Shown here: one piece after another, positions 1 to 64,000 of the stretch
How positions within the stretch are numbered: position 1 is the stretch's first letter
Layout: every line of letters starts with the position of its first letter
Assembly: GCA_050084515.1 (NCBI GenBank)
Contig: CM114271.1
Location: 44,826,001 to 44,890,000 of the forward strand
Length of the DNA: 64,000 bases
Source: Blasia pusilla
Taxonomy: Eukaryota
Direction of reading: 5' to 3'
Notes under the pieces: generated by a model
The model's database searches: none
What the model was told of the DNA's origin: nothing
The model's input: only the letters and a program-made list of their open reading frames with translations
Program-made: the position numbers and the translations under genes

Positions 1-1230
1 TAAAGTTTGTATATACAAGGCTATCTTGGATATTATTTTTACGTATTGGAAGAATGAGGAGTATTGGAGTGGATCACGAAGCTCCTAGGATAAGGCAAAG
101 ACGTGGAAAATCAAGGACTTGCCTTGGAGGAGAGGGAAATAAGGTAACGAAGTCTAAAGACCAAGAGCGAAGCTTGAAAAAAAAAAACAATGAAGCCTTA
201 TTAAGAATGTGTTTATGAAGTGCTTCACTCTTGAACAAAGCACGATGAAGAAGAAGAGGAAGAGGTACTTCGTTCGTCAACGAAGAACAAAGAACAAAGC
301 ACTTGGAACAAACACGAAGAATGCATCGCTTTGTCCTCAGACAAAGAGGAAGAGCTTCGTCCTCAAAGGAAGAAGAAGAGGTTCTGACTTCGCAGTGAAG
401 CTAAGACTGGTCGCGATTTCAAACGGCACACCGTGAGGGTAGTTAGGCTAGGAAGAGACGTGGTTTTTGGGACCACATAGAAAGTTAGAACAGTTATGAC
501 TAGCGGATTCATAAGGATCATAGGAAAAGATAAGAGAATTGTAGATCAAAGTAGTTAAAAGATCCCAATAGGTACCTGCTCAACAAGAAGCGCTTTAGAC
601 CTTTAGGACTACTACTGTCTCGAAAGATATTTAAGAAGCATGAAAGTAGTTATCAACATCATTCTCTCACAACGTCCTTATGTTGTAGGAATGGTCCAAG
701 CAAGGGAGTAGTACCCTCTCATGCTTATATACAGTTTGAAGCTTTCTTATTCTTGATGGAATAGTAAAGAATTCCCTTCCGTCATTCTGATGTGCGACAT
801 GTATTCATGAATAATCTCATTGGGACTGCAGGATGAAGAGTAGATCGGGAAAGCACTTTAACAATTAGAATAATCAACAGCAAGTTGTAAGAAATTTGTT
901 CGACAGAGAGTAGCCTGCCAAGATGGATTGAGTTCCGAAAGTAGGAGAAGTCTTCTTGTTGAGATCTCAGTGAGGTTCTTTGGTGTTGAGTGAGTATCTA
1001 CCTGAGTGTGAATTCAATTTCATTGGAGAGAATCGAGGAAATAAATTGTGGTACTAATGAAGAAAATAATACAATGATAACTAATTGAATCCAAATTGTA
1101 TACACTTAATTATAACTATTGCAAGATAAACGCCAACTTAAACTCTCTTTTCAGATAATCGTAATCCTCTTGGGGATCGAACTCATTAAATTACCATAAA
1201 AGATCAATTATTATAATTCAAGGACATTAC

Positions 1231-1842
1231 AGCCATCTATTGGTGCAGTTTGCACGGAGTAGTGCTGGTCAACCACGTGGGAATACGGTGACCACGTTGG
1301 CAGCATTCACATGTGGTGTTTGCTGATCAAGAGGGTTCGGGGAGAGGATCACACATGCGGAGGACATTCCCGTAGCAGATAGTCCCACGGAGAGACATAC
1401 CACAGTGGGTGTCTCTTCCCATGGTGCAGAGTTGCTGTATTATCATTGGGTACGAGCTTTGAGATGCGTGGAGTGCATACGAGCTCGTGAGACACGTATG
1501 GAGCTGTGTTTATGTTTGGAGCAGGGTATAAGAGTGTTAGATCTCTTCAAAGGGATCAACACTACGGGTTGTTGTAGTGTGGCAGTGTTGCAGGGATGAC
1601 GCCATCGATGGTACTAGATGTGTATAGGATAAGAGATCTTGTCGGGAACATATGTGTGTGCTATCTGGAGTTAGGGGGAACCAAGTTCCGACTAGGGGGG
1701 CGATTGTGGGATCCCAATGTACATGCGTGAATGTATTTCGTTTATGCGTGGATCTACCCGTATGTTGGGGAAGATCGGTGTTGTGTGGTAGGTAGATGTG
1801 ACTTGCGATATGGGTTGTGTAGCAATGTGTATGAGCACGACA
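1231..1842 (+). mobile_element. 3' fragment of a family-2 split-repeat retroelement (protease-MTase linker, MTase motif I remnant, 3' UTR, B repeat)
   Basis: Translates to TLAAF...HAEDIPV and EQGIRVLDLFKGINTTG, matching 38440-38820. This is followed by CTAGGGGGGCGATTG (1692) and a B repeat ending GTGTATGAGCACGACA at 1842. Colinear with 52366-52915. Confidence 0.8.
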
Positions 1843-3098
1843 GCTTGGCTTGAGTCCACTGAAGAAAATCACCTTCTTCGTAAACTCATCCATAGAAAGT
1901 GAGTTCAATTATGCACTGAACTCTTGCACATAAGCACTAAGGGACCCACTTTGTCGCAACCGCACAAACTCCATGCCATCGCGATACTCTTGATGTTTCG
2001 GAGTGAATCGATTACCAATCAACACCTTGAACTCTTCCCAACTCAAAGTTGTTCCATGGCCCAGATCTTCTTTGTGATGAGTTGTCCATCAGTGGAGAGT
2101 GTGATCCTTAAGGAAGATGATCGCTACAGTCACCTTGTGCCGCTCCTTTGCCCTTTGCACTTCGAAGTAAAGTTGGAGCTCCTTTAGAAACTCGCTCACT
2201 TTTTGAGAACGTCCCATTCTTGTGAATGGTGTTGGGAAATTTTTCTTACAAAGCTTCTTGCCGAAACTAGAAGCTCCATTTGACTTGAGTTCAATAATTA
2301 GCTTACTCTATTGGGCCATCTGCTTCGTCATCATCTTCCTCAAATCCATCATTTGGACATAAAAGGCCGGGTCGTTTGAGTTTGGAGCCGAAGGCCCCGT
2401 GGAAAGATGCGCGTTTGGGACATCCTCATGTCTGGGACTCAATACTTCGGGAGTCGCTATCTTCTCCTCTGGCTCGCGGTTAGTCATTGATTCGTCACTC
2501 ATCTTTTTTTAGTTTGACTCGCGACTTCCTTGGTTCTTCGCCCTTGGTCACCATCTTCTAGTCATCGCTTTCTTAGATCTCCTCCTTGTCTCTTGCATTC
2601 CTCCTCGAGCGTTGAGGTCTCCTTGCTTGATTTCTTCTCAAGTGTCCAAATCTTAGACGGCCCCAAGTTCACGCTCACAAAGGATTTTCTTTGATTCCAT
2701 GTGTCGTGCGCCTACTCTCCTTGAAAGTTAATCTTTGTTGTTGCGGAAGCGTGCGTTCAGTAGGTCACACTCTCAACGTTGTCTACATCCAAACACGCAC
2801 TCACATTAGTCGGATCTGGATCAATTAGCGGTTCTAACTTGCTGAGTGCTTGACTCGGCCTCTCATCAAGCTCAACCTTCCTAGTTTCGCAGTTTACAAC
2901 ACAGGAAAGTCTCGAAAGACTTGGGACTGACTTTCTGGTCGGTTCAGGAACCTCAAACGGTGTTTCGTGCCTAGACTTTTCCAAAAGAACTTACCAAAAG
3001 CCTCTCGAAAGAGCAATCATCGTAGCGTGAGTCCACTAGAGTTTTGATGTTCTGCTCGACGTCTATTTGGTGCTCGTTTGGTTATGAGGATCGCGACA
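1843..3098 (-). mobile_element. 5' part of a Ty3/Gypsy chromovirus: LTR (2702-3098), degenerate PBS and gag remnant
   Basis: LTR is TGTCGCGA...CGCACGACA on the minus strand and homologous to 7435-8460 and 53995-54293. It is followed by TGGAATCAAG (resembles the tRNA-iMet PBS TGGTATCAGAG). Gag-like peptides SWEEFKVLIGNRFTP and MDEFTKKVIFFSGL. Confidence 0.65.
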
Positions 3099-3316
3099 TA
3101 ACCCTAGTTAAGATAATCGTGCTTAATTGACTAACCAAGATTAAGCTTCCCTTATTCGTGTGAGTACCAAATGTAGCAGTTCAACTGTGTAATGAGCTTG
3201 ATTGTAACTCAGTCTTCAATATATTTATCAAGTGTAACTTGTCGTCATCAATTATAATCAGTAATATATAACTATACGTAATTATAAATGTTAGAATCCC
3301 AAAGCTACATTTTTTT

Positions 3317-6300
3317 CTAGAAAGAGTGAGATTCAATTCTTCTAGTCTTATCAGGGTCATGAGACGAGTAGGACATAAGCTTTCTATGTGTGTCTTTCAT
3401 AACCCTCACATTTCTATCTTCTATTGCACATCCTTTTCTAGCACTATCATCCACAAAAGGAATAGTCTTCTCATGAATGAACTCTCTCAAGATATTATTC
3501 ACTTCTCATATAAGCGAGAGAATTTTTTGCTCCTTTAGGCTATGTGCACATTCTTACAAGCCCAAATGGAGTGCGCATGGTGGTAATATATCTACTCTAT
3601 GTAGCTAATTGGAATTGATCATATCTTGAGTGAAAATCTCCTATCAGATAGATAACACCGGCTACAAAAGCTTCATAAACTTCATCTATTCTAGGCCCCC
3701 GCTCCCATACTTCAAATGGTTACCTTATTTTTTTCTTGCATATCTTGAATGAACCAGAGAGCTTCTAATGTCTTTGGCACAATAAACCATCAACACGAGT
3801 AAAGATCCCCTTGAGCTCTAAGATGCCCATCTACATCTTCTCTTTCAATAGCTCAATGAGCTTAGAAATCAAAGTTCATGGTACTAGTGTGGGTTTCAAA
3901 TCCCAAGGCACATATGAAACTCTGAAAATTACCATAGGTCCCATCACTCTCATATCTACATAACCAATTTCTTGTGTAGTAAAAGAGAAGGCCTTATCAT
4001 GTCTTCTTAACATCTCCCGAAAACTTTTTATTTCAATAAGAAACTCACCCCCTCCAATTTGCAGTCCACTTAGTGTCTCCTCTATGAACTTGTATCTTAT
4101 CTTCCTTAGATCATGTAGATTTGGCTCCATTGATGCACATTCTACTTGTTTCCTAGAGCCCTATGATAGTTGAGTAGCCATTGGTTTCACTATTTGACCT
4201 ATCGGCTTGTACTTTATGTGCACTCGTGCCTCAAGGGGATGTTCTTCTACCTCAAACTTGTGCCCATATGCTTCCTTCTCCAAAGATCGATATCCATTTT
4301 CTCCTTAGATGAACCTTGCTATTTCTTCATGAATTGTAATCACCCACGTACCCAAAGACTTAGTGTTCATTTATATGAACACCTCCTCAAGAACATCTCT
4401 TAAACCCTCTTCTTTATACATCCCACTAATTAATAAACTCTTCATCTAAGAAAGTACCCTTAGATTTTAACAAACCTTTTTTTTAATAAAAAAATCTTCT
4501 TTTCCTCACATTCATTGCTTGGAATCTACTAGACCACAAAGAAATACATTGAGAAAATCCACACCTAAACATGTATGATTCTTCCCTCTCTGCTAGTGGA
4601 AGACTCTTTCTTTTTTTTGCATCCCCATTATTCCTATTATTCCCGCTATATACAGAAGTGCTAACTAAAAATCCGAAAACTCTTTTTCTACCTTTATAGG
4701 ACCATCTCTTAATTTCTACCTGTTTTATTCATGATCTACTCGTAGAGTAGATCATGAATTGAATTGATTTAATTCCATCTTGACTTCTAATACAAGTATA
4801 ATGAGATCCATCGTCCATCACTTTGGTCTCCATTCTAGATGTTGTGATGTAGGATTGCCCAAGAATCACAAGATAAGCATCTCCATTTTGAACAAAGAAA
4901 TTTTCCTCAATTAAGATATCTCCAATAGGAGTTTTAACGGCTGGAAAAATATGATATAGTTCATATTTTTGACTATCAGCCGCACGTAGTAGCCATCCAT
5001 GTCATGTATCAATTGGCCACATCCCTTTGTCGTATATACTTTGAGACATGATGTCGATCTCCAAACCATGATCAAATAGAGCCAGAACTTACTCTTGGAG
5101 AAGCCAAGTTTAACTCTGGCCTCCTTCGTCAAATATGTCTAATATGATCAAGAATAGTGACCACCATTGTGCCTTTCTTCACCTTGTTTTGTTAAAGGTT
5201 CTCCTACTCTCGCCTCTTCTTCGTGCAAGTCAAGCTTTTGTCAAAAAACTTGGCCAAGCTCTTCGCCTTTTAGATTCTTTAATGATATTTGTATCCATGC
5301 CCTCACCATCACCATGTATATCTATAGCCATCTGCCTCTACCTCTTGATCACATGTATATCAACTCATGAAAGTCACGTTTGATTATCCCCAAGACTTCC
5401 CTCAAAGAAAACTCTATTTTTGCATCCAAAATCCTCTCCTTGAGAATCTCCTTAAAATTTGTTCTTGTCTCGAGATCAGATTGCAATTTATATGTAAAAG
5501 TCTTACATATGGTCTTTTGAGGAGATCTCCTTTCCTTATCCTTCATTCCAAGGTCTTTCATATGAGAATCCTCATAGATTTAGACGTAGAAGCCCCTTCT
5601 TCTCTTGATGGCTGCAGCTCCGATTGCCCTTTCCTTCTTGTAGTTCTCACTTTTTTTCAACTTCCTCAAGATCAAAATTATCATTATTGCGTCGTCTCTT
5701 CTCCTCCATACTTGCATCTTGCCAACTAACATATTTCTCTTATGTTAGATATGCTTTAACACACCCAACTTCCACGAGACCATCCCATCCGGTTAGAAGA
5801 CGGATAGTCTCTACACTTGTAGCATCACTTCTTGAGGAAACTGTAACGATTCACTCTTAGGTACAGACACAATACGTGCTTCTATCTTTACTCCAAAGGT
5901 ATCAAATATTGTAGTAGCAACTTCTACTTGACCTCTCAATAAGCTCTTCGTTCTTCCTTTACCAAAGTTTGTATTGAACGACATACTAGTCTGTGTTGAA
6001 TGAATCTTTCCATCCCTAAAGTTAACATCTCTATTCCTAAGAGCTTTTGAGAACTCCTCATATTCCCCGCATGGATGCTCAAAAATATCCCACCATATGC
6101 ATTTCCTCACAAAGTTCCTATTTGTTGAAGGAGGACCAACACTATGATTCTTACCAAAATTAAGCTTTACCATTTCTACTCTCAATTCTCTCAAACCTTT
6201 CACCATGCAACTCATCAATGGCAAAATCTTCAACCTTTGTTGCTATAAGCTTAGGAAAAGAATTTGGAATTGGTACCTCTTGCTTGAACATTACTGCTCT

Positions 6301-6600
6301 ACCTCTACTACGGCTATGCTTTGTGAGGATGGCAATAGCTTCTTTTACTTTCTTCCAATCCGTACTTACACCTCCTTATCTGCTAGCATTAAGGAAAAGC
6401 TTGTCCTCCAAATTTCATGACTATCGTTGTGTATGGAAATGGAAATCCAAATTTTCTTCCCTTTGGTAAATCATGAAAGTAGCCGTGAGTTTTGGTGCCA
6501 TCCATTTGGGAGTCAAGAAAGGATTTAAGGATTGTTGAAAAATAAGAACTCCTCAATACTCTTGGATATAGCTTGCAACATAACCTTCGTTTCAATTACT
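3317..6600 (-). pseudogene. Degenerate Ty3/Gypsy gag-pol (gag, protease region, RT)
   Basis: RT remnants MNNILREFIHEKTIPFVDD, RTPFGLVRMCT and VPWDLKP. Gag-like pieces in ORFs 5349-5561 and 5811-6233. Many stops and frameshifts. Confidence 0.6.
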
Positions 6601-7103
6601 TAAGCCAACTTTGAGTGTCCCTAATATATTGGAGTTGTAGATGTGATCATAAAGGACCCTAGATTAAATACTTACTCTCTTGCGCACAAGTCCAGATGTG
6701 TACCAAACTTCAACTTTTTGTTCTCTACTTTAGATCTTAAGAGTGTCCTTTGAGATGAAGGAATGTAAACTCAAACCTTCAAATGTGCATGAGGCTATTG
6801 AAGCCCTTGAAATTCATCTGAGCCAAAATTTTTGGCTAAATCATCTGTTCAAGTGCTCATTTAGCCATAGAAAATTACCTTTTGATTAATATCTTCTTCA
6901 GATCATGTTTCAATTAAGACACTTATGGATGTGAAACTAGCATTGAGCATGTCAGACCAAAAATTAAGAGTGAGAATCATTTTTTGTGTTCATACCTTGT
7001 CCTCAATTGTGGCTCTTGGAAGCCATACATACACATTCAACATGAGGGATGCTCAAAGCTTATATTCTAAGTTAATGGATATTCTTCCATATGTAAAACC
7101 AAG

Positions 7104-7135
7104 CCCTAAAACCCTAAACCCTAAACCCTAAACCC
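7104..7135 (+). repeat. Short interstitial plant telomere-type repeat (CCCTAAA)x4
   Basis: ccctaaa-a-ccctaaa-ccctaaa-ccctaaa-ccc read directly from the sequence. Confidence 0.85.
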
Positions 7136-7434
7136 AAAGCCATAGCAAGAGTTGAATGTGAAGCATGCATACAAAGTTCAAATCCATAATTCAAAGGTCT
7201 CATTGACTCAAAAGAAACTTAGATTTCCTTGAATCTCATCTACTCTCATGGCATAACATAAGTTTTCTTTTAATTTTCTATGGAGATGTTTGTCACTATT
7301 ATGGTTTCTTTCCACATAAGCCTGATGGTATACGTCCAAAATCTCGTCATAGTAGACTTAGACATAATCTAGGACCTAGTAGCCATCATCCCAAGCACAA
7401 TTGAAAATTTTTAAGTGGGTAGAAGTAGATCTTG

Positions 7435-8460
7435 TGTCGTAACCCTCATAACCAAACAAAACCAATTAGGCTCCAAGCAGAACATCAGAATTCAAGTGGA
7501 CTCACGCTACGATGTTCGCGCTTTGGAGAGACGTTTGGAAAGGTCTCTTGGAAAAGTCCAAGAGACGGAACGCGGAAAAAAGTTATGCATCTCATGCGTT
7601 AGTGGTTGCGACCAAAAAACCTAGACCAAACGCGAGCCAAGACTTGAGATGAGTTGAGTCTTGGAAGGTTGGTGACCAAAGAGGTGAGAACCAGTTTTGG
7701 AACACGACTAGCGTTTGGGGAATTTGACTATGTTTTGGACCATAATTTTTGGCTTTGAGATGCGTTTGGGATAAGTAAGGGCGCGTTGGAAATCTTATCT
7801 TGAGACACTTCCAACGCACTAAAGAGATCAGAAAACTCATAAGTAAAAGCTAAGATATTGGCCAAAACAACTATGAGAGCAATCGGGTAGAGGGCCAATT
7901 AGAGAGGCCCGGGTGTCTTTCCCTAAATGTAGGGAACCCCGGAGATCCCCAGAAGTACTAATAAGGAGGAGTCTCTCCATGATGTCTTGGAACACGAATC
8001 CCCACTTTAAGCACCAAACAGCGTCTCAGAGGCACGGGATGAAACGGGAGTTTGGGGTTGGAACTCGAAACCCAAACCTGATCCAAGGGAGTGGACTTTG
8101 TATGCCACACTTGGATTCCAACCCAAGATTCACTTTGTGCGAGTCTTGGTTAGGGACTTATTGGATATCCATTGGACAGTTGGAACCGCTAGGCGCAAAC
8201 ACCGTTTGAGGTTCCTGAACCGACCAGAAAGTGTGTCCCAAGTCTTCCAAGACTTGCACGTGTTGTAAACCACGAAACAAGGAAGGTTGAGCTTGATGAG
8301 AGACCGAGACAAGAACTTGGAAAGTTAGCCTGCTGATTGATCCAAGACCCGACAAACCAGAGTGCGTGTTTGGATGCAAATCAGCGTTGAGAGCGTGACC
8401 TACTGAACGCACGCTTTCGCAAAAACAAGATTAACGTTCAAGGAGAGTATACGCACGACA
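7435..8460 (+). mobile_element. Solo LTR of the chromovirus family
   Basis: TGTCGTAACC...CGCACGACA. The 5' part matches the PPT-adjacent LTR at 54293, and both ends match 2702-3098. No TSD seen. Confidence 0.65.
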
Positions 8461-8520
8461 TGTTGGGCCAATCTAAGGACATCATTCATAATGCATAATG
8501 AAATCATGGAGATTGAACGT

Positions 8521-8973
8521 TGTCATGTGGAGAGCTTTTCTTCGAGTCAAGGCGGACCTTCCAACTGCGGCAATCGTTAATGCAAGATGAATTCTCTAAA
8601 AACTTCTCTTATTCAGTATAGAATTACTACACACACTCTGTATTCTCTCGCGATAGGAATCACAAATGATAGTGTCAAGATAATCAGTTCTTCATAACAT
8701 TTAACCAAAAAAATCCTAACCATGAAGTCTCTCTAAACTACTTTACGCTTATACGCAAGAAAAATGGCACAACTAGTATTGAACCCTACTTGAGCATGCC
8801 TATTTACATCCATAGATCGCTAAATAAGGACATATAAAGTACAATCCCAAGTCCTTACACATGTGACAATAGGAAGTATCATAAGGGTTGGTGATTGCAT
8901 AATCTAGTACATGAAGGACTCTCCAAAATGGAAGACTAGATAATGAGCGGATAAAAGAGTAAGATATTTCACA
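8521..8973. mobile_element. Probable solo LTR homologous to 51089-51554
   Basis: TGTCATGT...CA ends. Colinear similarity with the LTR next to the gag remnant at 50520-51050. Confidence 0.55.
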
Positions 8974-10748
8974 AATATCTTATTCTTTTACTTAGAAACA
9001 TGATAATTATATCAATATTTATGTACTTTATTCTCAAGTTGCCGTTAGGACACTATACTTCTCATATTTTAACTATTATGTTGCTTTTTTCAATATTTTT
9101 TTTATATCATTATTTTTCTTCCAAGACCGCAATCCAGCCATAAAAGAATAGCTTATTAAAAATCAACCAATCAATTTCAATAGATGCCATCCTATCTATG
9201 CTTCTTTTGGTGGCGAGGCATGCATATATACTATTGTTCAGAAGTTTGTTGCTAAATGCATGGTATGTGATCAAATCCGGACATCATTCAATGTTGTAAC
9301 TCAATAGTTGGATATATTTCCAATTAGGTGTTGATGATGGTCGAGCATTTCTTGAAGTGTATAGAGTTCATTGCATTGTTGGAAAATGCCAATGAGGGAG
9401 TAGCATATCCCTTCCTATATCGAGTACTAAGTCATTATGGTACACCATCATGGTGTTGACAAATCGGGGTACGGAGTTTTCTGGGGACTTTCAAAGCTTA
9501 CGCTGATAGACCAAAGCAATACTTTGCGAAATCATCCTAAGGGGGATGGACTAGTGGAGAAATTTTTTTAAGACGATGAAAAGAAGTTTATGCAAGTATA
9601 TCTTGTAGAGAGATCACATAGGAGATTGGGAGCTAAAATTGTCAATGGGATACAAATTCAGCAAGCGGGTATCCCTAAAGTATTTCTCATCGTATTTTTT
9701 GCTTTATGCCCAAAAGTCTGATTAACCTACGGACGTTCGTCGCAATGATGATGAGGTGTTAATGGATGCGAGCATGTTCTCAAAATTATTAGTTGTTTGG
9801 AAGAGTTATACCCGTGGCGTTTGAGAACTTGGCCATAACACATCATCGGAATACTTTGAGATCTAGGACTACTCGAGGAGGTGATTATTGACTGACAATC
9901 TGAAAGTCTCATCAAGAAGACTTTGTCTACTTCAAGCATATGGCACCTACGATATTGGATGTAACATCAAGATGCACGTACCATCTTGAGAACATGTGAT
10001 GTATTTCTACATGGTGTTCTCTTAAATATTAGAGAGATGCAAAGCTATGGTTTGCAAAGACCATGTGCGATTGATATATTGTAGGAAATACTGCTAAGAT
10101 TGATCCAATTTTAGCAGTAGTTCTTACACTCTTGCATTGTACCTTGTGTGGGCTTGCGCGTGGTGCATCTTGTATGCTAGTATGTGATGGATGTTCGAGA
10201 GGATGGCACGTGATATGTTTGTGGCCACCTCTCATTAATTTCCATCTTAGACTATGCATACGCTCTGGATATACATAGAGTAGAAACTAGATAGTCACAA
10301 ATCCAAACTTGTGTTTATAACATGAATGATAAGAAGGCAATCAACGATGAAGCTAGATGAGGACCCGACCTTTTTCCTCTTAGCGTCTTAGAGATGTGTA
10401 TCGAGGTAGGTAGGGACGTATTGCTATTTGGAGTTGGATAGACCTAATTACTAACTAAGGATATGATTGAAGAAATTTTGGAACTCAATTGTGTCCATGT
10501 TTAGATGCTATGAGTAAGTATCGTTTCTTCTAGGTTTGTGTGTGCATTTAGTGCCAAAGATGTATGTTGTGTAGCGATATGTATGTTCACGACAGTTATC
10601 ACGTCTTTTAGGATAATTGACAAGTTTTGGTAGAGCACCTTTGAAGATTTTGGAGAAGAGCCTAATGAGGTCAAGAATGATCTACTTAGGCCTTGGATAA
10701 TCTGAGTGAGCTCGTTTTCCTTTCGTTTCGGCTCATTTGGATCTATAT

Positions 10749-12502
<1,754 letters not shown>

Positions 12503-13049
12503 ATATAAGTATCTTACTATTTATAGTTATATATAATTATATGTGGATTTGAAATTCTACTTTGGGAAGTGGCTCTTGACACCTTACAAAAGGTCAAGAT
12601 CCAAGTAGATAACCTTTGACAGTGTAAGTATAGATTAACATAGAGAGAGTTTGGAAGAAGAAAATGGGTATATCCAAGGAGAGAGAGTTTCGGAGCTCAT
12701 TCTCTCTTTGTTGAACCTCTACGCATAAGATGGTGGAGCTATATATAGTCGTCCTTGCCTTGCGAGTAACCCAAGCCTCTTGTTAGGAGAGTGGATATGG
12801 TTTGACATGAGAGAGAGATGGAGTTTATGTACACATTGGGAGATATTTGAGTGCTTGTGATTTGAGTGGAGATATTTTGGTACTCGGTCCTTTTGATGTT
12901 TAGATGCCATGAGTTAGTATGGTATCACGTGTGATTTTATGTGTATTGTGATATATGCGCACAACAAAGAAGATGTAATTATGAATCCTGATACCCTCTA
13001 ATCTTTGGAGTAGCTTATTTCAAATGACTCTCTCAAACGAAATTTATCA

Positions 13050-15620
13050 AAGTCTTTAAGAGTAGTATGATTAGGAGGCTAGTCTTCTTTTCTATTTTAA
13101 CTTGTCTTGTGCTAACCCCGATTTTTAATAAGTTACAATCCAACCAACTTAATTTTTTTGAGTTGTACCCAAATATTTGAATAACCTTATAAGGTCCTAT
13201 CCATCTAACTTATAGCTTTCTTTGAAACTTCATATATCTAATGTTGTAAAGTTATACAAAATCTCCAAATTGTATGTTTTGATCTTCGATCTTTGAACCG
13301 TATTGATCTTTTCGTTACTTTTAAATCCGGATATGTTGATGGAGATCATGGTTTATATATTCTTCAAGTTGTGTCAAAGTTACCACTCTATTTTTTCTAG
13401 TTAACTCATCTTCTCCCCTCGCCTCATACGCCACTCTTCAAGTTTGTACCTCCTGTTCAATAAGCATGATTAGATCAAAGCTATATGTCTGGTATGGTGT
13501 GTTTTTTTAGCATTTTTTTCCGTGGTCCGATATGCACATAAGAAGGAAGGTAACTTATTATCCTAGTCGGATAATCCTTTTCAATATCTTACATAATAAA
13601 CCATTAGCCCTCCCTATCAATCCATTAGCTCTTGGATGATACAGTGGTCTTTTTTTTCTTGATCATAAAGTAAATGGCGAGTTATTTAATAGCGTCATTG
13701 AGGAAATAGACCCCTCTCTCACGGAAAAAATCTTGTGAAAAATTATACCCAATGATAATTTGATCCAAGAAGAATTCATCTATAGTCTTAGTATGAATTT
13801 TCTTGGTAACTTAAGCTCCCACCATTTTGGTCAGATAGTTTACAATCACCAAAATATACCTTCTTATTTTGTGCTTTGTGATTTTTTGTATTGGTTTCAT
13901 AAAATGTATTCCCCATTTTTCAAAAATAGCAAGTGGTACCATTGAAGTCAACAACAACTTAGCCAAATTCAAGGGCTAGAATCTTTAATTATGCTAAGAG
14001 GATGATGTTACTCAGATGACCACCGCTTGGATTGGATAATAACTCCTCTGATCATAAAAATCACTAATATAGGAGGAGCAATGACACAAACTATGAACAC
14101 AATATTTAATCCAGTTATAAAATAAATTTGATAAAATTGTATGAATGACTAATATATTATGTCAAATAGCTCAAACAACCAAGATAATATTTGGTGTAGT
14201 AAAAAGTATATATATATATAGTCACGATAATAACTGATAAATTTAAGAAAACAACTTGAATGGTTAGGAAATATAACCGGTACAGTCACAGTCATGAATG
14301 ACTAAAGATAAATAACTCAAACCATCAATGTAATATATGAGTTAGTTATAAAATATAAATGTCACTTTTGGGATGACTACAATAGTCCTAAATATTAACC
14401 CATTTAGTCATATTTAATGACTCGTGTTATCAAAGGGAATGATGTTGTCAGTATGTATGACTCGATCAACCATCTCTTATACTATCATTCGAAAATATCA
14501 GTACAGGTGCCATTATTTGATTGTTTAATAATGATCCATCATTCCTAACATGACACGTGACCATGTAGGATTTGATTTTACAATGATTCTCATTATATCA
14601 TGTCATTTGATGACTTGAAAACTATATTTATCACTAATTCATTACCTACATATGTCCTACAATGATGATTATACAACGATCTTCTTGCCATATCATACAC
14701 AAACTTGCACGCTCGCGTGTCACTCACAAGTCACATCTTAGTCATATATCAATAACTAAGTATTAACTAACTTCAATCACTTACGAATCTGGTAGTGAGA
14801 ATCATTTCCTATAAATGACTCTTTGTATGTCTTTAATGGTTATGAATAATCGTGAGTCATTTACCGTGAACAAAGACTCAACCTAGTAATTTATTGGAGT
14901 CATATAATGTGCAATTTCTTCTCGTGGCTTACCTATTCTTTGACAAGGGTCATAACTTTGGATAAATTTCAAAACACTTTTGTGCATTTTTGCCACCAAT
15001 ATCTACTCTCCATTATCTTCTTTACAATATTTGGTGCATCATAATGACATGCCTCTAATTTTTCATGGAGATCCCAAATAACCCTTTTTTTTTCTCATGG
15101 TTCCAAACACCTTCTCAATATTTCATCCCCTCCTAGCTTATATAAAAATCGTTGATACAATGTATATAGTGAAAACTTAAGTTTGTGTTGGAATATTGTT
15201 TTCTCTTCTCTAGTTATATTTTTTACTATTATCTTGTTTACAAGTACTTCACTTTCCTTATATATTAACTCCTACTAATATAAAAATACATGTTCATTTG
15301 GAAAGGAATAATCCAAAATATTAAAAAGTTGATTTATCTTCAACCTAGACAAGAAGTCTACATTGGAGTATAACACACCTTTCCTTACTTCCACCTTGAA
15401 CTTAAACTCTTGTAGCAACAAAAACTATAAATCCATTTATCTGGTGAGGTCTGCTTTATTCATCAAGTCCTTAAGAGGATAGTGATCCTTACGGAACGTA
15501 AAATCATACCACACCATGTAGTGCAAAGTTTTTTGAAGTGATAAGATCATTCCCAACTGCTTTGTTTCTATTGTTATGTATTTCTTTCCACACTTGATAA
15601 TTGTCTTCCTCCAAAGAAGG
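13050..15620 (-). pseudogene. Highly decayed Ty3/Gypsy RNase H-integrase remnant, interrupted by an AT-rich insert (~14000-14925)
   Basis: Minus-strand traces resembling YHP..NG..E (~13640), W.GPY (~13200), VADFLSRL (~15350) and the integrase HH region (~15050). Heavily mutated. Confidence 0.4.
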
Positions 15621-15849
15621 ATTTTTTGTTCAAGATCATCTGTGTTCGTAGATATGATGTGTGAGTATGGTATCTTCTATTTATGTGTGTACAGATGATG
15701 ACATCAATGTATCTTGTGTAGCGATGTGTATACACATAACAACTTTCTAGGACTCACGAGAATGGTTAGAAATATATTAAATGCACCTTGAGCGCAAGGG
15801 AAAAAAAAACTATAACATGACATACAATAGATGTTCACTTGCAAAAATG

Positions 15850-17640
15850 GAAGACATCCATTATGCCGATTATGGAAAGGGAGAAAAGAGATAAACTCTC
15901 TTGACGAGGATTGATTGGGAGAAGACCATTTAGATAGTAGACTTCATTACAAGTCCATAATAAACTATGTTGTAAAAATAAAAGATCAAAGTAATTTTTA
16001 GAGGGGGGAACCCAAAAACTTCCATGTAGATCCTAGTTTAGACGTAGGTGTTCACGTTCACCAACTTCTTAACAAGTTGTTTGCCTAATATTACCAACTT
16101 CATAATAATGAAGTAGGTAATGGAGGAAAGTACATAAGGGACTACCAACATGAGAATACAATAGAGATCCAAATTAAACTTGATATGCTTCGTGAAGCAT
16201 GCAAGCCATTCTTTTTGCAAGCCAAGGTATCTCCACTAGCTTTTATCATGCATATTTTCATTAATGTTTGGCACACGATATGCCCAATATAGCATTTGAT
16301 GAACTCTTTGAATTGCTAGAGCAGCATGTACTTCCATAAGGTAATTGAGAGTCAACAAATCATTATGAGGTCAAGAAGTTAATGAGCAAGGGTGGATTAG
16401 GTCATAATACTATTTATGATTTTCCAAAAGGGTATGTTTTGCTTTGTGGGAATCTTCATGAAGATGAAGAATGTCCAAAATGTGGAGAGACAAGATACAA
16501 AAAAATTGGGAATTAAGTCCATGGTTCCATCCAAGGCCTGGAGGCATTTTTCTATCATCCCAAGACAACGTGTGTTCATATTTAATGCACTTTCAAAATT
16601 GATGTGTGTCGTGCGCATACATATCGCTACACAACATACATCGCTGGTCACATCTACACCACACAACACCGATCTTCCCCACACACGGGTCGATCCACAC
16701 ATGTACAAAAATCAACTCATACATATACATGGAGATCACACAAAACAAAATAAAGAGTAGTAAAAACGGCACACCCGGCCTAAAACTCCACTCCTCAATC
16801 TACATCGGCATATCAAGCCTCGTCCACCCTATGCTATCAAGAAATCCGGAGGCTAGCACCCTAGTCCTATCTCACACACATACAAGGGAGGTGCTCCAAG
16901 GCCCAACATGAGAAAGATGACTTTGGAAAGCCATCTTCCTCTATTATATAGGGTTGGGAAGAGCCAAAAGGCTCTTCCCCTAAAAATAGCCCTCCCCTTG
17001 GTAACCTGCGCGCACAAGTTACCAGGGGCGGGTGACCTGGTCAACAAGTCACCCGATTGTAAAAGACCTCAACATGAAAGTCGTCAGAAACGGCGTTCCT
17101 GACACAATGGACCTATCCTCAACCTCATCCGACACTGTGGGACAAAGGTACACTCAAGATAGTCCGCTGGCTCCTACGCCCTATCCACAATAGATCTTGG
17201 CCTATCGGTTACTCAGATGTGACATGTGCTACACTCCAAATAATATGAGCACATCGGGTATTGTTAGCCATAACGGAGATTCAAAAGCATGGAAAAATAT
17301 AGAGCAATTGTATCGAGACTTCTTACTTGAAAATAAAGATTGTAGATTCTTTTCTCATTAGATGGTATGAACTCCTTTTTTAGAAAAGTATAGCTCGTCG
17401 TTTATCTATCTTGTTTTAGTAGTGACTTATAAATTTCCGACCACCTTGACTCCAAACCAAGAGATTCTTCATTCGATTGGTTTTGATCATGCTCTCCAAA
17501 GGGAGTCTAAATGCAAAGAATATTGACCTCTCTTGGGCTGCAATCGTGGAGGAGTTCATACAACTAGACAAGATGTAGAGTTTAACGATACGAGAAAATT
17601 AAATGGGGAGAGGAAATGTACATTTATAACCCTAATTATT
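15850..17640 (+). pseudogene. CACTA/EnSpm TnpD (Tnp2) transposase remnant
   Basis: KAWRHFSIIPR, GDSKAWKNIEQLYRDF, SLDGMN and YKFP motifs. Split by the solo AB at 16607-17224. Confidence 0.65.
16607..17224 (-). mobile_element. Solo AB unit of family 2
   Basis: Minus strand reads TGTCACATC...GCGCACGACA and is colinear with A2B2 at 52918-53558. TGTG on both flanks (16603-16606, 17225-17228). Confidence 0.85.
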
Positions 17641-18940
17641 TGGACCATTTGGGAAAAGTCTTAGGGAAAAACTTCCTTGGAATATTTGTGGACCTAAAGT
17701 ACACTCAGACTTCTTTAATAAAGGTGGAAATCTATATTTGGAGTTCATCTTCAACATTTGCACCCGAGCCACGAATGGAGGCATAGAAAATATGGAATCC
17801 ACTTTAATGGTACATGCAAGTCTATAGAAAAATGAGCTTTTGGGAGCCACATTCATTCTAAGATTATCTTGCGCAATACATGTTGTAAAAAACCTTCCAA
17901 ATATATCTCAAAAAATGAGATTCTACGATGGGCAGAGGAAAAGGCGAGATACAAAAAAATGGTGGGCAAGAACATTATCTACAAGACCCTTATGACACGT
18001 CGAGAATCAAAGTTAGGAGAATATTGTTTGACATCCCATATTGGAAAGTATCCAACATAAGGAAAAGTAATTTTGACCAAACTTATTGGAAAGTATTTGA
18101 CACACTTTCAAGCTTTGTTGAACGTAATGGTTTTGTTTATATGATTGATCAATCCTTACAGATAGTAAATTTTGGTTCTCTTGACAACCCCACCCTTGTT
18201 ATTTGCTAGCTTCTTTTCATCCCCCATACAATATAGGCAAAAAAAAAACACACAATTTGTTTGCATAATAAAAAATAAGAAGATTGCTTTCCTTGGATAC
18301 CTTATTAGTATTAGTTGTGATACAAAACATACCTAAAATTTGGTACCTTTTTTTAAATTCTTAAATAGCTGCGATCATCGGGTTACAACCCCCTCCCCCC
18401 CCAAAACATTACGGAGTGAACAACATCTCGGACCGTTGATTTATCAAAAACTACATTATCTTCCAAGGTATGCGACTGTACAGCAGCCAAAAATTCCCAT
18501 TTTTGGGCCTCGTATTTCAATGTATAGCCAAACCCCAATTACGCCATATTATGCATATGGAGAAAATCCAAGAGGAAAATATTGTGAAAACAAAATTTTC
18601 ATTATTCTCATTATTGTCATGTCTTCATTCACCAAAATTTCTCCATATTTCTTGTGAGGGCCAATAAGTGAAGAAGTGATTATCACTATCACAAGGCTAA
18701 GATAGATTCTTAAGAGCGTTTTAGTGAAGATGTGGTATCCTTATCACTATGAGAAGTTTCATGGAGATACTTTGGTCAATGTATGCTTATAGATATGCAC
18801 TTTCGAGATGGAGTCTTTGAATGTCATAACTCGTATTCTCCTACACCTCTTAGAGAAGTTAGATATTTGTGGGGAGTTTATAGCATGTCAATAGATATAC
18901 CCTACAAGTGTTATACAACAAGAGCACTCAAGGGAGTTGA

Positions 18941-19160
18941 TGTGAGAAAACATAAAGTGACAAAATCACTGAAATCTTTACAAAACTTAGAGATACAAAG
19001 TGGCCTAGTCCGTCCGTGCTCTCACATAAGAGCTTGATGGAACGTGAACTGGGAGATAACTCGACATACGAGAATGCGCTACCGCTGCGGCTCCCGACTA
19101 TTTGACTACTCGGGAAAACTAGGGTTTTTACCTATTTGTCTTCATTTCTATTAATAGAAA
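18941..19160 (+). mobile_element. Truncated LTR of the family also at 33642-44073 and 45305-45775
   Basis: TGTGAGAAAA start. Colinear with 33642-33679 joined to 43711-43900. Confidence 0.65.
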
Positions 19161-21989
19161 AATTTTGTATCAGACTGAAAAGGTTTTCTTCTTGCCAACT
19201 TGAATGATAGCAATCCACTTCACCACCATCCATTTGTATTTCCTTCATACATAGAGCAAGTTTGTTTTATGGAGATGGAGTTGATGGAAGTGAGTGGAGA
19301 GTAGTACTTTTGAAAGAAGCTAGGTCTCGCTGCATTTTTGTAGATGTGTCTAATGTGAGTAAGGATTCGAGTTGTAGGTACCATAGGCCATGGCCTAAAG
19401 GTAAATTTAAAATTGTCAAAATATTTATCATGTATGAATAATACTCTCATTGAACAAAATGACATTAAAGTTGTTATAGATCAATCAAATGTCAATCATG
19501 TAACTTGAGTGGAAGTTTTGCAAGACATGGTAAACAAAGAGATACAATACAATTTGGTAGTTAACAAAGAGGACAACCAATGATCTAGATTGCTTTAGAA
19601 ATGCCACTTTATGTATGTTTATAATATGTGGTAAGGTCTCTTATGGGGATCAACCTTTCCCTTCATTTTGATAGTTATTAGACCTGATTATTATGGGTCC
19701 CAATACTTTCAAAACAAGTCTTGCCTTCACAAAAATCCAATCCCCATTTTGTGTTCAAGTATGAAGCTAGATATTGGAGAGAATGACCTCGAAAATAGAT
19801 TTGGTGAAGTAGAAGTCCAAACTCTTCACAACTAGAAAATTTGAAAGACACCTTGCTCTAGATTGTGGAAAAGTCAAGTTGGCATTGTTCATTCCAAGGA
19901 ACTTTTGTATAAAAAAATTGGAAGCCCTTTTTTATAGTGACGGTTTGCGGGATGCATGCCACCAAAAAAGAGCCAAATTGTGTGCACAAAGATAATATAA
20001 GTAAAGATATTATCCAAGCCTCGTGATATATATACCATCCAATGATTGAGAAAGGGATGGATTAAATTGGAAGAGGTAATGAGGATTATGATGATACTAC
20101 TCATAGTCATTTGAAAAAAGAGAGAGCTTGACCACCCAAAAGACTACAAATTTGACTTCCATGATGTGGATGAAATTTTTTCCACTGATAATGAGATGGA
20201 GGCTACTCTAAAGGCTTATGAGTAGAATCATGACCATAACATATAAGAGAGGAAAGAGATGGAGAGAGCCCTTTTTCAAAAATTATAATTGAAATTTGTA
20301 TTCTTGGTGTAATGTTCAGGGTTGGGCTTCATTTAGTGGCTTAGTGCTTGCAATTTCCAAAAGGTCACTTAAGTATGATCTGTACATATATTTGTTTGTG
20401 GTGTGGAGTGAATATGCTTGTGTTTATCAACTTGTTACTAATGAAACAATTCATAAGAAGATTTTTTTTTAAAGTATGCATATCCATCAACTATAATGCT
20501 TTTCCAACATAGCTTAAAGGTTTCCATAGAATATATATTCTCTGGTCTCTTTAGGAAAAAAAATGGCCTCAAGAGAAAAAAATTAGAATCTATCTAAGAT
20601 ATCATGTCTCAGATTGAGGAAATGGGATATATCTACGAGGAAGATTATGGGGTCTATGAAGAGTCACTTGATCTTGTAGGTAAACATGATGTATTCATTT
20701 CAAGAGTTCTTGACTGATAGACAAAGAATTGTAGTATGAGATACTAACCATGTTTGTTTGTCGATTGAACTTATTGTGTTTAATTAACAAGATATTTGAT
20801 GTGTGTGTCTGTGTAGGGAACACGTGGTTTAAAAAAATACACTTTGAGGATGTACAGACCAAAAAATTGCTCTCATCAATAGGGAGCATCTACATCCTCT
20901 TACACGAGTAGATAGGGAAAAAATATTCCACGAACCTCCATATCCCTCTCACACTTGGAGAGGGGGTCCTTCTTGGGGTGGGTGGTATAACTAGCATCCT
21001 CCCAGTGTATATGGAAGGTCTTGTGAGCAAGACGCTTAACCCATGGATGAAAGACCTTTCCATCCTAGAGATATTGAGAGGAACATGGAGAGGGTTTTCC
21101 AAGGGGAAGATACATGCGGGACTATTCACTGCTTTGGATGAATCTCAAAGACAAGATTCCTATAGTAATATACGACGTGATATAGTAGAAGAGTAAGGAT
21201 ATGAAAATCTCGGATACCCCATTGCAAGTTGCTACCAATGGCATGGAGCAAGCATACATTTGGATGAAGATTCATTTCATATCACTTATCTATTATGTAT
21301 TTCTTGTTATCTTCAATAATCTAATAGGAGTTTTTAAAGGTTTTAATGTCTAGAGAATCATAATGATCCTTTAATTGTAAATGGATTCACCTCTCATTTT
21401 TGCCACTAGCTTTTCATTTTGAAGTTGCATGTGTGTATTAACTGTATTGACTTTGGTCACATTTCTTCAACCATATTTCCGATTATTTTCGTTACAAGGG
21501 ATCCATATAGTAAAATCCAACCATGTATGATTTCCACCTCATCGAAGAAAACACTCTTTGAGTGTTTTTTTGAAAAAATGAGAAGTGAGGATCCTTGCCT
21601 CATCAAAGAAAGTGTGACCTTTTGAATAAAGAGGGCTCTAAGTAGAGTAAGTCCCATCTTTGACTTAGATGTGAGTTTTTTAGACAAGATGGTCCGATAA
21701 TGCAACCCCTTGTTATAATGTATATATGGTTGAGTGATGTAAAGGTATATGTGGATGATATGTTACTTGGATATTTCATGTTTGGACATAGATAAGCAAG
21801 ATATTATTTTCATGGCCACTTTTCGTAATCATATGGACATGGCTTAAGAATATGTATGTGCATCTAGTTTAAACTAGGATTGCTTAAGGAAGAAGATGTC
21901 TTCTTTTTTAAGGACTACTAGTAAAAAACATATATTGTTGTCACTAATCAAACCAAAAAATAGTATACTCATATATATATCGTTTGCGA

Positions 21990-24900
21990 AGAACTCTAGC
22001 AAGAGGTGATGTTAAACATATCTCATCATCTCGAACATCCACCATAGACTAGCATTGTGGTTGCACCTCTAGCAAATCCACCCAACATACATCGCAAACG
22101 TATATGTATCATTAACAAGCTTGAATCAAGTATACCATCGACATTGGGATGGTGATATGGCCTCTAATTTTATACATGGTCACCAAACCATACTATCACA
22201 CCACTCTAAGACGAGGACACCAAGTGGAAAAACTTCATATACCCACAAAATAGTGTGCCTTGTAGTCACATCAAAAGTTGTTACCAAACTCAAGATCATC
22301 CGCTATAGGTAGACATAATTCCTCTTATGGAGCTTTTGGATCACCATTTGATAACTCCTCTCCAAATGGTGGCATACCTCAATCAAGGCCTAAATATATC
22401 CTAATGTTGTGGGAAATTTCCAAGCTCTTGAATGCCACGGTCCTGGTTGCAAAAAATAGGACAAGTCTAGATATATCCATGAACGCGGATTGTAAGAGGT
22501 GGGGCTCACACTTAAAGTTCACAATGGAAGTAAGGGCAAGGACGAATGTGGCAATAAGGGAGAGGGAGTGGAGATGGAGGGAGGAAGAAATGGGAAAGTA
22601 TGGAACCTCAAGGCAAGTGGGGGAAATGGGAAAAATGGGGAAGGTAGGGCCCACATAGACAAGTCCTTCTATAAGACGGACATACCTCCACAAACATGGA
22701 CATGTACGTGGACACAAACCTATTCCACATACAACCTTGGCCACGGTCATGACTCTCGTAAATGTCTCTACTACTTATAAATGTAATCATATCCACACAT
22801 CATGTTCATAAAGGATTTAACACCTCACTAGCATAACAATGGCCGTAGGTACATCCATCCCATTGTCCAAAGAGCAAAAAGTAAGGTGAAGAGGATGTCA
22901 AGGATGCATGCCTACTAGACCTATATCTCATTGCCAACCATAGCAATGGGATATAGATCTCCAATCTCCCAAGAGACTTCTTTAGAGGCCATATTCGGGA
23001 AAACCCCTATTCACCATGTGTATTACTTGTTTGGCTAGACCATCCCCCTTGGGATGATCTTTCAAAATCATTCGACGGTGGATCAAAAACTCCTTACGCA
23101 AGCCTTGAAACTCCCCACAATACTCAATTCCATGGTCTATCAACACTTCTTTTGGTGCAATACCATACCGACTTAGCAATCAATAAAGGAATGCATAAGC
23201 TACTTGATTACTTGCCTTGTTGTGCCATATAACAACCTATATCCACTTTGAGAAGTACTTGACCATTACCAATACACATATGTTTTGGGGCTTTGCCAAT
23301 GATAAGGGCCTTGCAAAATCCAAGCTCTGTAGCATCCTAAACCCATGATTGGATGTAGATGCAATTGTGTAGTGGGAGCATTGATCAATGCTTGAACTCT
23401 ATCACACCATCCATATAGTGAAAAATGATTGTACGTCTCTTTGTATGCCTCATCACCAATATTTTACTTGGAGCAAGCTATATATATGCTTTATCTTAAA
23501 ATAACCCAACTCCTCATAGGCATGTTGTCTCAATTGGCTCTCTACACGGATAAGAAAACACTCGTATAGTTTCATCCTCATGAATTCGAAAATCATTTTT
23601 GTCTTCTTGCCTAGGGCATCTCGCTTATTGTAGGATGCAATCCTATCATCTCGCTCTCTCTAGTTCCCACTATGTAGTTAATATATAGATATTTCAAGAC
23701 AACCCCATCCTCATAGATATCTTCAACACTTATTGCATCCTCACTATTTACACTATAGAAAATTTGGATTCGTAAATCTATTGATTAGATTAAAAATTGA
23801 TAACGAAACAAATTCAAAGGCTTTGGTTCGAGATCAAGTTTTTTCCTCTCAAAATAGAGCTATAATATCACCGCCACCTTCCATCACCCTTACTCCATAA
23901 ATTTAAGAATAGCATCTCTAATCAACGACATAGCCAATGAGAGATTAAATAACCTAATGGAAGTCAATAATTAGCGATCCATTTGATCATTATATCTTTC
24001 CTCGAACAATTGGATTACGCCTTGCATAATATTATGGCCATAGATTGGATGGCAATTGTAAATTGCTGAGGGGATATTGTTGCACAAGTAAATGTAGACT
24101 TAACTTTCTTTGTCCCATGGACCTTATTGAGAACAAGGTAGATTTCTAAAGGTGGGCTGCATGCATTTTGATAGGGAAGTCTATAGGGAATGGAACCCTT
24201 GGTTGGAGGGATTTTTTTGGAAGCGTTCTTGAGTGGTATACTCAAGTGTGAGGGTGTATATGTAAGAACAGTGGGAATCAAAATTCAATCACTACAAAGA
24301 AGGTGTGCTTTATGCTCCCCGTAAGAGTCTCAAAAGCAAAAAAGGGAGAGCCTGAAAAACCAAAAAGATGACGGGAAAACCCATCAAAAGTACAAAAGAG
24401 GGTTACTCAAAGAGTTGAGTGCATAAAGGTCACATCTGGCCCATGGGAAAAAAAGGAGATCCCCTGTTGATTAAACTTACCTTCAATAGAGACAATATCA
24501 ACGATGTTTAGAAAAACATGACTACCACTAAGAGGGCCTCTAGCACTAGCATCTCCCATGGTCCGAGTCTGCCTCAAAAGCCCATTGGCTTGGGCACACT
24601 ACAAAGCTATGGAAACCCTTTTCCTCCAATGAAGAATTGTAGAAACTAAAGACAACCCATTTCTCGATTGGAGACAATGAGCATAATCTGTAAGGAACAA
24701 GTCAAACATCTTCCCATAGCCCCATACGTCTTTGTGTCAAGGGGGACAAATTGATGTCCATTATGATGTCAACTATAGTCTTTTTCTCCTCCCCTGCTCC
24801 TTGTAACAATCTCTCTTGTACTATTATATGGGCTCGTATAGATTGTTGCATAGAATTTGTCACTACAACATCCACCACCACCACCACCTTAGTCTCTCGC

Positions 24901-25280
24901 ATCACATAGGGATCATCATAAATAAAGGAATCTCACATGGAGTAGTGTCACTCTCACTACATGTGGAAGCCACTCTCACAAGCAATAAAAAACATGATAT
25001 ATGCTCATCATCATAAGTGGAAATCCTCTCATTCCCAACCAAACAATGTACCAAATGCACACCAAAAGGATCTAGGTTTTGTCGACATGTATGATATGCC
25101 AAACCTAGATCTAAGTCTAGGTCGTCGAGTTCAAGTACCCCAACCAAATCTCGTCGAATCTCAGATAGTGAATCTGGCTTGAAAACTCTCCCTTTGTATT
25201 CACTTCAAGAGAAAGAAACCAAGATAAGCATTCACGTGCTTTAGCTCACTAGGCCAGATCAATAAGGCCTTGATTTGTTC
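21990..25280 (-). pseudogene. Heavily decayed split-repeat-family polyprotein (gag and integrase-PHD pieces) with secondary inserts
   Basis: ORF 22982-23179 (LSRYGIAPKEVLIDHGIEYCGEFQ...DHPKGDGLAK) matches the integrase core at 41850-42040. PHD remnant ~22030-22100. Gag-like MGDASA at ~24560. Confidence 0.6.
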
Positions 25281-26155
25281 TCGAACACTCAAGTATCTAG
25301 TATTTCTCATTCCAACATATATAAACATATCATATTTCTTTCCACATATTTTATTTGTAGACCAAGCTCTATACATGCTCTTTTTTTCATGTCATCACGT
25401 TCTCAATATAGTGAGTGTCTCTTCAATTATCAAATTATGAAGATATTTGATTAAAACACTAAACGTGTGTACAATATTGTTGAGAACTGATCATCTTGAA
25501 GGTGATGGTTGTATATGGTCTTCCTTGAATCAAGATGCACACCTCAGCCAAACAAGATTGAGAGAACTGAAGCTTTAATTGCAACTGTGTATGAGGAAAT
25601 ACAATTAGAGAAGATCATCACGATAAAAGCACACTTAAAGAGGGTTGAAGAGGTATCTGTCGAATACTACATTCAAGGTCTTTTGGATGAGGCTAAAGAA
25701 AATGAATCTCTTCCTTATTGAAGGAATCGTGATTTGAATAAGAAAAGGGGAATGTATAATAAGACAAACAAGAAGGAACAAGATGTCCAAAACAACTATT
25801 AAGAGTGGTCACAAAAAAGTAAGTAACATGTTTAATGTATGGAATTTGGTGTATGTGAAGTGTTATATCTCTTAAAGATATTGGTATACCTTTGTTGTCA
25901 TAAATTTATTTCTTGTAGTGTACCTTTGAATGAGTGGCTTTTAGTTAGGTTCCATAGTGACAATGATCTATCTTTGTCTTTCGCTATATATTTTCAAATG
26001 ATATGGGAAAGACCTTGGGACAAAGCTTGTTCAAGTGAGATTGAGAAGTCCACTTTAAAAGAGTTCGTTGCATTTTTTTAGATGACTTGTAAGTATCACT
26101 CAAGCAAAACCTACTATTGGTAGATTTTGGGTCCAAAGTTTATACGTAATGAGTG

Positions 26156-29100
26156 TGTCGTGCTCATACACATCATTATACAACATACATCGCTATCACC
26201 AAACATACACACAAATACGGACGATCCCATGCTAACTCATGCAATACACACAACTAGACGAGAGGTACAAAAATATTTCCAATTAAATCAAGGAAATCTC
26301 TCTCAACATCTCAAACCAAACTCTCCATGGTGTGCACTCTCTCTCATGTCAAACCAAACCCACTCTCCTAATGAGAGGCTTGGATAACACACACAAGGCA
26401 TGGAGGACCATTGCTCCGCCGCCTTATGCCAAGAGGTTCAACAAAGAGAGAATGAGCTCTCAAGCTGTCTTGGAAGTATACCCCCTTCCTTCTCCGAAGC
26501 TCTCTCCTCGGTAACTTATGCTTGCATGTCATCTCCTTGGCTCTTGACCTATTGTAGCGGGTCAAGGGTCACTTCCCAAAGTGGAAAGTAAACTATACTA
26601 TAAATGGTAATGTACCCAAAATAGTAAGTTATCTATATGGCTCCAAATGAGCCGAAACAAAGGGGAAACCTGCTCTCTCATGTTATATGTGGCCTCAGCA
26701 GGTCATCCTCGACTTCATGAGGCTGTCCTCCAATATCTCCAAAGGTGCTCTACTAGATATCGCCGATCTATCTGTGGATCCAACTCCGCAGCGGCTCCAC
26801 GCGTAACAACAACGGCGACCTCCATCAGGGCAACCCCGCACATCCAACCAAGATCGTCCATATCTCTGGTTGGTCCGTCGATGCCACGGATTCGGCATCG
26901 GATAACCTCAATGCCATAGCGGCAACTACTATTGTAGGTGCTCTATCTGAGCAGCCATCCCAGCCTCACGCGTGACGTCTCTCTTGACACGTCTAGGTGG
27001 CGGGACTCTCCCTCCTCCACGGGAAACTCCACCACCCCCTCAAGCGAATCCAACTCTTCATCCCCCAACATGACCACCTGGTGCACGACCTCTAGGCTCA
27101 TACGGACCAGCAATTGGCTCTGATGCCCTCTCTGCCTCTCAGTCCGGACGTAACTCATGGTGTAGGTGAAACATTTGGCACGTGTGTGACACTACCTCTG
27201 AGAATAGTCACACTGATAACCTCCTAGTGCAGCACCATCTCCTCCTCCATTCTGAGGCACGCGTCCATGACCTTGACGAGTGCAATCGTGCTCATGATGG
27301 GCTCCACCACACGACCAACAAATAATCATAGGCGGCTGCTGGTGAGCGGCATATGCAGGCGTAGGTCTTTATGGCACAAGCTCGCGCTAACCTCCATGCG
27401 CTCCCGATGCCTCTATGAGAATCCTCCACGTTGCTGCATTGGTGGTGCAAATACTCGTGGCTGCTCTCGCCCAAAACTCATGGTGGCTATGATCTCCTCT
27501 ACCATGTTGCGCTCAATATTCTCAGCGGTCCTAAATACATCTTTCAACGTAAGTGAGGTGTTCATAAGAAGCACCCCTTCCCGCACCGGTGTCCGTAGGG
27601 TTCGGTCCTTCATCGCATACCATGACTGGATAGCATGTGACTCTCTCATCCCCTGAGTGACGTTAATCAACCGGCGCAAGCGAGTGTAGGCCTCCAAAAA
27701 ACTCTCACCCGAGCACCTTTGGAAGTCGTGGATGCTCCGCAACTTCTCCATCTGTACCCCCTGGTAGCTCATCTGTAACTCAACCACGGGGTTGAACTTA
27801 GGACGAACCCAATTGGACTATGCAAGTGCTCCATTGCAAGTTATCCCTCCTAAAACATCACTTGTGGAAAAAGCCTCTCATGACTCCTCCTCCTCATTGA
27901 GAAATGGCTCAGTCCATGACACATAATGTGGGTCATAGTAGAGTCTCCATGCCTCATTCTCCTTGGTATATTGGTGGGAGAACTCATGGTAATTGTCAAT
28001 GGGTGCCCCCTTTAGGTGCTCGAACATACCATTCCATGTTTTGAATGGGTTGAACTCTCTAGAGTTTCTAGCCAACTAGGTCTGAGTCACACCAACTCCT
28101 AAACTCTACAATGAAGTCGTGTAACTCTATAGTGCCTATACCACCCAAAAACCTATGCGGTCCTCTATCCCGGTCATCCATCTCGTACGGCCAACTTATA
28201 GGACCACTTAATATGTGTGGTGATGCACTAACAACATCCTCTACTCTCTCCCCCTTGTCTGAAGATGACACAGAAGGAGATCAAAGTGATCTCTCATATG
28301 GAGACCCTCGAAACCTCGCACCACTCCGGATAAATCCTCTAGACCTACTCTCAACTCCACCACCTCGCCTCTCAAAGTCCTGAAAGGACTCCGTGATGAC
28401 CCTTGTGCCCCTCTTGCACGATCACTCTCAATCTCATGAGTAATCACTCAATCACTCAACTAAATAAGCAACACTCAGTCCACACTCCCACTCCCACTCA
28501 GACGTGTATTGTGTGGCAACAAGCGGCGTGGTGCGGAAAATCAACTCACCTATCATCTCATCAACAAAGCATATCCTCAACTCTAGACACGGGTCTATGT
28601 CCGCTAAACCCATACATGAATGATGCTCTCAGCATTTGCATGACCCCCAATATCCCCAAATAACTACCCAATACCCGGAAGTCCTTAACACGTGTAGGGA
28701 AAAAGATCATAATGGGTAACTGAACAAATGTCAATCGCTCCTCAACAACTACAAATCTTGACCCTAACTCGATCATGAAGACAAACTCCTCCAAATAGCA
28801 AGTTGTACTCCTTTGGTACTGAGTATGCTCCAAAATATCCTCGATGTGCGATGCGGGTCCAACGGTACGGTGCGGCACTAAGAGATATACCCTCCTCAAT
28901 AGCACCACACACTCTGTTCTAATGATGTTGCAGCTCCGCGATCAAGATAGTGCGGTGCGGCGATGAGTGGCACGGCGCAAAAATTGGTGGCGAGTTGCGA
29001 CCACAAGCGTCACGGCATGATACTCGATCGTTGTCGAGCGGCTACCACCTTAAGACATAGCAAGTCGTGAAGAAAAATGGGATCCCATCAATCCAAAAGG

Positions 29101-31217
29101 TCATTTGTCATCATTGGTTGATGACAAAACTATATGACAGAATCCAAGTGACGGACAGAGCCCCCGTAGTAACCAACCGTGCAACCATGTAAGGTAGCCT
29201 ACCCACGATAAAGAACGCACGTACGTTGTGCCTTGTCGGACCCAACCACTTGTAACCACGATTGCTTCCAGGCAGAGTAGGAAGTGTAGATGCAGTAGAC
29301 GCGGTGACTATAGGAACGACCATCACGGCGGCTGCAGACAGAATGCGACAAAGGGTTGCAAGCCACAAAGCAACGGATGGCGGGACTATGGCAAGACATA
29401 GTCCCCCGATTGCATTGCAAACTGCGGCACAAACGTGGTAGGTCACGCCAGAGCCACATCGGAGCAGTTGCCGCTTATGCGGGCTGACTGAGCGACTGAG
29501 AGTAAGGTTGAATGCGGTCGGTCAACAGTCGACAAATCTGGAAAATAGTCGTAGCTCCAGATAGCAACAATCCGTGCTAGTGGTGGGTGGCGTAAGATCC
29601 GTGGCGGCTGCAGTGAGGAAGTAGCCGTGTCAGCGGGTTGTTAGCAATAGACGGGGCGGATGTGGCGTTGAGGGCAGGCCGTGGCAAATCGGGGACAAGC
29701 AGGGCGGTAGTCGAGCAAGCACGGACTCCGGAAGGTCAAAGGCCGACAAAAAATCGCAAAGTCGGAGCGCGTGAGGGTAAAGACCCAACATCAATATTAG
29801 CTACTCCCGGAGTCGAGAAGGTCATCAGCTGGACGGCGATTGAAGCAACAGGCGGAAAATCCCGTAGCGGCGGTCGTGGCATGGTAGTGTGAAGAAAGGG
29901 TAGGCCTAACGGGACGCAATAGGGAGGGCACCCTCCCCCCTTTTCTTGTCATCTTACTCAAATAAATCCTGGGAAAATTGGGTCTACTCCCTAAATCTTT
30001 CCCAATTTTGGCTTCAACTCACACTCTTCACAAAAAAATAGGGTCAAATCCCCTGATAAACAATTTTCACCCCAACTTCTACCTCAAAGGACATGTGCCC
30101 TTGTCTTATCCACATAAGTAAAAGGAATTTTTTTCCCACTTCTCAAAAATATTTCTACCCAGGGATTTTAGAAATTTCACTCACACCTTCCAATAGTGGC
30201 GATGGTAGCCACACGAGAACTATTGTAACTTATTTCTCATAAAATGAAATTGTGCACCATTTCTTCCACAAAATACACAGCTTCTTGATCTAAAAATTTG
30301 TCAAAGCGATTTCTCCATATGATCTTCCACCAAAAATTGAATGGAATTTTTATGCACCCCACTGTCTCTTTCTCCTACGCAAATTTTGGCAACGCTTCCG
30401 CGCTGATTTCTCCCAAGGAAAACTTCACACGTGTAAAATCAGCACTCAGAGGGGCACATGGTGTTGCCGAGAGCACCGACATGGGGACATTCGCCCTCAT
30501 CCTCAATATCTAATGAAAATTGGGTAGCGCTTCTGCGTGCAATTATTCCCTACAGAAATTAGCACTGAAAAATAGCAAACTCGAGCGGCTCTTGCTCCGG
30601 CGAGCACTCCCATGAGCTGCTGAATGGGGAACATGGTCCCCAACCTGGACATCAACGAGTGACTAGGAAGCTCCTCCATTGAAGCTCTCTCACTCTCTCA
30701 TTCTCTCTTTGATCAAGGAAATCTCTCTCAACATCTCACACCAAACTCTCAATGGTATGCACTCTCTCTTGTGTTGAACCAAACCCACTCTCCTAATGAG
30801 AGGCTTGGGTTACACACACAAGGCAAGGGGGACCATAGCTCCTCCGCCTCATGCCAAGAGGATCAACAAAGAGAGAATGAGCTGTGAAGCTCTCGCTCTT
30901 GGAGGTATACTCCCTTCCCTCTCCGAAGCTCTCTCCTCGGTAACTTATGCTTGCAAGTCACCTCCTTTGCTCTTGACCTGCTGTAGCAGGTAAAGGGTCA
31001 CTAACCAAAGTAGAAAGTCAACTATACTCCAAATGGTAACTTATCCAAAATAGTAAGTTTATCTATATGGCTCCAAATTAGTTGAAACGAACAGGAGACC
31101 TGCTCTCTTAGGTTACCCGTGGCCTCAACAGGTCATCCTCGATCTCCTGAGGCTGTCCTCCAATATCTCCAAAGATGCTCTATTAGATCTCTCTGATCTA
31201 TCCTAAAAGTCGTGAGA
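26156..31217 (-). mobile_element. Family-1 split-repeat element with internal deletion (A1, 5' region, gag, A2, B2)
   Basis: A1 ~30712-31217. Gag 26773-28440 matches 35770-37484. Deletion junction at 26772/26773. A2 ~26284-26772 lacks its first ~14 bp. B2 26156-26283 ends GCACGACA. Confidence 0.85.
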
Positions 31218-31249
31218 AGCCTTATGGCGATATGCATATGCAATGTTAC

Positions 31250-33100
31250 CTTTAGATATGAAGTTCAAGGAAATGAAATTCGTTAGTTTTTTGGTCTTTT
31301 AGAATATAAATGGCAAGGAAATATTGTAGGACTAGGCCGAATCTGAGTGATGTTGGAAGGATTTATGCCCATGATGAAAAGATTTGGCTTGGAGGAAAGG
31401 AGGCAACTAGAGTATCATGGTAGAAGAAGTTGAGATGTCCATTTAACAAGTGCAAGGGAATTAAGCTAAGATTCTTGCACATCATTAAAAAATAGAGGTA
31501 TCCTCCAAAACATATTCATGCAAGCCATGTTGAATATGATTCATCATATGGGGAGTGGAAATCAAGAGGTAACCACCATGACACAAGTATCGGATGTTAT
31601 ATTTGATATAAATCTCCCTTTTAGTGATCCTCCTCTATAAATAGATGAGAGATCTTTCTTCCATAGGATGATAATAAGGCCTTCCATACCTTTGGCAGAG
31701 TACATGTACAAGTCCTAGATTCTTCAACAATAAATCAACCTAATTCCTTATGTGAGGATAAAGACCAAGTGCCATTTGAGATGGGAATAGATATCAATGA
31801 AATGGTAGGCATAGAGGAGTGGGTTGCTCGATCAGATGCATCGAAAGATTTTTTCAACCTTTCTTTGCAAGTTGTATCATTAGTAAACTCATATTCATTC
31901 ATTTTTTTTACATATATGTGGTCCTCATAATTTTCCCAACAAAGCCGTAGATGAAATCCTCAAGGTTTTAGCCCTCCAAGTCTTGCCTAGCATGCAAGAA
32001 TGTGGTTCCAAGAAACCACTATGCTACAAAATTGATAACTAACTTGGGATTGAATTACATACGAATCCATGCACTGTTGCCCCAACATTTGTATGCTCTC
32101 CAAAAAGGTGGATAAGCACTTGTTGAATTGCTCAAGGTGCAAATCCCCTTGATATAAAGTTTAAGGGAAGATTAGGATTGCTCTAAAAGTTCATAGGCAT
32201 TTTCCAGTCATACCTCAACTTATATGTATATATAGATATAAATCTATTATTTAAATATTGAAATTGACATCATAGAATAAGAGTAGTGATGGGACGATGC
32301 TTTATACTAGAGTCTCTCGCCAATGGAAAGATATAGACTAGAGTTGATGAGATTTCATGAATGAGCCACAAAATCATTGGTTGGGACTCGCATTAGTTAG
32401 ATGGAGTAAACCCATCTAGTGACAAGAATTTTGAAGAAGGTGACCTATAACCTTCCACCATTGTTGTGTACAAAGAAGTTCTTACTCCAATTAGCTCTTA
32501 TTATTCATAGGAAGACGTCAATCACTTCTCGTAACTTAAATGTTTACCTAGCTTCACTTAAAAATTAAATGAGTTAAATATGCGTAGGAAAGGAGTTTTT
32601 GCATATGATAGTTCTCTTCGTGAAGGAAAGGAGAAGTTCTTCCTTAGAGCCATGATTATATGGACTATCAACGACTAACCATGGTTATGTTGGCTTTTTG
32701 TGAGATATTGTAGTCTTGGATTATGGCCACTTAGAGAAACAGATTATCTTGATAAGGGGAAAGTGGGTTCAATCTAGAAGATAAGCCAAGATGGAGCAAG
32801 TTCATGAAAAAGCATGCCAAATCGAGGAGGATAAAGGGAGAGGGGATAGAGCACTCGAAATTTTTTTCACATAGAACCCATATCATTGGATCCTCAAAGG
32901 CACATAAATAGTCGAGTTTCAAATGTAAGATTCATTAGGGGAATTAAAGTATCAGATGTTGTAATAGCAACAACAAATATGCATTATGCTATTGAAAACT
33001 TAGAGGGGAATATGAAGGATTGTGCCATGCTCATACATCTGAAGAGGAGATATATGGAGCAAAATAGCTTAGAGGATAAAGATTATATGTAATTTCAATC
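31250..33100 (+). pseudogene. CACTA/EnSpm transposase remnant
   Basis: RHFPVIPQL, ESRQWKDID, GLAL..DGVNP, YNLPPLLCTKKF and FFLRAMIIWTIND motifs typical of the Tnp2 domain, with many disablements. Confidence 0.65.
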
Positions 33101-33679
33101 TATTAAATTTTACATTTTCCAAGTAGAACAACAAGGTTGATGATATATTACACATTATTTAAAAACAAGTTTAAGATTGTATAAACTTAAAGTTTCTTAA
33201 TTATTTGGTTTGCACTTGGATCCTTTTTTGGCTCAATGTTATCACATCCTTTTCAAAACCAATTTGATAGAGAAGTATTTGCAAGTTCATGTTATATGTA
33301 GTTTTATTCGAGCTCCACTTTTGTTAGTGGTTGAATGATCATGCCATCCAAGTGGAGTAGAGACTCAGAGACAAATGATTAAACCCCCGTGTAGATGAAC
33401 TTAAGAATTGATTCAATATATACCATCAACTATACAAGGAGCATGTTGCTAGTATGATGAAGACGCCAAGAAATTTTCATGATAGAGTTTCAGTGAGCTT
33501 CTAAAGGCTTGGATGCCTACTCATCTCTTGGACTCTTCATTTATTTTTTGGTCTGATTTTTACAGGTATTAAAATTTTCTTTGTTGTAATGGTGTTGTAT
33601 ACATCCAACATTCCAAGCTCTATGTGGAATTTTATATTAGTTGTGAGAAAACAAAATGTGACGTAAATACTCAAATATG

Positions 33680-34239
33680 TGTCACGTCCTTTAGGATAGA
33701 TCGGTGAGATCTAGTAGAGCGTCTTCAAGAGTAGTGGAGGACAGGTCGAGGATGACTTGCTGAGGCCCCTAGAGGCAGGTCATCCCCTTCGTTTTGGCTC
33801 CGGGAGGTAGGTCATCCCCTTCGTTTTGCTGCTGAGGCCCCGGGAGGCAGGTCATCCCCTTCGTTTTGGCTCATTTGGAGCCATATTGAGGAACTTACTA
33901 TTTTAGGTAAGTACCATTTTGAGTATATGATCGACTTTATATTTTTGGTAAGTGGCCCTTGACCTCCTACATCACGTCAAGAGCCAAAGAGGTGACTTGG
34001 GAGAATAGGTTACCATGGAGAGAGCTTGGGAGAAGGGAGGGGTATATATCCCAAGGAGAGAGAGCTTGAGAGCTCATTCTCTCTTTGTTGAACCTCTTGG
34101 CATGAGGCGGTAGAGCTATGGTCCCTTGCCTTGTGAGTATAACCCAAGCCTCTCATTAGGAGAGTGGGTTTGGTTTGACATGAGAGAGAGTGCACACCTT
34201 TGGGAGCTATGGTGTGAGATTGTGTAGAGAGCGATTGGA
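33680..34239 (+). repeat. Split direct repeat A1
   Basis: Near-identical to 43064-43584, apart from a rearranged block at 33745-33860. Not followed by B. Confidence 0.92.
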
Positions 34240-35907
34240 TCTTACTTTACAAAGAGAGAATGCGAGAATGAGAGAGTGAGAGAGCTTCATGGGGGAACTC
34301 GCTGGTCAATCGTTGTTTTTGCAGGTTGGGGACCATGTTCCCCATTCAACTGCTCATGGGAGTGCTCATCGGAGCAAGGGTTGCTTGGATTGTTCTTTGC
34401 ATTTGCCGAGTTTTCGTGTGGAAGAGTGGCGCGCGGAAGCGCTGCCCAATTTTTGATAGTGATTGAGTATGGGGGCGGGTTGCCCCATGCCGGTGCTTTT
34501 GGGAGCACCATGTTGCTTTCTGATTTGCATTTTTATAGGTTTTACATTTTTTTTGGGAGGAATTAGCACGGAAGCGTTGCCGAATATTGGGTAGAAGAAA
34601 GAGACATTGGGCTTTACGACAGTTCCCGTCAATTTTACTCAAATGTCCAATTCCAAATGTTTTTTGATGCAGGTGTAGATCGTGAAGCTGTGCACGCTGT
34701 GCAATAACCAGTGCGCAATTTGGAGTTGCGAGCAAAAAGTTATGGTTAATCTTGAAAAACTGTCATTGCTAGGAGATTTGTATGGTTAAATTGTGCAAAC
34801 CCTAAACCAACCGCCACACCGGCGGCGGCCGTCGCCGTTATAGTCACCGTCAACCATCAACGGTCAACTTTCACCGTCCATGGTCAACCGTCACCAGCGA
34901 CGGTCAACTGTCATTGTCAATGGTCCACCGTCCATTGTCCACCCTTGGTTGCCATTGCCGCCGTTAAGGAGTGGAGGGTCTTCCACAACGTTCGTTGATT
35001 CTCGGACTTGCGTCGCCATCACGTACTTTGTTTTGGCCGCCACCGTCATCAACTTGTGATGGCATATGACCTCCTGTTATAGTGTTTGAGTTTTGATATC
35101 CTGGTGCTTGTTGTGATTGGTAGCCGCTCAACGACGATCAGGTACCGTGCCGTGACGCCCGTAGCTGCAACGCGCCGCCGATTGCCATGTCGTGCCGCTC
35201 GTGGCCGCACCGCACCATCTTGATTGCGGAGCCGCTCTGGCATTGTGGAGCAGAGTGTGGGTTTATTTTTGATTGAGGAGGGTATGCCGCCGAGTGCCGC
35301 ATCCCATCATCGAGGGTCGTGCCGTTCGTAGCCGTTCCGTGCCGCCGCAACGCCGCACCGTTCCGTTGGAACTGCACCGTCTATCGAGGAGTTTTGAGCA
35401 ACATCGGTATGGGAGGAGTATCACTTGCTGATTGGAGGAGTTGTCTCCACGACCGAGTTGGGGTCGAGATTCGCAGTTGTTGAGGAGCGACATCGACATG
35501 TGTTCAAGTTACCCATTATGGTCCTTTACCTTGCACGTGTAAGGGATTATGGGATTTGGGTAGTTTATTTGGGGATATTGGGTGTGTGAATGGTGAGAGC
35601 ATCATTTATGTATGTGATTTAGGGGACATAGACCTGTGTGGGATATCCGGAGTTGAGGGTAGGTTGTCGATGAGATGATAGCCTGGTCGATTTGCCGCAC
35701 CACGCCGCTTATTGCCGCACGTTACATCTCGGGGAGGGAGAGTGAAGATCGAGTGCCGCATGTTTGGGATGAGTGATTGAGGGATTACTCGCGAGGCAAG
35801 AGTGATCGGGTGAGAAGGGAACGAGGGTCATCACGGCATCCATTCGGGACTTTGAGAGGCGAGGTGGTGAACCCGACAGTAGCTCTAGAGGTTTTACGGG
35901 GAGTGGC

Positions 35908-37100
35908 GTGAGGTTCCGAGGGTCTTCACTTCAGGGACCACCTCGACCTCCTTCTGTGTCATCGTCAGACAAGGGGGAGGGTGTAGAGGAATTTGTGAGC
36001 ACATCGCCACACAATGTGAGTGGTCCTACTTGTTGGGCGTACGATATGGACGACCGAGGTAGAGGACCGCGTATTTTTTCAGGTGTAGTAGGTACGATTG
36101 AGTTCACAATTTCATAGCAGAGTTTAGGAGTTGGTGCGACTCCCAGCAGGCCATGAACTCTAGAGAGTTCAACACGTTTACAACATGGAACGGTATGTTC
36201 CAGCATTTAGAGGGGGCACCCATGGACGATTACCATGAGTTCTCCCACAGATATGCCCAGGAGATTGAGGCATGGCGACTCTGCTACGACCCCCACTATG
36301 TGTCATGGACGGAGCCGTTCCCAGATGAGGAGGAGGAGTCATGAGAGGCTACTTCCTCTTCCACTAGTGATGTTTTAGGAGGGGTCATTCGCACTGGAGC
36401 AGTTGCACCGTCTAGTCGGGTTCGTCCCAGGTTCAACCCTGTGGTTGAGTTCTTTGCTGAGTTGAGGGCGAGCTACCAAGGGGTATGGACAGAAAAGTTG
36501 CGGAGCATCCACAACTTCCAGAGGCGCACGGGTGAGAGTTTACGTGAGGCTTACACTCGCTTGCGCCGGTTGATCAACGTTACTCAGGGGGTGACGGAGG
36601 CTAAGGTTATCCAGTCATGGTACGCGATGCGGGACGAGACTCTACGACCACGGGTGCGGGAGGGGGTGCTTCTTATGAACATCTCCCCTACGTTGAGAGA
36701 TGTTTTTAGGACCGCCGAGAACATTAAGCGCAACATGGAGGAGGAGAGCGTAGCCACCATGGGTTCTAAGCAAGAGCAATCGCGATTGGCTCGCACCACG
36801 TGTGCAGCAACGTGGACTCCGAGATAGGTCAAGTGTGGCACCACGAGCTCAGGGAGGATACCGGGAGCCCGTGGCACAGAGACATGCGCCTTCATATGCG
36901 GCTCAACAGAAGCCGCCTACTATTACTTGTTGGCCATGTGGAAGAGCCCATCATCAGCGCCATTGCACTCGTCAGGGTCATGGACGTATGCCTCAGCATG
37001 GAGGAGGAGATGGTGCTCCACCAGGAGGTTATCAGTGTGACTATTGTTAGAGGTATGGTCATACACGCACCAAGTGTTTACGTTTACATCCTGAGTTACG
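35908..37100 (+). pseudogene. gag: gag (capsid-like region and two zinc knuckles)
   Basis: FQRRTGESLREAYTRLRRLI retrotransposon-gag motif. Knuckles CWPCGRAHHQRHC and CDYC*RYGHTRTKC. Stops and frameshifts present, true start uncertain. Confidence 0.8.
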
Positions 37101-37959
37101 TTCAGACCGAGGGCCAGAGAGGGCACCAGAGTGAGTAGCCGGTCCGGGTGGGCCTAGAGATCATGCACCAGGTGGTCCCGTTGGGGGACGAGGAGCTCGA
37201 GTTGCCCGATAGGGTGGTGGAGCTGCTTGTGGAGGAGGTAGAGTACCACCACCTAGATGCGCCGAGGGAGACGTTGGACGTGAGGTTGGGATGGCTGCTC
37301 AGATATAGCAGCTACAGGAGCAGATTGCCGCTATGGCATTGAGGTTACCTGATGCCAGATCCGTGGCATCGACATCATATGGAGCAGCTAGAGATCTGGA
37401 GGATCCTGGTTGGATGTCCGGGGCTGCCTAGATGGAGGCCGCCGCTATTGTGACGCGTGGAGCAGCCGTAGAGTTGGATCCACAACGAGAAGCCAGAAAA
37501 CAGACTAGGCTTCCTCAATCTTTCACGTTGTCCAAAGCGATGAGGATCCCATCGATGGGTCCTCATCAAAGTTCCTAGAGAGTTGGTGATGTTGTTGGTG
37601 TGCAGGCACGGAGGGCGATGGGAGAAGCGAGTGCAACGACTCCTATTGTTGATGCTCATGAGGGGCATCTGTCGAGCACATTGTTGGGGGCGGCCACCGT
37701 TGTGTACCGCACTCCTTTATTTTCTGCTTCGGATGTTATGACGTTGGGGGGTACGCCCGCCGAGGCATTTTGGCTGGCCGCGTTGCTATGTGAGCGCAGA
37801 GTTGGAGTTCTTGCATCACGTTCAGAGGTGATTGTAGAGGAGGTGATGGACCTGCCCTTGGAGCGGATGCTCGGACCGTCCACGTCAGATTCATGGCAAG
37901 CTGCGGCTGCTAGAATGGCGGAGATGCCCGCTAGACCCGCGATAGAGTATGCCATGGCT

Positions 37960-38376
37960 TCTCCTAGTGTTGTGTTGCTGGATAACCAAGGAGAGGTCTT
38001 CCAATTGGTGAGTCTTGGAGGAAGAGCTTTTAGTCCGCAACGCGTCTTGTTGGATTCAGGAGCGCAACCCCTGATGTTGGGAAAAGCGTCATTCAGAGGA
38101 TTGGGCTTGACGAGAGCCGATGTGGAGCGTTGTCCATTCCGGATACAGACATCCTTGGGTGGAGCGAATACCACACAGTATATCACCCAACAAGAGGTCA
38201 TGGTGAGGATTTGCCCGGGACATCCTACTGATGAGTCTGTGGTGCGCGCCAAGGCGATAGTGACTGATACAGAGTCCTACGACGTCTTGGTTGGTGAAGG
38301 AGTGTTATACCCGATGGGGTTTTCCCTGGATAACTGGGAGGAGTGCGTCCTACAGACCAAGATAGCAGTCAGGTGA
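37960..38376 (+). pseudogene. Retropepsin aspartic protease domain
   Basis: RVLLDSGAQPLMLG catalytic motif and C-terminal YDVLVG. Confidence 0.85.
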
Positions 38377-38761
38377 TGGGCGCCTTAGCTCATTATCCGT
38401 TCGATTCACAGGTGCAGTGATTGAGCAACGGCCAGGAGAGATGGCGACCTTAGCAGCATTTAGCAGTGCCATCACTTGGCCTAGTGATTTGATTGAGGGA
38501 CATGTCCATGCAGAGGATACTCCCGTTCCTAACATTTCTATGGAGAGGAGTGTTATGGTAGGTGCATCATTCCGTTGAGGAGAGGTGCCAATGTGGGGCT
38601 CGACTGAGGAGCTTCGACGATTGGCAGATGAGCACATGCAGACCGCGTGGAGCGAGGCATTTGCACCGGAGCGTGACGGGTTTGAGAAACCTGAGGTAGC
38701 AGGGAGTGGTATGATGACACCCTTGGATACCACACCCATTGTGTGGTGTACCCCGGAGGAG

Positions 38762-39380
38762 GGTATTTGAGTGTTAGATCTCTTTGGAGGGATTGGCACT
38801 GGGTTAGCTGCTGTTTTGTAGGCAGGAGTGCGAGTACAACAGTATCTGTATGTATAGGAGAGTGATGATGTTGCAAGGCGCGTCTCACTACGACATGTGG
38901 CGCGATTACGCCTACGTTTTCCCGACTCATTATGCAAGGTCAGCGATCTGAATACCGAGTTCCTTCCGAGGGATATTTCGTTGTTGGGGGCGCAGGACTT
39001 AGAGCGGGTAGGGACCGTTGATTTGGTCATTGCCGGTTGGCCATGTCAAGGCCAATCGAGTGTTGAACGAGGCATGGGTTGGCGGACACTCGGTCCATGT
39101 TGTTTTGGGAGATGTTGAGGGTCTTACGTCAGTTGCAGGAGTACCAGTCTCATTCTCCAACCGACATTGTGGAGAATGTGCCGATCTTAGGAGACTCCCG
39201 GTCACGGGTGGTGACAAGTGTTCATCAAGTGCGTGCCTAGATCGGCCCAACAGTGTTCTTGGGTGCGGCGAGTGTAGGATTCTTGGATGCGGCAAGAAAT
39301 GACGTCGTGATGCCTCTTGGGTCAGGCGATGGACCTGAACTGCTTGACATGGATCCTCAGCTTGGGAGTGGCTGAGCAGC
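38762..39380 (+). pseudogene. DNMT3-like C5-cytosine DNA methyltransferase domain within pol (disabled in this copy)
   Basis: Motif I GI*VLDLFGGIGTGL (38762-), motif IV DLVIAGWPCQGQS (PC at 39041-39046), GLADTRSMLFWEMLRVL, motif VI IVENV (ENV 39172-39180), motif X-like LLGQAMD (39314-). Confidence 0.9.
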
Positions 39381-39688
39381 GTCGTATGAGATCGCAACAG
39401 CTCATAGCGGTTGCGTTGGTGAGCCCCATGCCTACCGAGACGGTGGAGGTAGTGGCTGGGGGCGACACCCGAGGAGATCGGGAGAGACACCCTTGGACTT
39501 CTTGGGAATTTTTGCAAGTACGCAAGGAGATGATAGCCACAACATTGAGCGTGGTTTCGGGCATTGCACGTGGAGGAGATAAGAGTTTGCAGTTGGCTGC
39601 AAGAGAGCGGCTGAGTGTTGTTGTTCGAGACGGGGTTGCACCATAGCAACCAGCGATACCGCGACCGGAGAGTCCTACCGTAGTCACG

Positions 39689-41110
39689 ATGGAGACTTGG
39701 GAGCCATATATGGGCCCTAAGTTGACAGGAGAAGAGCGGCGCCGAATACATCAATTCCTCAAGAGTTATAGGAGCTGCTTTGCGTTTAGCATGGAGGATT
39801 TGGATACGCTGAAGGGACCGGGGATCCGCATTGAGTTGTCGAGTGATACGCCAATCTTCCGACGACCCTACAGGTACAGTGATATGGAGAGGGCTCTGAT
39901 TCAGAGTAGGAGCCAAGACTTGGTCAGAGCAGGACTAGTGGAGATGTCGCATGGACAGTATGCATCTGCCATTGTAATGCCCGCCAAGAAGGATGTGCAT
40001 GACAATTGGACGGATAGGCGGATGTGTGGGGATTACCGACCTATCAATCGGCAGACGAAGTCCGATAGGTATGCCATGCCCACCCCTGAGGAGATCTTTG
40101 ATGCGATTGGTCATGCAAAGGTCTTTAGTTCATTGATTTTTGAAGTCGGATACCATCAACTACCTATCGATTGGAGGACAAAGTAAGACGGCATTTTGGG
40201 GCATCGATCCTCACGGGAAGGATTGTTTGTACCAGTGGCGGTTCTTACCATTTGGGTTAAAGAACGCCCCGGCTGAGTTTCAGAGGGTCATGGATAGGAT
40301 CTTGGCTGGTCTGGATTTTGCTAAGTGTTATATTGATGACATCGTAGTCTTTACCGCCACGGTTGAGGATCATGAGCGACATAAAGAGGAGGTGTTTCGA
40401 CGATTGCAATTACATGGGCTGAAGCTACATCTAGGCAAGTGCAAGTTCTTCTACGACCAGATTGAGTACTTGGGTCATACGATATACCCAGGGGGCCTTG
40501 GTGTTCAGCAAATGAAGGTAGAGGCTATCTCACGCATTCCACGCCCTATAGATGTGAGCCGGGTTCGCGCATTCATGGGATTGGCGAACTTCTATCGGCA
40601 ATACGTAAAGGGATTCGGTTTGATTGCGAAGCCAATGACCTTGCTGACCAAGGTGGATCACGAGTGGCACTGGGGGGATGAGCAGGAGCAAGCATTTCAG
40701 TTGCTCAAGGACATGTTGACGTCTGTGCCCATCTTGAGGAGACCAATCAGGGGGCGTCCTTTCCAATTGCACACAGATTGGAGCATGTTGGGGCTTGCAG
40801 CGGTGCTCACCCAACATGATAATGATAGTAGAGAGTTCGTGGTGGCTTACGCTAGCCGCTCGAACAACGCTGCAGAGGCAAAGTATAGCTCGTATGAGGG
40901 TGAGTGCTTGCTGCGGTGTGGATTGTTGCATATTTCAGGTGTTACTTATTCGGCAACCCCTTGACCATCACCACTGAAGTGGTTGATGGAGTCCGACAAG
41001 CTTACAGGGAAGCTTGTGAGATGGGCTCTGTTGTTGCAGGAGTATGATTTTCAGGTGGTACATAGACCTGGGACGCTCAACCAAGATGCAGATGGGTTGA
41101 GTCGTAAACC
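39689..41110 (+). pseudogene. pol: Reverse transcriptase and RNase H (Ty3/Gypsy type)
   Basis: RMCGDYRPIN, LPFGLKNAPAEFQR, YIDD (40329-40340), LHTDWS, AYASR, YSSYEGE, NQDADGLSR. A few frameshifts. Confidence 0.95.
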
Positions 41111-41399
41111 ATGTTCGAGTCAGCGAGATGCGACTGGAGCTCGATGGCATGGAGAGAGTGATAAGGAGTCGGTGCTAGGATGGCACGCGTCAGCCTATTT
41201 AGGCATGTTGGCTTTGGAGAGCCAGAGTGTGGAGACTTCGATGGCGAGTCCTAATGGAGAGTCCTTAGATCCCGAGGCCAGTGAGGAGACGACAGGTGGC
41301 TGAGATATTCATGATGATGGAGTAGTCTTGGAGTACCTTCATGATCGGCAGCGTTTAGCAATCTTTGAGGTGCTAGAGAGCGAGATCGGATCCTACAGC

Positions 41400-42600
41400 G
41401 GGTCAGACGCTTCCGTTGGGAGGGGACACATGTTTTGAGGGTTTGGGAGGATGGCAGAGTACGCGTAGTGCCACATCTTTCGCAGAAAGCACGACTAGTG
41501 CAGCATGCCCACGAGGAGTTGGGTCACTTTGGGGTGAAGCGGACGTACAGCTTGCTCTAGATTTAGTATTGGTGGCGAGGCATGCAAACTGACGTTCAGC
41601 AGTTTGTTGCCATGTGCATGGTGTGTGATCGGGTCCGAGCATCGTTCCATGCTCTAACTCCACAGTTGCATCCATTACCGATCATGGGCTTAGGGTGTAG
41701 ATGGATTTTGGATTTTGCAGGACCTTTGCCTTTGACAGAATGTCATGGTTGTTATGTGTTGGTGATGGTCGAGCACTTCTCAAAGTGGATCGAGTTGGTT
41801 GCATTGCCTGACAAAGCGAGTGAGGGAGTAGCTTATGCCTTCCTTGACAGAGTGTTGAGTCAATATGGTGCACCGGTTGAGGTGTTGCAGACCATGGTAC
41901 CGAGTTTCGGGGTGAGTTCCAAGCCTTGTGTGATCAAGCGCTGATCGACCACCGCACGACTTGGCGAGATCATCCCGAGGCGGATGGATTAGCGGAGAGA
42001 GTTGTGCAGACGGTGAAGAGAGGTTTACGCAAGTATGGCTTGCACAGAGGTCACCTAGGAGATTGGGACCTCCAGTTGCCATGGTTGGCGATGGGAAACA
42101 GATTCAGCAGGCAGACATCCTTAGCATCTTTTTCACCGTATTTGCTACTTTATGGCCGAGAGCCAGATTTACCTACGGCCATTCGTCGAGATGCTGATGA
42201 GGTGCTGGACCTTGATGACCCAGATGTATGGGTGCGAGCATGTTCTCAGAGGGCTGAGTTGTTTTGGAGAGTGATGCCCATGGCGTTTGAGAACTTGGCG
42301 ATTGCGCAACATCGAGATACGTTGAGGTATGTGACTATTCGGGGAGGTGGTTATCGACCAACTATCGGGAGGTTTCATCGGGGAGATTTTGTCTACTTGC
42401 AGCAGACGGCACCGACGACGTTGGATGTGACTACATGGCGTACTATCCTGAGAGTGCTTGACGTTTTGCCATCCGGTGTTCTTTTGCTGGAGGGACGCGA
42501 TGGTATGGTATGGAAGGACCATGTGCGTAATTGTGCACCATGTCACCTTCCTAACATTGATAGTACAATGGATCCGAGCTTAGTAGTAGTTCCAACAGGC
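41400..42600 (+). pseudogene. DDE integrase with HHCC zinc domain
   Basis: HAHEELGHFG...CMVC, LDFAGP, EHFSKW, DHGTEF (frameshifted), HPEADGLAERVV, SPYLLLYGR. Confidence 0.93.
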
Positions 42601-42606
42601 TTGCGT

Positions 42607-42747
42607 TGTATGTTGTGTGGTTCTGCCCGTGGTGCGGCCACGATGGTGGTCTGTGATGGTTGTTCGAGAGGTTGGCATATGGCATGTCTGACGCCACCTC
42701 TCACTAGGGTTCCTTGGGGACGATGGATGTATGCCACATGTACTTAG
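42607..42747 (+). pseudogene. C-terminal PHD finger fused in frame to integrase
   Basis: CMLC...MVVCDGCSRGWHMACLTPPLTRVPWGRWMYATC fits C4HC3, with the penultimate Cys mutated to Tyr (TGT>TAT). Confidence 0.9.
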
Positions 42748-42930
42748 AGGAGATACTAGGTAGGTTTCGATCCCGACTTTTTCTCTGACATGGATGACAT
42801 GAAGGCGACTAACAATGGGGCCACATGAGCACCCGGCCTTCTTGCTCTTAGCGTCCGGGAGATGTATGTCATGGTAGGTAGGGATAGATGGCTATCTGGA
42901 GTTATAGGGACCTAACCACCAACTAGGGGG

Positions 42931-43061
42931 GCGATTGGAGATACTTTGGTACTTCTTGTCTCGTTGTTTGGATGCCATAAGTTAGCATGGGATCGTGCGT
43001 GTTTGTGTGTGTGTTTGGTGATAGCGATGTATATTGTGTAGCGATGTGTATGCGCACGACA
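42931..43061 (+). repeat. Split direct repeat B1
   Basis: Near-identical to 43578-43706. Ends GCGCACGACA. Confidence 0.92.
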
Positions 43062-43063
43062 AG

Positions 43064-43706
43064 TGTCACGTCCTTTAGGATAGATCGGTGAGATCTAGTA
43101 GAGCGTCTTCAAGAGTAGTGGAGGACAGGCCTAGGAGGTCGAGGATGACTTGCTGAGGCCCTGGAAAACCTGAGAGACCAGGTTTCCCCTTCGTTTTGGC
43201 TCATTTGGAGCCATATTGAGGAACTTACTATTTTAGGTAAGTACCATTTTGAGTATATGATCAGCTTTCTATTTTTTGTAAGTGGCCCTTGACCTCCTAC
43301 ATTAGGTGAAGAGCCAAAGAGGTGACTTGGGAGAATAGGTTACCATGGAGAGAGATTGGGAGAGGGAAGGGGTATATATCCCAATGAGAGAGAGCTTGAG
43401 AGCTCATTCTCTCTTTGTTGAACCTCTTGGCATGAGGCGGCAGAGCTATGGTCCCTTGCCTTGTGAGTATAACCCAAGCCTCTCATTAGGAGAGTGGGTT
43501 TGGTTTGACATGAGAGAGAGTGCACACCTTTGAGAGCTATGGTGTGAGATTGTATAGAGAGAGATTATGTAGAGAGAGATTGGAGATATTTTGGTACTTC
43601 TTGTCTCATTGTTTGGATGCCATGAGTTAGCATGGGATCGTGCGTGTTTGTGTGTGTGTTCGGTGATAGCGATGTATGTTGTGTAGCGATGTGTATGCGC
43701 ACAACA
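43064..43706 (+). repeat. Split direct repeats A2 (43064-43584) and B2 (43578-43706)
   Basis: A2 matches A1 and B2 matches B1. They overlap at GATTGGA. Confidence 0.92.
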
Positions 43707-44832
43707 TATGTTACAAATCTTGGAGATACAAAGTGACCTACTCTGTTCGTGCGCTCACACAAGAGCTTCGATGGAATTGGCCTTGAACATGGATATAACT
43801 CGTCATACGAGAATACGTTATCACTATGGCTCCCGGCTATTTGACTTCTCGAGAAATCAGGGTTTTTACCTAATTTTCTTTGTTTCTATTTATAGAAAAA
43901 ACCGTGAGGGATTGCGTCCTATACCCCCGCGTCATTTGGCATCGCATCTAATCCTACTCCAAAAACCACCTTCATGATATTATTATAACTCCTCCAACGT
44001 CTAAGTCTGAACCATCAGTCCAAGCTTCTCCTTGTATAAGGGGGCCGATCAGTTTAATGTTGAGAATCCAATATTTTTTTGATAGTGACTAATAAATTTG
44101 CTTGAAGTAATTAATTTCAAAGTGGGTTGATTCATTGAATTGTGATGGTGAATATTTGATAATTAGAGAATAAATTTTTCTATCACAAAGTATACAAGTT
44201 TGGGAGCATCTAATTTTTGGCTAGCCAAATCTCACACATCGATGACAAAGATAAATTCCATGGAAGAAAATTTCCAATTGGCCTCTTGAAATTCAAAGTT
44301 TTGATTGTTAATGATCATAGTGCATAACTCCTATTTCCAAACTTGGACAATGATCCACCACAACTATTGGTCAATCAAGCTTTGGGTAGTTATCAGTTGT
44401 GGCCAAACAGTAATGCCAAGAAAACTCAAATTCTTGCACCTTAGTTTTTAAATTAGATTAGAGATTATTTTAGGTTTTTTGGTGAATTCCAATTCCTCTT
44501 TTACAAGAATTTTGAACTTCAATTTATGTTGTTAGTCCTAGTGCTATATGCACATTTTGGCTAGTAGTGTTGTGAGTTATATTTCTATTGTTAAGTTTGA
44601 ATATCTTCCATCATCATAGAAATGAACGTCAATGAATCTTTGTTTATTGAATTTCATGCATCATCATAAGATGCAACATGCATATGATATATTTTTTTCA
44701 TCGTTATTTTTCTAATATTCATGTAATTTCAAGCTACATTGTGGGCTTCTAATGATTTTGAAATTCTTTACATTAAGGAAACTGGTATAGTTATTAAATA
44801 GGTATCATGTGCATACACAATATACATTATGG

Positions 44833-45901
44833 TATCATGCGCATACACAACATACATTGTTGTAATTGAATCTACAAAAAAAACACATAAGATGTCATAC
44901 TAATTCATGACATATAAACATCGAGACAATTGAGTATCAAAATATCTCTAATAAATCAAAATCTTTTATAACGTGCAGACAAATCCATCTCTCCATATTA
45001 TGCCAAACTAAATTTACTCTCCTAATAAGAGGTTTGGATTACTCATAAGGCAAGGAGGACCATAACTCTGTCGCCTCATGCTAAGAGATTCAACAAAGAG
45101 AGAATAAGCGGGGTCTACTTCCTTCCCTCTCCTAAGCTCTCTACGTGGTAACCTATGGTCGCATATCATCTCCTTGGCTCTTGACATGCTGAAGAGAATG
45201 AAGGGTAACTTCCCAAAGTGGAAAGTGAGCTATATTCATAACATTGTATTATCCGAAATAGTAAGTGTATAAATATAGCTCCAAATGAGCAAAAACGAAG
45301 GGAATGTTGGATTCTCAAAATCCACTTCTCTCCCCAACATTAATATGATTGGCCCCCTTATATGAGGAGAAGCCTAGATTGATGCTTCCGACTTAGATGT
45401 TGAAGGAGTCATAGTAATATGACGTAGGTGGTTTATGGAGTAGCGTTATTAGGATTTTATGACCCTATATTGCATAAGGGTCCGGGGCACCCTGACGCGT
45501 CCTAGGAGCGCAGTCCCTGGTATGCCAAGATGATGCAGGGGTCGGGCAAACTTTATCTATAAATAGAAACAAAGAAAAATAGACAAAAAATCTTAGTTTC
45601 CCGAGTGGTGACATAGTCGGGAGCCGCAACGGTAGCACATTCTCGTATGTCGAGTAATCTCAATGTTCAGGTTCCATCTAAGCTCTTCTCTGAGCGCACA
45701 GACGGACTAGGCCACTTTGTATCTCCATGATTTGCAACATATTTTAGTGATTCCCTCGCATTCTTTTTTCTCGTAGGGAAAACCTCCTCTCCAAGGTTAC
45801 TTGAGGCCTCAACAAGTCATTTTGACCTTCTCAGGCTGTCCTCTGGTATCCTCAGAGCCGCCCTGCTAGAAACTCGTCAATCTATCCTACAAGACGTGCC
45901 A
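44833..45901 (-). mobile_element. Solo AB unit of family 1, interrupted by a solo LTR
   Basis: B at 44833-44950, A at 44990-45304 and 45781-45901. ATGG on both flanks (44829-44832, 45902-45905). Confidence 0.75.
45305..45775 (-). mobile_element. Conventional solo LTR with 5-bp TSD
   Basis: TGTTGG...TCGTA on the plus strand, flanked by GGGAA at 45300-45304 and 45776-45780. Homologous to 43711-44073. Confidence 0.8.
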
Positions 45902-46449
45902 ATGGAATAAGAAAGGGAAATTATGAAGGAAATTGTGTTTTCTTAGTTTACCATTGGAACCGACTAAAAAAGTTAAGTTTGACGGTGAGAAGGAGCTAAA
46001 GGATAGATCTCATATGAAGAAGATGTTGAAAAGATTCCCTCTAGCAAAGTAGATTTCCAAAGTTGACTTTACTATCAATGTTGAGGGAGCACATATGAGG
46101 GCATAGAAGAAACTCTGTACATGCTTCTCTTAGTATTGGAACTTAAGTTATGATATCCTTTTTGTTGGAAATGTGCAAAAAAGTACAAAAGGATGTTACT
46201 CACCCTATTTCAACTTAAGTTTTGATAGACCTTACTAGTTTATATGGTTCGAATTGGCAAAGAAGGTCGTTTCTTGTCGTATCTTCCCCTTAGTGAGAGT
46301 TTGAATGGGCTCCGTATCGCTAGTTTATAGCATCCAATTCCACTATTTCAAAGCATATGGAGCCACAAATTTTAAAGTATTTTTATCTGCATTTAAGGGG
46401 CTATTGACGTGGGGATAAGATATTGGAACTTAAGTTCCAATCCAATTGT

Positions 46450-47435
46450 CACTACTACATTTTCATCACTCTACAAGTCACGAGTTGCAACTTAGCCATC
46501 ATATAGTCTTGGAAAAATCGCACTCGTTATTAATTTGCAAACATAAAAATTTGACTTGCAAATTATTACTCTAACATGACTTGGAATCTATTTTTCTTAT
46601 AAACCAAAATAAAGTCATAACTCAATAGCAAAAGGCTTGTAAGATGATCATATGTGATTCAAAACCTCTTTGCAACTTCGTGACTTATTTATGGGCATTT
46701 ATGAATTTGAGAAGTCACCAATACCTTGCAAAAAAATTGATTCACGACTTTCTTTAAAAGAATCACAAGTTTTTTTTTTCAGAAAGGTCCCAAAAAAGCA
46801 AGTTCAAATAGTGTTCTTTTGCACTCCCAAACAACTTGCAAAGTAGTGGTTTTGGACTTACAAGAGACTTGCAAATCATTGTTTTTGGACTGTGGGCAAA
46901 TATTTGTTTTTCTCCTATTTTGCTCAGTTTGGACTTTATTTGGTCTATATAACACTTTTTAAATGGGGGTTTGGTTTCTTGTAATTTTTTCTTAGGGATG
47001 GCTTTGCTTTTTCTTTTTTTTCTTTCCCTTTATCATTCCCTATAGTTTAGAACCAATCATTTAAAAAAACTAGTTGTAAAGTGAGAAGAGGAATCCAAGA
47101 AAGTTTAGAGGAAAATCAAAGATGGAACGGTTTGGAGGCGAGAGCAAAATTTGTGTTTCACGTTCCATCGTGTGCAAGTACATCTAAACTCTTATATTAT
47201 GAGTCAATTCTGTCTCCGAGAATTAGTAAGTTGCGATGTCCACAACTCACATTTTGCGAGACATTTATGAGGCACATTCATAAAAACCAATGGGAGTTAT
47301 TTGCATCTTGCAGGACTTGTAACTTACTTGTAATTGATTTATAAAGCTCATAAGAGTTGCAAACTAGAGTTGACTTGCAAATTTGAAAGAAGGAATCGCA
47401 AGATGACGAACAATATTCTCTTATCCTTGGTAGTG
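46450..47435. mobile_element. Non-autonomous CACTA DNA transposon
   Basis: CACTAC...GTAGTG termini, 3-bp TSD TGT (46447-46449, 47436-47438), many GACTTGCAA/AGTTGCAA subterminal-type repeats. Confidence 0.75.
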
Positions 47436-47590
47436 TGTAACATATATTGGATTGAGGGTCACATATGAGATATAAGAATATTTCACCAATTAAGCAGAAT
47501 AATAGAGCAAAAGGTAATTGGAACTAAAGTTCCAATTTGACCACAATTAAGTTTGGTTGCACTCTTTTAAATTTTGTTTTGGTAAATGAT

Positions 47591-50072
47591 ATTGGAAACT
47601 CAAGGATCATGCAATTATAGAAACATGGCAAGCGAGAGAGACATATTTCATGATATGAAATGAGCCACTAGCACCATCAATTCTCATGAGTCATAAGCTC
47701 TACATAGTCCTACTTGCTATAGATATGGAAAGATATTTTGGATGCTTTCCAATCTAATCCTTCTGATTCTATGTACACACTAACACATAAGGAATGAAAA
47801 TTTGAACTTCTTGTTGTTACTACTAAGAACATTGTTGGAATAACTTTGTAACACTCCCACTTAGTGACTATAGCAAGTAAGTTTATTCTTGTGCTAAATA
47901 GGCATATCTTTAGCCAATCCTTTTATAAGAATATTTGCTACCGTGCATACCATCAATGTCACAATAGATCACTTTAATGACCTCCTATTGTATCAAATCT
48001 CGTATAAAATGATATTGAATGTCAATGTGCTTTATTCCATCATTTTATATGCTATTCTCTAGCAATGCAATTGCACCTTTATTACCCCAATCTACAATGA
48101 TATAATATTTTCAATGTCCTAGATCAGCAAGTAAATTCCTTAATCAAGTTGCTTTGGTGCTTGCTCTTGCTAAAGCCATATACTTTGATTATGTAGTTGA
48201 GGAAGCTATTGAATTTTGCTTCTTACTCACTCAACTAACGGCTCCATGACCCAATATGAAAAAAATCCAAAAGTTTGCCTTATGCCATCAAGGATTCAAG
48301 CCCAATCAGCATCAGAGTAACCAATCAATCTTCCATCATTAGAGGATCTCTACAACTTCATATCGATGGATACTTTACCTTTCAAGTATCAAAAGATTCT
48401 CTTGATTGCATTCCGGTGCTTTTGTTTAGGGTTAGCCATGTAATATGATACAACACTAATAAAAAAAGATAATTGTACTCAACTTCAATACTTTAGTACA
48501 ACTTCTAACCAAGAGAATATCAACTACATTCAAGGCCAAGTATAAATAGTCTTTTTTTTTTTAAGAACATAAACATTTGAATCTGAAATGTATTTCTCAA
48601 AATTTAACCTCAACAAGTAAAAGTCCATCCTTTGATACCACAATGTTGACAATTGCTTCAAGAAAGAAAGGTTTATTTAGCCTCCATACACACTCGATCT
48701 GATTACGGCCCTTACATATATGCCTTGTTTTGTTTCTTGGCCGGGAAAGCTATCCAACACATCAACTTGATTCGTGTGACTTTTCCTATCATAGATTGAA
48801 AATTCTGCATTTTGAGAGAAGTTATTAGATTCATGTAATTATATATGTGGGGTTATGAGATTTGTATGATATTAATAAGTTCGTGTGACATTACTACAAT
48901 TTTGTGTGACTTTAAGACTTAAACTCACGTCTATACGAACTTAAATTTTCTCGAGTTGTATATATGAACTTTCTCAAACCTCTTTCGTTGCGGGAGACTT
49001 CCATCTTGGATTTTTATCTCTCGGAGGGCTCGCGATATCCCGGATCCCATGGCCGAAGGAAAATATATCAACCCACCTACTATTGTGGGTTGGCGGTAAC
49101 TTCGTGTCCTATCTTTGCTGTGGCATGGAGTTAACCTTTCCTTCTTCCTAACTTAAATTAAATAATGTTTTACATCAATCTCTCCTAAAAAGAGGGCCGC
49201 ATATTGGTTGGTAAGAGTCTCTTAACCCTTTTGCTTCAAGTATATCATTCAAGAATGTCGTTTCCACATCCAATTGATGTATCTCAATATCAAATTACGC
49301 CCCTAAAGCATAATCTATTTCCGTTAGTGTTCTCTCTAAAAAGTGCAATAGTGAGTTTAATGTAGACTATGGTTTGCACCAAGCCTGATCCATCTTGGTA
49401 CAAAGCATAACCCGCGTCAAATTCACTATTGCACTTGTATAAGGAACCTTCTTCAAAAAGCATGATTTATCATCATTTTCTGGGCAATCTCTCTCAATGA
49501 CCCTTTGGTCTCACTTGATAAGATTAAACAAAAGTTTATAATAATACATGTTCAATCTTTTCACAAATCTTTAAGTGTATCTTTCATGGGAATGTTAAAT
49601 CCATCCCTCCTCTCTAATTCGAGTAACCTCCATATGTAGGAAGTTATGGATCTCTCCAAGGTCTATCATCTTGAATTCCTTCTTCAATAAGTCATTTACA
49701 AACTTCAATAGTTTAGTACAATTGCTAGCCAAGAGAATATCATCTACATATAAGGCCAAGTATGAATAACATTTTTTTAAAGAATATAAACATTTGAATC
49801 CGAAATAGATCTCTCAAAATTTAACTTCAACAAGAAAGAGTCCATTCTTTGATACCACAATCTTGACAACTGGTTCAAGCCATTTTTTTTGCCTCCACAC
49901 ATACTTGACTTGATTGGTAAGACTCTCCTACCCCGTTTGCTTTAAGTAAATAATTCAAGAATGTCATTTTCACATCCAAATTATGCACCTAAAGCAAGAA
50001 TTACCCAAATTGATGTAGTCTTAACCACATGTATGAATATGAGTATAATAAATTCCATAAAGCTGAGAATAT
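47591..50072 (-). mobile_element. Ty1/Copia 3' fragment: RT and RNase H remnants, PPT and 3' LTR (~47591-47853)
   Basis: IGYSDADWA, KHIDIQYHFIRD, LALYVDDILL, HQLDVETTFLN. AAGTGGGAG PPT then TGTTAC. RT is partly duplicated and continues at 53563-53610 (GSIKRYKEKLVVKG) beyond the family-2 insertion. Confidence 0.8.
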
Positions 50073-53000
50073 TGTCACATCTTATTCCGACGTAGGTAGA
50101 GTTCTATCGTGTCGACGACATAGTGAGTCAACGGGCTGTTTGGGTGTAACTTTGTCTCAAGATGTCGGATAAGGTTGGCAACAGGTCTGTTGTGTCGGGA
50201 ATGTTGTTTATGGCAATTTCCATATTTTGGTTTTAGGCTGTCAAGTAGCCCGTTCACCGAGTCAACGGTCACTCGATAACCTGTGCACATAGGTTACCGT
50301 TTGGAGGGCTACTTTTTTGGGAAGAGCCTTTTGGCTCTCCCCAAGGATATAAGAATGAGAGAGATGGTTTTCCCAAGCTATCTTTCTCATGTTGAGCCTT
50401 AGGAGCGCCTCTCTTGCATAGACGTGTGTGGATACGTAGGAGTTAGGGTGCTAGCGTCCCGATTCCCTCGTAGTAGAGGGTGGATGTGGTGTCGCCTTAA
50501 GGAATAACTCAGTTTTCCTCGAGTCTAGAGTTGCTCTTTCGGAAGAAGAAAATTGAAATAACCGCTTCTCAAACTCCGCAATAATTCATTTGAAGTCATT
50601 CACTTCCCTAGACGTTGCTCTATCCATTCTAAAAAACCCCTCTTAGTCACCCAATCCACATCATCATGGAAGAATTCTCCTTTCAGCAACTGCTCATACT
50701 CCTCCCACGAGGTTGGATTTTTTGCTCTCAACTTCTTTACTTGACTATGAATCTTTGGTGTTACAGCTAAGTCAAAACTTGACACCATATCACCTTCGGG
50801 TACACGATTTACCTCCATCTCACATACTTACTCTCTAACATACTTGGTGATGTTCATCCCATCAAATCTCCCCAACTTCTTTACAATCGCTTGAAGAGCC
50901 CTTGTTGATCTTTGCTCTCCTATGTGAACTCCTCCTTGTTGGCTCAACAATGTTGTCAAAGTTCGGAGAAGATCCTCAACTCCCTCAGTTCCCATTGATG
51001 AAGTACTACCAAAAGTCGTCATCTTGATAAGACTCCAACTTGCAAACACAATCTACCACCTCAAAGATCTCTTAGTGGAAGCACCATTTGTCATGTCGAG
51101 AGCCTTTCTTTGAGTAAGGGCAGGCCTTCTAGTTGCGGCAGACGTGGTCGATGAAAGGTGAACTCTCTAAGAAGTTATATGTTTTCAATACAAAATTATT
51201 ATGTATACTCTCCATTCTCTTACAATAGGTATCACAAATGGAAGTGTCGAGGCGATCACTTCTTTGTAACATCGGACCCCGGAATTCCTAACTATAAAAT
51301 CCCTATAAACTACTTTGCGCTTGTACACGAGGAAGATAGCACAACTAATGTTAAACCCTAATTGAGCAGGCCTATTGACGTCCGTGGATCGCTATATAAG
51401 GACATACAAAGTACAATCCCATGTATTTCCATATGTAACGATAGGAAGGATCACCGAAGTTGGAGATTGAATGATCTGGTTCATGAACACCTCTCAAAAG
51501 TGATAAACTAAATAGCGAGTGAACCAATGCTTATCTACAAAAAGTATCTTGACATGGTATGGATTCAGGAAAGGAAAGTCGGGCATAACTCGTGCTCCAT
51601 CCCTATCCACGCTTGACAGACATTCTCTACTCTCCTCAAGAATGAGTTTTGGCGGAGTTATTCTCCCAAGAGGGGTAGTCCACTCTCATTGGGAAAGTAA
51701 CAAGCCAAAATATCCACTATTTTAGTATGACTAAACTCTTATAAGGTAACAAACCTCTCATCTCCACACACACACACCACACTCTAGAATCCTCTTCAAG
51801 AATAGACCATGGTCAAGTTACTCTCCCAATAAAGGTGATCCACTCTCATTGGAAGAGCAAGTAATCCCAAAGCCATACACTCAAGAGTGACACGAGAAAC
51901 TCAAGATGCGGAATAGAAGGTGATGAACCCTTGAAAGTCTCTCCTCTTTATATACTCACAAGTGATCCATAAGAGTACGAAATAGAACTAATCTTATCTT
52001 GTGCCACATGGCTTCCTCTCAAGGCTTAGCCAATCACATTTTGACGCAAGTAGATTTCCTCTTATCTCTGCCAAAATATCCTCTTTTACCCACTTGATAT
52101 TTTCGAAATTACCCCAACTAACCTAGCCACCAACCAAACCTAGCTTTTCTTTTCATTAAAGCTCCAACCTCACTACTTTACTTTTATAAAGTCGTCTTTT
52201 ATTTATTACCTCTTTTCCTAAAGTTGGGCCCGCATAAAAGAGGCACCATAAAGAGGTTTAAACATGGGAATTTACTTTTCCTAAGCTAATTTACTTAATA
52301 CTAATAAAACCCTATCTAACACTTAACGAGGAAAGAGTTTACACACTGGCTGATTTTACTACACGACAATGGTGACCACGTTGGCAACATTCATAGTTGG
52401 TGTTCATTGATCAGAAGGGTTTGGAGAGAGGAGCACACATGCGGAGGATATTCTCGTAGTGGATAGTCCCACAGAGAGACATGCCAAGGTGGGTGTTTCT
52501 TTCCATGGTTCAGAACTTCTTTATTATTGTTCGGGACGAGCGTTGAGATGCATGGAGTGCAGATAAGATCGTGAGGTAGGCGTGGAGCTGTGCCTATGCT
52601 TGGATCAAGGTACGAGAGTGTTAGATCTCTCCGGAGGGATCAACACAGGGGGTTGTTGTAGTGTGGCAGTGTTGTAGGGATGACGATATCGATGTGTGTA
52701 GGATAGGAGATCTTGTCGGATACATATGTATGTGCTATCTCGAGTTAGGGGGACCCAACTGCCAGCTAGGGGGCGGTTTTCGGGTCCCAGTATATATGTG
52801 TGAGTATGTTTCATTTATGTGTGGATCTACTCGTATGTCGGGGAAGATTGGTGTTGTGTGGTGTGTACATGTGACCAACAATGTGGGTTGTATAGCAATG
52901 TGTATGCACACGATAATTGTCACATATTATTTCAACGCAAGTAGAGTTCTATCACATCGACGGCATAATGAGTTAGCGGGATGTTTGGGTGTAACTTTGT

Positions 53001-53558
53001 CCGGAGATGTCGGATGAGGTTGGCGACAAGTCTGTTGTGTCAAGATTATGGAAACAAGTCTGTTGTTTATGGCGATTTTCCTATTTTGGTTTTAGGCTGT
53101 CAGGTGATCCGTTGACCGAGTCAACGGTCACCCGCTAACCTGTGCACGCAGGTTACCGTTATGAGGGCTATTTTTGGGGGAAGATCCTTTTGGCTCTTCC
53201 TAAGGTATGAGAATGAGAGAGATGGCTTTCTCAAGCCATCTTTATCATGTTGAGCCTTAGGAGCGTCTCTATTGCATAGACGTGTGTGGATGTGATTGAG
53301 TTAGGGTGCTAGCGTCCGGATTTCCTCATAGCTGAGGGTGGATGTGGTTCGATATGCCAATGTAGATTCATGAGTGTAGTTTTAGGCTGAGTGAGCCATT
53401 TTTACTACTCTTGATTTTGTTGTGGGATCCCAGTGTCTACGTGTGAGTATGTTTCATTTATGTGTGGATCTACCCATATGTTGGGGAAGATTGGTGTTGT
53501 GTGGTGTATAGATGTGACCAACAATGTGGGTTGTGTAGCGATGTGTATGCGCACCACA
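50073..53558 (+). mobile_element. Family-2 split-repeat element (A1', inserts, MTase remnant, B1', A2', B2')
   Basis: A1' 50073-50490 matches A2' 52918-53350. B1' ~52776-52915 matches B2' ~53419-53558. Junction CACGATA-AT-TGTCACA. ATAT on both flanks (50069-50072, 53559-53562). Confidence 0.88.
50491..51554 (-). mobile_element. Ty3/Gypsy 5' fragment (LTR 51089-51554, TGG-starting PBS, gag) nested in the family-2 element
   Basis: ORFs 50828-51049 and 50600-50818 (LGRFDGMNITKY, SWEEYEQLLKGEF) are gag-like. LTR homologous to 8521-8973. Confidence 0.65.
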
Positions 53559-53994
53559 ATATCCTTTAACCACCAATTTTCTTTATACCTTTTAATGCTC
53601 CCATTGCTTCCAATGTAGAGATGTTAGGATTCATAGCTAGATGGATCTTAGATATATATGTACATGACAGCCGATGTATGTTGGCAGTGATGTGTATTCG
53701 CACAACATAGATTTCAAATTTTGTACATGTCTTATGTGATTAGGTACAGGTTGACCCAATGCGCTTTAATCAAAATTTTCTTCTTTGCACATAGATTAGT
53801 TCAAAAATGCGTACATCTACTCCCGGGATGCCCTCTCGTGAAGAACCGGTTCTCGGGAAGTCCACAAGCATCAAAACTGACGACCGGGATGAATGTCGAG
53901 TACGAGTGAGTTGCCACAGTATAAACTTCCACTATGAATTGATGCCTTTTACTTGTGGTGCCATATATTGACCAATGACATCAAGTGTAAGCAA

Positions 53995-56190
53995 ACCCTA
54001 GTCGTGTTCCAAAACTGCTAGTCGTGTTCAAAAACTGGTTCTCACCACTTTGGCAACCAACCTTCCAAGACAACTCATCTCAAGTCTTCGTTCGCGTTTG
54101 GTCTAGATTTCCTCTTCGTGACTACTAACGTATGAAACACACTACTGTGTTCCACGTTTCAATCTCTTGGACTTTTCCAAGAGACCTTCCAAAAGCCTCT
54201 CCAAAGCACGGTCATCTCAGCATGAGTCCACTTGAGTTTTGATGGTCCGCTTGGCGCCTATTTTGTGTTCGTTTGGTTATGAGGGTCGCGACACTCACCC
54301 CTCCTTAGAAGGTTGATGTCCTCATCAATGCAAAAATTTTTAATGTTAAGTTATAGGAAGCCGACCCCTTAACACTGAATCACGTTCAAGTAGCTAATCC
54401 GCAATTCCACTTTTGGCTTAAGTCTTAGGCACTTGGATTTATTAGCTTCTCTACTTCAATTAGCCTAGACCAGTTTTGCAGAACTAATCTTAACTATCAA
54501 AATAAGCTAACTAAGTGTGCAATCTAGCATTTCACTCACTATTTGTAAACAATCACATGTTTACCTAACCAACTCGTACTACTTTTGGGTCACTCTCATT
54601 CTACTTAGGCGCGTCACTAAGTTCACTCATGCAACATGAATGAGATCACCATAAACCCCAAGACATACTAATCTGCCCCGTTGACATTAGGGTGGGTCCA
54701 AATGTCAGTATTTCAACATCCTGATCTAGATGTCTTACCCAAATACAATATCTCACCTCAAATACTCATTGTTTGGCCTCCTTAACTTACATCCTAAGCA
54801 TATGAAGAACTACTCATTGCCATGCACTACCAAACTCAAAATCACAATCACTAGCATCAAATCTCCAAATCCATGCATTCTTTATTGCAACAACTAATTT
54901 TTTTTAGTTACAACAGGTTATCGGCCAAAGCTTCCCGATCACAAGTTATGTCCTTTGCTTCACCATGTACTAACATATGTGCCTATCTTGCATCCATTTG
55001 AAGTCTTGCAATGCCTCTTGCGCGTGTTTAAGATTTGCCTCCTCAATCCAAGTCGCTTCTTTCACATGGTAGCCTTTCCACTTGACCAAGTACTCGTACT
55101 TGGCGGCTCTACGTCTGGAATGCATAATGGTCTCCACCTCGAACTCTGGTTCATCAATTTTGATGACTGGATGTGGTCTCAACAAAATCCTTTGTTCCAG
55201 ACGCACGTTGTCTTGAAGACACTTCTTCAATTATGACACATGGAAAGTCGGGTGAATCTTGAACTCGTTTGGCAACTCCAATGTGTACAAATCCTCAAAC
55301 GACTTTGCCTTCATCACATACGGTCCAACATAATTGGTTGACAATTTCGTAGACAATTCCTTTGAAAGAGTGAGATTCTTTACATTCAACCCCACTTGTT
55401 CCCTGATTTGGAAACTCAATTGGCACCAACTTTTGTTAGCATGCTTCACGTACCTTAGTTGAGCCTTGGCAAGACTTCTTCTCGCTCGTTCTTGTCATTC
55501 CTACATTTCCACTAACAAATATTCCACTATTGCTTGACGAGTGTGTGCTGATTTAGCGCCCCTCGAAAGGGCCAAGTCAAGAGGCCCTTATGGTTCTCTT
55601 AGATACGCCAGAAGAAACGAAGATTCTTGGGTTACAGAATGCTTGGTGGAGTTGTAACAATGCTCAGCCACTTTTCCCAATCTCTTTGGTCCGCGCTCAC
55701 GTAATTCCTTAAATACTAGTTCACGACCGATTTTACTTTTCCGTTTGCCCATCCGTTTGAGGATGGAAGGCCGTACTAAAGCTGAGTTTGGTCCTAAACC
55801 TCATGAATAGATGTTTCCAAAAGGCACTGGTAAACTTTGGATCTCCGTTGGACATGATGCTACTAATCAATCCATGAGCTCGCCACCAACCATCCAAGAA
55901 CAGTCGGGAAGTTGTGTAGGCCGTCGCAAAATCTCTCATCGGCACAAACCTCCCCAACTTGCTAAACCGATCAACTATCACAAGTAAAGCGTTGTATCCC
56001 TCAGATTTCCGAAAACTCGTGATGAAATCCATGCTAATGCTTGACAAGGGTCCCTCTGAGATCGGCAAAGGACGAAGTAAGCCTAGCTTGCTTCTTCGCA
56101 TAAGAAACTTTACTCGCTTGACAAATCACGCAGGTCTTCACATATTGAGCAACATCATCTTGCATGTTGGGCCAGAAGAACCTTTTGGCA
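53995..56190 (-). mobile_element. Chromovirus 3' fragment: integrase, GPY/F, chromodomain, PPT, partial 3' LTR
   Basis: ISMDFIT, VDRFSK, FHPQTDGQTE, YVGPY, IHPTFHVS. Chromodomain EFEVETIMHSR...YEYLVKWKGY...ATWIEEANL. PPT AAGGAGGGGTGAG abuts TGTCGCGACC at 54293. Confidence 0.9.
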
Positions 56191-56482
56191 AAAAAAATCT
56201 CTCAAATGTATATACTTCTAGAAAAGGAAGTTCAATAAACTCGGAGTACATGGAAAATTTTGAACTCCAACTGGATAATTGAGATGAAATCTTGCCTTGA
56301 TTTAATTTTCTCTATCAGGCTAAATCAAGATTTCCTCAAGAAATTATTACACTTTCCAAAATTTGATTTCTTGTAGTAGTGATCAATTGTTACGTTCAGG
56401 AATGATCCAAATTTGATTCAAAGTTTTTACTCATTGCTCTCTTGTGTTGTAACATGTGTGCAAAATCTTGCTCTAATGCTAT

Positions 56483-56742
56483 GTTGGAAATACACTGATA
56501 ATGCAATCATAGAAACAAGGTGACAAGCGAGAGAGATATATTTTAGGACAAAAAATGAGTGAGCCACAAACACCATCACTCCTCATTAGTGATAAGCTAT
56601 GTACAGTCCTACTCGATCATAGATATGGGAATATACTATAGATGCCTTTAAATCCAATCCTCATGATTCTACGTATACGATAACAAATAATATGGACTTT
56701 TTGTTGTCTTTATTCCTAACACCACAAGGATAAACTTCTAAT
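56483..56742. mobile_element. Solo copy of the Copia LTR
   Basis: Colinear with 47591-47853. Confidence 0.6.
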
Positions 56743-59700
56743 AAACTCTAGAGAGGAGTCTTCAAGATTTGGAGGCAATTGAAACTTAGGTTCCAATTCT
56801 ATTTTTCCTATAGATCCATCTTAGGTGTGTTGAGGTTGTCTCTCTGATATGGTGTAGAATGAAGACTTGGAGAGTGGGAAATTGGAACTCAAGTTCTAAT
56901 TGTATCCCTCTTTCATACGAGATGAAAGGCTTGCTTCACAAATTGGGGGCAGTTGGAACTTAAGTTGATTCCACCCTTCCTTCTTGAGAGTATTTTTCCA
57001 ACTTATCTTGTAAAGGTTTTAAATTTTGAGAATGCCAAGCCCACTAGGGATATCCTCAAGAGAGATCTTCTGCCCAAGGTGTTCTTAAGAGTTAAGGAAG
57101 TTAATTCTTAAGGGAGATATGCCACTAACACACTCATGAAGAATTGATGTCATAATAAGAAGGATAATGCAATTTACTTACTTTTCAATGGTGATTCTGA
57201 TGTTGAAGGAGATTAATTTGTTATTTGAAAGTGAGATCTTTATGGTGGATATTATTATAGTCTGTCATGGATTTTAAGGATTGCAACTACAATGTTTAAA
57301 TCACTTAAAGATTTTTGGAGTGATCCTGAGAAGTTAATATTGTGGGGCTAGTTGAGAGTGAATAGACGTAAGGGCGAGTAGCCCATGATTCTTTTCAGTT
57401 AGACATGGGCATATCTTAGAGTGGAAAGTGCTTTGCTATAGATCTTGTGTATGGGAAGTGAGCTAGATAGGTATTGCAAAGTTTACCATAAGATACGTAG
57501 AGAGTATTAGGGAATCTGTTGGTGTTAGGAGTGGTGGAGAATTCACGAGGAGTGGAGCTAGGTATTAAGTGTTTGTACACAAGGAATCACCTTAGTTATG
57601 ATCCGTGTCTTGATCAGAGGGAATGTTAGTAGATTTTGAATTACTCAATATACCATAGAGAGTCACCGCACCATAACAGGACAGAGATGACTATGATACA
57701 TATGGGTCCACAAGGAGAACCCGATGGTTCTCCGACATGGTGGGGATAATTGACTTGGATAATTTCATGGAGGAGTTTGATAGTTAGTGCAACTCACATA
57801 GGATACTTAACCAACCAAGATCCAACCCTGTCATAACATTGAAGGGATTGAATTAGCATTTAGAGGTCCCTCCCAATTATGACTCTTATGAGTTTCAAAT
57901 TCTCCACAAGAAGGAAATCAAGGTATGAAGATTATTTTGGTAACCATGACATATGTCCTTTATTGGACATGATGCCTGCTGTGGCGACTATGGTTATAGC
58001 TAGAGTGACAACTACTATCTGTACTCATGATCATGAGACATTGAGAGGAGTTATTGACGTGAGTGTTATGCCCGTGCAAGTGCCACATGCATTCAACCCT
58101 TTGGTTGAAATTTGTTGAGAATTGAGGAGGAACAACTAAGGAATGAGGACCAATAAGTGGAAGTTGATTTATTAGTTTCAATAGATAGCAGGTATCGTGC
58201 GCATACATAGCACTATATAATTTATATCATTGTCATTAACCAAACATATAAAACATAAGATTGACATTTAACCATGAAATCCAAGCATAGAGGCGAGGAG
58301 CTACCAAAATACTTCCAATAAAATATAATTTTGTCTTATAAATAAAATTTTCTCCTTCATTGGGATATACCCTCTCCATCTCTTCCTTCCCCAAGCCCTC
58401 TCCTTCGTAATCTATCCACAAAAGTTACCTTCTAAAATCTAACCTACGATAATGGATGAAGGATCACTTTATCCAAGTGAGAAGTAAAAAATAATAGAAA
58501 TAGGGGTCTTACTAAAAATGGCAAGTTCCTCAAAATGACTCAAAATGAGCCCAAAACATGGGATAATTTGCACACTTATGTCATATTTTACCATCGTTCT
58601 CAATATCCTAGATCTACCAAGACCAATATGTGACCTCCCTAGTTGTCCAAGTGGTTAATCTCCACTCCAAAAGAAAATATGTGCCATATCCCATCCATTG
58701 TAAAAAATGAGGATGGTGTGTTTAGAGAGTACAGATGATTGTAGAAAATTACTAAAGAAGCATAACTGATGGGATATGACTCTCACACTCATACACCACC
58801 GTAGAGAATGAAATCTTGCAATATGAGAATGAATGGAGGTTGGTCCCCTTCTCAATTTTATAGGGTATGTACAAGAAATCCTAACCCTAATCCTAACCAT
58901 AGTCTTGAGTTAGACTAAATTGTGATCAACTAATCCTAGTTAAGATAATCGTGCTTAACTGACCAACCAAGATTAAGCTTTCCTACTTTGCACGAGTTCC
59001 AAAGGTAGCAATTCGAATGTCTGATGAGCTTAATTATAACTCAATCTTCAATCTTTCTAATTGTGTGCTTACCCTATGATGTTGATGGTAGTGGATACTC
59101 ATATAAGGACATCATAATGCCCCATTGATCATAAGGGATGAATATAGTGTGTTCAGAGTGGACAAACGATCCCACTTTGGAGATAATGGGAAGAGCGATG
59201 ATACATTAATGTTTCCCTCTGATGTTTCTCTCTCTAGAGTGATGAGCTTGAATCAATATTATTTACTACAATGCATTCTCTTCTACATATTTTAGTAAAA
59301 CAATCTAAAAATGGGTCATATGGATGTATCTTCAAGATCAAAAGTAAATCATTTATATATTTTATGATGTATAAGCTTTCTCTTGCTTTATTGTAGATTT
59401 TGTGCATGTTTTCCTTGACTCATCTTCAACAATCTTCATTTGGTAAACCAAACTATTATGCTTATTTTGAAGAATTATTCATTTTGCAACCATTTTTGTT
59501 TCAACAACCACAAAATCTCAAATTCCTTCCTTCCTCCATCTACTGGTCATCCTAAAAGCCTCCCTTCTTTGGAAAAGAAAAAAAACCACTGGTCCCTTCC
59601 AAAGTAATCTTTTTTTTTAAGGAAGTCATCCACTATCCATTTCTACTAAGAAAGATCTTTCCATTCTTTGGAAGAACTAATAAAGATGCTTGTATGGTAT

Positions 59701-60830
59701 ATAGGCAAAAAAATCATTCTCTTTGTGGATCGTGTCACAAATTGCTCATATCATGAGAATGGATGTCGCTACAAACTTAGCTACCAATCCTACATTACAA
59801 AGTTTAGATATAAATAAGATTGGAGTCCCATTTATGAACCATATAAAAAATGGTTAATACCATGAGATCAAATGTCACCATGATCGTATACGATAACTTG
59901 TGGGTTCGAATTCTCGAAGTAGTCTCACAGTTTGAAAGTAGTATCAAATTTTTTCCTTCTCCACTCATCAAGTAAGGGATTGGTTGCATTATTTTCTTTT
60001 TCGCTAAATAATCCGTGTTTGTTATAGAAATAAAAATGATTAACTCAACTATTAAGGAAAGGTGAAAAGGATGAACATTCATATCTATCTATCTATATTA
60101 TTATGGGCTACCCCATATGCATAATATGACACGAAAAGACAATTAATAATACTAGTACACTACATCTTGCTCACTAATCTTTTCCCACCCTAGTCATGTC
60201 AATAGCACAATTTTTGGGAGAGCATTTAATTACAAGTGTGGAGGTTGCAAAGTGCAAATTATCATGGAGAATTTTCAATTTTAAGATAGAAAATTTTCAA
60301 AGATTGGATGGATATGAATAGACTTTCAATTTCTCCATCGCGTTAGTGTCGAAGCTCTCATTAATATAAAAATAATTGTCACTCCACGCGGAGTTCGTCT
60401 CCGGATCGTATCTCCAAACATACGGCGTAGAAAACTCTAAACAAGGCATACTAGTTTCAAATAATGGGGTTTTAGTTTAGGGAGGAATGAGGTAAAGTAA
60501 CGTCTTCCGCTAATACGCATGGACTCTTTGTTGATCGTCAATGTTAGTAAGCCACTCCCCCCACGACTGTTTGCCCTTCAATAAGGAAGCTCTTCTATAC
60601 TTCCATCATGAATCCCGCCACTTAGTAGAAGCCGATGAACGACGGCGAAAGCTCTCGTTGAGAATGCGAGTTTGCTCGCGCATGTGTCTGGTGCGGAGGG
60701 GGAAAGGGATTGGCTGTAGGTCACGGAGTGGGGAAGCAGAGCTCGACGCGATGAAGGGGACCGGGATTTCTCGCCGCGTTGCAGGACGCCGATGCTGCCC
60801 TCGTTGCCCTGGTTCCCGGCCGCTTTTGTG

Positions 60831-60900
60831 GTATGTTTCGGATCGTGGAGATGGAAAAAAAAAACGATAAGGGCGTTGTTTGCAATGTTTGAATTCGCAG
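60831..60900 (+). other. Probable 70-nt 5'-UTR intron of the host gene
   Basis: G|GTATGT donor and TTCGCAG| acceptor, 43 nt upstream of the ATG. Confidence 0.5.
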
Positions 60901-60943
60901 GAAGTGAAGCAGGGGAGGGAACCAGTAGGAATTTGGCAGGAGG

Positions 60944-63245
60944 ATGAGTGGAGAAGAGAGGATGGAGGAGGACGATGATGACGTTGATTTTAATCCCTAC
61001 CTTCAGCGTTCACCCTCGCTGGACGGGGTGTCGGTCGAAAGTTCGGAAGGTGAGGGGGAGATAGAAGTGGAGGAGGACGATGGTGATGAGGGCATTGAGG
61101 AAGATCAATTTGAGAGGGAGAATTTTCAGAATTCGGGGAAAGACGTGATCGAGGAGGGGCACTTCGACGAGAATTGTTTTTTGGAGCTTGCAAGCGATGA
61201 TGGCGAGGAGGAAGATTACGAAGATGAGGACCACGAGGAGAGCATGCGAAATGCGGGTGAGAACAGCGAGCTTGAAATCCATCCGAGAAAGAATGGTAGC
61301 AGGGGCGGAGAGGGGAGGCATTTTGTTTCCGACGTCAAGCTCCCTGAAGGTGTCGCAAAGACCTGTGGAGACGGGGATGGCACGGCTCGTGATGAACATT
61401 CTGCTGGCCAGAGTGCGCTTCTAAACGCCGAAAACGGTAATTGCTATCCTCGAAACATGGATTCGAGCAGGATTGCACATTGTTCTCAAGATGGTGCAGA
61501 CACACGAACGCCGAGTGGGTCCGCGGAAAATTTACCAGGGGACAGAGACTGGGGGGTTTGCAGACAGGCTAATGAGATACTGAGAGGCAATAACAGCGAT
61601 GATTTCGGAGAGGGCCCGATTGATGCGATTTCCAAGCGTACAAGGGCTCATTACTCCTTGGCCGATATGTCCCTTGACCAACTGGAGATGTTCTTGCAAG
61701 AATCCGACGAGGAAGAGTACTTTCAAAATGTTGACGACGAGGAAGAGTACAGGAAATTTCTTTTGGCCGTGCAGGAAAAAGAATATGACAGAGGTGAGAA
61801 ATGCCAGCAACAGGGAAGGAATGAAGATGAAGATGACGAGGAGGAGGATGCCGATTTTGAGCTTGAAATCGAAGAGGCGTTGGAAAGTGACTACGACGAT
61901 GGTTCCGAGTTTCTTCGGAAGAGAAAGAGAAGACCAGACACAAGGGAAAAAAGGAGGCAGAGAGTAAGGATCCAGAGCAAATCACCCCATCTAAGTCAGT
62001 CCAAGGCCCCACTCCGGCCCTTACTGCCTCACATGAGCAATATGACATACGGCGTTCCAATATTAGAAAAGAATACAGTAACAGAGCGAGCAGACAGCAT
62101 TTGGCCAGCTCATGCGAAGAAGAAAGTATCAGTTAATGGCTTCACAGCTCACCAAATTGGTCAGTTATATTGCTTGATACACGAGCATGTACAGCTCCTC
62201 GTTCAGGTTTTCTCCATGTGCATCTTAGAACCAGCTCGCCAGCAGCAAGCAATCGATACCCATCGCATGCTCATGGAGATGGTTGAGAAGCGCGATTTGC
62301 TGCTTTCTTGGAAGAAAACTGCATTCCCCGATTTTTGTTTCCGGCCTCCTTACACTCATCCTTCCTTCACCGAGATAGAAGAGAGCAATCAAATGGGTCC
62401 CAGCAACGTGTCTGGATCCAGTTCAGCAAGGCCTGGCGAAAATACCAATGGGATTTCAAATGTACAACTCGGAAACTTGCCACATGGGTCAGTAGGTGAC
62501 TTTATGATGTGGAATTCGGGTTCCTCATCCACTTCTTTTCAAAATTTGCCACTTACGTCCTTGGGCCCCTCTGTAAAGCTAAACGCTGTGACTGAACCAC
62601 CCTTGGGTTTGGCTCCTCAATCCTGCTCATTTCCAGTAACAATGGAGCCGGGGACTAGTGCTGTTGATCATTCTGCTATGCTGGCAAATTTCTCCCAGCA
62701 ATCACCAAGAGTACCTCACTCCTGGCACCCAACTATCTCTCCATTCAATACCCACGAAGCTCCTCAAACGAGGCAAATAGTAGAGATTGCAGGTCCTGTA
62801 CATAGTTGGGCTATGCCAAGAGCTTCTAGTAACGTACCCTTGACAAGGTCTAAAGATGCTACTGCTTCTTCAATCCCTCTTGGATCTGCTCACGAGGAAA
62901 CATCTCTTCAGGTTCCTGGGAATTCAGGCTTGAATGGGAAGCAAACCAATTCTTCGATTGAATCATCAGAGTCGGTCTCATTACAAGTATGTGCATATTA
63001 TCGGGAAGGTTCACTGAAGGACACTGCAAGAATAAAAGCTCTTCATCCAACAACTACATTTATGTCAAGCTTGTGTTCTTCGGCATCTTTATCTTCAAAG
63101 AATGCACAGATGTTTAGACATCCTGCAGGAGAACCCTGTGGGAACATCTCAGAATGGGCACCTGCAACGTCAGGACCTGTAAGGTCATTGCTGGACGTGG
63201 CTCCACTTGCTCTAGTGAGGGATTTTTTGAACGATATGTCACGTG
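60944..63245 (+). CDS. DUO3: DUO POLLEN 3 / GON-4-like nuclear regulator, first coding exon
   Basis: Intact acidic ORF with DVDFNP, DAISKRTRAHYSLADMSLDQLEMFLQESDEE..FQNVDDEEEYRKFL, LRPLLP, NGFTAHQIGQLYCLIHEHVQLLVQ and GPVRSLLDVAPL blocks, which I recognise from DUO3/GON4L. Probable donor G|GTACGT at 63245/63246. Confidence 0.85.
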
Positions 63246-64000
63246 GTACGTCTCAATCCTCACTATCTCCACTTTGTATGGAGAATGATTCCTTAAGATT
63301 TTATCATCTTCTAATTTCTTCTTCAGTAAAATACCCCTCATAATACATCCAGGCTCCATGAGTCGTGATTCCACACCTGTATTAGTATCACCCCAACAAA
63401 AGGCAAAGTGAAGATTTGATGTTTGAAAGCTGTTTGGGAAAAAACTGGAGTAGTCCTCGGGGGGCCCTCAAATTTCGATGGACAGGAAAATTTGAAGAGG
63501 GATTTGAAGTAGTGAATTAATTTGACAATACAGTGAAAATTGTAGATGGACTGCCCCGTCAGTTCACTTTAGTTGCTTGAAACATGAGAGCCATTCTTAC
63601 AACACGCAGTATGATGACACGCTGAGAGTGAGAAGGGAAAAATTCTGACTCTGCTCAAGGCTTTATGTAAAGCTCTCAAGGTAGGAGAAAAACCAAAAAT
63701 TTGATGATTTCTCTGCTCTGTGGCACAAGATGCCCTTTTTCCTCAGCTTGAACAAAGCACTCTACTTGATCTTGGTCTCTACTTCCATTTTTGAACGCTC
63801 GAGTCCTCTCAGATCAGAGTCACCCTATTTATAATATGGTTGGCGAGATGCTTCCATGTTTGTGTCCTAATTCTTTTCCATAATGTCCTTTCTTGTGATG
63901 ATGGACACCTTAGAATTGCAGTTAATGTTTCAGGATTTATAACAATAGCATAGAGGCCATTATAGTTGTTGATCCAAGAGGGTTTTAAACAGAAGCGGGG

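Follow-up and report, generated by a model that had tools for sequence, protein, structure and literature searches.

Known systems with related features

Split direct repeats in the arrangement A1...B1-A2-B2 are found in the Ngaro/PAT-like tyrosine-recombinase retroelements of the DIRS order. In the bacterial insertion sequences IS30 and IS3, junctions of abutted ends are acted on by a DDE enzyme. Cleavage by integrase of the junction in retroviral 2-LTR circles has been reported for PFV and HIV-1 (PMC1180852, PMC1905944), and self-priming has been reported for Tf1/Sushi and Tcn1 (Neumann et al. 2019, PMC6317226).

The closest described element is KnitGypsy-Dnmt3 of the alga Klebsormidium, in which DIRS-like repeats accompany gypsy domains; the layout of DIRS-class elements is given in the same report as 'A-coding region-B-A-B' (de Mendoza et al. 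2018, PMC5890265). The name 'Gypsy-DNMT3' is also used for streptophyte elements in bioRxiv 10.64898/2026.05.21.726589. An A...B-A-B layout with gypsy domains has therefore already been noted in print once, for a related algal element and without explanation, so that the statement in an earlier reading of this DNA, made from the letters alone, that no description was known does not stand. The main text of PMC5890265 gives no primer-binding site (PBS), polypurine tract (PPT), spacer, target-site duplication or mechanism, and 'PHD' has 0 occurrences there. New here are a B repeat bounded by the polypurine tract, a self-priming complement just past A1, a spacer of constant 2 nt, a ragged A2|B2 joint and the extent of the RNA.

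Repeat anatomy of the element

The window is the whole stretch of DNA that was analysed, 64,000 nucleotides in length. Comparison of the window with itself gave, for the element at 33680-43706 on the + strand, the layout A1-internal-B1-AG-A2-B2. Repeat A1 (33680-34239) starts TGTCACG. Inside it are tandem units of 43 nt (33758-33872) and, further downstream, a TATA box (34043-34048); the RNA is predicted to begin at CATTCTCTCTTTGT (34075-34088), which would also be the self-primer. The U5 end of A1 probably extends to 34248. Repeat B1 (42932-43061) ends ...CGACA and is followed by the 2-nt spacer AG (43062-43063) and repeat A2 (43064-43577), giving a joint that reads ...ACA-AG-TGTCAC, which we take to be an uncut junction of abutted ends. 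Repeat B2 (43578-43706) ends ACA. The element has the termini TGTC...GACA, and the four bases TATG are duplicated on either side (33676-33679 and 43707-43710). A1 and A2 are 96.2% identical over aligned bases, A1 carrying additional 43-nt units, and B1 and B2 are 95.3% identical. In this copy the final ~12 nt of U5 are replaced beside the A2|B2 joint, and the end of A2 is correspondingly unlike that of A1. Two complete identical LTRs are absent: on the left there is A alone, on the right A followed by B.

The sequence-only reading had proposed this order of repeats, the TG...CA ends and the 4-bp duplication, all of which hold, and only two boundaries had to be moved. With its start at 42931, its B1 includes the final G of the preceding G-run, and its A2 end at 43584 overlaps B2 because GATTGGA is common to both.

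The layout as a trait of the lineage

A B-NN-A-B terminus was found in 22 of 80 fetched metagenome loci, or 21 distinct loci after removal of duplicates (L040 counted), as well as in three window copies. Recurrence in 21 distinct unrelated loci places the A1...B1-A2-B2 layout beyond chance; it is a trait of the lineage. A1 is visible in 18 loci, and neither in these nor in the three window copies is it preceded by B. At locus L010, A2 is directly followed by non-B sequence.

Repeat mapping also bore out the earlier statements that A1 runs straight into internal sequence, here and in the copy at 30712, and that B1-A2-B2 recurs in the window. The former is an older copy of this family with an internal deletion, on the - strand (26156-31215), in which A1 (31215-30720) is followed by internal sequence from 30705 with no B between, the deletion having taken B1 and left A2-B2. 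One more window copy behaves in the same way: a short deletion derivative on the + strand (10751-12966) retains A1-internal-B1-A2-B2, with A at 10751-11185 not followed by B, internal sequence at 11550-12013 and B-A-B at 12375-12966. Directly next to it, at 9207-10749, lies the 3' region of another copy, internal-B-GT-A, with B-GT-A at 10465-10749. The second recurrence, at 52776-53560 (+ strand), is the B1-AT-A2-B2 end of a more distant family with a G-run ahead of it; its two B copies are 89% identical and lie 643 nt apart.

Exact 4-bp target duplications flank four of nine full elements (TATG, AAGG, ATAA and ACCT), and in three others of the nine three of the four bases agree; none was seen at L036, L060 or the two older window copies. 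The A1/A2 and B1/B2 identities go together in all nine (e.g. 96.2/95.3, 92.3/93.8 and 86.7/87.9), which argues that both pairs of repeats are made at insertion.

Coding region

The element is a decayed member of a bryophyte/streptophyte Ty3/gypsy lineage with the order PR-DNMT-RT-RH-IN-PHD. Its coding region, all on the + strand, is interrupted by many stops and frameshifts, and the copy is therefore dead. A decayed, weakly marked gag-like region (36250-37150; Retrotrans_gag E=0.016, below the Pfam cut-off) has a Cys/His knuckle-like motif, seen by eye, near 36928. The decayed protease region (37636-38343) has the motif LLDSGAQ near 38050 and a weak gag-asp_proteas match (E=0.058), and by tblastn is 45% identical to residues 17-248 of Marchantia P0013. 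Residues 249-553 of P0013, the span containing its PF00145 match, align by tblastn to 38342-39279, a remnant of a C5 DNA-methyltransferase with frameshifts and stops in which FGGIGTG, PCQ and ENV can be recognized by eye; the domain gets no Pfam call in this decayed copy.

Reverse transcriptase and RNase H follow at 39662-41340 (RVT_1 1e-22, RT_RNaseH_2 9e-23, RT_RNaseH 8e-15; also tblastn), and a frameshift-split integrase at 41372-42000, with its HHCC zinc domain at ~41480-41641 and DDE core from ~41702 (Integrase_H2C2 4e-16, rve 1.6e-5; D, D and E by eye). The order RVT_1, RT_RNaseH_2/RT_RNaseH, Integrase_H2C2, rve is that of Ty3/gypsy Pol. At the integrase C terminus Pfam finds no chromodomain and in its place a PHD finger (42607-42741; PF00628 3e-8, above cut-off), which is also present in the relatives P0021, P0033 and P0058. 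The PR-RT-RH-IN pol with HHCC and DDE motifs described from the letters is thus upheld by Pfam for RT, RH and IN, and for protease rests on the DSG motif and the weak match above; the DNA-methyltransferase remnant and the PHD finger had been overlooked. The claimed lack of a tyrosine recombinase is borne out: an HMM search of the six frames of 34240-42932 gave no Phage_integrase (PF00589) match at E<=0.05, and none was found by Pfam in the intact relatives P0021, P0033 and P0058, nor in P0013.

The best protein matches are from liverworts (Calypogeia 76%, Marchantia 71%), and the matches of the DNMT search came from bryophytes only. In RT/RH the identity to a protein of Klebsormidium nitens is 48%, and the nearest hits that carry a name are Pol proteins of gypsy type. 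All inspected repeat-bearing copies are decayed, with longest ORFs below 500 aa. The DNA-methyltransferase remnant and the PHD finger tie the window element to the KnitGypsy-Dnmt3 group, to which it appears to be related: in both, the polyprotein of a gypsy-type Pol includes a C5 DNA-methyltransferase and the repeats are structured as in DIRS, but the window element is a dead copy from a liverwort-like host with a DNMT remnant only.

Replication signals, junctions and RNA

A polypurine tract, AGGGGGG (42925-42931, + strand), lies immediately 5' of B1. A G-run occupies the same position in 24 of 25 related loci, and both in the window and in 24 of the 25 the B1/B2 homology begins 0-4 nt past it. 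The A1/A2 homology, for its part, stops at sequence complementary to A: the predicted primer-binding site ACAAAGAGAGAATG (34249-34262, + strand) is a perfect 14-nt complement of 34075-34088, equalled in 0 of 500 shuffles. Perfect complements of at least 11 nt (11-16 nt) occur in 7 of 18 A1-bearing elements, all decayed copies (0/500 shuffles for six, 5/500 for one); in the other 11 the complement is imperfect or absent. In all five elements with a TATA match the complement lies 30-34 nt downstream of it. The sequence after A1 thus fits a self-priming site of the Tf1 type. As in Tf1/sushi and Tcn1, the site, predicted in silico, would pair with the 5' end of the RNA of the element itself and not with a tRNA. 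Tf1/sushi and Tcn1 differ in having a chromodomain and two complete LTRs, where this lineage has a PHD finger and permuted repeats.

Between the end of B and the start of A, all 25 related loci have a spacer of exactly 2 nt, of varying sequence (AC, GC, AT, GT, GA, AG). Unlike this joint of constant length, A2|B2 is ragged: it is exact in 9 of 16 loci of one group and elsewhere deviates by -2, -1, -3, +1, +6 or +14/-5 nt, although part of this could be inherited variation between families. Polypurine tract and predicted primer-binding site together delimit B-NN-A, and not the terminal repeats as integrated.

In three RNA-seq runs, taken as raw reads, the overwhelming majority of reads share one orientation. 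B1 is covered to a depth of 63-186 and A2 to 76-261; depth falls to 35-49 at 43534-43580 and is 8-28 over B2, about one-tenth of that over B1; the RNA spans B1-NN-A2 and largely ends ahead of B2. In two runs, 34-40 reads pass from A into the primer-binding-site sequence, with a loose end at 43566, and some reads exit B2 into varied flanks.

A proposed permuted LTR and its alternatives

The reading that we favour, at a probability of roughly 60%, is that the LTR of this lineage is B-NN-A, that its signals are those of an ordinary LTR element, and that end-joined cDNA is cut by integrase inside the LTR. The assignment of the LTR follows from the logic of reverse transcription applied to the polypurine tract, the primer-binding site and the extent of the RNA. 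Transcription would start ~30 nt downstream of the TATA box inside A1 and run through the internal region, the G-run polypurine tract, B1, the 2-nt spacer and A2, mostly ending ahead of B2. The first bases of the RNA would pair with the sequence just past A1, as in Tf1-type self-priming, and reverse transcription would yield a linear DNA with B-NN-A as its LTR, U3 comprising B, NN and A as far as the start site, and R-U5 the remainder of A. The ends recognized by integrase, TGTC...GACA, would then abut inside each LTR, between the end of B and the start of A, and not lie at the tips of the cDNA.

The integrated A1-I-B1-NN-A2-B2 would be a circular permutation of such a cDNA, from which we infer that the cDNA is end-joined and cut at the junction inside the LTR. 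On this anatomy, the right tip (the U5 end of A) would be joined to the left tip (the start of B, just past the polypurine tract), forming the A2|B2 joint in an end-joined, circle-like intermediate, and integrase would cut the 5' LTR at its abutted junction and insert the resulting ends with a 4-bp duplication. The proposed reaction shares with retroviral 2-LTR circles and with IS30/IS3 a DDE enzyme acting on two abutting ends with a short spacer. It differs from what is reported for them in that the abutted ends are encoded in the LTR and present in every integrated copy, with a spacer of 2 and not 4 nt. In a symmetrical circle with two LTRs, cuts in either of them would be expected; the other permutation, A-B-NN-A-I-B, occurs in 0 loci vs 21 distinct loci of the observed order, so that a strong directional bias must exist, and the permuted-LTR model leaves this strict directionality unexplained.

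That orientation follows without a biased cut if the element replicates in the Ngaro/PAT manner but with an integrase in place of the recombinase, which we consider unlikely. A transcript from inside A1 into B2 would be copied, the missing tips restored from the internal B1-A2, and the A2|B2 joint inherited through RNA and not remade in each cycle. The layout is identical to the A-coding-B-A-B typical of DIRS-class elements, an internal B-A joint storing both tip sequences in each, and about one-tenth of the RNA depth continues into B2, including reads that leave it, so that read-through RNA carrying the A2|B2 joint may serve as template. However, such a scheme predicts neither that B is bounded by the polypurine tract nor that A is bounded by the self-priming site; the depth falls some tenfold ahead of B2; A2|B2 is ragged while the remainder of the repeats aligns without such indels; and there is no route to exact TGTC/GACA ends for integrase. 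The lineage also differs from Ngaro/PAT elements in having, in place of a tyrosine recombinase, a DDE integrase with TGTC/GACA ends and 4-bp target duplications, and in its Pfam families and RT-RH-IN order it agrees with Ty3/gypsy.

It is improbable that a unit-length A-I-B, cut from the cDNA at both LTR-internal junctions, is what integrates, with A2-B2 added later by the host, for instance through insertion of a second A-B fragment in tandem. Solo A-B copies do exist, and A-I-B forms with exact 4-bp duplications were found at L003 (TACA) and L012 (TTTT), but recombination between repeats, B1-B2 in the case of A-I-B, explains both forms equally well. An A-I-B copy cannot supply U3 to its own RNA and therefore could not have founded the many families seen, and neither the equal ages of the A1/A2 and B1/B2 pairs within each element nor a spacer of invariably 2 nt sits well with later addition. 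An ordinary two-LTR gypsy element made odd by local rearrangement, nested insertion, unequal recombination or mis-assembly is scarcely credible, for although the window is densely piled with decayed copies, deletions and abutting fragments (e.g. 9207-12966), such an account is already contradicted by 21 distinct loci of other assemblies and three window copies, which repeat the order, the 2-nt spacer and the matching target duplications, and by the lack of B upstream of A1 in every copy.

Implications

The suggestion that the lineage joins two designs holds for the combination of gypsy enzymes with an A1...B1-A2-B2 layout. As a replication design it does not look hybrid: in polypurine tract, primer-binding site and reach of the RNA it matches an ordinary LTR element with B-NN-A as LTR, and the permutation is confined to the integrated form. 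We propose more tentatively, at somewhat less than even odds, that the lineage obligatorily integrates via end-joined, circle-like cDNA opened by its DDE integrase at the abutted-ends junction encoded in the LTR. If so, this obligate route would be a retrotransposon counterpart of the minicircle junctions of IS-type elements, and the lineage would be a living intermediate between the Ty3/gypsy and DIRS/Ngaro designs, showing how a split-repeat layout could arise from ordinary PPT/PBS logic.

Structure and coding content of the element

The element at 33680-43706 of the Blasia pusilla window has the layout A1-I-B1-AG-A2-B2, in which A and B are split direct repeats and I is the internal region. 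The sequence-only reading had proposed this A1...B1-A2-B2 arrangement, and a direct-repeat search with inspection of the ends bears it out and extends it to a whole lineage. All parts are on the plus strand: A1 at 33680-34239, B1 at 42932-43061, a 2-nt spacer (AG), A2 at 43064-43577, and B2 at 43578-43706. Identity is 96.2% between A1 and A2 and 95.3% between B1 and B2. The element begins with TGTCACG, ends with ACA, and is flanked by the target duplication TATG (33676-33679 and 43707-43710).

The domains detected with Pfam are RVT_1 (E=1e-22), RT_RNaseH_2 (E=9e-23), Integrase_H2C2 (E=4e-16), rve (E=1.6e-5), and a C-terminal PHD finger at 42607-42741 (E=3e-8), with weak support for protease (E=0.058) and gag (E=0.016). 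No tyrosine-recombinase family was detected at E≤0.05 in a six-frame translation of 34240-42932 with stops read as X, in agreement with what had been claimed from the sequence. Numerous stops and frameshifts interrupt the reading frames, and the element is therefore a dead copy. Its GC content is 47-55%, against 31-42% in the surroundings, and the window is mostly a graveyard of its family and of related families.

A decayed C5 DNA-methyltransferase (DNMT), unreported in the sequence-only reading, is located at 38342-39279, between the protease and the reverse transcriptase. Its FGGIGTG, PCQ, and ENV motifs are recognizable by eye; the domain in the window copy itself has no Pfam match, and its homology rests on tblastn, which matches this stretch to the PF00145-bearing part of a Marchantia protein (P0013). 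The remnant ties the element to a published group of DNMT-bearing gypsy elements. KnitGypsy-Dnmt3 of Klebsormidium nitens is a gypsy element whose Pol contains Dnmt3 (de Mendoza et al. 2018, PMC5890265), and the legend to Fig. 4c of that paper assigns its repeats the structure of DIRS retrotransposons and its domains to those typical of Gypsy. A 2026 preprint (bioRxiv 10.64898/2026.05.21.726589) mentions "streptophytes (Gypsy-DNMT3)" in one line. The interpretation of a lineage joining the two designs is therefore partly right, but its presumed novelty is wrong: the combination of DIRS-like repeats with gypsy domains is already in print, if only in passing, as far as that legend and that line go. 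Beyond these two places we found no published mechanism for such repeats, and the supplements of the 2018 paper may add to them. We class the element with the known Gypsy-DNMT3 kind, as a new member from a liverwort; what we offer as new, and as testable, is an anatomical account of its permuted repeats.

Liverworts supply the proteins nearest to the intact reverse transcriptase/RNase H frame (Calypogeia fissa, 76%; Marchantia polymorpha, 71%; also Riccia), with a K. nitens protein at 48%. The DNMT module has many relatives in Marchantia, Calypogeia, and Sphagnum. Two full-length related proteins, P0033 and P0021, have the domain order PR-DNMT-RT-RH-IN-PHD; P0058, a metagenome protein of 1966 amino acids that represents one group, places the methyltransferase after RNase H and before integrase (RT-RH-DNMT-IN-PHD). 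Either the module changed place or it was gained twice. The PHD finger, at the C terminus of the integrase, occupies the site of the chromodomain in chromoviruses, and its conservation in P0021, P0033, and P0058 suggests chromatin-directed targeting.

Distribution of the layout

Within the window, A passes into the same internal sequence without an intervening B in two more copies, one at 31215-26156 on the minus strand and a short derivative at 10751-12966 on the plus strand, and B was found before A1 in none of the 18 metagenome loci that show A1. The direct passage from A1 into internal sequence, noted previously, is therefore confirmed, as is the recurrence of B-NN-A-B ends (NN being the 2-nt spacer), which we place at 12375-12966 and 52776-53560. 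Target duplications of 4 bp fail in both older window copies.

Several other arrangements in the window deserve description. In the stretch 9207-12966, one copy is represented by its 3' part (internal-B-GT-A), which adjoins the start of the short derivative; the A of the abutting copy stops at about base 151, and its remaining A2-B2 was not found past 12966, and simple nested insertion does not account for this arrangement. At 11185-11260, where A1 of the short derivative meets internal sequence, a long (GA)n microsatellite replaces the region in which the primer-binding site (PBS) would be expected. Solo A-B units of related families, at 44844-45901 and 58195-58555 (both minus strand), could have arisen by recombination or by an A|B fragment integrating directly. 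At 1640-1850, the internal end, G-run, and B of another relative run through ...GACA and GC into non-A sequence, either an A-I-B-type end or a truncation.

Metagenome contigs were scanned with an alignment of ten relatives, which gave 80 loci; A and B sequences of seven elements then served as queries to annotate all of these and the window, with matches in 42 loci. The 3' end is B-NN-A-B in 22 loci, among which L015/L016 and L036/L037 are duplicates; when L040, with a truncated B2, is counted as well, the distinct loci number 21. B-NN-A runs up to the locus limit in L017 and L041, and B has no A after it in L003, L012, L018 (=L021), L025, L032, L033, L048, and L049. The odd layout is no accident of a single locus: it is the norm in a widespread gypsy lineage of bryophytes/streptophytes. 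In L010 (14275-14760), B1-GT-A2 is followed directly by unrelated sequence and B2 is absent; this sole case resembling a canonical LTR right end does not fit the account proposed below.

All repeat-bearing copies examined are decayed, and no intact copy with split repeats was found among the loci; those with long open reading frames (L055, L053, L026, and others) are more distant elements. L026 (1-7347) is an intact retroelement contig whose ends overlap by 99 identical bases and which holds an exact repeat of 66 nt, its copies 479 nt apart, beside an apparent GT...AG intron. It was set aside as a split-repeat member, its structure being different and unrelated to the lineage.

Anatomy of the junctions

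In LTR retroelements, a polypurine tract (PPT) sets the start of plus-strand DNA and a PBS that of minus-strand DNA. A G-run (GGGGGG or GGGGGGGG) lies 0-4 nt before the start of B1 in 24 of 25 loci, the one exception having a 5'-truncated B1; in the window element, the tract is AGGGGGG at 42925-42931, upstream of B1. The joint between the end of B and the start of A (...GACA-NN-TGTC...) keeps a spacer of exactly 2 nt without exception in the 25 loci, and the bases of the spacer vary.

Tf1 is a self-priming element, its PBS being complementary to a stretch of its own RNA near the start. In 7 of the 18 A1-bearing elements, the sequence right after A1 is a perfect complement of a stretch within A, 14 nt long in the window element (34249-34262 against 34075-34088), 16 in L009 and L011, 13 in L014, 12 in L028, and 11 in L016 and L031. 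Shuffled sequences matched these lengths in 0 of 500 trials for six elements and in 5 of 500 for the other; the other 11 copies, which are decayed, have no perfect complement. Where an element has a match to TATA[AT]A, as five do, the complementary stretch is 30-34 nt downstream of the match, at the expected position of the transcription start. This arrangement, like that of Tf1, makes the sequence after A1 a predicted PBS. Self-priming has been reported for Tf1/Sushi and Tcn1 (Neumann et al. 2019, PMC6317226). A tRNA-type PBS was rejected on the TGG start alone, which is found neither after A1 nor after the B end and its spacer.

Among nine full elements, 4-bp target duplications are exact in four (TATG, AAGG, ATAA, and ACCT), match at three of four bases in three more, and fail in two. 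The A1/A2 and B1/B2 identities run in parallel in all nine, and both repeat pairs therefore date from insertion. The A2|B2 joint is ragged: within one group it is exact in 9 of 16 loci, the remainder having 1-3 nt missing or 1, 6, or 14 nt extra, and in the window element the final ~12 nt of U5 are replaced beside it. Splicing was discarded as the source of this joint, there being no GT/AG at the boundaries. The motif GATTGGA (7-9 nt, at the end of A1 and the start of B1) was likewise discarded as a general strand-transfer homology, since it is missing from other families.

Transcripts across the 3' end

Raw reads of three RNA-seq runs that carry the same species label were mapped to 42500-43900 at 90% likeness. 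Most reads are only 90-95% alike to the window sequence and hence come from other family members. The first mate is on the minus strand in more than nine-tenths of reads, which, as in usual stranded libraries, we take to indicate sense RNA; the depths that follow count these reads. Coverage is continuous from the end of the internal region into B1 (depth 63-186) and is 76-261 in A2, 35-49 at 43534-43580, 8-28 in B2, and 0 in the flank at 43722-43862. In two runs, 34-40 reads depart from A at 43566 into GGATCTTACTTTACAAAGAGAGAATGAGAG, the continuation from A1 to the PBS. No pile-ups of RNA starts or ends over 42500-43900 were listed for the three runs. A contig of depth 17 and a few reads link 43508/43511 straight to 43579, which places the A|B joint of other family members ~67-70 nt further upstream.

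A proposed origin of the permuted repeats

With a PPT before B1 and a PBS after A1, the repeat unit produced by reverse transcription should be B-NN-A. Its U3 would comprise B, the spacer, and A as far as the start site, and R-U5 would be the remainder of A; B1-NN-A2 would then form the 3' U3 region of the transcript, from which B2 would mostly be absent. The extent of the RNA, covering B1-NN-A2 and mostly not B2, fits B-NN-A as the LTR. The integrated A1-I-B1-NN-A2-B2 would accordingly be a circular permutation of [B-NN-A]-I-[B-NN-A]. To judge from this anatomy, the A2|B2 joint would mark where the U5 and U3 tips of the cDNA were joined, and such tip-to-tip joining would account for its raggedness. 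The DDE integrase would cut the abutted junction within the 5' LTR and insert its two halves, which become the outer ends, while duplicating 4 bp of target. This implies a retroviral-type integrase working on an internal junction of abutted ends and not on the cDNA tips. IS30 and IS3 have analogous abutted-end junctions. Cleavage of abutted LTR ends by retroviral integrase has been reported for PFV and HIV-1 (PMC1180852, PMC1905944). A symmetrical circle should open at either LTR, yet the opposite permutation, A-B-NN-A-I-B, was found in 0 loci against the 21 distinct loci with B-NN-A-B, a bias that this account does not explain.

The A-I-B copies, two of which have exact duplications (TACA in L003 and TTTT in L012), and the solo A-B copies could be alternative products of integration, but recombination between repeats explains them equally well. 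About one-tenth of the RNA depth enters B2, which makes an Ngaro-like route from read-through RNA possible, though we consider it unlikely. We also considered several schemes of strand transfer in which no biased cut is needed to produce the orientation seen; the data support none of them.

Under the preferred reading, integration of a circular permutation of B-NN-A-flanked cDNA, a split-repeat element becomes explicable by standard reverse-transcription signals. This bears on the regeneration of DIRS/Ngaro-type repeats, a long-standing problem, and on circular cDNA as a possible productive intermediate of integration. It also bears on the annotation of transposable elements in liverwort and moss genomes, where finders that rely on paired LTRs will mis-delimit or miss the lineage. 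Its DNMT and PHD modules make the family relevant to the epigenetic conflict between transposable elements and their hosts.

Follow-up and report, generated by a model that had tools for sequence, protein, structure and literature searches.

Does the cytosine methyltransferase-like domain found inside a retrotransposon at this locus belong to the element, which class of DNA methyltransferases (DNMTs) is it related to, and what might it do there? The domain had been recognized in a 64-kb stretch of DNA (hereafter, the window; all positions refer to it) by a sequence-only reading, which regarded it as a DNMT3-like methylase embedded in pol of a land-plant retroelement, between the protease (PR) and reverse transcriptase (RT) regions.

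A damaged element and its methylase remnant

We identified, at positions 33679-43714, what is very probably a dead copy (~10 kb) of a Ty3/gypsy-like retrotransposon of the 'Gypsy-DNMT3' kind (Table 1). Domains detected by Pfam in this element followed the order RT, RNase H, integrase H2C2, rve and PHD. The PR-RT-RNaseH-IN order of Ty3/gypsy elements was found (RVT_1, RT_RNaseH_2, Integrase_H2C2 and rve), together with flanking direct repeats, and a Marchantia Gag-PR-DNMT protein (P0012) could be aligned by tblastn along positions 36061-39511. The Gag-like region contains an in-frame stop upstream of 36345, and RT, whose YIDD motif is located at 40329-40340, has one frameshift near 40165. In an intact relative (L036 ORF1), a weak Asp_protease_2 match (22.4 bits, below the 24.3-bit cut-off) was present at the place corresponding to the protease. 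In the leader of RT, an SpeFL match with E 5.8e-4 did not reach the cut-off and was considered a chance match. The AAAT flanking the element was not trusted as a target-site duplication, as four matching base pairs are too short and, in AT-rich DNA, carry little weight.

Table 1. Features of the methylase-bearing element, with positions in the 64-kb window.
Feature	Position	Strand	Evidence or remark
Candidate 4-bp target-site duplication AAAT	33673..33676, partner 43715-43718	+	Read from flanks; tentative
Terminal repeat A1 (5' LTR-like)	33679..34236	+	Against 43063-43566, 472/494 aligned positions identical (95.5%)
Gag-like region, broken	36061..36884	+	tblastn with P0012 residues 9-275, 44% identity, more than one frame
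CCHC-type zinc knuckle (CWPCG...HQRHC)	36928..36966	+	UniRef name of homologue P0012: 'CCHC-type domain' protein
Aspartic protease region	37579..38376	+	Active-site motif LLDSGAQP at 38047-38070
DNMT3-like C5-methyltransferase domain remnant	38753..39382	+	Between protease and RT
Deletion scar	39280..39313	+	P0012 residues 1053-1179 without counterpart (tblastn)
Candidate leaky stop at the DNMT-RT boundary: in-frame TAG, then CAA CCA (UAG-CAR-YYA)	39644..39652	+	
RT and start of RNase H	39647..40964	+	RVT_1 E 1.2e-22; RT_RNaseH_2 E 8.9e-23
RNase H, C-terminal part	40965..41342	+	
Integrase, interrupted by stops and a frameshift; H2C2 zinc finger, rve core	41369..42606	+	Integrase_H2C2 E 1.3e-5; rve E 7.2e-6
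PHD finger, integrase C-terminus	42607..42747	+	PF00628 at 34 bits (cut-off 24), E 3.1e-8
Repeat B1	42933..43069	+	93% identical to 43578-43714
Terminal repeat A2	43063..43566	+	Pair of A1
Repeat B2, 3' end of element	43578..43714	+	Pair of B1

The repeats of the window element are arranged as A-coding-B-A-B, and the B-then-A and A-then-B adjacency was seen again in two other relics in the window. This layout was resolved in the window only and not in the related loci searched for repeats, six of which had nothing beyond an old A-like pair: no repeats were seen in L036, L023 and L028, L052 had just a 122-nt match between one end and the other, L048, L054 and L074 possessed old repeat pairs 9-12 kb apart, and L059 and L060 contained tandem arrays only.

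In this copy, the methylase domain retains motif I (VLDLFGGIGTGL, 38771-38806), motif IV (DLVIAGWPCQG, 39020-39052), motif VI (IVENVP, 39166-39183), a remnant of motif VIII (LGAASVG, 39259-39279) and a motif X-like LLGQAMD (39314-39334). Their order is unpermuted, and all of the motifs listed in the sequence-only reading (I, IV, VI and X-like) were indeed present. However, two positions that it had given in brackets as residues are in fact occupied by stop codons, (R) by TGA at 38768 and (Q) by TAG at 38819; homologues have Cys and Gln there, respectively. With two further stops at 38855 (TAG) and 39238, the domain contains four in-frame stops. It also contains two frameshifts, near 39082 and within 39280-39313, since the ENV motif lies in a frame other than that of motifs I, IV and X. 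Approximately 127 residues were lost at the deletion scar, from the remainder of motif VIII through the target-recognition region to the whole of motif IX. For the Pfam scan, the window domain was represented by three broken pieces; PF00145 (cut-off 22 bits) reached only 11.3 bits on the broken window piece alone (E 0.23), and a DNA_processg_A match on such pieces (E 0.094) was attributed to chance. With E 0.23 in this damaged piece, the absence of a C5-methyltransferase HMM match, which had been proposed as an argument against the assignment, would misfire on this copy. The window copy is dead and no methylase is made from it.

None of the indexed sequencing entries that contain the stretch was recorded as RNA; raw-read runs of the same species label were aligned to the window to assess RNA. 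Stranded RNA reads spanned the whole element, with ~10-100 times more reads on one strand. Only 6 of 6105 and 6 of 6511 reads were at least 99% alike to the window copy, which indicates that the RNA came from sister copies. The RNA reads carried the stretch that is deleted in the window copy and most of them had no TAG at 38855; 44 reads continued before 39315 into SVSEASRRH, which corresponds to the motif IX-X linker of the homologues.

DNMT3 affinity, spread and conservation of the domain

A profile search of PDB structures returned DNMT3A/3B/3C in rows 1-29 (E 7e-19 to 8e-15), whereas DRM scored 1e-8 or weaker, HaeIII/HhaI 2.5e-7 or weaker and DNMT2 1.4e-4 or weaker; no DNMT1 or CMT row appeared at E <= 1. 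The alignment blocks spanned motifs I, IV, VI, VIII, IX and X. In DRM chains, just the C-terminal part could be aligned, to profile positions 1-121. The nearest structures were those of DNA-bound DNMT3A/B. An AlphaFold model of the domain (pLDDT 90.6, pTM 0.89) was used for a Foldseek search, and all matches listed, to rank 50, were DNMT3A/B/C, with target-normalised TM values of 0.79-0.84 against isolated methyltransferase-domain chains. Thus, sequence profile and predicted fold agree in ranking DNMT3 ahead of the other DNMT classes in similarity to the domain. This agrees with the original assignment, and the unpermuted motifs and partial DRM alignments also bear out its view that the domain is not a captured DRM. 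The PWWP and ADD domains were not found by Pfam in P0012, P0013, P0034 or L036 ORF1; protist and algal DNMT3s are likewise described without companion domains in the available text of PMC12344493.

We then consider how widely the domain occurs. When a 159-aa window piece (motifs I to IV) was compared with 5.8 billion proteins, 39 matched at E <= 1e-3, and a precomputed PF00145 match was available for 34 of them. The best match was 58% identical (E 1.6e-40). By these scores, the similarity of the piece to the family is far above chance. In an exhaustive HMMER search, 441 representatives passed E <= 1e-3, of which 91 also passed E <= 1e-10. Relatives of the domain were present in Marchantia, Calypogeia, Riccia and Sphagnum as well as in green algae, and no homologue match in the protein searches bore the name Klebsormidium. 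The nearest named relatives were from liverworts and Sphagnum mosses. The description of the element as a land-plant one is consistent with this, and has as its basis these relatives and the domain tree, which comprises transposon-borne domains only. When the HMM check that had been suggested was applied to intact homologues, PF00145 scored 35-45 bits (cut-off 22) in all seven that were scanned, and 51 bits in L036 ORF1. Besides L036, Mp_4g09160 of Marchantia is an example of a natural intact copy.

All 79 metagenome loci that were fetched encode a relative of the domain, mostly full-length, and in 68 of them a stop or frame change occurs inside it; most copies are degraded. The homologues possess motifs I, IV, VI, VIII, IX and X, in that order. 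Three residues did not vary among the 31 diverse sequences compared, namely the catalytic Cys, the motif VI (ENV) Glu and a motif VIII Arg (R225); motif I, which binds SAM, was conserved in the consensus. Between the intact L036 and L037, dN/dS was 0.17 (dS 0.24, 403 codons). Other locus pairs were saturated (dS > 1.3), and the 13 computable dN/dS values ranged from 0.13 to 0.32. The methylase domain is not a recent capture but an integral component of the element, under purifying selection. A DNMT3-like domain is almost certainly fixed in a retrotransposon family, and the earlier proposal that the element carries its own methylase therefore holds for the family, in which the domain is general, but not for the window copy, which cannot make one.

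Two other explanations of the locus were weighed against this spread. It might be a one-off event, in which a single copy took up a piece of a host DNMT3 or the assembly was chimeric, and the window itself would fit, as it contains one DNMT-bearing copy and its other relics are gag only. However, proteins from Marchantia, Calypogeia and Sphagnum have the domain in the corresponding position, it recurs in the 79 metagenome loci, and it is covered at high multiplicity by RNA and DNA reads of the source organism. The presence of the domain throughout a large retrotransposon family, for which the sequence-only reading had proposed to look in other copies, makes such an event extremely improbable. 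The locus might also be a domesticated host gene, i.e., a transposon-derived host methyltransferase, as the UniRef name of some Marchantia relatives, 'DNA (cytosine-5-)-methyltransferase', could suggest. The four stops, two frameshifts and large deletion in the window domain, its location inside a complete element with terminal repeats, and the multi-copy and mostly degraded state of the relatives leave hardly any probability to this explanation. We favor a domain that is a regular component of a retrotransposon family.

Two positions of the methylase were observed among related elements. A protein labelled Mesostigma (P0215) likewise has the Gag-PR-DNMT layout, and a sister clade with the layout RT-RH-DNMT-IN-PHD comprised Haematococcus and other algal-type sequences. 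The PHD finger was present at the same place in L036, L052, P0200, P0211, P0214 and P0208, and its fusion with integrase is common to both layouts (DNMT before RT, and DNMT after RNase H). Seven long matches that had no gag/RT context were also scanned. Some were DIRS-like (RVT_1 and/or Dam; P0129, P0065 and P0107), P0096 was Copia-like (RVT_2), three had PF00145 only, and none of the seven contained a host reader domain.

As a separate observation, gene models derived from such elements carry the host annotation 'DNA (cytosine-5-)-methyltransferase'; a bacterial genome bin contains one of them.

Relation to published Gypsy-DNMT3 elements

A Gypsy-DNMT3 element of a streptophyte alga, KnitGypsy-Dnmt3 of Klebsormidium nitens, has been in print since 2018, and the available text describes it as having gypsy-type domains, repeats in the order A-coding-B-A-B and a Ka/Ks < 0.2 (PMC5890265). 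Our literature search found the name KnitGypsy-Dnmt3 in this paper alone; a preprint refers to the element as 'streptophyte Gypsy-DNMT3' (bioRxiv 10.64898/2026.05.21.726589). The window family is a land-plant member of this known kind. No description of bryophyte Gypsy-DNMT3 elements was found in a literature search (Marchantia/liverwort, DNMT3, retrotransposon), and the accessible portions of PMC11982613 and PMC8616336 are without them. A search for a PHD finger together with integrase gave no paper with the term 'PHD finger' among those listed, and no description of the conserved stop after the methylase (see below), the integrase PHD finger or the two methylase positions was found in the literature searched.

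It could be argued that the bryophyte elements took a host DNMT3 separately and that their likeness to the Klebsormidium element is convergence. Repeated independent captures of DNMTs are on record, even twice within the DIRS elements of Symbiodinium, as far as the available text goes (PMC5890265), related domains occur in the DIRS-like (RVT_1 and Dam) and Copia-like (RVT_2) proteins mentioned above, and the comparison with the Klebsormidium element is one of published description and not of sequence. On the other hand, the window element has the same unusual A-coding-B-A-B layout that is reported for that element (PMC5890265, available text). In addition, the Mesostigma-labelled layout, the algal sister clade and the PHD finger shared by both layouts make an origin before land plants the more economical explanation. 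Independent capture is thus unlikely, and a common, older origin is more probable.

A conserved stop, a possible mode of action and comparison with known systems

The coding plan of the family is Gag, CCHC, PR and the DNMT3-like domain, then an in-frame UAG, followed by RT, RNase H, integrase and PHD. The placement of the domain between protease and RT was therefore correctly read, but instead of being embedded in pol the domain ends the Gag-PR frame, upstream of the conserved stop. Of 45 loci with a match to the 50 aa downstream of the stop, 36 have a stop and then CAR at the homologous place. The exact UAG-CAR-YYA was present in the window and five loci, including the intact L036, whereas the second codon after the stop was YYN, but not YYA, in 31 of the 36 loci; TAA was found in place of TAG in 13 of the 36. 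The gene models P0012, P0013, P0001 and P0005 all terminate at this conserved stop.

Leaky UAG codons of the tobacco mosaic virus type have the context UAG-CAR-YYA, and gammaretroviruses have a gag UAG. From this consensus and the conservation of the stop, we infer that the UAG may be read through. The element RNA would be translated mostly to Gag-PR-DNMT, and a minority of ribosomes would pass the UAG, in its tobacco mosaic virus-like CAR-YYA context, to produce the RT-RNaseH-IN-PHD extension. As this minority readthrough would take place downstream of the methylase, the latter would be made in Gag-like amounts; it would enter the particle as a Gag fusion and be freed by the protease. The methylase might then act de novo on cytosines of the double-stranded cDNA of the element or of a fresh insertion, and the integrase PHD finger might read the state of the histone H3 tail and steer integration. 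Intact copies probably methylate DNA. A more tentative suggestion is that they act on cDNA of the element itself or on a new insertion.

An alternative is that the domain is selected but does not methylate DNA, serving instead in binding or methylation of element RNA, or as a DNA-binding or oligomerising module of the particle. According to the available text of PMC5890265, no de novo methylation was seen when the Klebsormidium domain was assayed in yeast, an outcome that the authors do not take as decisive, and RNA methylation is raised there for another transposon-borne DNMT; the domain is also fused to Gag-PR, the RNA-packaging side of the polyprotein. However, human DNMT3B also failed in the same yeast assay (PMC5890265, available text), the three invariant residues and the SAM-binding motif I are retained, and the nearest structures are DNA-bound DNMT3A/B, with DNMT2 far weaker. 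A role apart from DNA methylation therefore appears quite improbable, and DNA methylation by intact copies is preferred.

A broader model can be put forward tentatively: Gypsy-DNMT3 may be an old clade of the green lineage (chlorophytes, streptophyte algae and bryophytes) that combines a DNMT3-like writer with an integrase-PHD reader and that, in land plants, is transcribed with a complete methylase, which a leaky UAG would bring to Gag-like amounts, so that new copies would be pre-methylated. If so, these elements could add de novo methylation to bryophyte genomes, and counts of 'DNMT3 genes' in such genomes could be inflated or confounded. Cytosine methylation is the main weapon of plants against transposons, and a transposon family with its own de novo methylase would be an odd twist in this conflict. 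The liverwort and moss relatives bring an element kind known from an alga into land plants, including Marchantia, which has good genetics, and the conserved stop, the integrase PHD finger and the alternative methylase positions provide concrete experimental handles. A practical warning is that gene models of these elements pass as host methyltransferases.

Several known systems resemble parts of this element. The best match to its methylase domain, in both sequence and fold, was the catalytic domain of animal DNMT3A/3B/3C, with which it shares the forms of motifs I, IV, VI, VIII, IX and X (e.g., LF.GI.TGL, AHR.R..W.NL and ER..GF). In contrast to these enzymes, to which it is ~20-23% identical, the element domain is fused to retroelement proteins with no PWWP/ADD found, its target-recognition region (motifs VIII-IX) is longer, and its motif IV reads GWPCQ where theirs reads GSPCN. 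Plant DRM2/NtDRM are, like the element domain, DNMT3 relatives that occur in plants; however, their motifs are circularly permuted, whereas those of the element are not, and their matches were weaker by ~10 or more orders of magnitude. The in-frame UAG would part an abundant upstream product from the polymerase, as do the leaky UAG codons of tobacco mosaic virus and gammaretroviruses. Unlike in these viruses, the stop of the element comes after protease and methylase and not after Gag alone, and most element loci differ from the tobacco mosaic virus UAG-CAR-YYA by a YYN second codon.

Among retrotransposons, KnitGypsy-Dnmt3 and the window family have in common the gypsy domains, an unpermuted DNMT3-related domain in the polyprotein, the A-coding-B-A-B layout and a streptophyte host, and both are under purifying selection (Ka/Ks < 0.2 in the available description of the former, 0.17 in the latter). 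The hosts differ, being land plants here (liverwort and moss relatives) and an alga for KnitGypsy-Dnmt3, to which the family is likened by its published description. The SymbioDIRS-Dnmt3 elements of Symbiodinium are also A-coding-B-A-B retrotransposons with a DNMT3-type domain, and their enzymes are reported to methylate CG de novo in yeast (PMC5890265, available text). Their published description gives them a tyrosine recombinase, whereas the integrase of the window element is of the DDE type and includes an H2C2 finger. Finally, chromoviruses are, like the window element, Ty3/gypsy retrotransposons in which a chromatin-reader domain is attached to the C-terminus of integrase. Pfam found no chromodomain there in the window element and the relatives scanned; the reader of chromoviruses is a chromodomain, whereas that of the window family is a PHD finger, and a methylase is present in addition.

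The window element and neighboring relics

G+C content was 47-55% across 34001-44000, versus 31-44% over most of the remaining window; elsewhere it reached 47-50% only at 26001-30000 and 60001-62000, both of which contained other relics. In the window element, a Ty3/gypsy-like copy, the second repeat (B) flanks A2, the downstream copy of the LTR-like repeat (A), and no B was found upstream of A1 in the window repeat comparison, indicating a layout of A - coding - B - A - B. [quoted passage not shown] Stops or frameshifts occurred in every part, and therefore this copy is dead, a relic.

A sequence-only reading had placed a DNMT3-like methylase between protease and RT. We translated positions 38400-39800 in three frames and found all the motifs it had named, in unpermuted order. 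The residues that it had bracketed were stop codons, TGA at 38768 and TAG at 38819, and two further stops were present at 38855 and 39238. Motif VI did not share the frame of motifs I, IV and X, implying two frameshifts, and residues 1053-1179 of the Marchantia reference protein P0012 had no counterpart between 39279 and 39314. The domain is broken in this copy, which explains the weak PF00145 score of the window piece itself (E 0.23, Pfam); intact homologs were above the cut-off in all seven cases scanned.

Features of the window element and of a shorter relic
Feature	Position	Strand	Basis or remark
Repeat A1	33679-34236		matches A2, 472/494 aligned positions
Repeat A2	43063-43566		partner of A1
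Repeat B, first copy	42933-43069		directly before A2; 93% identity to second copy
Repeat B, second copy	43578-43714		directly after A2
Motif I, VLDLFGGIGTGL	38771-38806		three-frame translation
Motif IV, DLVIAGWPCQG	39020-39052		three-frame translation
Motif VI, IVENVP	39166-39183		three-frame translation
Motif VIII stump, LGAASVG	39259-39279		three-frame translation
Motif X-like, LLGQAMD	39314-39334		three-frame translation
A-like repeats, shorter relic	31215-30720 and 26772-26295	-	repeat comparison
B-like repeat, shorter relic	26283-26156	-	repeat comparison
gag remnant, shorter relic	28166-27168	-	protein alignment

Gypsy relics crowd the window. A related element left a second, shorter relic at 26156-31215 (minus strand), which coincided with the raised G+C at 26001-30000 and had no methylase, RT or integrase. 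Another B-then-A case was seen at 10751-12817 (plus strand), where an A-like repeat (10751-11185) preceded a B repeat (12375-12503) that was followed directly by A (12561-12817). Just past the 3' end of the window element, an A-like repeat (45000-45306, minus strand) was ∼77-84% like the repeat at 30814-31091 (within 30720-31103). The DNMT element may lie nested among clustered older relatives. Additional remnants were gag-like (57701-58181, plus strand, 38% identity to P0012) and RNase H-like (15344-15586, minus strand, 32% identity to Marchantia P0023).

Occurrence and class of the methylase domain

The methylase is a family trait, since the domain was present in other copies, namely 39 protein matches and 79 metagenome loci, in accord with the earlier proposal that the retroelement carries its own methylase. 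The proteins were detected with a 159-residue query covering motifs I to IV (E <= 1e-3; best E 1.6e-40, 58% identity); 34 of the 39 had a precomputed PF00145 match, and named sources among them were Marchantia polymorpha, Calypogeia fissa and Sphagnum troendelagicum. An exhaustive HMMER search returned 441 representatives at E <= 1e-3. Profile searches added Marchantia paleacea, Riccia sorocarpa, Sphagnum fallax, S. tenellum, Haematococcus lacustris and a EukProt entry labeled Mesostigma. Vascular-plant names were absent from the matches listed in two profile searches (48 and 120 rows), which is weak evidence because these searches depended on a word index and considered at most 8000 candidates. 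Marchantia P0012 and P0013 were gag-CCHC-PR-DNMT polyproteins of ∼1250 residues, and in P0023 DNMT was joined to RT and RNase H. Among the 79 loci found by scanning JGI metagenome contigs, most encoded a full-length domain riddled with stops, and 11 had a stop-free, frame-intact domain that was near full length in six. One 455-residue protein (P0223, 49% identity to the query domain), designated DNA cytosine methyltransferase in a Candidatus Obscuribacterales genome bin at NCBI, most likely stems from transposon DNA of a eukaryote that ended up in a bacterial MAG during binning.

When a profile built from six homologs was searched against all PDB sequences, the top 29 rows were all DNMT3A, 3B or 3C (E 7e-19 to 8e-15); DRM gave 1e-8 to 5e-7, M.HaeIII and M.HhaI values from 2.5e-7 and DNMT2 from 1.4e-4, and no DNMT1 or chromomethylase was present at E <= 1. 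In the aligned blocks, motifs I, IV, VI, VIII, IX and X had their DNMT3 forms. DRM chains aligned by their C-terminal part only, as expected of a permuted enzyme; with its motifs unpermuted, the domain is not a DRM, as had been argued from the sequence. An AlphaFold model based on 31 sequences (pLDDT 90.6, pTM 0.89) retrieved only DNMT3A/B/C among the best 50 Foldseek rows listed, with target-normalized TM of 0.79-0.84 for isolated methyltransferase-domain chains. The DNMT3-like assignment, which both searches against solved structures favor, thus draws on a profile and a predicted fold. The catalytic Cys, the Glu of ENV and one Arg of motif VIII were invariant in 31 diverse sequences. In two loci of the algal-type clade (L052 and L058), motif IV was GWACQD or GWECQD, in which the Pro of Pro-Cys was replaced and the Cys kept.

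We placed 82 domain sequences, all transposon-borne, in a quick maximum-likelihood tree with no outgroup, reading the window copy with X at each break. This copy fell inside a 13-row clade with Calypogeia, Marchantia and related rows (SH-aLRT 99), and RT-RH-DNMT-IN sequences formed a separate 33-row clade (SH-aLRT 99). In algal-type relatives (P0200, P0214, P0208, L052 and Haematococcus P0211), the methylase lies between RNase H and integrase, and a PHD finger also follows the integrase. Of seven long matches scanned that lacked gag/RT context, several proved DIRS-like (RVT_1 and/or Dam) and one Copia-like; a host reader domain occurred in none. The related domain occurred alongside a Dam adenine methylase in P0065 and P0107, one of which also had RVT_1 (DIRS-like), and within a Copia-type polyprotein with RVT_2 and a retroviral SH3-like domain in P0096.

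Conserved stop, selection and transcription

DNMT and RT of the window copy share one frame, split only by the TAG at 39644; CAA CCA comes next. The intact metagenome locus L036 has an ORF1 (976-5082) for gag, PR and DNMT (PF00145, 51 bits), then TAG CAG TTA and an in-frame ORF2 (5086-8226) coding for RT, RNase H, integrase and PHD. Among 45 loci matching the 50 residues downstream of the TAG in the window, 36 had a stop at the homologous place with CAA or CAG as the next codon (23 TAG, 13 TAA), three had no stop and six were apparently misaligned. Gene models from Marchantia, Calypogeia and metagenomes (P0012, P0013, P0001 and P0005) all terminated at the homologous stop. Thus, an in-frame stop after the DNMT domain is conserved across the aligned sequences. 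UAG-CAR-YYA is known from the plant-virus literature as a leaky stop of the tobacco mosaic virus type, and five of the 36 loci had this full context. The conserved position together with this context suggests programmed readthrough between DNMT and RT.

The catalytic residues are conserved under purifying selection. Two intact copies, L036 and L037, differed at 8% of nucleotides with a dN/dS of 0.17 over 403 codons (dS 0.24); more distant pairs were saturated, and the 13 pairs with a computable ratio gave 0.13-0.32.

For the window's organism, two runs of DNA contigs and two of stranded RNA were mapped onto 33600-43800. The family is highly repeated in this organism and is transcribed: RNA reads spanned the entire element, and first mates were 10-100 times commoner on the minus strand, an excess that corresponds to sense transcripts in most stranded libraries. 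Almost none of the reads derive from the window copy; only 6/6105 and 6/6511 mapped reads were >= 99% alike to it. At 39315, 44 reads continued upstream into sequence missing from the window, whose translation, SVSEASRRH, may be compared with SVSEASRRQ immediately before LGQAMD in homologs. Most reads, as well as every contig of run X2, lacked three letters at 38854 and hence the TAG at 38855. Transcribed sister copies therefore keep what the window copy lost. Both RNA runs also skipped 71 bases just past the PHD finger (window 42714-42786; 7 and 40 reads), a gap explained either by a small intron or by transcribed sister copies of different length. In run X1, DNA contigs joined the internal region straight to B2, skipping B1-A2 (window 42929-43579), or joined A1 straight to B2 (window 34248-43586), as expected from unequal recombination between B copies and between A copies, which gives single-B and solo A-B forms.

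Possible function and relation to known elements

A DNMT3-like domain is fixed in this gypsy-type family. The main translation product would be Gag-PR-DNMT, and stop readthrough would yield a minority product extended by RT-RNaseH-IN-PHD. The methylase may be packaged along with Gag, freed by the protease and, as hypothesized after de Mendoza et al., methylate the element's cDNA or new insertion de novo; the PHD finger might steer integration.

In the accessible text of de Mendoza et al. (2018, PMC5890265), KnitGypsy-Dnmt3 of Klebsormidium nitens has an unpermuted DNMT3-related domain in a gypsy Pol polyprotein, repeats with "the same structure as a DIRS retrotransposon", i.e., A-coding-B-A-B, and Ka/Ks < 0.2; a yeast assay detected no methylation and was considered inconclusive by its authors. 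DNMT3 in streptophyte retrotransposons (PMC12344493) and "streptophytes (Gypsy-DNMT3)" (bioRxiv 10.64898/2026.05.21.726589) were mentioned later. No published mention of liverworts, mosses or Marchantia as hosts of Gypsy-DNMT3 elements was found in the passages covered, which came largely from open-access main texts. As far as the accessible description goes, the window element resembles KnitGypsy-Dnmt3 in its unpermuted DNMT3-like domain, gypsy-type organization and A-coding-B-A-B repeats. We regard the finding as genuine and moderately interesting: a land-plant member, represented in the window by a relic, of a kind of element described in an alga.

Follow-up and report, generated by a model that had tools for sequence, protein, structure and literature searches.

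Background

Gypsy retrotransposons that carry a DNA methyltransferase have been described before. In KnitGypsy-Dnmt3 (de Mendoza et al. 2018, PMC5890265) a DNMT3 lies within pol, and according to the legend of Fig. 4c the repeats follow a DIRS-like A-coding-B-A-B layout. A PHD finger is mentioned neither in the text of that paper nor in three of its supplements. The preprint on EpiLTRs/DAM-LTRs describes LTR elements that stack methyltransferases with a histone reader; in its text the combination of chromodomain, DAM and DNMT is treated as new, and Gypsy-DNMT3 is named as a separate acquisition (bioRxiv 10.64898/2026.05.21.726589).

Histone readers on mobile elements are known as well. In chromoviruses, targeting through the chromodomain is the accepted role (as cited in bioRxiv 2021.11.30.470311 and 10.64898/2026.05.21.726589). 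For Chlamydomonas two PHD-bearing Gypsy elements are in print: REM1 (Perez-Alegre 2005), as described by citing papers, and Gypsy-7a_cRei, for which 86 new insertions were reported that fall in intergenic sequence 2.6 times as often as expected (PMC9940879). PHD- and Chromo-transposon fusions have been surveyed in general terms (Grau-Bove et al., bioRxiv 2021.11.30.470311), and one Ginger1 transposase carries a PHD (PMC2836005). In the texts searched we found no statement that Gypsy-DNMT3 elements carry an integrase-borne PHD, though figures or bioRxiv supplements may show one.

Here we analyse a stretch of 64,000 nucleotides from Blasia pusilla (the window), in which an earlier note, made from the letters alone, had pointed to a PHD finger at the end of a retrotransposon integrase. 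Since PHD-bearing Gypsy and Gypsy-DNMT3 elements have both been published, this is not a new kind of system. The pairing of PHD and DNMT3 is nonetheless real and family-wide, its parts having been known before.

Results and discussion

The host element

The finger belongs to a Ty3/Gypsy element of about 10 kb (33679-43706, referred to as copy A), which is bounded by direct repeats. Its features are the following:

33679..34236 (+): 5' direct repeat A1 (97% and 95.6% identity to 43063-43136 and 43179-43566)
36345..36827 (+): gag remnant (Retrotrans_gag E 0.01, under the Pfam cut-off)
37579..38376 (+): aspartic protease region (weak Pfam match, E 0.076)
38342..39279 (+): DNMT3-like cytosine methyltransferase, split among at least three frames (tblastn from the DNMT parts of relatives)
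39647..41303 (+): reverse transcriptase and RNase H, interrupted by one frameshift and one stop (RVT_1 E 1.2e-22, RT_RNaseH_2 E 8.9e-23)
41345..42606 (+): integrase, made up of an H2C2 finger, a DDE core and an SH3-like C-terminal domain (Integrase_H2C2 E 1.3e-5, rve E 7e-6; tblastn of relatives)
42607..42744 (+): PHD finger, seven of eight zinc ligands, stop at 42745-42747 (PF00628 E 2.4e-9, 37.5 bits)
42925..42931 (+): purine run AGGGGGG just before B1, a possible polypurine tract
42933..43061 (+): direct repeat B1 (95% identity to 43578-43706)
43063..43566 (+): direct repeat A2 (A1 and A2 95.6-97% alike)
43578..43706 (+): direct repeat B2, the element's 3' end (B1 and B2 95% alike)

The repeats are laid out as A-coding-B-A-B, with A at the 5' end and B-A-B at the 3' end; the bases flanking the ends of these split repeats hold no exact target-site duplication. 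The G+C content is 0.47-0.55 in the 2-kb bins spanning the element (34001-44000), against 0.31-0.50 elsewhere in the window. Protease, reverse transcriptase, RNase H and integrase are present in this pol order (Pfam, tblastn), and the reverse transcriptase of a colinear relative, P0391, is best matched by that of Ty3 (E 4e-48). The chromodomain profile PF00385 is absent from the element's frames (Pfam), so by that criterion it is not a chromovirus. The stretch 35352-37484, which includes the gag remnant, is matched by a second copy of the element at 28876-26773, and the Marchantia models P0391 and P0388 cover 37636-38343, within the protease region (tblastn).

The suggested pairing of the chromatin reader with a methylation writer holds, as the same element encodes a DNMT3-type cytosine methyltransferase (sub-threshold PF00145, tblastn and comparison to P0391). 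The DNMT of P0391, a Marchantia relative, is colinear with 38342-39279 (tblastn); among solved DNMTs it matches only DNMT3A, 3B and 3C (best E 2.3e-6). In the window the PCQ motif is in another frame than the ENV motif, and PF00145 gives two colinear matches that stay under the Pfam cut-off because of the frameshifts. A further frameshift is located in the integrase near 41884-41908. Copy A is dead, given that frameshifts and stops interrupt DNMT, reverse transcriptase, RNase H and integrase and that the seventh zinc ligand of the finger is Tyr. Overall, the element matches the published Gypsy-DNMT3 type, a known family of which it is a dead member.

The finger of copy A

The first Cys codon of the finger starts at 42607 and a TAG stop follows at 42745-42747. 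Both are part of an unbroken open frame of 288 codons (41881-42747, + strand), which runs from the second half of the integrase core through the integrase C-terminal domain and the finger to the TAG. PF00628 matches residues 243-287 of this frame at E 3.1e-8 if the whole frame is queried; with the last 65 residues as query the match reaches E 2.4e-9 (37.5 bits against a curated cut-off of 24). Translated in six frames, the window contains the core pattern C4HC at two places, 42607 (copy A) and 10138 (copy B); in 100 shuffles of the window it never occurs.

The ligands are spaced C-x2-C-x11-C-x2-C-x4-H-x2-C-x14-Y-x2-C, which is the canonical spacing of the family. The finger had been described as a C4HC3 finger in frame after the integrase: frame, coordinates and PF00628 assignment are correct, but the full C4HC3 is not, as ligand 7 is Tyr (TAT) and seven of the eight ligands are left. 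The liverwort, Sphagnum and metagenome copies nearest to this finger have Cys at ligand 7, and we therefore regard the Tyr as decay. The ancestral residue is not readable from the window alone, since none of its three copies has Cys there. The window's finger is a decayed PHD member and not a working finger.

Other repeats in the window

Three PHD-bearing pieces are found in the window, plus one deleted copy. The two decayed pieces besides copy A, and the chromodomain of an unrelated element, are located as follows:

10138..10233 (+): finger remnant in the decayed copy B, whose element piece spans 9207-11185 (tblastn; core-pattern match)
22029..22091 (-): finger remnant in the decayed copy C, whose element piece spans 23524-22029 (tblastn, 55% over 56 residues)
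54997..55143 (-): chromodomain of a chromovirus that is unrelated to the element (PF00385 E 6e-15)

Decayed fingers had been noticed near 10138-10260 and 22030-22100, and both were recovered with tblastn. Copy B keeps ligands 1-6 (10138-10218) and lies just under the Pfam cut-off for PF00628 (22.9 bits against 24, E 8.9e-5). In copy C ligands 2 and 3 are mutated, and its finger is recognisable by tblastn only. The second element copy (31215-26156, - strand, 79-83% identical) has neither pol nor PHD because of an internal deletion, which joins its gag region (equivalent to 37484) to its 3' repeats (equivalent to 43079); at the 3' end (26772-26156) a colinear run passes through A and then B.

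The chromovirus remnant (54970-56125, - strand) consists of integrase core, C-terminal domain and chromodomain. Its chromodomain frame (54970-55230, - strand) comes directly after the frame of the integrase C-terminus, with one in-frame stop between them. With PF00385 at E 6e-15 in this place, the proposal that the finger takes the position held by the chromodomain in the chromovirus at 54970-55150 is borne out.

The earlier note also read the insertions as lying inside other repeats, in line with an insertion bias. The window lends this no support: repeat sequence makes up a single flank of a single copy. This is the 3' flank of copy A (43700-44062), found again at 18978-19162 and, inverted, at 45749-45335; for the 5' flank there is no second copy within the window. 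As only the 3' flank is repeated, and 31% of the window has another copy inside the window anyway, we dropped this reading. The inverted copy of the 3' flank is situated 1.3 kb downstream of the element and adjoins further pieces of the A repeat (45306-44836).

Conservation of the finger on the integrase

Searching the window frame with phmmer against 1.84 billion library representatives yielded 5177 matches at E<=1e-3, of which 389 at E<=1e-30. Nearly all of the best 150 of these 5177 align over query residues 2-287, finger included. A complete C4HC3 stands in the same place in 136 of these best 150 relatives, which keep all the zinc ligands that the earlier note had asked of the consensus; the other 14 are cut short or disrupted. 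The spacing 11/4/14 of the window's copy is also the commonest one (91/136 intact fingers). We hand-picked 23 long relatives from the best 150 for a Pfam domain scan and found the PHD in 22 of them at E<=1e-5, always after the integrase core. Likewise, in all 120 further proteins listed by a profile search PF00628 is accompanied by rve or the integrase zinc-binding domain (precomputed domains). Domain, position, conservation and family being direct observations, the PHD on the integrase C-terminus is a conserved family trait.

A metagenome scan with P0001 gave 21 loci of the chlorophyte type (38-55% identity; see below), which were used for checks of frame integrity and of dN/dS; the close subfamily of the window's copy was not among these 21 loci. 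Over 11 pairs of metagenome copies with dS <1.5 (pairs that are not independent of each other) dN/dS was 0.00-0.49 in the finger and 0.00-0.11 in the preceding 260 codons.

Hosts and phylogeny

Proteins with integrase and PHD have named hosts in Calypogeia fissa, Marchantia polymorpha, Sphagnum fallax and Klebsormidium nitens (KFL_005000010), and among chlorophytes in Chlamydomonas, Volvox, Pleodorina, Haematococcus, Chromochloris and Scenedesmus. One member of this family is the Chlamydomonas protein CHLRE_09g398141v5. The best identity to the window frame is 79-80%; models from Calypogeia and Riccia share 69-70% identity with the window from reverse transcriptase to integrase. Two Marchantia models with 53-57% identity are colinear with the window through protease, DNMT, reverse transcriptase and RNase H. 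In total seven gene models of Marchantia polymorpha match, and the finger is complete in six of them.

To these data we added a maximum-likelihood tree, built quickly from the RT-RNase H part (70 rows taken from our own search hits, SH-aLRT support only, arbitrary root). All 50 family rows fall in one group (SH-aLRT 97), with the five chromodomain-bearing rows outside. As to the clade membership among PHD-bearing Gypsy elements of seed-free plants asked about at the outset, the window groups with Calypogeia and Marchantia (SH-aLRT 95). This liverwort group is nested in a group of 23 rows that also holds Closterium and Klebsormidium rows (SH-aLRT 95). Nine rows labelled as 'short type' come from truncated gene models and show no PHD (P0342, P0388, P0391, P0343, P0354, P0366, P0362, P0374 and P0364).

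The closest intact subfamily is the P0239 cluster with 226 members, whose RT-RH-IN-PHD frames of about 1040 residues are 63-67% identical to the window. It occurs abundantly in environmental assemblies; NCBI lists one of its members under an uncultured cyanobacterium, which is probably a binning error.

A number of public models named 'PHD-type domain-containing protein' (158-222 residues) consist of the integrase C-terminal domain and PHD of this family. Mislabelled in this way are P0440, P0449, P0453, P0461, P0470 and P0523 of Marchantia and P0448, P0455 and P0520 of Calypogeia. Since these liverwort models are pieces of a retrotransposon integrase, they are not to be counted as host chromatin readers.

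Two architectures

In the type to which the window and the streptophyte copies belong, the order is protease, DNMT, reverse transcriptase, RNase H, integrase and PHD. An example is P0357 (1783 residues), with PR at 43-140, DNMT at 305-445, RT at 881-1041, RH at 1106-1235, IN at 1358-1523 and PHD at 1735-1777; P0331 shows the same order. The streptophyte-type protein ends 1-15 residues past the finger in all but one of the copies examined, the exception being the Klebsormidium model with 45 residues.

Chlorophyte-type proteins have their DNMT after RNase H and directly before the integrase. This holds for all five of the 23 long relatives that have a DNMT at E<=1e-5 and also for three intact metagenome frames whose DNMT stays under the cut-off. 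The DNMT thus stands before the reverse transcriptase in the window's type, but follows RNase H and precedes integrase in P0038, P0060, P0077, P0085 and P0086. The DNMT parts of the two architectures are homologous (tblastn E 1e-7 to 1e-10), and since a homologous module occupies two positions, a permutation of the domain order has taken place inside the family. The finger sits on the integrase in both, wherever the DNMT lies. Among the 120 IN-PHD proteins listed by the profile search, 23 have a precomputed PF00145; the remaining 97, many of which are fragments, have no DNMT above threshold.

Chlorophyte-type proteins continue past the finger, with at least 100 residues after 115 of the 136 intact fingers (median 276). 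About 400 conserved residues follow the PHD in L006:10557-11750, L002:5609-6811 and L014:7689-8882. For this tail there is no Pfam match at E<=0.01, and the Atlas leads are all below 0.9. Its structural model (pLDDT 79.6) has a four-strand barrel followed by a predicted Rossmann methyltransferase fold, and the best Foldseek matches (E 1e-4 to 1e-3) are rRNA 2'-O- and N6-adenine DNA methyltransferases and DNMT2. The tail also contains motifs similar to DPxGxG and SPP; it is missing from the window's element.

Additional domains are observed in some relatives. P0398 and P0411 combine the PHD with PF05869 (Dam-type adenine methyltransferase, precomputed). A G-patch lies between DNMT and integrase in P0085, and three other relatives (P0180, P0185 and P0209) have a precomputed G-patch as well. 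P0109 has CCCH fingers at its N-terminus.

What the finger may read and do

The window finger matches 77 distinct solved chains at E<=0.01. Nearest are PHF12, the second fingers of KAT6A, DPF3 and DPF2, CHD4 and the first fingers of KDM5A/B and Lid, together with AIRE PHD1, ATXR5, PHF21A, BAZ2A/B and UHRF1 (E 9e-13 to about 1e-6). We take these to bind the N-terminus of H3 with unmethylated K4, UHRF1 reading R2. Fingers of the ING, BPTF and TAF3 class, which we assume to read H3K4me3, are missing from the nearest solved ones. PHD readers with a methyl-lysine cage as a rule have a Trp two residues before the His ligand; in this position the window has Gly, as do 121 of the 136 relatives, and none of the 136 has Trp. 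The C-terminal stretch resembling Pro-x-Gly-x-Trp is retained in 108 of these fingers. Overall, the comparison points to the class presumed to bind unmodified H3K4, and not to the methyl-lysine cage readers.

The first loop contains at least two acidic residues in 105 of the 136 fingers, the acidic cluster being absent in 10. The liverwort-type subfamily of the window has zero or one acidic residue there, with basic residues instead, and for lack of this cluster the specificity of the reader may differ between subfamilies.

The AlphaFold model of the 288-residue frame is of moderate quality (mean pLDDT 67.7). It predicts a confident beta-domain at residues 188-220 and a finger at pLDDT 76-89, with a linker below 50; this pattern of folded finger and flexible linker would fit a tethered reader.

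Our main reading, to which we assign a probability of roughly 0.55, is that the window holds a decayed integrase module of the Gypsy-DNMT3 type, and that in intact copies of the family the finger most likely tethers integration at H3K4me0 nucleosomes in the way of a chromodomain. In working copies the PHD would hang on a flexible linker behind the SH3-like domain of the integrase and bind the H3 N-terminal tail in its K4-unmethylated state. It would thereby anchor the integration complex to nucleosomes distant from active promoters, as the chromodomain does in chromoviruses. Here we infer histone binding, the preference for H3K4me0 and the effect on insertion sites from similarity to solved readers and by analogy with the chromodomain.

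Instead of steering integration, the finger might guide the element's own DNMT3-like enzyme in place of the animal ADD, so that DNA methylation would fall on new copies or their neighbourhood wherever H3K4 is unmethylated, and integration targeting would be secondary. PHD and DNMT3-like domain do travel together in both architectures, and the nearest solved fingers presumably share the H3K4me0 preference of the ADD. We nevertheless consider this unlikely, as the finger is always found on the integrase, whatever the position of the DNMT, and 97 of the 120 listed proteins (many of them fragments, however) are without an above-threshold DNMT. The idea is weaker still for the window's architecture because three enzymes, reverse transcriptase, RNase H and integrase, lie between DNMT and PHD, and cleavage by the protease would place the two in different proteins. 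For the finger-targeted methylation put forward earlier, nothing was found in support here. It is more plausible in the chlorophyte type, whose DNMT is adjacent to the integrase, so that one mature protein could hold DNMT, integrase and PHD. In addition, algal and protist DNMT3s are said to be without companion domains (text of PMC12344493).

It is quite improbable, in our view, that the finger does not read histones at all and serves as a zinc-stabilised contact with protein or nucleic acid, for instance in integrase assembly or with a host cofactor. PHD-like folds with other partners exist, sequence similarity is what ties this finger to histone readers, and the liverwort subfamily is without the acidic loop. 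On the other hand, the closest solved relatives (E 1e-12 to 1e-7) are all chromatin proteins, the stretch resembling Pro-x-Gly-x-Trp persists in most intact fingers, and the position is that of the chromovirus chromodomain.

A bolder version, which we hold to be distinctly doubtful, sees the element as a self-contained epigenetic unit that would both land in and methylate H3K4me0 chromatin. This is the state that animal DNMT3 finds via its ADD, a domain absent from algal and plant DNMT3s. In the chlorophyte type the unit would be enlarged, past the PHD, by the small barrel and by a second, unclassified domain with a SAM-methyltransferase fold, so that a single pol protein would combine four modules for chromatin or methylation. 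Finally, a chance pattern, or a host exon captured by a single copy, has nothing in its favour except the degeneracy of the window's copy and is refuted by the homologue searches; it is practically impossible in view of the Pfam match (E 2.4e-9), the shuffles (0/100), three copies in the window and hundreds of relatives.

If the finger steers integration as in our main reading, Gypsy elements would have a second, independent route for reading histone marks besides the chromodomain, and PHD-based steering would range from chlorophyte algae to bryophytes. The constant company of PHD and DNMT3-like domain also bears on the question why transposons carry methyltransferases. Marchantia has intact-looking copies of the family, and chromatin maps have reportedly been published for it, which makes the targeting question testable in this species.

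Comparison with known systems

KnitGypsy-Dnmt3 resembles the window's element: by its published description, to which the comparison is confined, both have the domains of a Gypsy element, encode a DNMT3-type methyltransferase within pol and show the A-coding-B-A-B layout. Klebsormidium proteins are relatives at 44-51% identity, and KFL_005000010 has integrase and PHD, but the window copy is closest to the liverwort copies and not to those of Klebsormidium.

With Gypsy-7a_cRei the window's family has in common that a Gypsy LTR element carries a PHD finger in Gag-Pol. However, the figure legend of the Chlamydomonas study lists PHD before INT, so that this is perhaps another family, and the available text of the study makes no mention of a DNMT (PMC9940879). 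Its intergenic excess may, by analogy, serve as a precedent for PHD-linked targeting, though possibly from a different element. The EpiLTRs are approached by the relatives P0398 and P0411 with their precomputed Dam and PHD; their reader, in contrast, is a chromodomain and their DNMT is sister to DNMT4, as stated in the preprint (bioRxiv 10.64898/2026.05.21.726589).

On the level of the finger itself the best solved matches (E 9e-13 to 2e-7) are AIRE PHD1, PHF21A/BHC80, KDM5A/B PHD1, CHD4, BAZ2A/B and the second finger of KAT6A/DPF3. These fingers, which we take to be H3K4me0 readers, share with the family the spacing and the C-terminal Pro-x-Gly-x-Trp stretch. They differ in being part of host chromatin proteins, and the window's subfamily is without the acidic first loop.

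Chromoviruses such as MAGGY, finally, likewise have a small histone reader behind the SH3-like domain of the integrase. The family described here has a PHD in that place, lies apart from the five chromodomain-bearing rows in the RT-RNase H tree, and judging from the finger's sequence would probably have the unmodified H3 tail as its ligand instead of H3K9me.

Follow-up and report, generated by a model that had tools for sequence, protein, structure and literature searches.

Split repeats and an invariant two-nucleotide abutted-ends site in Ty3/gypsy retrotransposons of the green lineage: a candidate internal site for integrase

In the usual account, retroviruses and LTR retrotransposons integrate linear cDNA by its termini, and LTR circles are dead ends. 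The 64,000-nt stretch of DNA analysed here (the window) raises the question of why a retrotransposon should carry in its interior a copy of its right end abutted to a copy of its left end, and how such a site might be used. Three junctions of this type were read directly from the sequence: CACGACA (43055-43061)-AG-TGTCACG (43064-43070) in copy I, CACGACA (10588-10594)-GT-TATCACG (10597-10603) in copy II-a, and CACGATA (52909-52915)-AT-TGTCACA (52918-52924) in copy III. In all three, the right end (..CACGAYA) adjoins the left end (TRTCAC..) across exactly 2 nt. Allowing at most one mismatch, the pattern CACGAYANNTRTCAC had three matches in the window against 0.23 expected, and none of 100 shuffled sequences reached three. 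The half-sites correspond to true element ends: the 5′ repeat of copy I begins with TGTCACG at 33680, its 3′ repeat finishes with CACAACA at 43706, and both ends are flanked by TATG.

The window contains several old copies of a green-lineage clade of Ty3/gypsy retrotransposons encoding a protease (PR), a DNA methyltransferase (DNMT), reverse transcriptase (RT), RNase H, a DDE integrase, and a PHD finger (Table 1). The pol order of this superfamily (RVT_1, RT_RNaseH, Integrase_H2C2, rve) was recovered on the forward strand, the protease being recognized by its motif alone, and RT, RNase H, and integrase occur in the same order in the relatives P0015, P0055, and P0064. In copy I, the integrase-PHD region is spread over two frames, with the PHD finger at approximately 42607-42741. 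The DNMT remnant (53 residues) aligns with residues 57-105 of P0015 (E value of 2e-07); the window piece itself has no Pfam hit, and residues 82-140 of P0015 match PF00145. In the relatives, the latter domain either precedes RT or separates RNase H from integrase. Most copies are old, with repeat identities of 84-96%, several loci duplicate one another, and neither L040 nor L045, both complete loci, has an intact reading frame. Nesting and deletion are frequent among the copies in the window.

Table 1. Coordinates of the retrotransposon copies in the window and of the features of copy I (33676-43710).
Feature	Position	Strand	Remarks
Copy I, left target-site duplication (TSD) TATG	33676..33679	+	same 4 nt at 43707-43710
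Copy I, A1, 5′ repeat, begins TGTCACG, no B after it	33680..34239	+	96% identical to 43185-43566
Copy I, TATATA box, then 14-nt CATTCTCTCTTTGT (34075-34088), predicted transcript 5′ end/self-primer	34043..34088	+	
Copy I, predicted self-primer binding site (PBS) ACAAAGAGAGAATG	34249..34262	+	9 nt past the end of A1
Copy I, gag-like frames, CX2CX4HX4C zinc knuckle, degenerate	36345..37050	+	translations; no Pfam hit
Copy I, protease-like frame, LLDSGA motif	37579..38376	+	motif by eye; no Pfam hit
Copy I, C5 cytosine methyltransferase remnant, GWPCQG motif	38858..39118	+	alignment to relative P0015
Copy I, RT and RNase H, interrupted by a stop and frameshifts	39647..41303	+	PF00078, PF17919, PF17917
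Copy I, DDE integrase (H2C2 zinc domain, rve core), C-terminal PHD finger	41567..42747	+	PF17921, PF00665, PF00628; relatives
Copy I, polypurine tract AGGGGGG	42925..42931	+	directly upstream of B1
Copy I, B1, internal duplicate of the right repeat's 3′ terminal part, ends CACGACA	42932..43061	+	95% identical to 43578-43706
Copy I, 2-nt spacer AG between the abutted ends	43062..43063	+	
Copy I, A2, begins TGTCACG	43064..43584	+	last 7-9 nt ((GC)GATTGGA) common to the start of B
Copy I, B2, right terminus, ends CACAACA	43577..43706	+	
Copy I, right TSD TATG	43707..43710	+	
Further copy, 3′ part: internal sequence, CTAGGGGGG tract (~1693-1701), B	1..1842	+	
Copy II-a: B1 10465-10594, spacer GT, first 150 nt of A2	10465..10747	+	
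Copy II-b: nested, internally deleted, A-internal-B (one B, no A2)	10749..12502	+	
Copy IV: A1 31215-30722 without B, internal 5′ region, A2-B2 26772-26156	26156..31215	-	
Copy III: another family, 3.5 kb, non-autonomous	50073..53558	+	TSD ATAT (50069-72, 53559-62)

Two equal TG..CA LTRs were not found in these elements: the termini are TG..CA, but the 5′ repeat consists of segment A only and the 3′ end reads B-NN-A-B, NN being the 2-nt spacer. The repeats are thus split in the order A1-internal-B1-NN-A2-B2, a layout present in at least four repeat families. Segment B was absent from the 5′ repeat in all 12 of the 5′ ends scored automatically and in three more inspected by eye (copies III, IV, and II-b); past 34239, copy I diverges from A2-B2. 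TSDs flank the start of A and the end of B. Among 12 complete copies, seven had perfect 4-bp TSDs (copy I, TATG; copies III and II-b, ATAT; L004, ACTA; L040, CATA; L045, ATGT; L069, CCAA), two matched at three of the four positions (L008 and L058), and three had none (L042, L074, and copy IV). The individual copies show the following peculiarities. Copy III comprises A1 (50073-~50492), B1 (52776-52915), the spacer AT, A2 (52918-~53348), and B2 (53419-53558). The A2 segment of copy II-a is split by copy II-b, resumes at 12507, and is followed by a B2 ending at 12966; copy II-b is bordered by its TSD at 10745-48 and 12503-06 and contains a (GA)n run (~11170-11322). Copy IV has lost B1 and the first ~15 nt of A2. 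The further copy is of the B-only form: its B segment ends with CACGACA at 1842, beyond which the sequence is unrelated. A1 of copy I contains a short internal tandem duplication (~33760-33860).

Additional copies were obtained from metagenome contigs, from which two further families, F40 (B of 115 nt) and F45 (B of 179 nt), were named. The arrangement B1-NN-A2-B2 was located downstream of the integrase-PHD gene in 29 loci (28 tabulated loci plus L050; approximately 23 distinct once duplicate contigs were removed). The spacer was 2 nt in all 29. It was also 2 nt in L014, L017, L035, L036, and L077, which belong to other families, as determined with a regular expression allowing 0-6 nt. The letters varied, with GC in 13 of the 28 tabulated loci, AC in 8, GT in 4, and AT, TC, and AA in one each, to be compared with AG, GT, and AT in the window. 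The usual spacers (GC or AC) followed 6 of 21 single-B ends, a proportion too weak for use. The initial annotation had claimed that the two end sequences abut across 2 nt in three independent copies, and the abutment held in the three window junctions and in the 29 loci. Since the spacer, invariant in length and variable in letters, is unlike the 4-bp TSD, it does not have the free or TSD-sized length expected of a chance tandem insertion. The independence of the copies was borne out in part: the window copies fall into two or more repeat families that cannot be aligned outside the conserved termini, but these termini are common to all, and the lineages are not fully independent.

Stranded RNA reads carrying the same species label spanned the whole element in the sense orientation. 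In 351-nt bins, and with reads ambiguous between A1 and A2, depth was 83-155 in the bin containing B1-NN-A2 and 5-12 past the end of A2, indicating that B1 and the abutted-ends site are present in the RNA and that B2 is mostly absent from it. Polyadenylation is predicted at A2|B2 or slightly upstream of it, with B2 serving as a downstream element. Fragment ends were piled at 43561 and 43563 (five molecules each, from one run), an observation that is uninterpretable. Joints in DNA contigs connecting 34248 to 43586, and 42926-42930 to 43578-81, are as expected from mis-placement between A1 and A2 and between B1 and B2, and were not used.

The borders of A and B coincide with candidate priming signals. 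In copy I, nucleotides 34075-34088 are a 14-nt perfect complement of 34249-34262, a length reached by none of 500 control windows (largest, 10); the TATATA box is 32 nt upstream of 34075, and the same site occurs in A2 at 43405. More generally, 10-16 nt past A1 were complementary to one site in A, at position ~161-171 in F40 and F45 and 396 in copy I. For 11 5′ ends, none of 500 control windows was as good in five, 2 of 500 were in one, and 5-6 of 500 in four, the complementarity being not significant in the last one. The distance from the TATA box to the complement was 32 nt in 4 of these 11 ends, 34 nt in L069, and 23 nt in L004 and L005. No self-primer complement of at least 9 nt was found in A of copy III. 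A tRNA-type PBS was rejected, the sequence past A1 being neither TGG-initial nor conserved between families, as was a PBS at the start of A2 (TGTCACG..), since a tRNA 3′ end requires TGG and the self-primer site already accounts for the end of A. Every B1 of F40 and F45 began 0-2 nt from a G-run, and B2 began at the same nucleotide within a few positions. These features suggest that the minus strand is primed from a Tf1-like self-primer site directly past A1 and the plus strand from a G-run polypurine tract directly before B1.

With primers at these two positions, standard rules of reverse transcription predict a cDNA of the form (B-NN-A)-internal-(B-NN-A). The predicted LTR being B-NN-A, the A2|B2 boundary would be a joint between the U5 end and the U3 start, and the ends used by integrase would lie inside U3. 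Since the polypurine tract lies 115-180 nt upstream of the integrase end, the LTR defined by priming and the ends defined by integration differ. The genomic form A-internal-B-NN-A-B would then be a circular permutation of the predicted cDNA, with the opening at the left LTR's NN site and the cDNA termini joined as A2|B2. Reverse transcription alone was rejected as a source of this form, four combinations of primer positions having been worked through without yielding it. The interpretation in the initial annotation is thereby partly supported. Its pre-formed junction stands insofar as integrase-type ends abut in a transcribed internal sequence. The site is not, as had been supposed, a joint of cDNA ends, being encoded by the template within U3, 115-180 nt downstream of the polypurine tract. 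Likewise, the proposed circular or permuted cDNA agrees with integrated copies that are circular permutations of the predicted product, but the product expected from standard rules is linear, with B-NN-A as its LTR.

Because a linear cDNA is predicted and the copies are permuted, a further joining step is needed. The A2|B2 boundary is heterogeneous, as end-joined DNA would be. In F45, joints were full, 2 nt short, with an extra G, or with 5 nt lost and a G added. The L011 joint contains an 18-nt insert partly repeating nearby A sequence. In copy I, the joint (43577-43584) lacks the 9 nt that separate A1 from the PBS (34240-34248), lost at a 7-9-nt microhomology. Joint types did not cluster on the copy tree (7 changes versus 7.3 in shuffles), and L046 and L080, like L045 and L056, are well-supported sisters with different joints. 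The two commonest types differ by 2 nt within an ATAT run, which could reflect slippage.

We consider it probable, though by no means assured, that the cDNA ends are joined and that integrase opens one abutted-ends site (..CACGACA-NN-TGTCAYG..) within U3; from the anatomy, we infer the following steps. The cDNA termini (U5 end and U3 start) would be joined imprecisely to form A2|B2, either before integration, giving a joint of the 2-LTR-circle type, or once a "split-end" integration has taken place with the small B fragment kept in the intasome. A single integrase complex would cut both strands 3′ of both CAs of one abutted-ends site, leaving two CA-3′OH ends with a common 2-nt 5′ overhang, which would be inserted with a 4-bp stagger. 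Two cuts made at a single site would account for the invariant 2-nt spacing. Single-B copies (A-internal-B) may be direct products, from both sites of the linear cDNA or one site of a 1-LTR circle, or may result from later B1/B2 deletions; devoid of the 3′ R, they would not be expected to replicate autonomously. The NN site occurs twice, in identical form, in a linear cDNA as in a 2-LTR circle, and opening the other one would generate A|B-NN-A-internal-B. This permutation was found at none of 15 5′ ends, against 29 loci of the observed form, an asymmetry that a simple circle model would leave unexplained.

That asymmetry is accommodated by a template switch, in which the plus strand, at the right end of the linear cDNA, jumps end-to-end from the U5 end to the left end (the start of B) and copies B and NN without any circle or host end-joining. 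The product, (B-NN-A)-internal-(B-NN-A)-(B-NN..), would be excised by integrase from the leftmost A start to the rightmost B end, in a cut-and-paste-like manner. Such a switch yields the observed permutation only, in agreement with 0 of 15 for the other form; it predicts an imprecise U5|B joint, as seen at the microhomology of copy I, and the inner B end would also give rise to single-B copies. However, ends always taken from different NN sites would not hold the spacer at 2 nt in 29 of 29 loci, there is no homology at the joint in F40 and F45, and end-to-end template switching is inefficient in known reverse transcriptases. We regard it as rather unlikely. A more doubtful proposal is that A-internal-B is the regular product, made by cutting the single NN site of a 1-LTR open circle akin to the relaxed circle of pararetroviruses, and that B-A-B copies are a minority 2-LTR by-product that alone can replicate. 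Approximately 21 distinct single-B copies against approximately 23 B-A-B copies would fit, as would the perfect TSDs of L004, L069, and copy II-b, and single-B copies are the more frequent in F40, which has the shorter B (12 versus 7), and the less frequent in F45 (9 versus approximately 16), contrary to the expectation from B1/B2 recombination. Single-B copies with surviving TSDs would nonetheless also result from deletion between B1 and B2, F40 and F45 differ in age, and the counts come from metagenome contigs. The lineage would also be a costly one, its main product being unable to replicate; should single-B copies be primary, much of what is inserted would be inert from the outset.

Ordinary rearrangement, in which an A+B LTR lost B from its 5′ copy or a solo A-B was inserted in tandem by chance, draws on the abundance of nested and deleted copies in the window. 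It is very improbable and conflicts with the census: the layout recurs in at least four repeat families with a fixed 2-nt spacer unlike the 4-bp TSD, B follows A1 in 0 of 15 cases, and the 5′ border of B coincides with the polypurine tract and the 3′ border of A with the primer site. The order A1-internal-B1-A2-B2 is also typical of split-direct-repeat DIRS elements (PMC8969392), which raises the prospect of a DIRS-order element of the Ngaro or PAT type integrated by a tyrosine recombinase via a circle. The protein domains and the TSDs contradict this reading, which has almost no probability left: the window and three long relatives gave RVT_1, RNase H, Integrase_H2C2, rve, PHD, and DNA_methylase only, PF00589 was also absent from the Pfam lists of 120 relatives, and 4-bp TSDs are present, whereas DIRS elements make none.

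Joining of the cDNA ends followed by opening of the internal site, the reading that we prefer, can be extended, tentatively and with less than even confidence, to a green-lineage clade with relatives in Klebsormidium and the Volvocales. These elements may replicate via an obligatory joined-ends intermediate, with integrase opening a U3-encoded, palindrome-like abutted-ends site rather than the cDNA termini, which would be sealed by end-joining. Anatomy alone separates the ends made by RT (polypurine tract and primer site) from those used by integrase in several families. A plant or algal system would make two points testable, the use by integrase of an internal abutted-ends site and the productivity of joined cDNA ends. 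Annotation tools that expect equal LTRs would call A the LTR, take B2 as flank, and miss many single-B copies. No description of the mechanism was found in the literature searched.

The arrangement of the repeats is already known from KnitGypsy-Dnmt3 of Klebsormidium nitens, a Gypsy-type polyprotein element with an inserted Dnmt3-like DNMT, in which one figure-legend sentence reports it without a mechanism (de Mendoza et al. 2018, PMC5890265). The window elements conform to that definition (gypsy domains with A-coding-B-A-B repeats) and share the gypsy-type polyprotein and the repeat layout; they differ in that the window DNMT is only a remnant and the host is liverwort-like. The portions of that paper on the element mention nothing of the junction, primer sites, TSDs, or origin of the structure (PMC5890265). 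A Klebsormidium protein, P0012, is among the integrase-PHD relatives (51% identity). In Chlamydomonas, the PHD-finger Gypsy element Gypsy-7a_cRei shows activity in laboratory strains, with new insertions reported, and only 8 bp are missing from it, a loss left unexplained in the relevant part of the source, compared with 115-180 bp in the window elements (PMC9940879). Self-priming is documented for Tf1/Sushi and expected for plant Tcn1, and the survey passages concerned do not name the PHD lineage (PMC6317226). The likeness to Tf1, Sushi, and Tcn1 would lie in the putative priming signals, the sequence following the 5′ repeat being complementary to the predicted transcript start and not to a tRNA; those elements have ordinary symmetrical LTRs, unlike the window elements.

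DIRS split-direct-repeat elements (Ngaro, PAT-like) share the A1-internal-B1-A2-B2 order (PMC8969392). In both groups, an internal B|A joint mirrors the joined termini. They use a tyrosine recombinase and make no TSD, whereas the window elements have a DDE integrase and 4-bp TSDs. In the model proposed for DIRS elements, closure of the cDNA is templated by the internal joint; here, that joint would be the integrase site and A2|B2 the closure. If the extended reading is correct, the mechanism would be the DDE-integrase counterpart of the DIRS/Ngaro split-direct-repeat logic. The window elements also provide a way into the mechanism behind the split direct repeats of DIRS/Ngaro elements, which lack an explanation. 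In IS3-family (IS911-type) circles, the ends abut across a 2-4-bp spacer and a DDE enzyme inserts from the junction. The likeness lies in abutted left and right ends with a short spacer; IS3 elements are bacterial DNA transposons whose junction is formed by the transposase, with no reverse transcription. HIV-1 integrase reportedly cleaves the palindromic junction of 2-LTR circles. Viral 2-LTR junctions have a 4-bp centre, and their role in replication is debated. Foamy-virus integrase cuts 2-LTR circles at their palindromic LTR-LTR junction (PMC1180852). The shared features are a retroviral-type integrase, two abutted viral ends, and regenerated 3′-processed ends, the window providing the site itself and its use being predicted. 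The 2-LTR junction is a joint of cDNA ends, whereas the site described here is encoded in U3, has a 2-bp centre, and appears obligatory. If the extended reading is correct, the A2|B2 boundary would be the first natural case of a 2-LTR-type joint as a productive step.

The window is eukaryotic, has a G+C content of 41%, and is crowded with retrotransposon copies, including copies I, II-a, II-b, III, and IV of Ty3/gypsy-type elements. Their repeats comprise two parts, A and B, in the order A1-internal-B1-NN-A2-B2, in which the right end abuts the left end across a 2-nt spacer (NN). The initial annotation had reported three such sites with a two-base spacer, and direct reading of the sequence bore this out. 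A degenerate junction pattern gave 3 matches in the window versus 0.23 expected, and at least 3 matches were obtained in 0/100 shuffles. No B follows A1 in copy I. The two A repeats of this copy differ by an internal tandem duplication, since a unit of ~40 nt (..aggcaggtcatccccttcgttttg..) occurs three times in tandem in A1 (33740-33860) and once in A2. The A1 repeat of copy II-b contains a (GA)n run of ~150 nt (11170-11322) at the position occupied by a short GAGAGAGAG in other copies.

Features of the retrotransposon copies in the window
Feature	Coordinates	Strand	Description
Copy I	33680-43706		A1 - internal - B1 - AG - A2 - B2; TATG on either flank
Copy I, repeat A (560 nt)	33680-34239 (A1) and 43064-43584 (A2)		96% identical
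Copy I, repeat B (130 nt)	42932-43061 (B1) and 43577-43706 (B2)		95% identical
C5 cytosine methyltransferase remnant	38858-39118	+	GWPCQG motif; copy I, between protease and RT
Copy II-a			Carries the 10588 junction; A2 interrupted by nested copy II-b
Copy II-b	10749-12502		Nested; A-internal-B; target-site duplication ATAT
Copy III	50073-53558		Architecture of copy I, unrelated A sequence; target-site duplication ATAT
Copy IV		-	A1 without B here too
Copy at window start			Polypurine tract-B, then unrelated DNA
Abutted-ends site	43055-43070		CACGACA-AG-TGTCACG; read directly
Abutted-ends site	10588-10603		CACGACA-GT-TATCACG; read directly; copy II-a
Abutted-ends site	52909-52924		CACGATA-AT-TGTCACA; read directly

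A scan of metagenome contigs provided 80 related loci (L-numbers), 56 of which carried the B repeat of family F40 or F45, whose protein identities to the window are ~70% and ~50%, respectively. The remaining 24 loci, either ending too soon or members of other families, were screened by regular expression only. The B1-NN-A2 arrangement was present in 29 loci (including L050, whose B1 match is short), corresponding to ~23 distinct loci after collapsing L047=L048, L056=L058=L063, L067=L073, L068=L079, and the near-identical L049/L052. Tabulation of the spacer length across genomic copies, a check proposed in the initial annotation, gave a constant 2 nt (29/29 loci). The spacer was also 2 nt in L014, L017, L035, L036, and L077, as detected by a regular expression permitting 0-6 nt, and the L039 junction was read by eye as CACATGACA-AC-TATCAGG. 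The abutted-ends site is real and conserved, and is probably a functional feature. Copies of the A-internal-B form (single-B copies), in which X-polypurine tract-B is followed by non-A sequence, amounted to 21 distinct cases from 26 loci, following exclusion of L050 (B1-NN-A2), L065 (truncated B), and L070 (contig end) and merging of L004=L027 and L064=L066. In one of them, L037, a reverse-oriented A follows B. B-NN was not found upstream of A1 in any of 12 5' ends scored automatically or in 3 scored by eye, and automatic scoring of the loci detected no B between two As. In L013 (1541-1817) and L024 (3321-3602), what follows the integrase gene is A from position 177 to 338, its second half, with B directly after it; B1, the NN site, and A2 up to its middle are missing. 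Both loci have this breakpoint in common, suggesting a deletion derivative that was propagated or duplicated.

Window families with repeats that cannot otherwise be aligned share a conserved last ~35 nt of B. At the end of B, the terminal motif (ACGTCACGACA in F45) is repeated 2-3 times in subterminal position (L042-L080, last ~40 nt of B; window 43025-43061), an arrangement that resembles multiple transposase-binding sites more closely than a retroviral LTR tip. In B2 copies, the CpG-containing terminal motif is often CATGACA or CACAACA, as expected from methylated-CpG decay. C>T and G>A dominate the differences of reads and copies from the window (33400-43900 and loci).

Every B1 in the census started 0-2 nt from a G-run, and the start of B2, directly after the end of A2, is at the same nucleotide as that of B1. 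A tRNA-type primer site was set aside, as the sequence following A1 was not tRNA-like but complementary to one site in A, over 14 nt in copy I (34249-34262 versus 34075-34088), 16 nt in L028, 12 nt in L042 and L058, 10 nt in L045 and L069, and 9 nt in L004, L005, and L041. Controls matched as well in 0/500 cases for five 5' ends, 2/500 for L069, and 5-6/500 for four others; the complementarity in L074 was not significant versus 500 control windows. In L040, A1 had its best match elsewhere and A2 matched over 11 nt at the usual place. In copy III, A contained no complement of at least 9 nt to the post-A1 sequence. The complementary site is located downstream of a TATA box, at a distance of 32 nt in copy I, L042, L045, and L058, 34 nt in L069, and 23 nt in L004/L005. 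In Tf1-type self-priming, the 5' end of the transcript itself primes minus-strand synthesis. The primer site and its spacing from the TATA box appear to be the signature of this mode of priming, established for Tf1/Sushi (PMC6317226).

According to standard rules, a polypurine tract before B and a primer site after A imply that the reverse-transcribed LTR would be B-NN-A. The left end of the cDNA would be the nucleotide immediately following the polypurine tract (start of B) and its right end the last nucleotide before the primer site (end of A). The predicted cDNA would then be [B-NN-A]-internal-[B-NN-A], and the genomic copies would be a circular permutation of it, with the opening at the left-LTR NN site. 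The A2|B2 boundary would thus be the joint of the two cDNA termini, and it behaves like an end-joined joint. In contrast to the constant NN spacer, this joint varied. In F45, it was full (..CAAT|ATACATG), 2 nt short, extended by one G, or had gained a G and lost 5 nt. The F40 joint varied by 1-3 nt, and L011 harbored an 18-nt insert partly repeating nearby sequence. Copy I lacks 9 nt of U5 at a 7-9-nt microhomology. Across a tree comprising 15 F45 copies, joint type changed 7 times versus 7.3 in shuffles, with the caveat that the commonest difference is one AT within an ATAT run and that L047 was scored as 'other', though it has a full joint with a U5 variant. Joint types differed within the well-supported sister pairs L046/L080 and L045/L056.

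Target-site duplications were examined at the start of A and the end of B in 12 complete copies. The duplication was a perfect 4 bp in seven (copies I, III, and II-b, L004, L040, L045, and L069), alike at 3/4 positions in two (L008 and L058), and absent in three (L042, L074, and copy IV). Perfect duplications occurred alike in single-B copies and in B-A-B copies, which carry B1-NN-A2-B2.

We infer that integrase acts at the internal abutted-ends site and that the cDNA termini get joined. If each CA of one site were cut on its 3' side, two CA-3'OH ends with a common 2-nt 5' overhang would result, and 3'-processed retroviral ends have this form. The fixed 2-nt spacing argues that one complex would make both cuts, at a single site. 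Joining of the termini could occur before integration, as a 2-LTR-type circle, or after integration, if the B fragment stayed in the intasome and the host sealed the distal ends, or could result from plus-strand end-to-end template switching. The initial annotation, to which the site looked like a pre-formed circle junction for integrase, was right in part: the sites and their abutted ends stand, and a joined-end circle would be one possible intermediate. Only one permutation was observed, the mirror image being absent; speculatively, a possible reason is that the left LTR becomes double-stranded ahead of the right LTR. Single-B copies may have arisen directly or by deletion between B1 and B2. 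The family with the shorter B is relatively richer in single-B copies, which weakly favours direct products.

Three raw, stranded RNA runs carrying the same species label were mapped at 90% likeness (~3,600 reads per run). Reads were mostly 90-95% alike, indicating that most derive from other copies of the family. Coverage was sense and extended along the whole copy I element, with a depth by bin of 83-155 at 42877-43227 (B1-NN-A2), 34-55 in the rest of A2, and 5-12 at 43579-43900. At the resolution of the bins, this profile fits an RNA holding B1 and the NN site and mostly ending near the end of A2. A 71-nt skip at 42714-42786 also appeared in each of the three runs (7, 40, and 12 reads); it spans the end of the PHD-finger frame and is present in no DNA contig of X1. 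The skip may be a small intron or reflect an expressed variant copy; the loose end at 42786 suggests the latter.

The internal part of copy I contains broken frames for a zinc-knuckle gag-like protein, a protease-like protein, the methyltransferase remnant, RT and RNase H, an H2C2/rve integrase, and a C-terminal PHD finger. The integrase-PHD frame had 247 longer protein matches, the closest named relatives being from the liverworts Marchantia polymorpha (76%) and Calypogeia fissa (75%), with further relatives in Klebsormidium and Volvocales, several with PF00145. In three long relatives, Pfam detected DNA methyltransferase, RT, RNase H, integrase, and PHD domains, and no tyrosine recombinase. 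PF00145 is located before RT in protein P0015 and between RNase H and integrase in P0055 and P0064, indicating that the methyltransferase occupies two different places in this clade. The longest open frame in the window (60929-63343, + strand, 804 aa) had no Pfam match at E 0.01.

The elements belong to a barely described kind. The literature searched, which did not extend to supplements and one cited thesis, contained no description of the primer-site logic, the 2-nt site, or the permutation. The mechanistic reading is new as far as this search reaches, and it is testable. KnitGypsy-Dnmt3 is described in one legend sentence, without analysis, as combining Gypsy domains and DIRS-like repeats (PMC5890265). 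The active element Gypsy-7a_cRei displays an 8-bp asymmetry (PMC9940879), and cleavage of a palindromic LTR-LTR junction by the foamy virus integrase provides a precedent (PMC1180852). DIRS elements with split direct repeats have the repeat arrangement found here (PMC8969392), but differ by their recombinase and by the absence of target-site duplications, neither of which is matched in the elements of the window.

Follow-up and report, generated by a model that had tools for sequence, protein, structure and literature searches.

The interval 50073-53558 of the 64,000-nucleotide stretch analyzed here (the window) is, on balance, probably an old, non-autonomous, and rearranged copy from a Ty3/gypsy lineage that has split terminal repeats and a DDE integrase bearing a PHD finger at its C terminus. 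Elements of this lineage do not end in two equal LTRs. The left end has repeat A only, the right end has A followed by B, and a second B stands before the right-hand A (A2). Their tips, TGTCAC…CACA, are those expected of LTR retrotransposon ends. The split-repeat layout is supported as a property of a lineage, beyond one copy. The first-pass annotation had proposed that the layout is old and kept by mechanism and is not a single-copy accident, a view now supported by a full-length element of another family in the window (family 1), by 19 distinct insertions of two further families, and by cis-elements located at the split points.

In the copy at 50073-53558, which represents family 2, the order on the plus strand is A1–internal–B1–AT–A2–B2, with the tips TGTCAC…CACCACA. 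A1 (50073-50490) begins with TGTCAC and is 83% identical to A2 at 52918-53348 over a 432-nt alignment. B1 (52776-52915, aligned from 52776 to 52915/17) is 89% identical to B2 (53413-53558, aligned from 53419 to 53558/60); the start of B2 was placed from another B at 1704. The B1 end, ...CACACGATA (closing in ...GTGTATGCACACGATA), is followed by the spacer AT at 52916-52917 and then by TGTCACAT, the A2 start, so that the spacer marks the center of an inverted-repeat junction between B end and A start. B2 ends in ...GCGCACCACA. A polypurine-tract motif, CTAGGGGGCG, adjoins B1 at 52766-52775, and it also occurs before the family-1 B1 and at 1692. The insert borders read gaatat/TGTCAC and CACCACA/atatcc (slashes mark the borders), giving a 4-bp target-site duplication, ATAT, at 50069-50072 and 53559-53562. 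The alignments and flanks thus bear out the order and the duplication described from the first inspection; the case that would speak against it, repeat pairs that fail to align, was checked directly with the A and B identities given above.

The same inspection had described an interrupted Copia reverse transcriptase resuming on both sides of the insert. On the left this stands: a Pfam RVT_2 match lies at 49598-49813 on the minus strand (E 4.5e-9), and taking out one 4-bp copy brings the minus-strand frames on either side into a single reading frame. The right-hand piece is 21 amino acids long and, searched alone, gave zero Pfam matches.

The family-2 copy has decayed considerably. The 64 nt at 53349-53412 are present in a family-2 solo copy at 16607-17224 and belong to A, and therefore A2 is the full-length A (52918-53412) and A1 is 3'-truncated by about 64 nt. 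For the same reason, a junction filler was ruled out for the 64-70 nt "gap" that separates A2 from B2. Next to A1, 50491-52368 is a reversed, truncated 5' part of another LTR element (element Y, minus strand, with its start TGTCGTG at 52368), foreign to the family-2 interior. Its minus-strand ORFs are weakly gag-like, with Retrotrans_gag at E 0.11 as the only Pfam match. RNA reads over element Y have the sense opposite to family 1. The loose ends that extend beyond 52368 show, on the minus strand, ...GGAGGGGGTGAA ahead of the TGTCGTG. What is left of the family-2 interior is a 3' untranslated part at 52369-52765 (plus strand, 81% identical to 1287-1691), and the copy holds no pol of its own. 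After insertion, the A1 end and most of the interior would have been lost, and a reversed piece of another element would have come to lie inside. The copy's own primer-binding region is also lost, and a candidate self-primer is seen in its relatives only.

Relatives of family 2 occur elsewhere in the window. The solo A-B unit at 16607-17224 (minus strand, 75% identity) is flanked by a 4-bp CACA duplication. At 1287-1842 on the plus strand lies the 3' end of another relative, with interior sequence, a polypurine tract at 1692-1699, and a B at 1704-1842 that is not followed by NN-A-B. Similarity to the family-1 integrase was sought in the upstream partner of this piece, at 1-1286, and none was found. 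No autonomous family-2 member was found in the window or the metagenome contigs.

Family 1 provides the full-length reference, at 33680-43706 on the plus strand with a TATG duplication. A1 (33680-34249) contains a TATA motif at 34043-34050 and a predicted self-primer at 34075-34088, and a primer-binding site of the self-priming type is predicted at 34249-34262. The pol gene (39647-42747) is followed by a polypurine tract at 42923-42932, B1 at 42933-43061, an AG spacer, A2 at 43064-43577, and B2 at 43578-43706. The Pfam domain order in pol is RVT_1, RT_RNaseH_2, Integrase_H2C2, rve, PHD, which is of the Ty3/gypsy type. Neither a tyrosine recombinase domain nor a Dnmt3-type cytosine methyltransferase was found in the family-1 ORFs. 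Among the 120 relatives listed, the precomputed domains include no tyrosine recombinase (PF00589), and most carry rve. Some relatives of the family-1 integrase-PHD region have a cytosine methylase domain (PF00145). Judged by its closest named proteins, the host of family 1 is liverwort-like.

The first-pass annotation had seen no likeness between the A and B sequences of the two window families except at the tips. The tips are indeed shared, over about 20-35 nt at the B tip and as TGTCAC[A/G]TC at the A start; in a BLAST comparison of the two families, only the final 28-35 nt of B give matches. The restriction to the tips has to be relaxed, since a polypurine block just upstream of B1 is common to both families as well (CCAACTAGGGGGGC in family 1, CCAGCTAGGGGGCG in family 2).

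To place these elements in a wider setting, we retrieved 80 loci from metagenome contigs through the family-1 integrase, merging same-locus contigs to count distinct insertions; all copy counts cover the window and these contigs. After the integrase gene, B-A-B is present in 25 of the 80 loci, which correspond to the 19 distinct insertions, and the integrases of the two further families are 46-79% identical to that of family 1. Full A…B-A-B elements are present at L028, L036, L071, and L079, the last being too decayed for a domain scan. In every one of 6 full elements, A1 and A2 are about as similar to each other as B1 and B2 are (89/89, 87/85, and 91/93, for example), from which it follows that both repeat pairs date from one event. 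Of 13 units checked for the 4-bp duplication, 9 have it perfect, two retain 3 of its 4 bases, and two lack it. Hosts of the lineage are liverwort-like and others, with relatives in charophyte and chlorophyte algae.

At none of the 14 loci with a 5' end does B adjoin A1, and so neither an ordinary LTR pair nor the mirror form is seen. The latter, A-B-NN-A–interior–B, is likewise absent from the two full elements of the window. About 20 loci finish in B with no NN-A-B after it. A simple A…B unit could be the main product at such loci, and some of them could reflect the collapse of B repeats in short-read assembly.

The presumed reverse-transcription signals are located at the split points. In 47 of 54 loci, the 16 nt that precede the first B contain a run of at least 5 G, taken as the polypurine tract. 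In the other 7, the run is interrupted (5 loci) or the first B detected is B2 (2 loci). This run adjoins B1 and does not directly precede the TG of A2, which lies 115-200 nt farther downstream. At the other split point, the A1 end, three families have three different, covarying candidate self-priming pairs: CTCATTCTCTCTTTG / CAAAGAGAGAATGAG; (AACATA)GTTCTTTGAGT / ACTCAAAGAAC(TATGTT); and TTTTTCTAGAATT / AATTCTAGAAAAA. The complementary word is 12-17 nt long in 8 of 13 elements, a length reached by 0 of 500 control windows. In the remaining 5 it has decayed to 6-11 nt, and 3 of these are no better than many control windows. Within A, the predicted primer stretch is preceded, at a distance of about 25-32 nt, by a TATA motif. 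By eye, no tRNA-type primer site is evident after A1 in any family, and tRNA priming was given up in favor of the Tf1-type self-priming reading.

Sequence comparison accordingly locates the predicted minus-strand primer site next to the A1 end, with its complement in A some 30 nt past the TATA motif, as in Tf1. With a polypurine tract at B1 and a primer site at the A1 end, the LTR should therefore be B-NN-A. Under ordinary reverse-transcription rules the predicted cDNA would be [B-NN-A]–interior–[B-NN-A], and B-NN-A would amount to U3-R with little or no U5. The integrated tips and the 4-bp duplication would then sit inside that LTR, at the inverted repeat GACA-NN-TGTC formed by the B end and the A start.

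On this LTR assignment, the joint between A2 and B2 would bring a U5 end against a U3 start, and it differs between insertions. Across insertions it has 0-5 primer-site bases, a 2-nt microhomology, a blunt form, or fillers. At L048, 5 nt are carried over from the primer site; L010 has a 19-nt filler; family 1 has a 15-nt local duplication; and L036 has a local duplication and has lost 5 nt of the B start. On a tree of 16 loci, the blunt form (CAAT/ATACATG) and the 2-nt overlap (CAATACATG) are interspersed. Point changes aside, the polypurine/B1 and B1-NN-A2 junctions are regular in loci where the A2/B2 joint varies. Overall, the A2/B2 joint looks like a junction of joined cDNA ends.

RNA reads bear on this joint and on the predicted transcript ends. 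In three raw-read runs with the same species label, sense-strand RNA covers family 1 at a depth of about 7-136 per bin. Fragment ends cluster at 43561/43563, adjoining the family-1 A2 end, in one of the three runs, a hint, from 10 molecules, that the RNA 3' end lies at the A end. Reads from the three runs gave no RNA start sites at the predicted family-1 self-primer. A joint in one contig, 34074→35347, seemed to begin at the predicted RNA start and was dropped, because the GAGAG-rich sequence flanking it makes its placement ambiguous. Five RNA reads from one run span an A/B joint, and the joint is thus sometimes transcribed and in principle heritable.

Given these features, we prefer, at somewhat better than even confidence, a reading in which a joined-end cDNA, resembling a 2-LTR circle, is opened by integrase at an internal site. 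The two cDNA ends would be joined, either in a 2-LTR circle or in some equivalent end-to-end arrangement, and integrase would cleave the palindrome inside the upstream LTR, exposing the A start and the B end as reactive ends. Their insertion with a 4-bp stagger would yield A–interior–B–NN–A–B. Solo A-B units would then be left by recombination of A1 with A2, and copies that end in B without NN-A-B could come from B1×B2 recombination or from the opening of a one-LTR circle. We suggest tentatively that a gypsy lineage of green plants may integrate only in this way, via end-joined cDNA opened at a permanent internal palindrome. A circle with two equivalent palindromes should also give the mirror form; only one orientation is seen, an asymmetry that speaks against a circle.

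Other routes to the same structure have to be weighed against the joined-end reading. The variable joints would also fit a scheme with no circle, which we regard as unlikely. Here the plus strand, on reaching the 5' end of the minus strand with its primer, would jump end-to-end to the opposite cDNA end and recopy B, so that the linear cDNA gains an extra B at its right end. The right-hand B end and the internal left A start would be used by integrase, and B-NN would be discarded as a long 3'-processing product. The primer-site bases, the microhomology, and the short local duplications are all compatible with end-to-end template switching, and a one-sided jump would explain why the extra B lies on the right at all 14 5' ends. 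However, the integrase cut would have to fall 115-180 nt in from the left end, the sequence offers no reason for a jump by the plus strand only, and the scheme is deduced indirectly, from joints and orientation.

If the A2/B2 joint were instead copied from the parent, regeneration could be templated as in DIRS and Ngaro elements: an RNA running from inside A1 to inside B2 would carry the joint, the outer parts of A1 and B2 would be restored from the internal B1-NN-A2, and insertion would be by integrase and not by a tyrosine recombinase. Ngaro, PAT, and VIPER elements are described with an identical repeat order (PMC4157794, PMC6681497, PMC8547959), the five RNA reads do cross an A/B joint, and the family-2 solo copy resembles the family-2 A2-B2 (75%) over the whole A-B stretch. 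An inherited joint should follow the copy tree, whereas the blunt and 2-nt-overlap forms are interspersed on it; single insertions have private fillers or primer-site bases; and the polypurine tract and the candidate self-primer predict cDNA ends exactly flanking the A2/B2 joint. We judge this route improbable. Far less credible still is a damaged ordinary element (LTR = A+B) whose 5' LTR was split by a nested insertion or deletion and whose likeness to family 1 is chance. The family-2 copy is truly rearranged, with a truncated A1 and a foreign, reversed interior. Against this, family 1 shares the order, as do the 19 distinct insertions that belong to two other families, the polypurine tract precedes B1 and not A2, the primer-binding site follows A1 and not B, B never adjoins A1 (0 of 14), and the duplication brackets the entire A1…B2 unit.

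The layout has a precedent. The Fig. 4c legend of de Mendoza et al. 2018 (PMC5890265) describes KnitGypsy-Dnmt3 of Klebsormidium nitens as having DIRS-type repeats (A–coding–B–A–B) together with Gypsy domains, a combination also found in family 1. Primer sites, duplications, and mechanism are not treated in section 9 or the figure legends of that paper. The listed relatives of the family-1 integrase-PHD region include a K. nitens protein (51% identical). The two elements differ in that KnitGypsy-Dnmt3 has a methylase domain and family 1 has none, and in that the host of family 1 is, by nearest named proteins, liverwort-like. Besides the PMC5890265 legend, we found no other literature account of a split-repeat layout in integrase-bearing elements. 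The layout is already in print once, for KnitGypsy-Dnmt3, and the elements here join a barely described kind.

To our knowledge, Ngaro, PAT-like, and VIPER elements make no target-site duplication. Their split direct repeats, A1–[ORFs]–B1A2B2, resemble those seen here, and their isolated A-B units are thought, in the passages cited, to be recombination products (PMC8547959, PMC4157794, PMC6681497). They use a tyrosine recombinase, whereas the present elements have a DDE integrase, TG…CA tips, and a 4-bp duplication. The priming predicted here would resemble that of the Tf1/sushi group, with no tRNA-type site and a site at the 5' repeat complementary to the predicted 5' end of the element's own RNA; in the part of the plant gypsy survey cited, self-priming is predicted for the Tcn1 clade only (PMC6317226). 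The split repeats here differ from an ordinary LTR pair. For the proposed cleavage, the relevant comparison is with foamy-virus and HIV-1 integrases, which are reported to cleave the palindromic LTR-LTR junction of 2-LTR circles (PMC1180852, PMC1905944). A DDE integrase would likewise cut an internal palindromic CA…TG junction in the present elements. The viral palindrome is made by end joining, whereas here it would belong to the LTR permanently and the joining would create the A/B joint. Finally, Gypsy-7a_cRei of Chlamydomonas reinhardtii has a PHD finger and an integrase, and the last 8 bp of its right LTR are missing from the left one (PMC9940879, Fig. 6A). Going by the legend's description, this asymmetry could be a miniature of the split-repeat layout, with 8 bp there as against 115-180 bp here.

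Standard LTR finders assume equal repeats with a polypurine tract and a primer site at their inner edges, and they will mis-bound or miss elements of this kind; the lineage is therefore probably under-annotated in bryophyte and algal genomes. Here the ends of reverse transcription are separated from the ends used by integrase, which coincide in textbook retroelements. If the joined-end route is true, these elements would offer a natural, tractable system in which integrase cuts an internal palindrome, and they would exemplify in nature the old "circle with tandem LTRs" integration route. It would also account for the solo A-B units and for copies of the form A…B without repeats. The split repeats of tyrosine-recombinase elements could, in that case, plausibly descend from such a state, and the route could be a missing link to DIRS, Ngaro, and PAT. 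More speculatively, B2 may supply element-owned sequence downstream of the RNA 3' end, which would allow the same R to be skipped at the 5' end but to act at the 3' end.

Smaller features of the junctions deserve mention. The NN spacer was considered as a newly made junction and rejected: its variants GC, AC, and GT are transitions of a CAGCTG palindrome. A CHG methylation context is a source of such transitions, and the spacer variants fit CHG-methylation decay, as expected. One family has a hairpin near the A start (CATGCCCGTA…TACGGGCATG).

The element at 50073-53558 (family 2) interrupts a Copia-type reverse transcriptase (RT), of which an RVT_2 match lies at 49598-49813 on the minus strand. 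A repeat search and BLAST of 50073-53558 against the window agree on the order of split direct repeats proposed in the first-pass annotation, A1–internal–B1–NN–A2–B2, where NN is a 2-nt spacer. A1 and A2 (50073-50490 and 52918-53348) match at 83%, and B1 and B2 (52776-52915 and 53419-53558) at 89-90%. The 3' tip of B1, …GTGTATGCACACGATA, is followed by AT and then by the A2 start, TGTCACAT. As previously described, ATAT flanks the unit on either side as a 4-bp target duplication and the RT resumes beyond it: the minus-strand frames fit after removal of one 4-bp copy. The repeats had also been called unlike those of family 1, the full-length reference element at 33680-43706, except at their tips. 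This largely stands, as BLAST hits only the last 28-35 nt of B, and TGTCAC is common to the A starts of both families.

A solo copy shows that the family 2 A extends to ~53412, so A1 is cut short at 50490. Across the adjoining segment, 50491-52368, RNA reads are opposite in sense (depth 17-79 per bin), and the minus strand holds weak gag-like ORFs and a start, TGTCGTG, at 52368. Reads continuing past 52368 carry one upstream sequence (agreement 0.98-0.99) with a purine run four bases before TG, identifying the segment as the 5' part of a different, more ordinary LTR element. We conclude that this element was nested in reverse in family 2 and later truncated. A joint links it to 41409 on the opposite strand, for which we have no explanation. 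The family 2 interior is therefore 52369-52775 only, with a counterpart at 1287-1691, and no autonomous member was found within the window.

Family 1 has the same order, with A1 at 33680-34236/49, B1 at 42933-43061, the spacer AG, A2 at 43064-43566 and B2 at 43578-43706, inside a TATG target duplication. It encodes gag-like, protease-like, RT, RNase H and integrase regions, the last with zinc-binding and rve core domains and a C-terminal PHD finger. A search with the integrase-PHD protein returned 247 relatives. Among the matches listed, liverworts supply the closest named ones (Marchantia polymorpha, 76%, and Calypogeia fissa), and others are from Klebsormidium and chlorophycean algae. Several (P0015, P0064, P0072, P0081, P0086, P0093, P0099, P0100 and P0115) carry a C5 cytosine methylase domain, PF00145, in agreement with published Klebsormidium gypsy elements that include a methyltransferase.

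Alignment of these relatives led to 80 loci on metagenome contigs, onto which we mapped A and B of two reference elements. B-A-B follows straight after the integrase gene in 25 of the 80, or 19 distinct insertions once five contig groups with common flanks are merged; at L029 and L039 the sequence runs out after B-A, and L029 also has a 5' A. Four full elements have one A ~8-9.5 kb upstream, with perfect 4-bp duplications in L028 (CATA), L071 (AAAG) and L079 (TTTA) and a 3/4 match in L036. None of the 14 loci holding a 5' end has B beside A1, hence neither an ordinary equal LTR pair nor the mirror form, A-B-NN-A–interior–B, occurs among them. In six full elements, the A1/A2 pair has diverged to about the same degree as the B1/B2 pair of that element, indicating that both pairs date from the same event. 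Recurrence in family 1 and in 19 distinct insertions supports the earlier interpretation that the architecture is kept by mechanism and is not an accident of one copy.

The primer sites suggest how the repeats relate to an LTR. A G-run motif adjoins the B1 start in family 1, in family 2 and at 1692; it precedes B1 in 47 of 54 loci, with an interrupted run in 5 of the other 7. No tRNA-type primer site is evident by eye downstream of A1, but bases at its end can pair with an internal segment of A, which suggests self-priming of the kind outlined for Tf1 in PMC6317226. Family 1 and its minus-strand copy at 26156-31218 have complementary words of 14-15 nt; the length is 9-17 nt in one of the two families from the metagenome loci and 13-15 nt in the other, with sequence pairs that differ among all three. 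Words of 12-17 nt occur in 8 of 13 elements; in 500 control windows drawn from the element in question, no word is as long. Decay has shortened the word to 6-11 nt in the remaining 5. A TATA motif precedes the internal segment, the expected site of RNA initiation, by ~25-32 nt. With the polypurine tract at B1 and the predicted self-priming site at the A1 end, U3 would begin with B and the repeat would finish with A; by the rules of reverse transcription, the LTR would therefore be B-NN-A.

The TG…CA tips and the target duplication are located at the B-end/A-start junction, which in the best-kept copies reads GACA-GC-TGTC, a perfect palindrome; the spacer variants AC and GT are transitions. Relative to the predicted cDNA, the integrated copy is therefore circularly permuted: it would run from the internal junction of the left LTR, through the right LTR, to the joint between U5 end and U3 start (A2|B2) and on to the B end. 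Among 16 loci of one family, this joint can be blunt, …CAAT|ATACATG, or shortened with a 2-nt overlap, …CAATACATG, and the two forms are interspersed on the tree; L048 includes 5 nt of the primer site, and L036 has a duplication plus a deletion. L010, from another family, has a 19-nt filler, and in family 1 a local duplication of 15 nt is present. Point changes aside, the same loci have regular junctions at polypurine|B1 and B1-NN-A2. Such variation, with its forms interspersed, argues against simple inheritance of the joint, which looks freshly made at each insertion. The pattern is that left by end joining or by end-to-end template switching.

The primer-site positions, tips, duplications and variable joint are observed features. 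The most likely mechanism, which we favor somewhat over even odds, is that the cDNA has the form [B-NN-A]…[B-NN-A], that its two ends become joined and that integrase then opens the palindrome of the upstream LTR; that the ends join, that integrase cuts there and that it selects the upstream palindrome are all inferred. This mechanism does not explain why no mirror form was seen. A one-sided end-to-end jump by reverse transcriptase would be template switching of the kind the joint also allows, and we regard it as unlikely, at about one chance in five. Templated regeneration of the DIRS type seems more doubtful still. The layout A1–[ORFs]–B1A2B2 defines the tyrosine-recombinase elements Ngaro, PAT and VIPER in passages of PMC4157794, PMC6681497 and PMC8547959; no tyrosine-recombinase domain was found in the 120 listed of the 247 integrase-PHD relatives. 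Chance damage to an ordinary element is scarcely credible given the recurrence across insertions.

For a gypsy element, the layout has been noted once in print, in the Fig. 4c legend for KnitGypsy-Dnmt3 of Klebsormidium nitens (de Mendoza et al. 2018, PMC5890265), which falls in the same protein neighborhood as the family 1 integrase-PHD. The main texts of the open literature searched gave no account of primer sites, duplications or mechanism for such elements. Gypsy-7a_cRei, a Chlamydomonas element with a PHD finger, is drawn in PMC9940879 with the right LTR extending 8 bp further at its end than the left LTR; this asymmetry may represent the same layout on a small scale. The family 2 copy adds a new, decayed member to a kind of element that has hardly been described, and the interest lies in the mechanism of its lineage, not in the copy itself.

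Three raw-read RNA runs with the same species label were placed at 90% likeness. Reads over family 1 are in sense orientation (depth ~7-136 per bin), and coverage falls sharply past its end. In one run, fragment ends accumulate at 43561/43563, adjoining the A2 end, which is weak evidence for an RNA 3' end at this point. An A|B joint is spanned by five reads of one run. Because the reads differ from the window copy by 5-10%, they derive from relatives. These expressed relatives lack 1087 nt of the leader (34260-35346) and have 37 other letters there (RNA joint 34259→35347), so the window copy may carry a leader insertion or be a different leader variant.

At 25 loci, the integrase gene is followed by B but not by a subsequent A-B. 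In three the sequence past B is too short, two are the same locus, and L053, counted by mapping, has A behind B by eye; this leaves ~20, an uncertain count, as B repeats can collapse in short-read assemblies and part of the loci may be such collapses. Copies ending in B without NN-A-B are L001, L003, L004, L008, L013, L018, L027, L031, L033, L035, L038, L041, L043, L046, L050, L062, L063, L065 and L072. In the full examples L004, L043 and L072, A…B is bounded by perfect 4-bp duplications, and 1287-1842 in the window appears to have the same form. Such copies can be products of B1×B2 recombination or direct insertions of A…B units. A solo A-B unit at 16607-17224 (minus strand, duplication CACA) is what would remain after A1×A2 recombination.

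At least five separate remnants of the lineage occur in the window. The family-1-like copy at 26156-31218 (minus strand) retains A1, the self-priming pair, the gag region and A2-B2, with a deletion of pol, the polypurine tract, B1, NN and the first 15 nt of A2. Family-1-like pieces at 9207-12966 comprise the 3' part of integrase, a decayed polypurine tract, B, GT and an A start, then another A start at 10748, a (GA)n run beginning at 11186, and B and A again; no clean duplications were found in this complex, which probably reflects nested insertions. Decayed A/B-like and integrase-like fragments of the lineage lie at 44803-45901 and 21970-23527, both on the minus strand. Finally, 285-nt inverted repeats at 2702-2984 and 8180-8460 (85%, ~5.2 kb apart) possibly mark a DNA transposon with long terminal inverted repeats.
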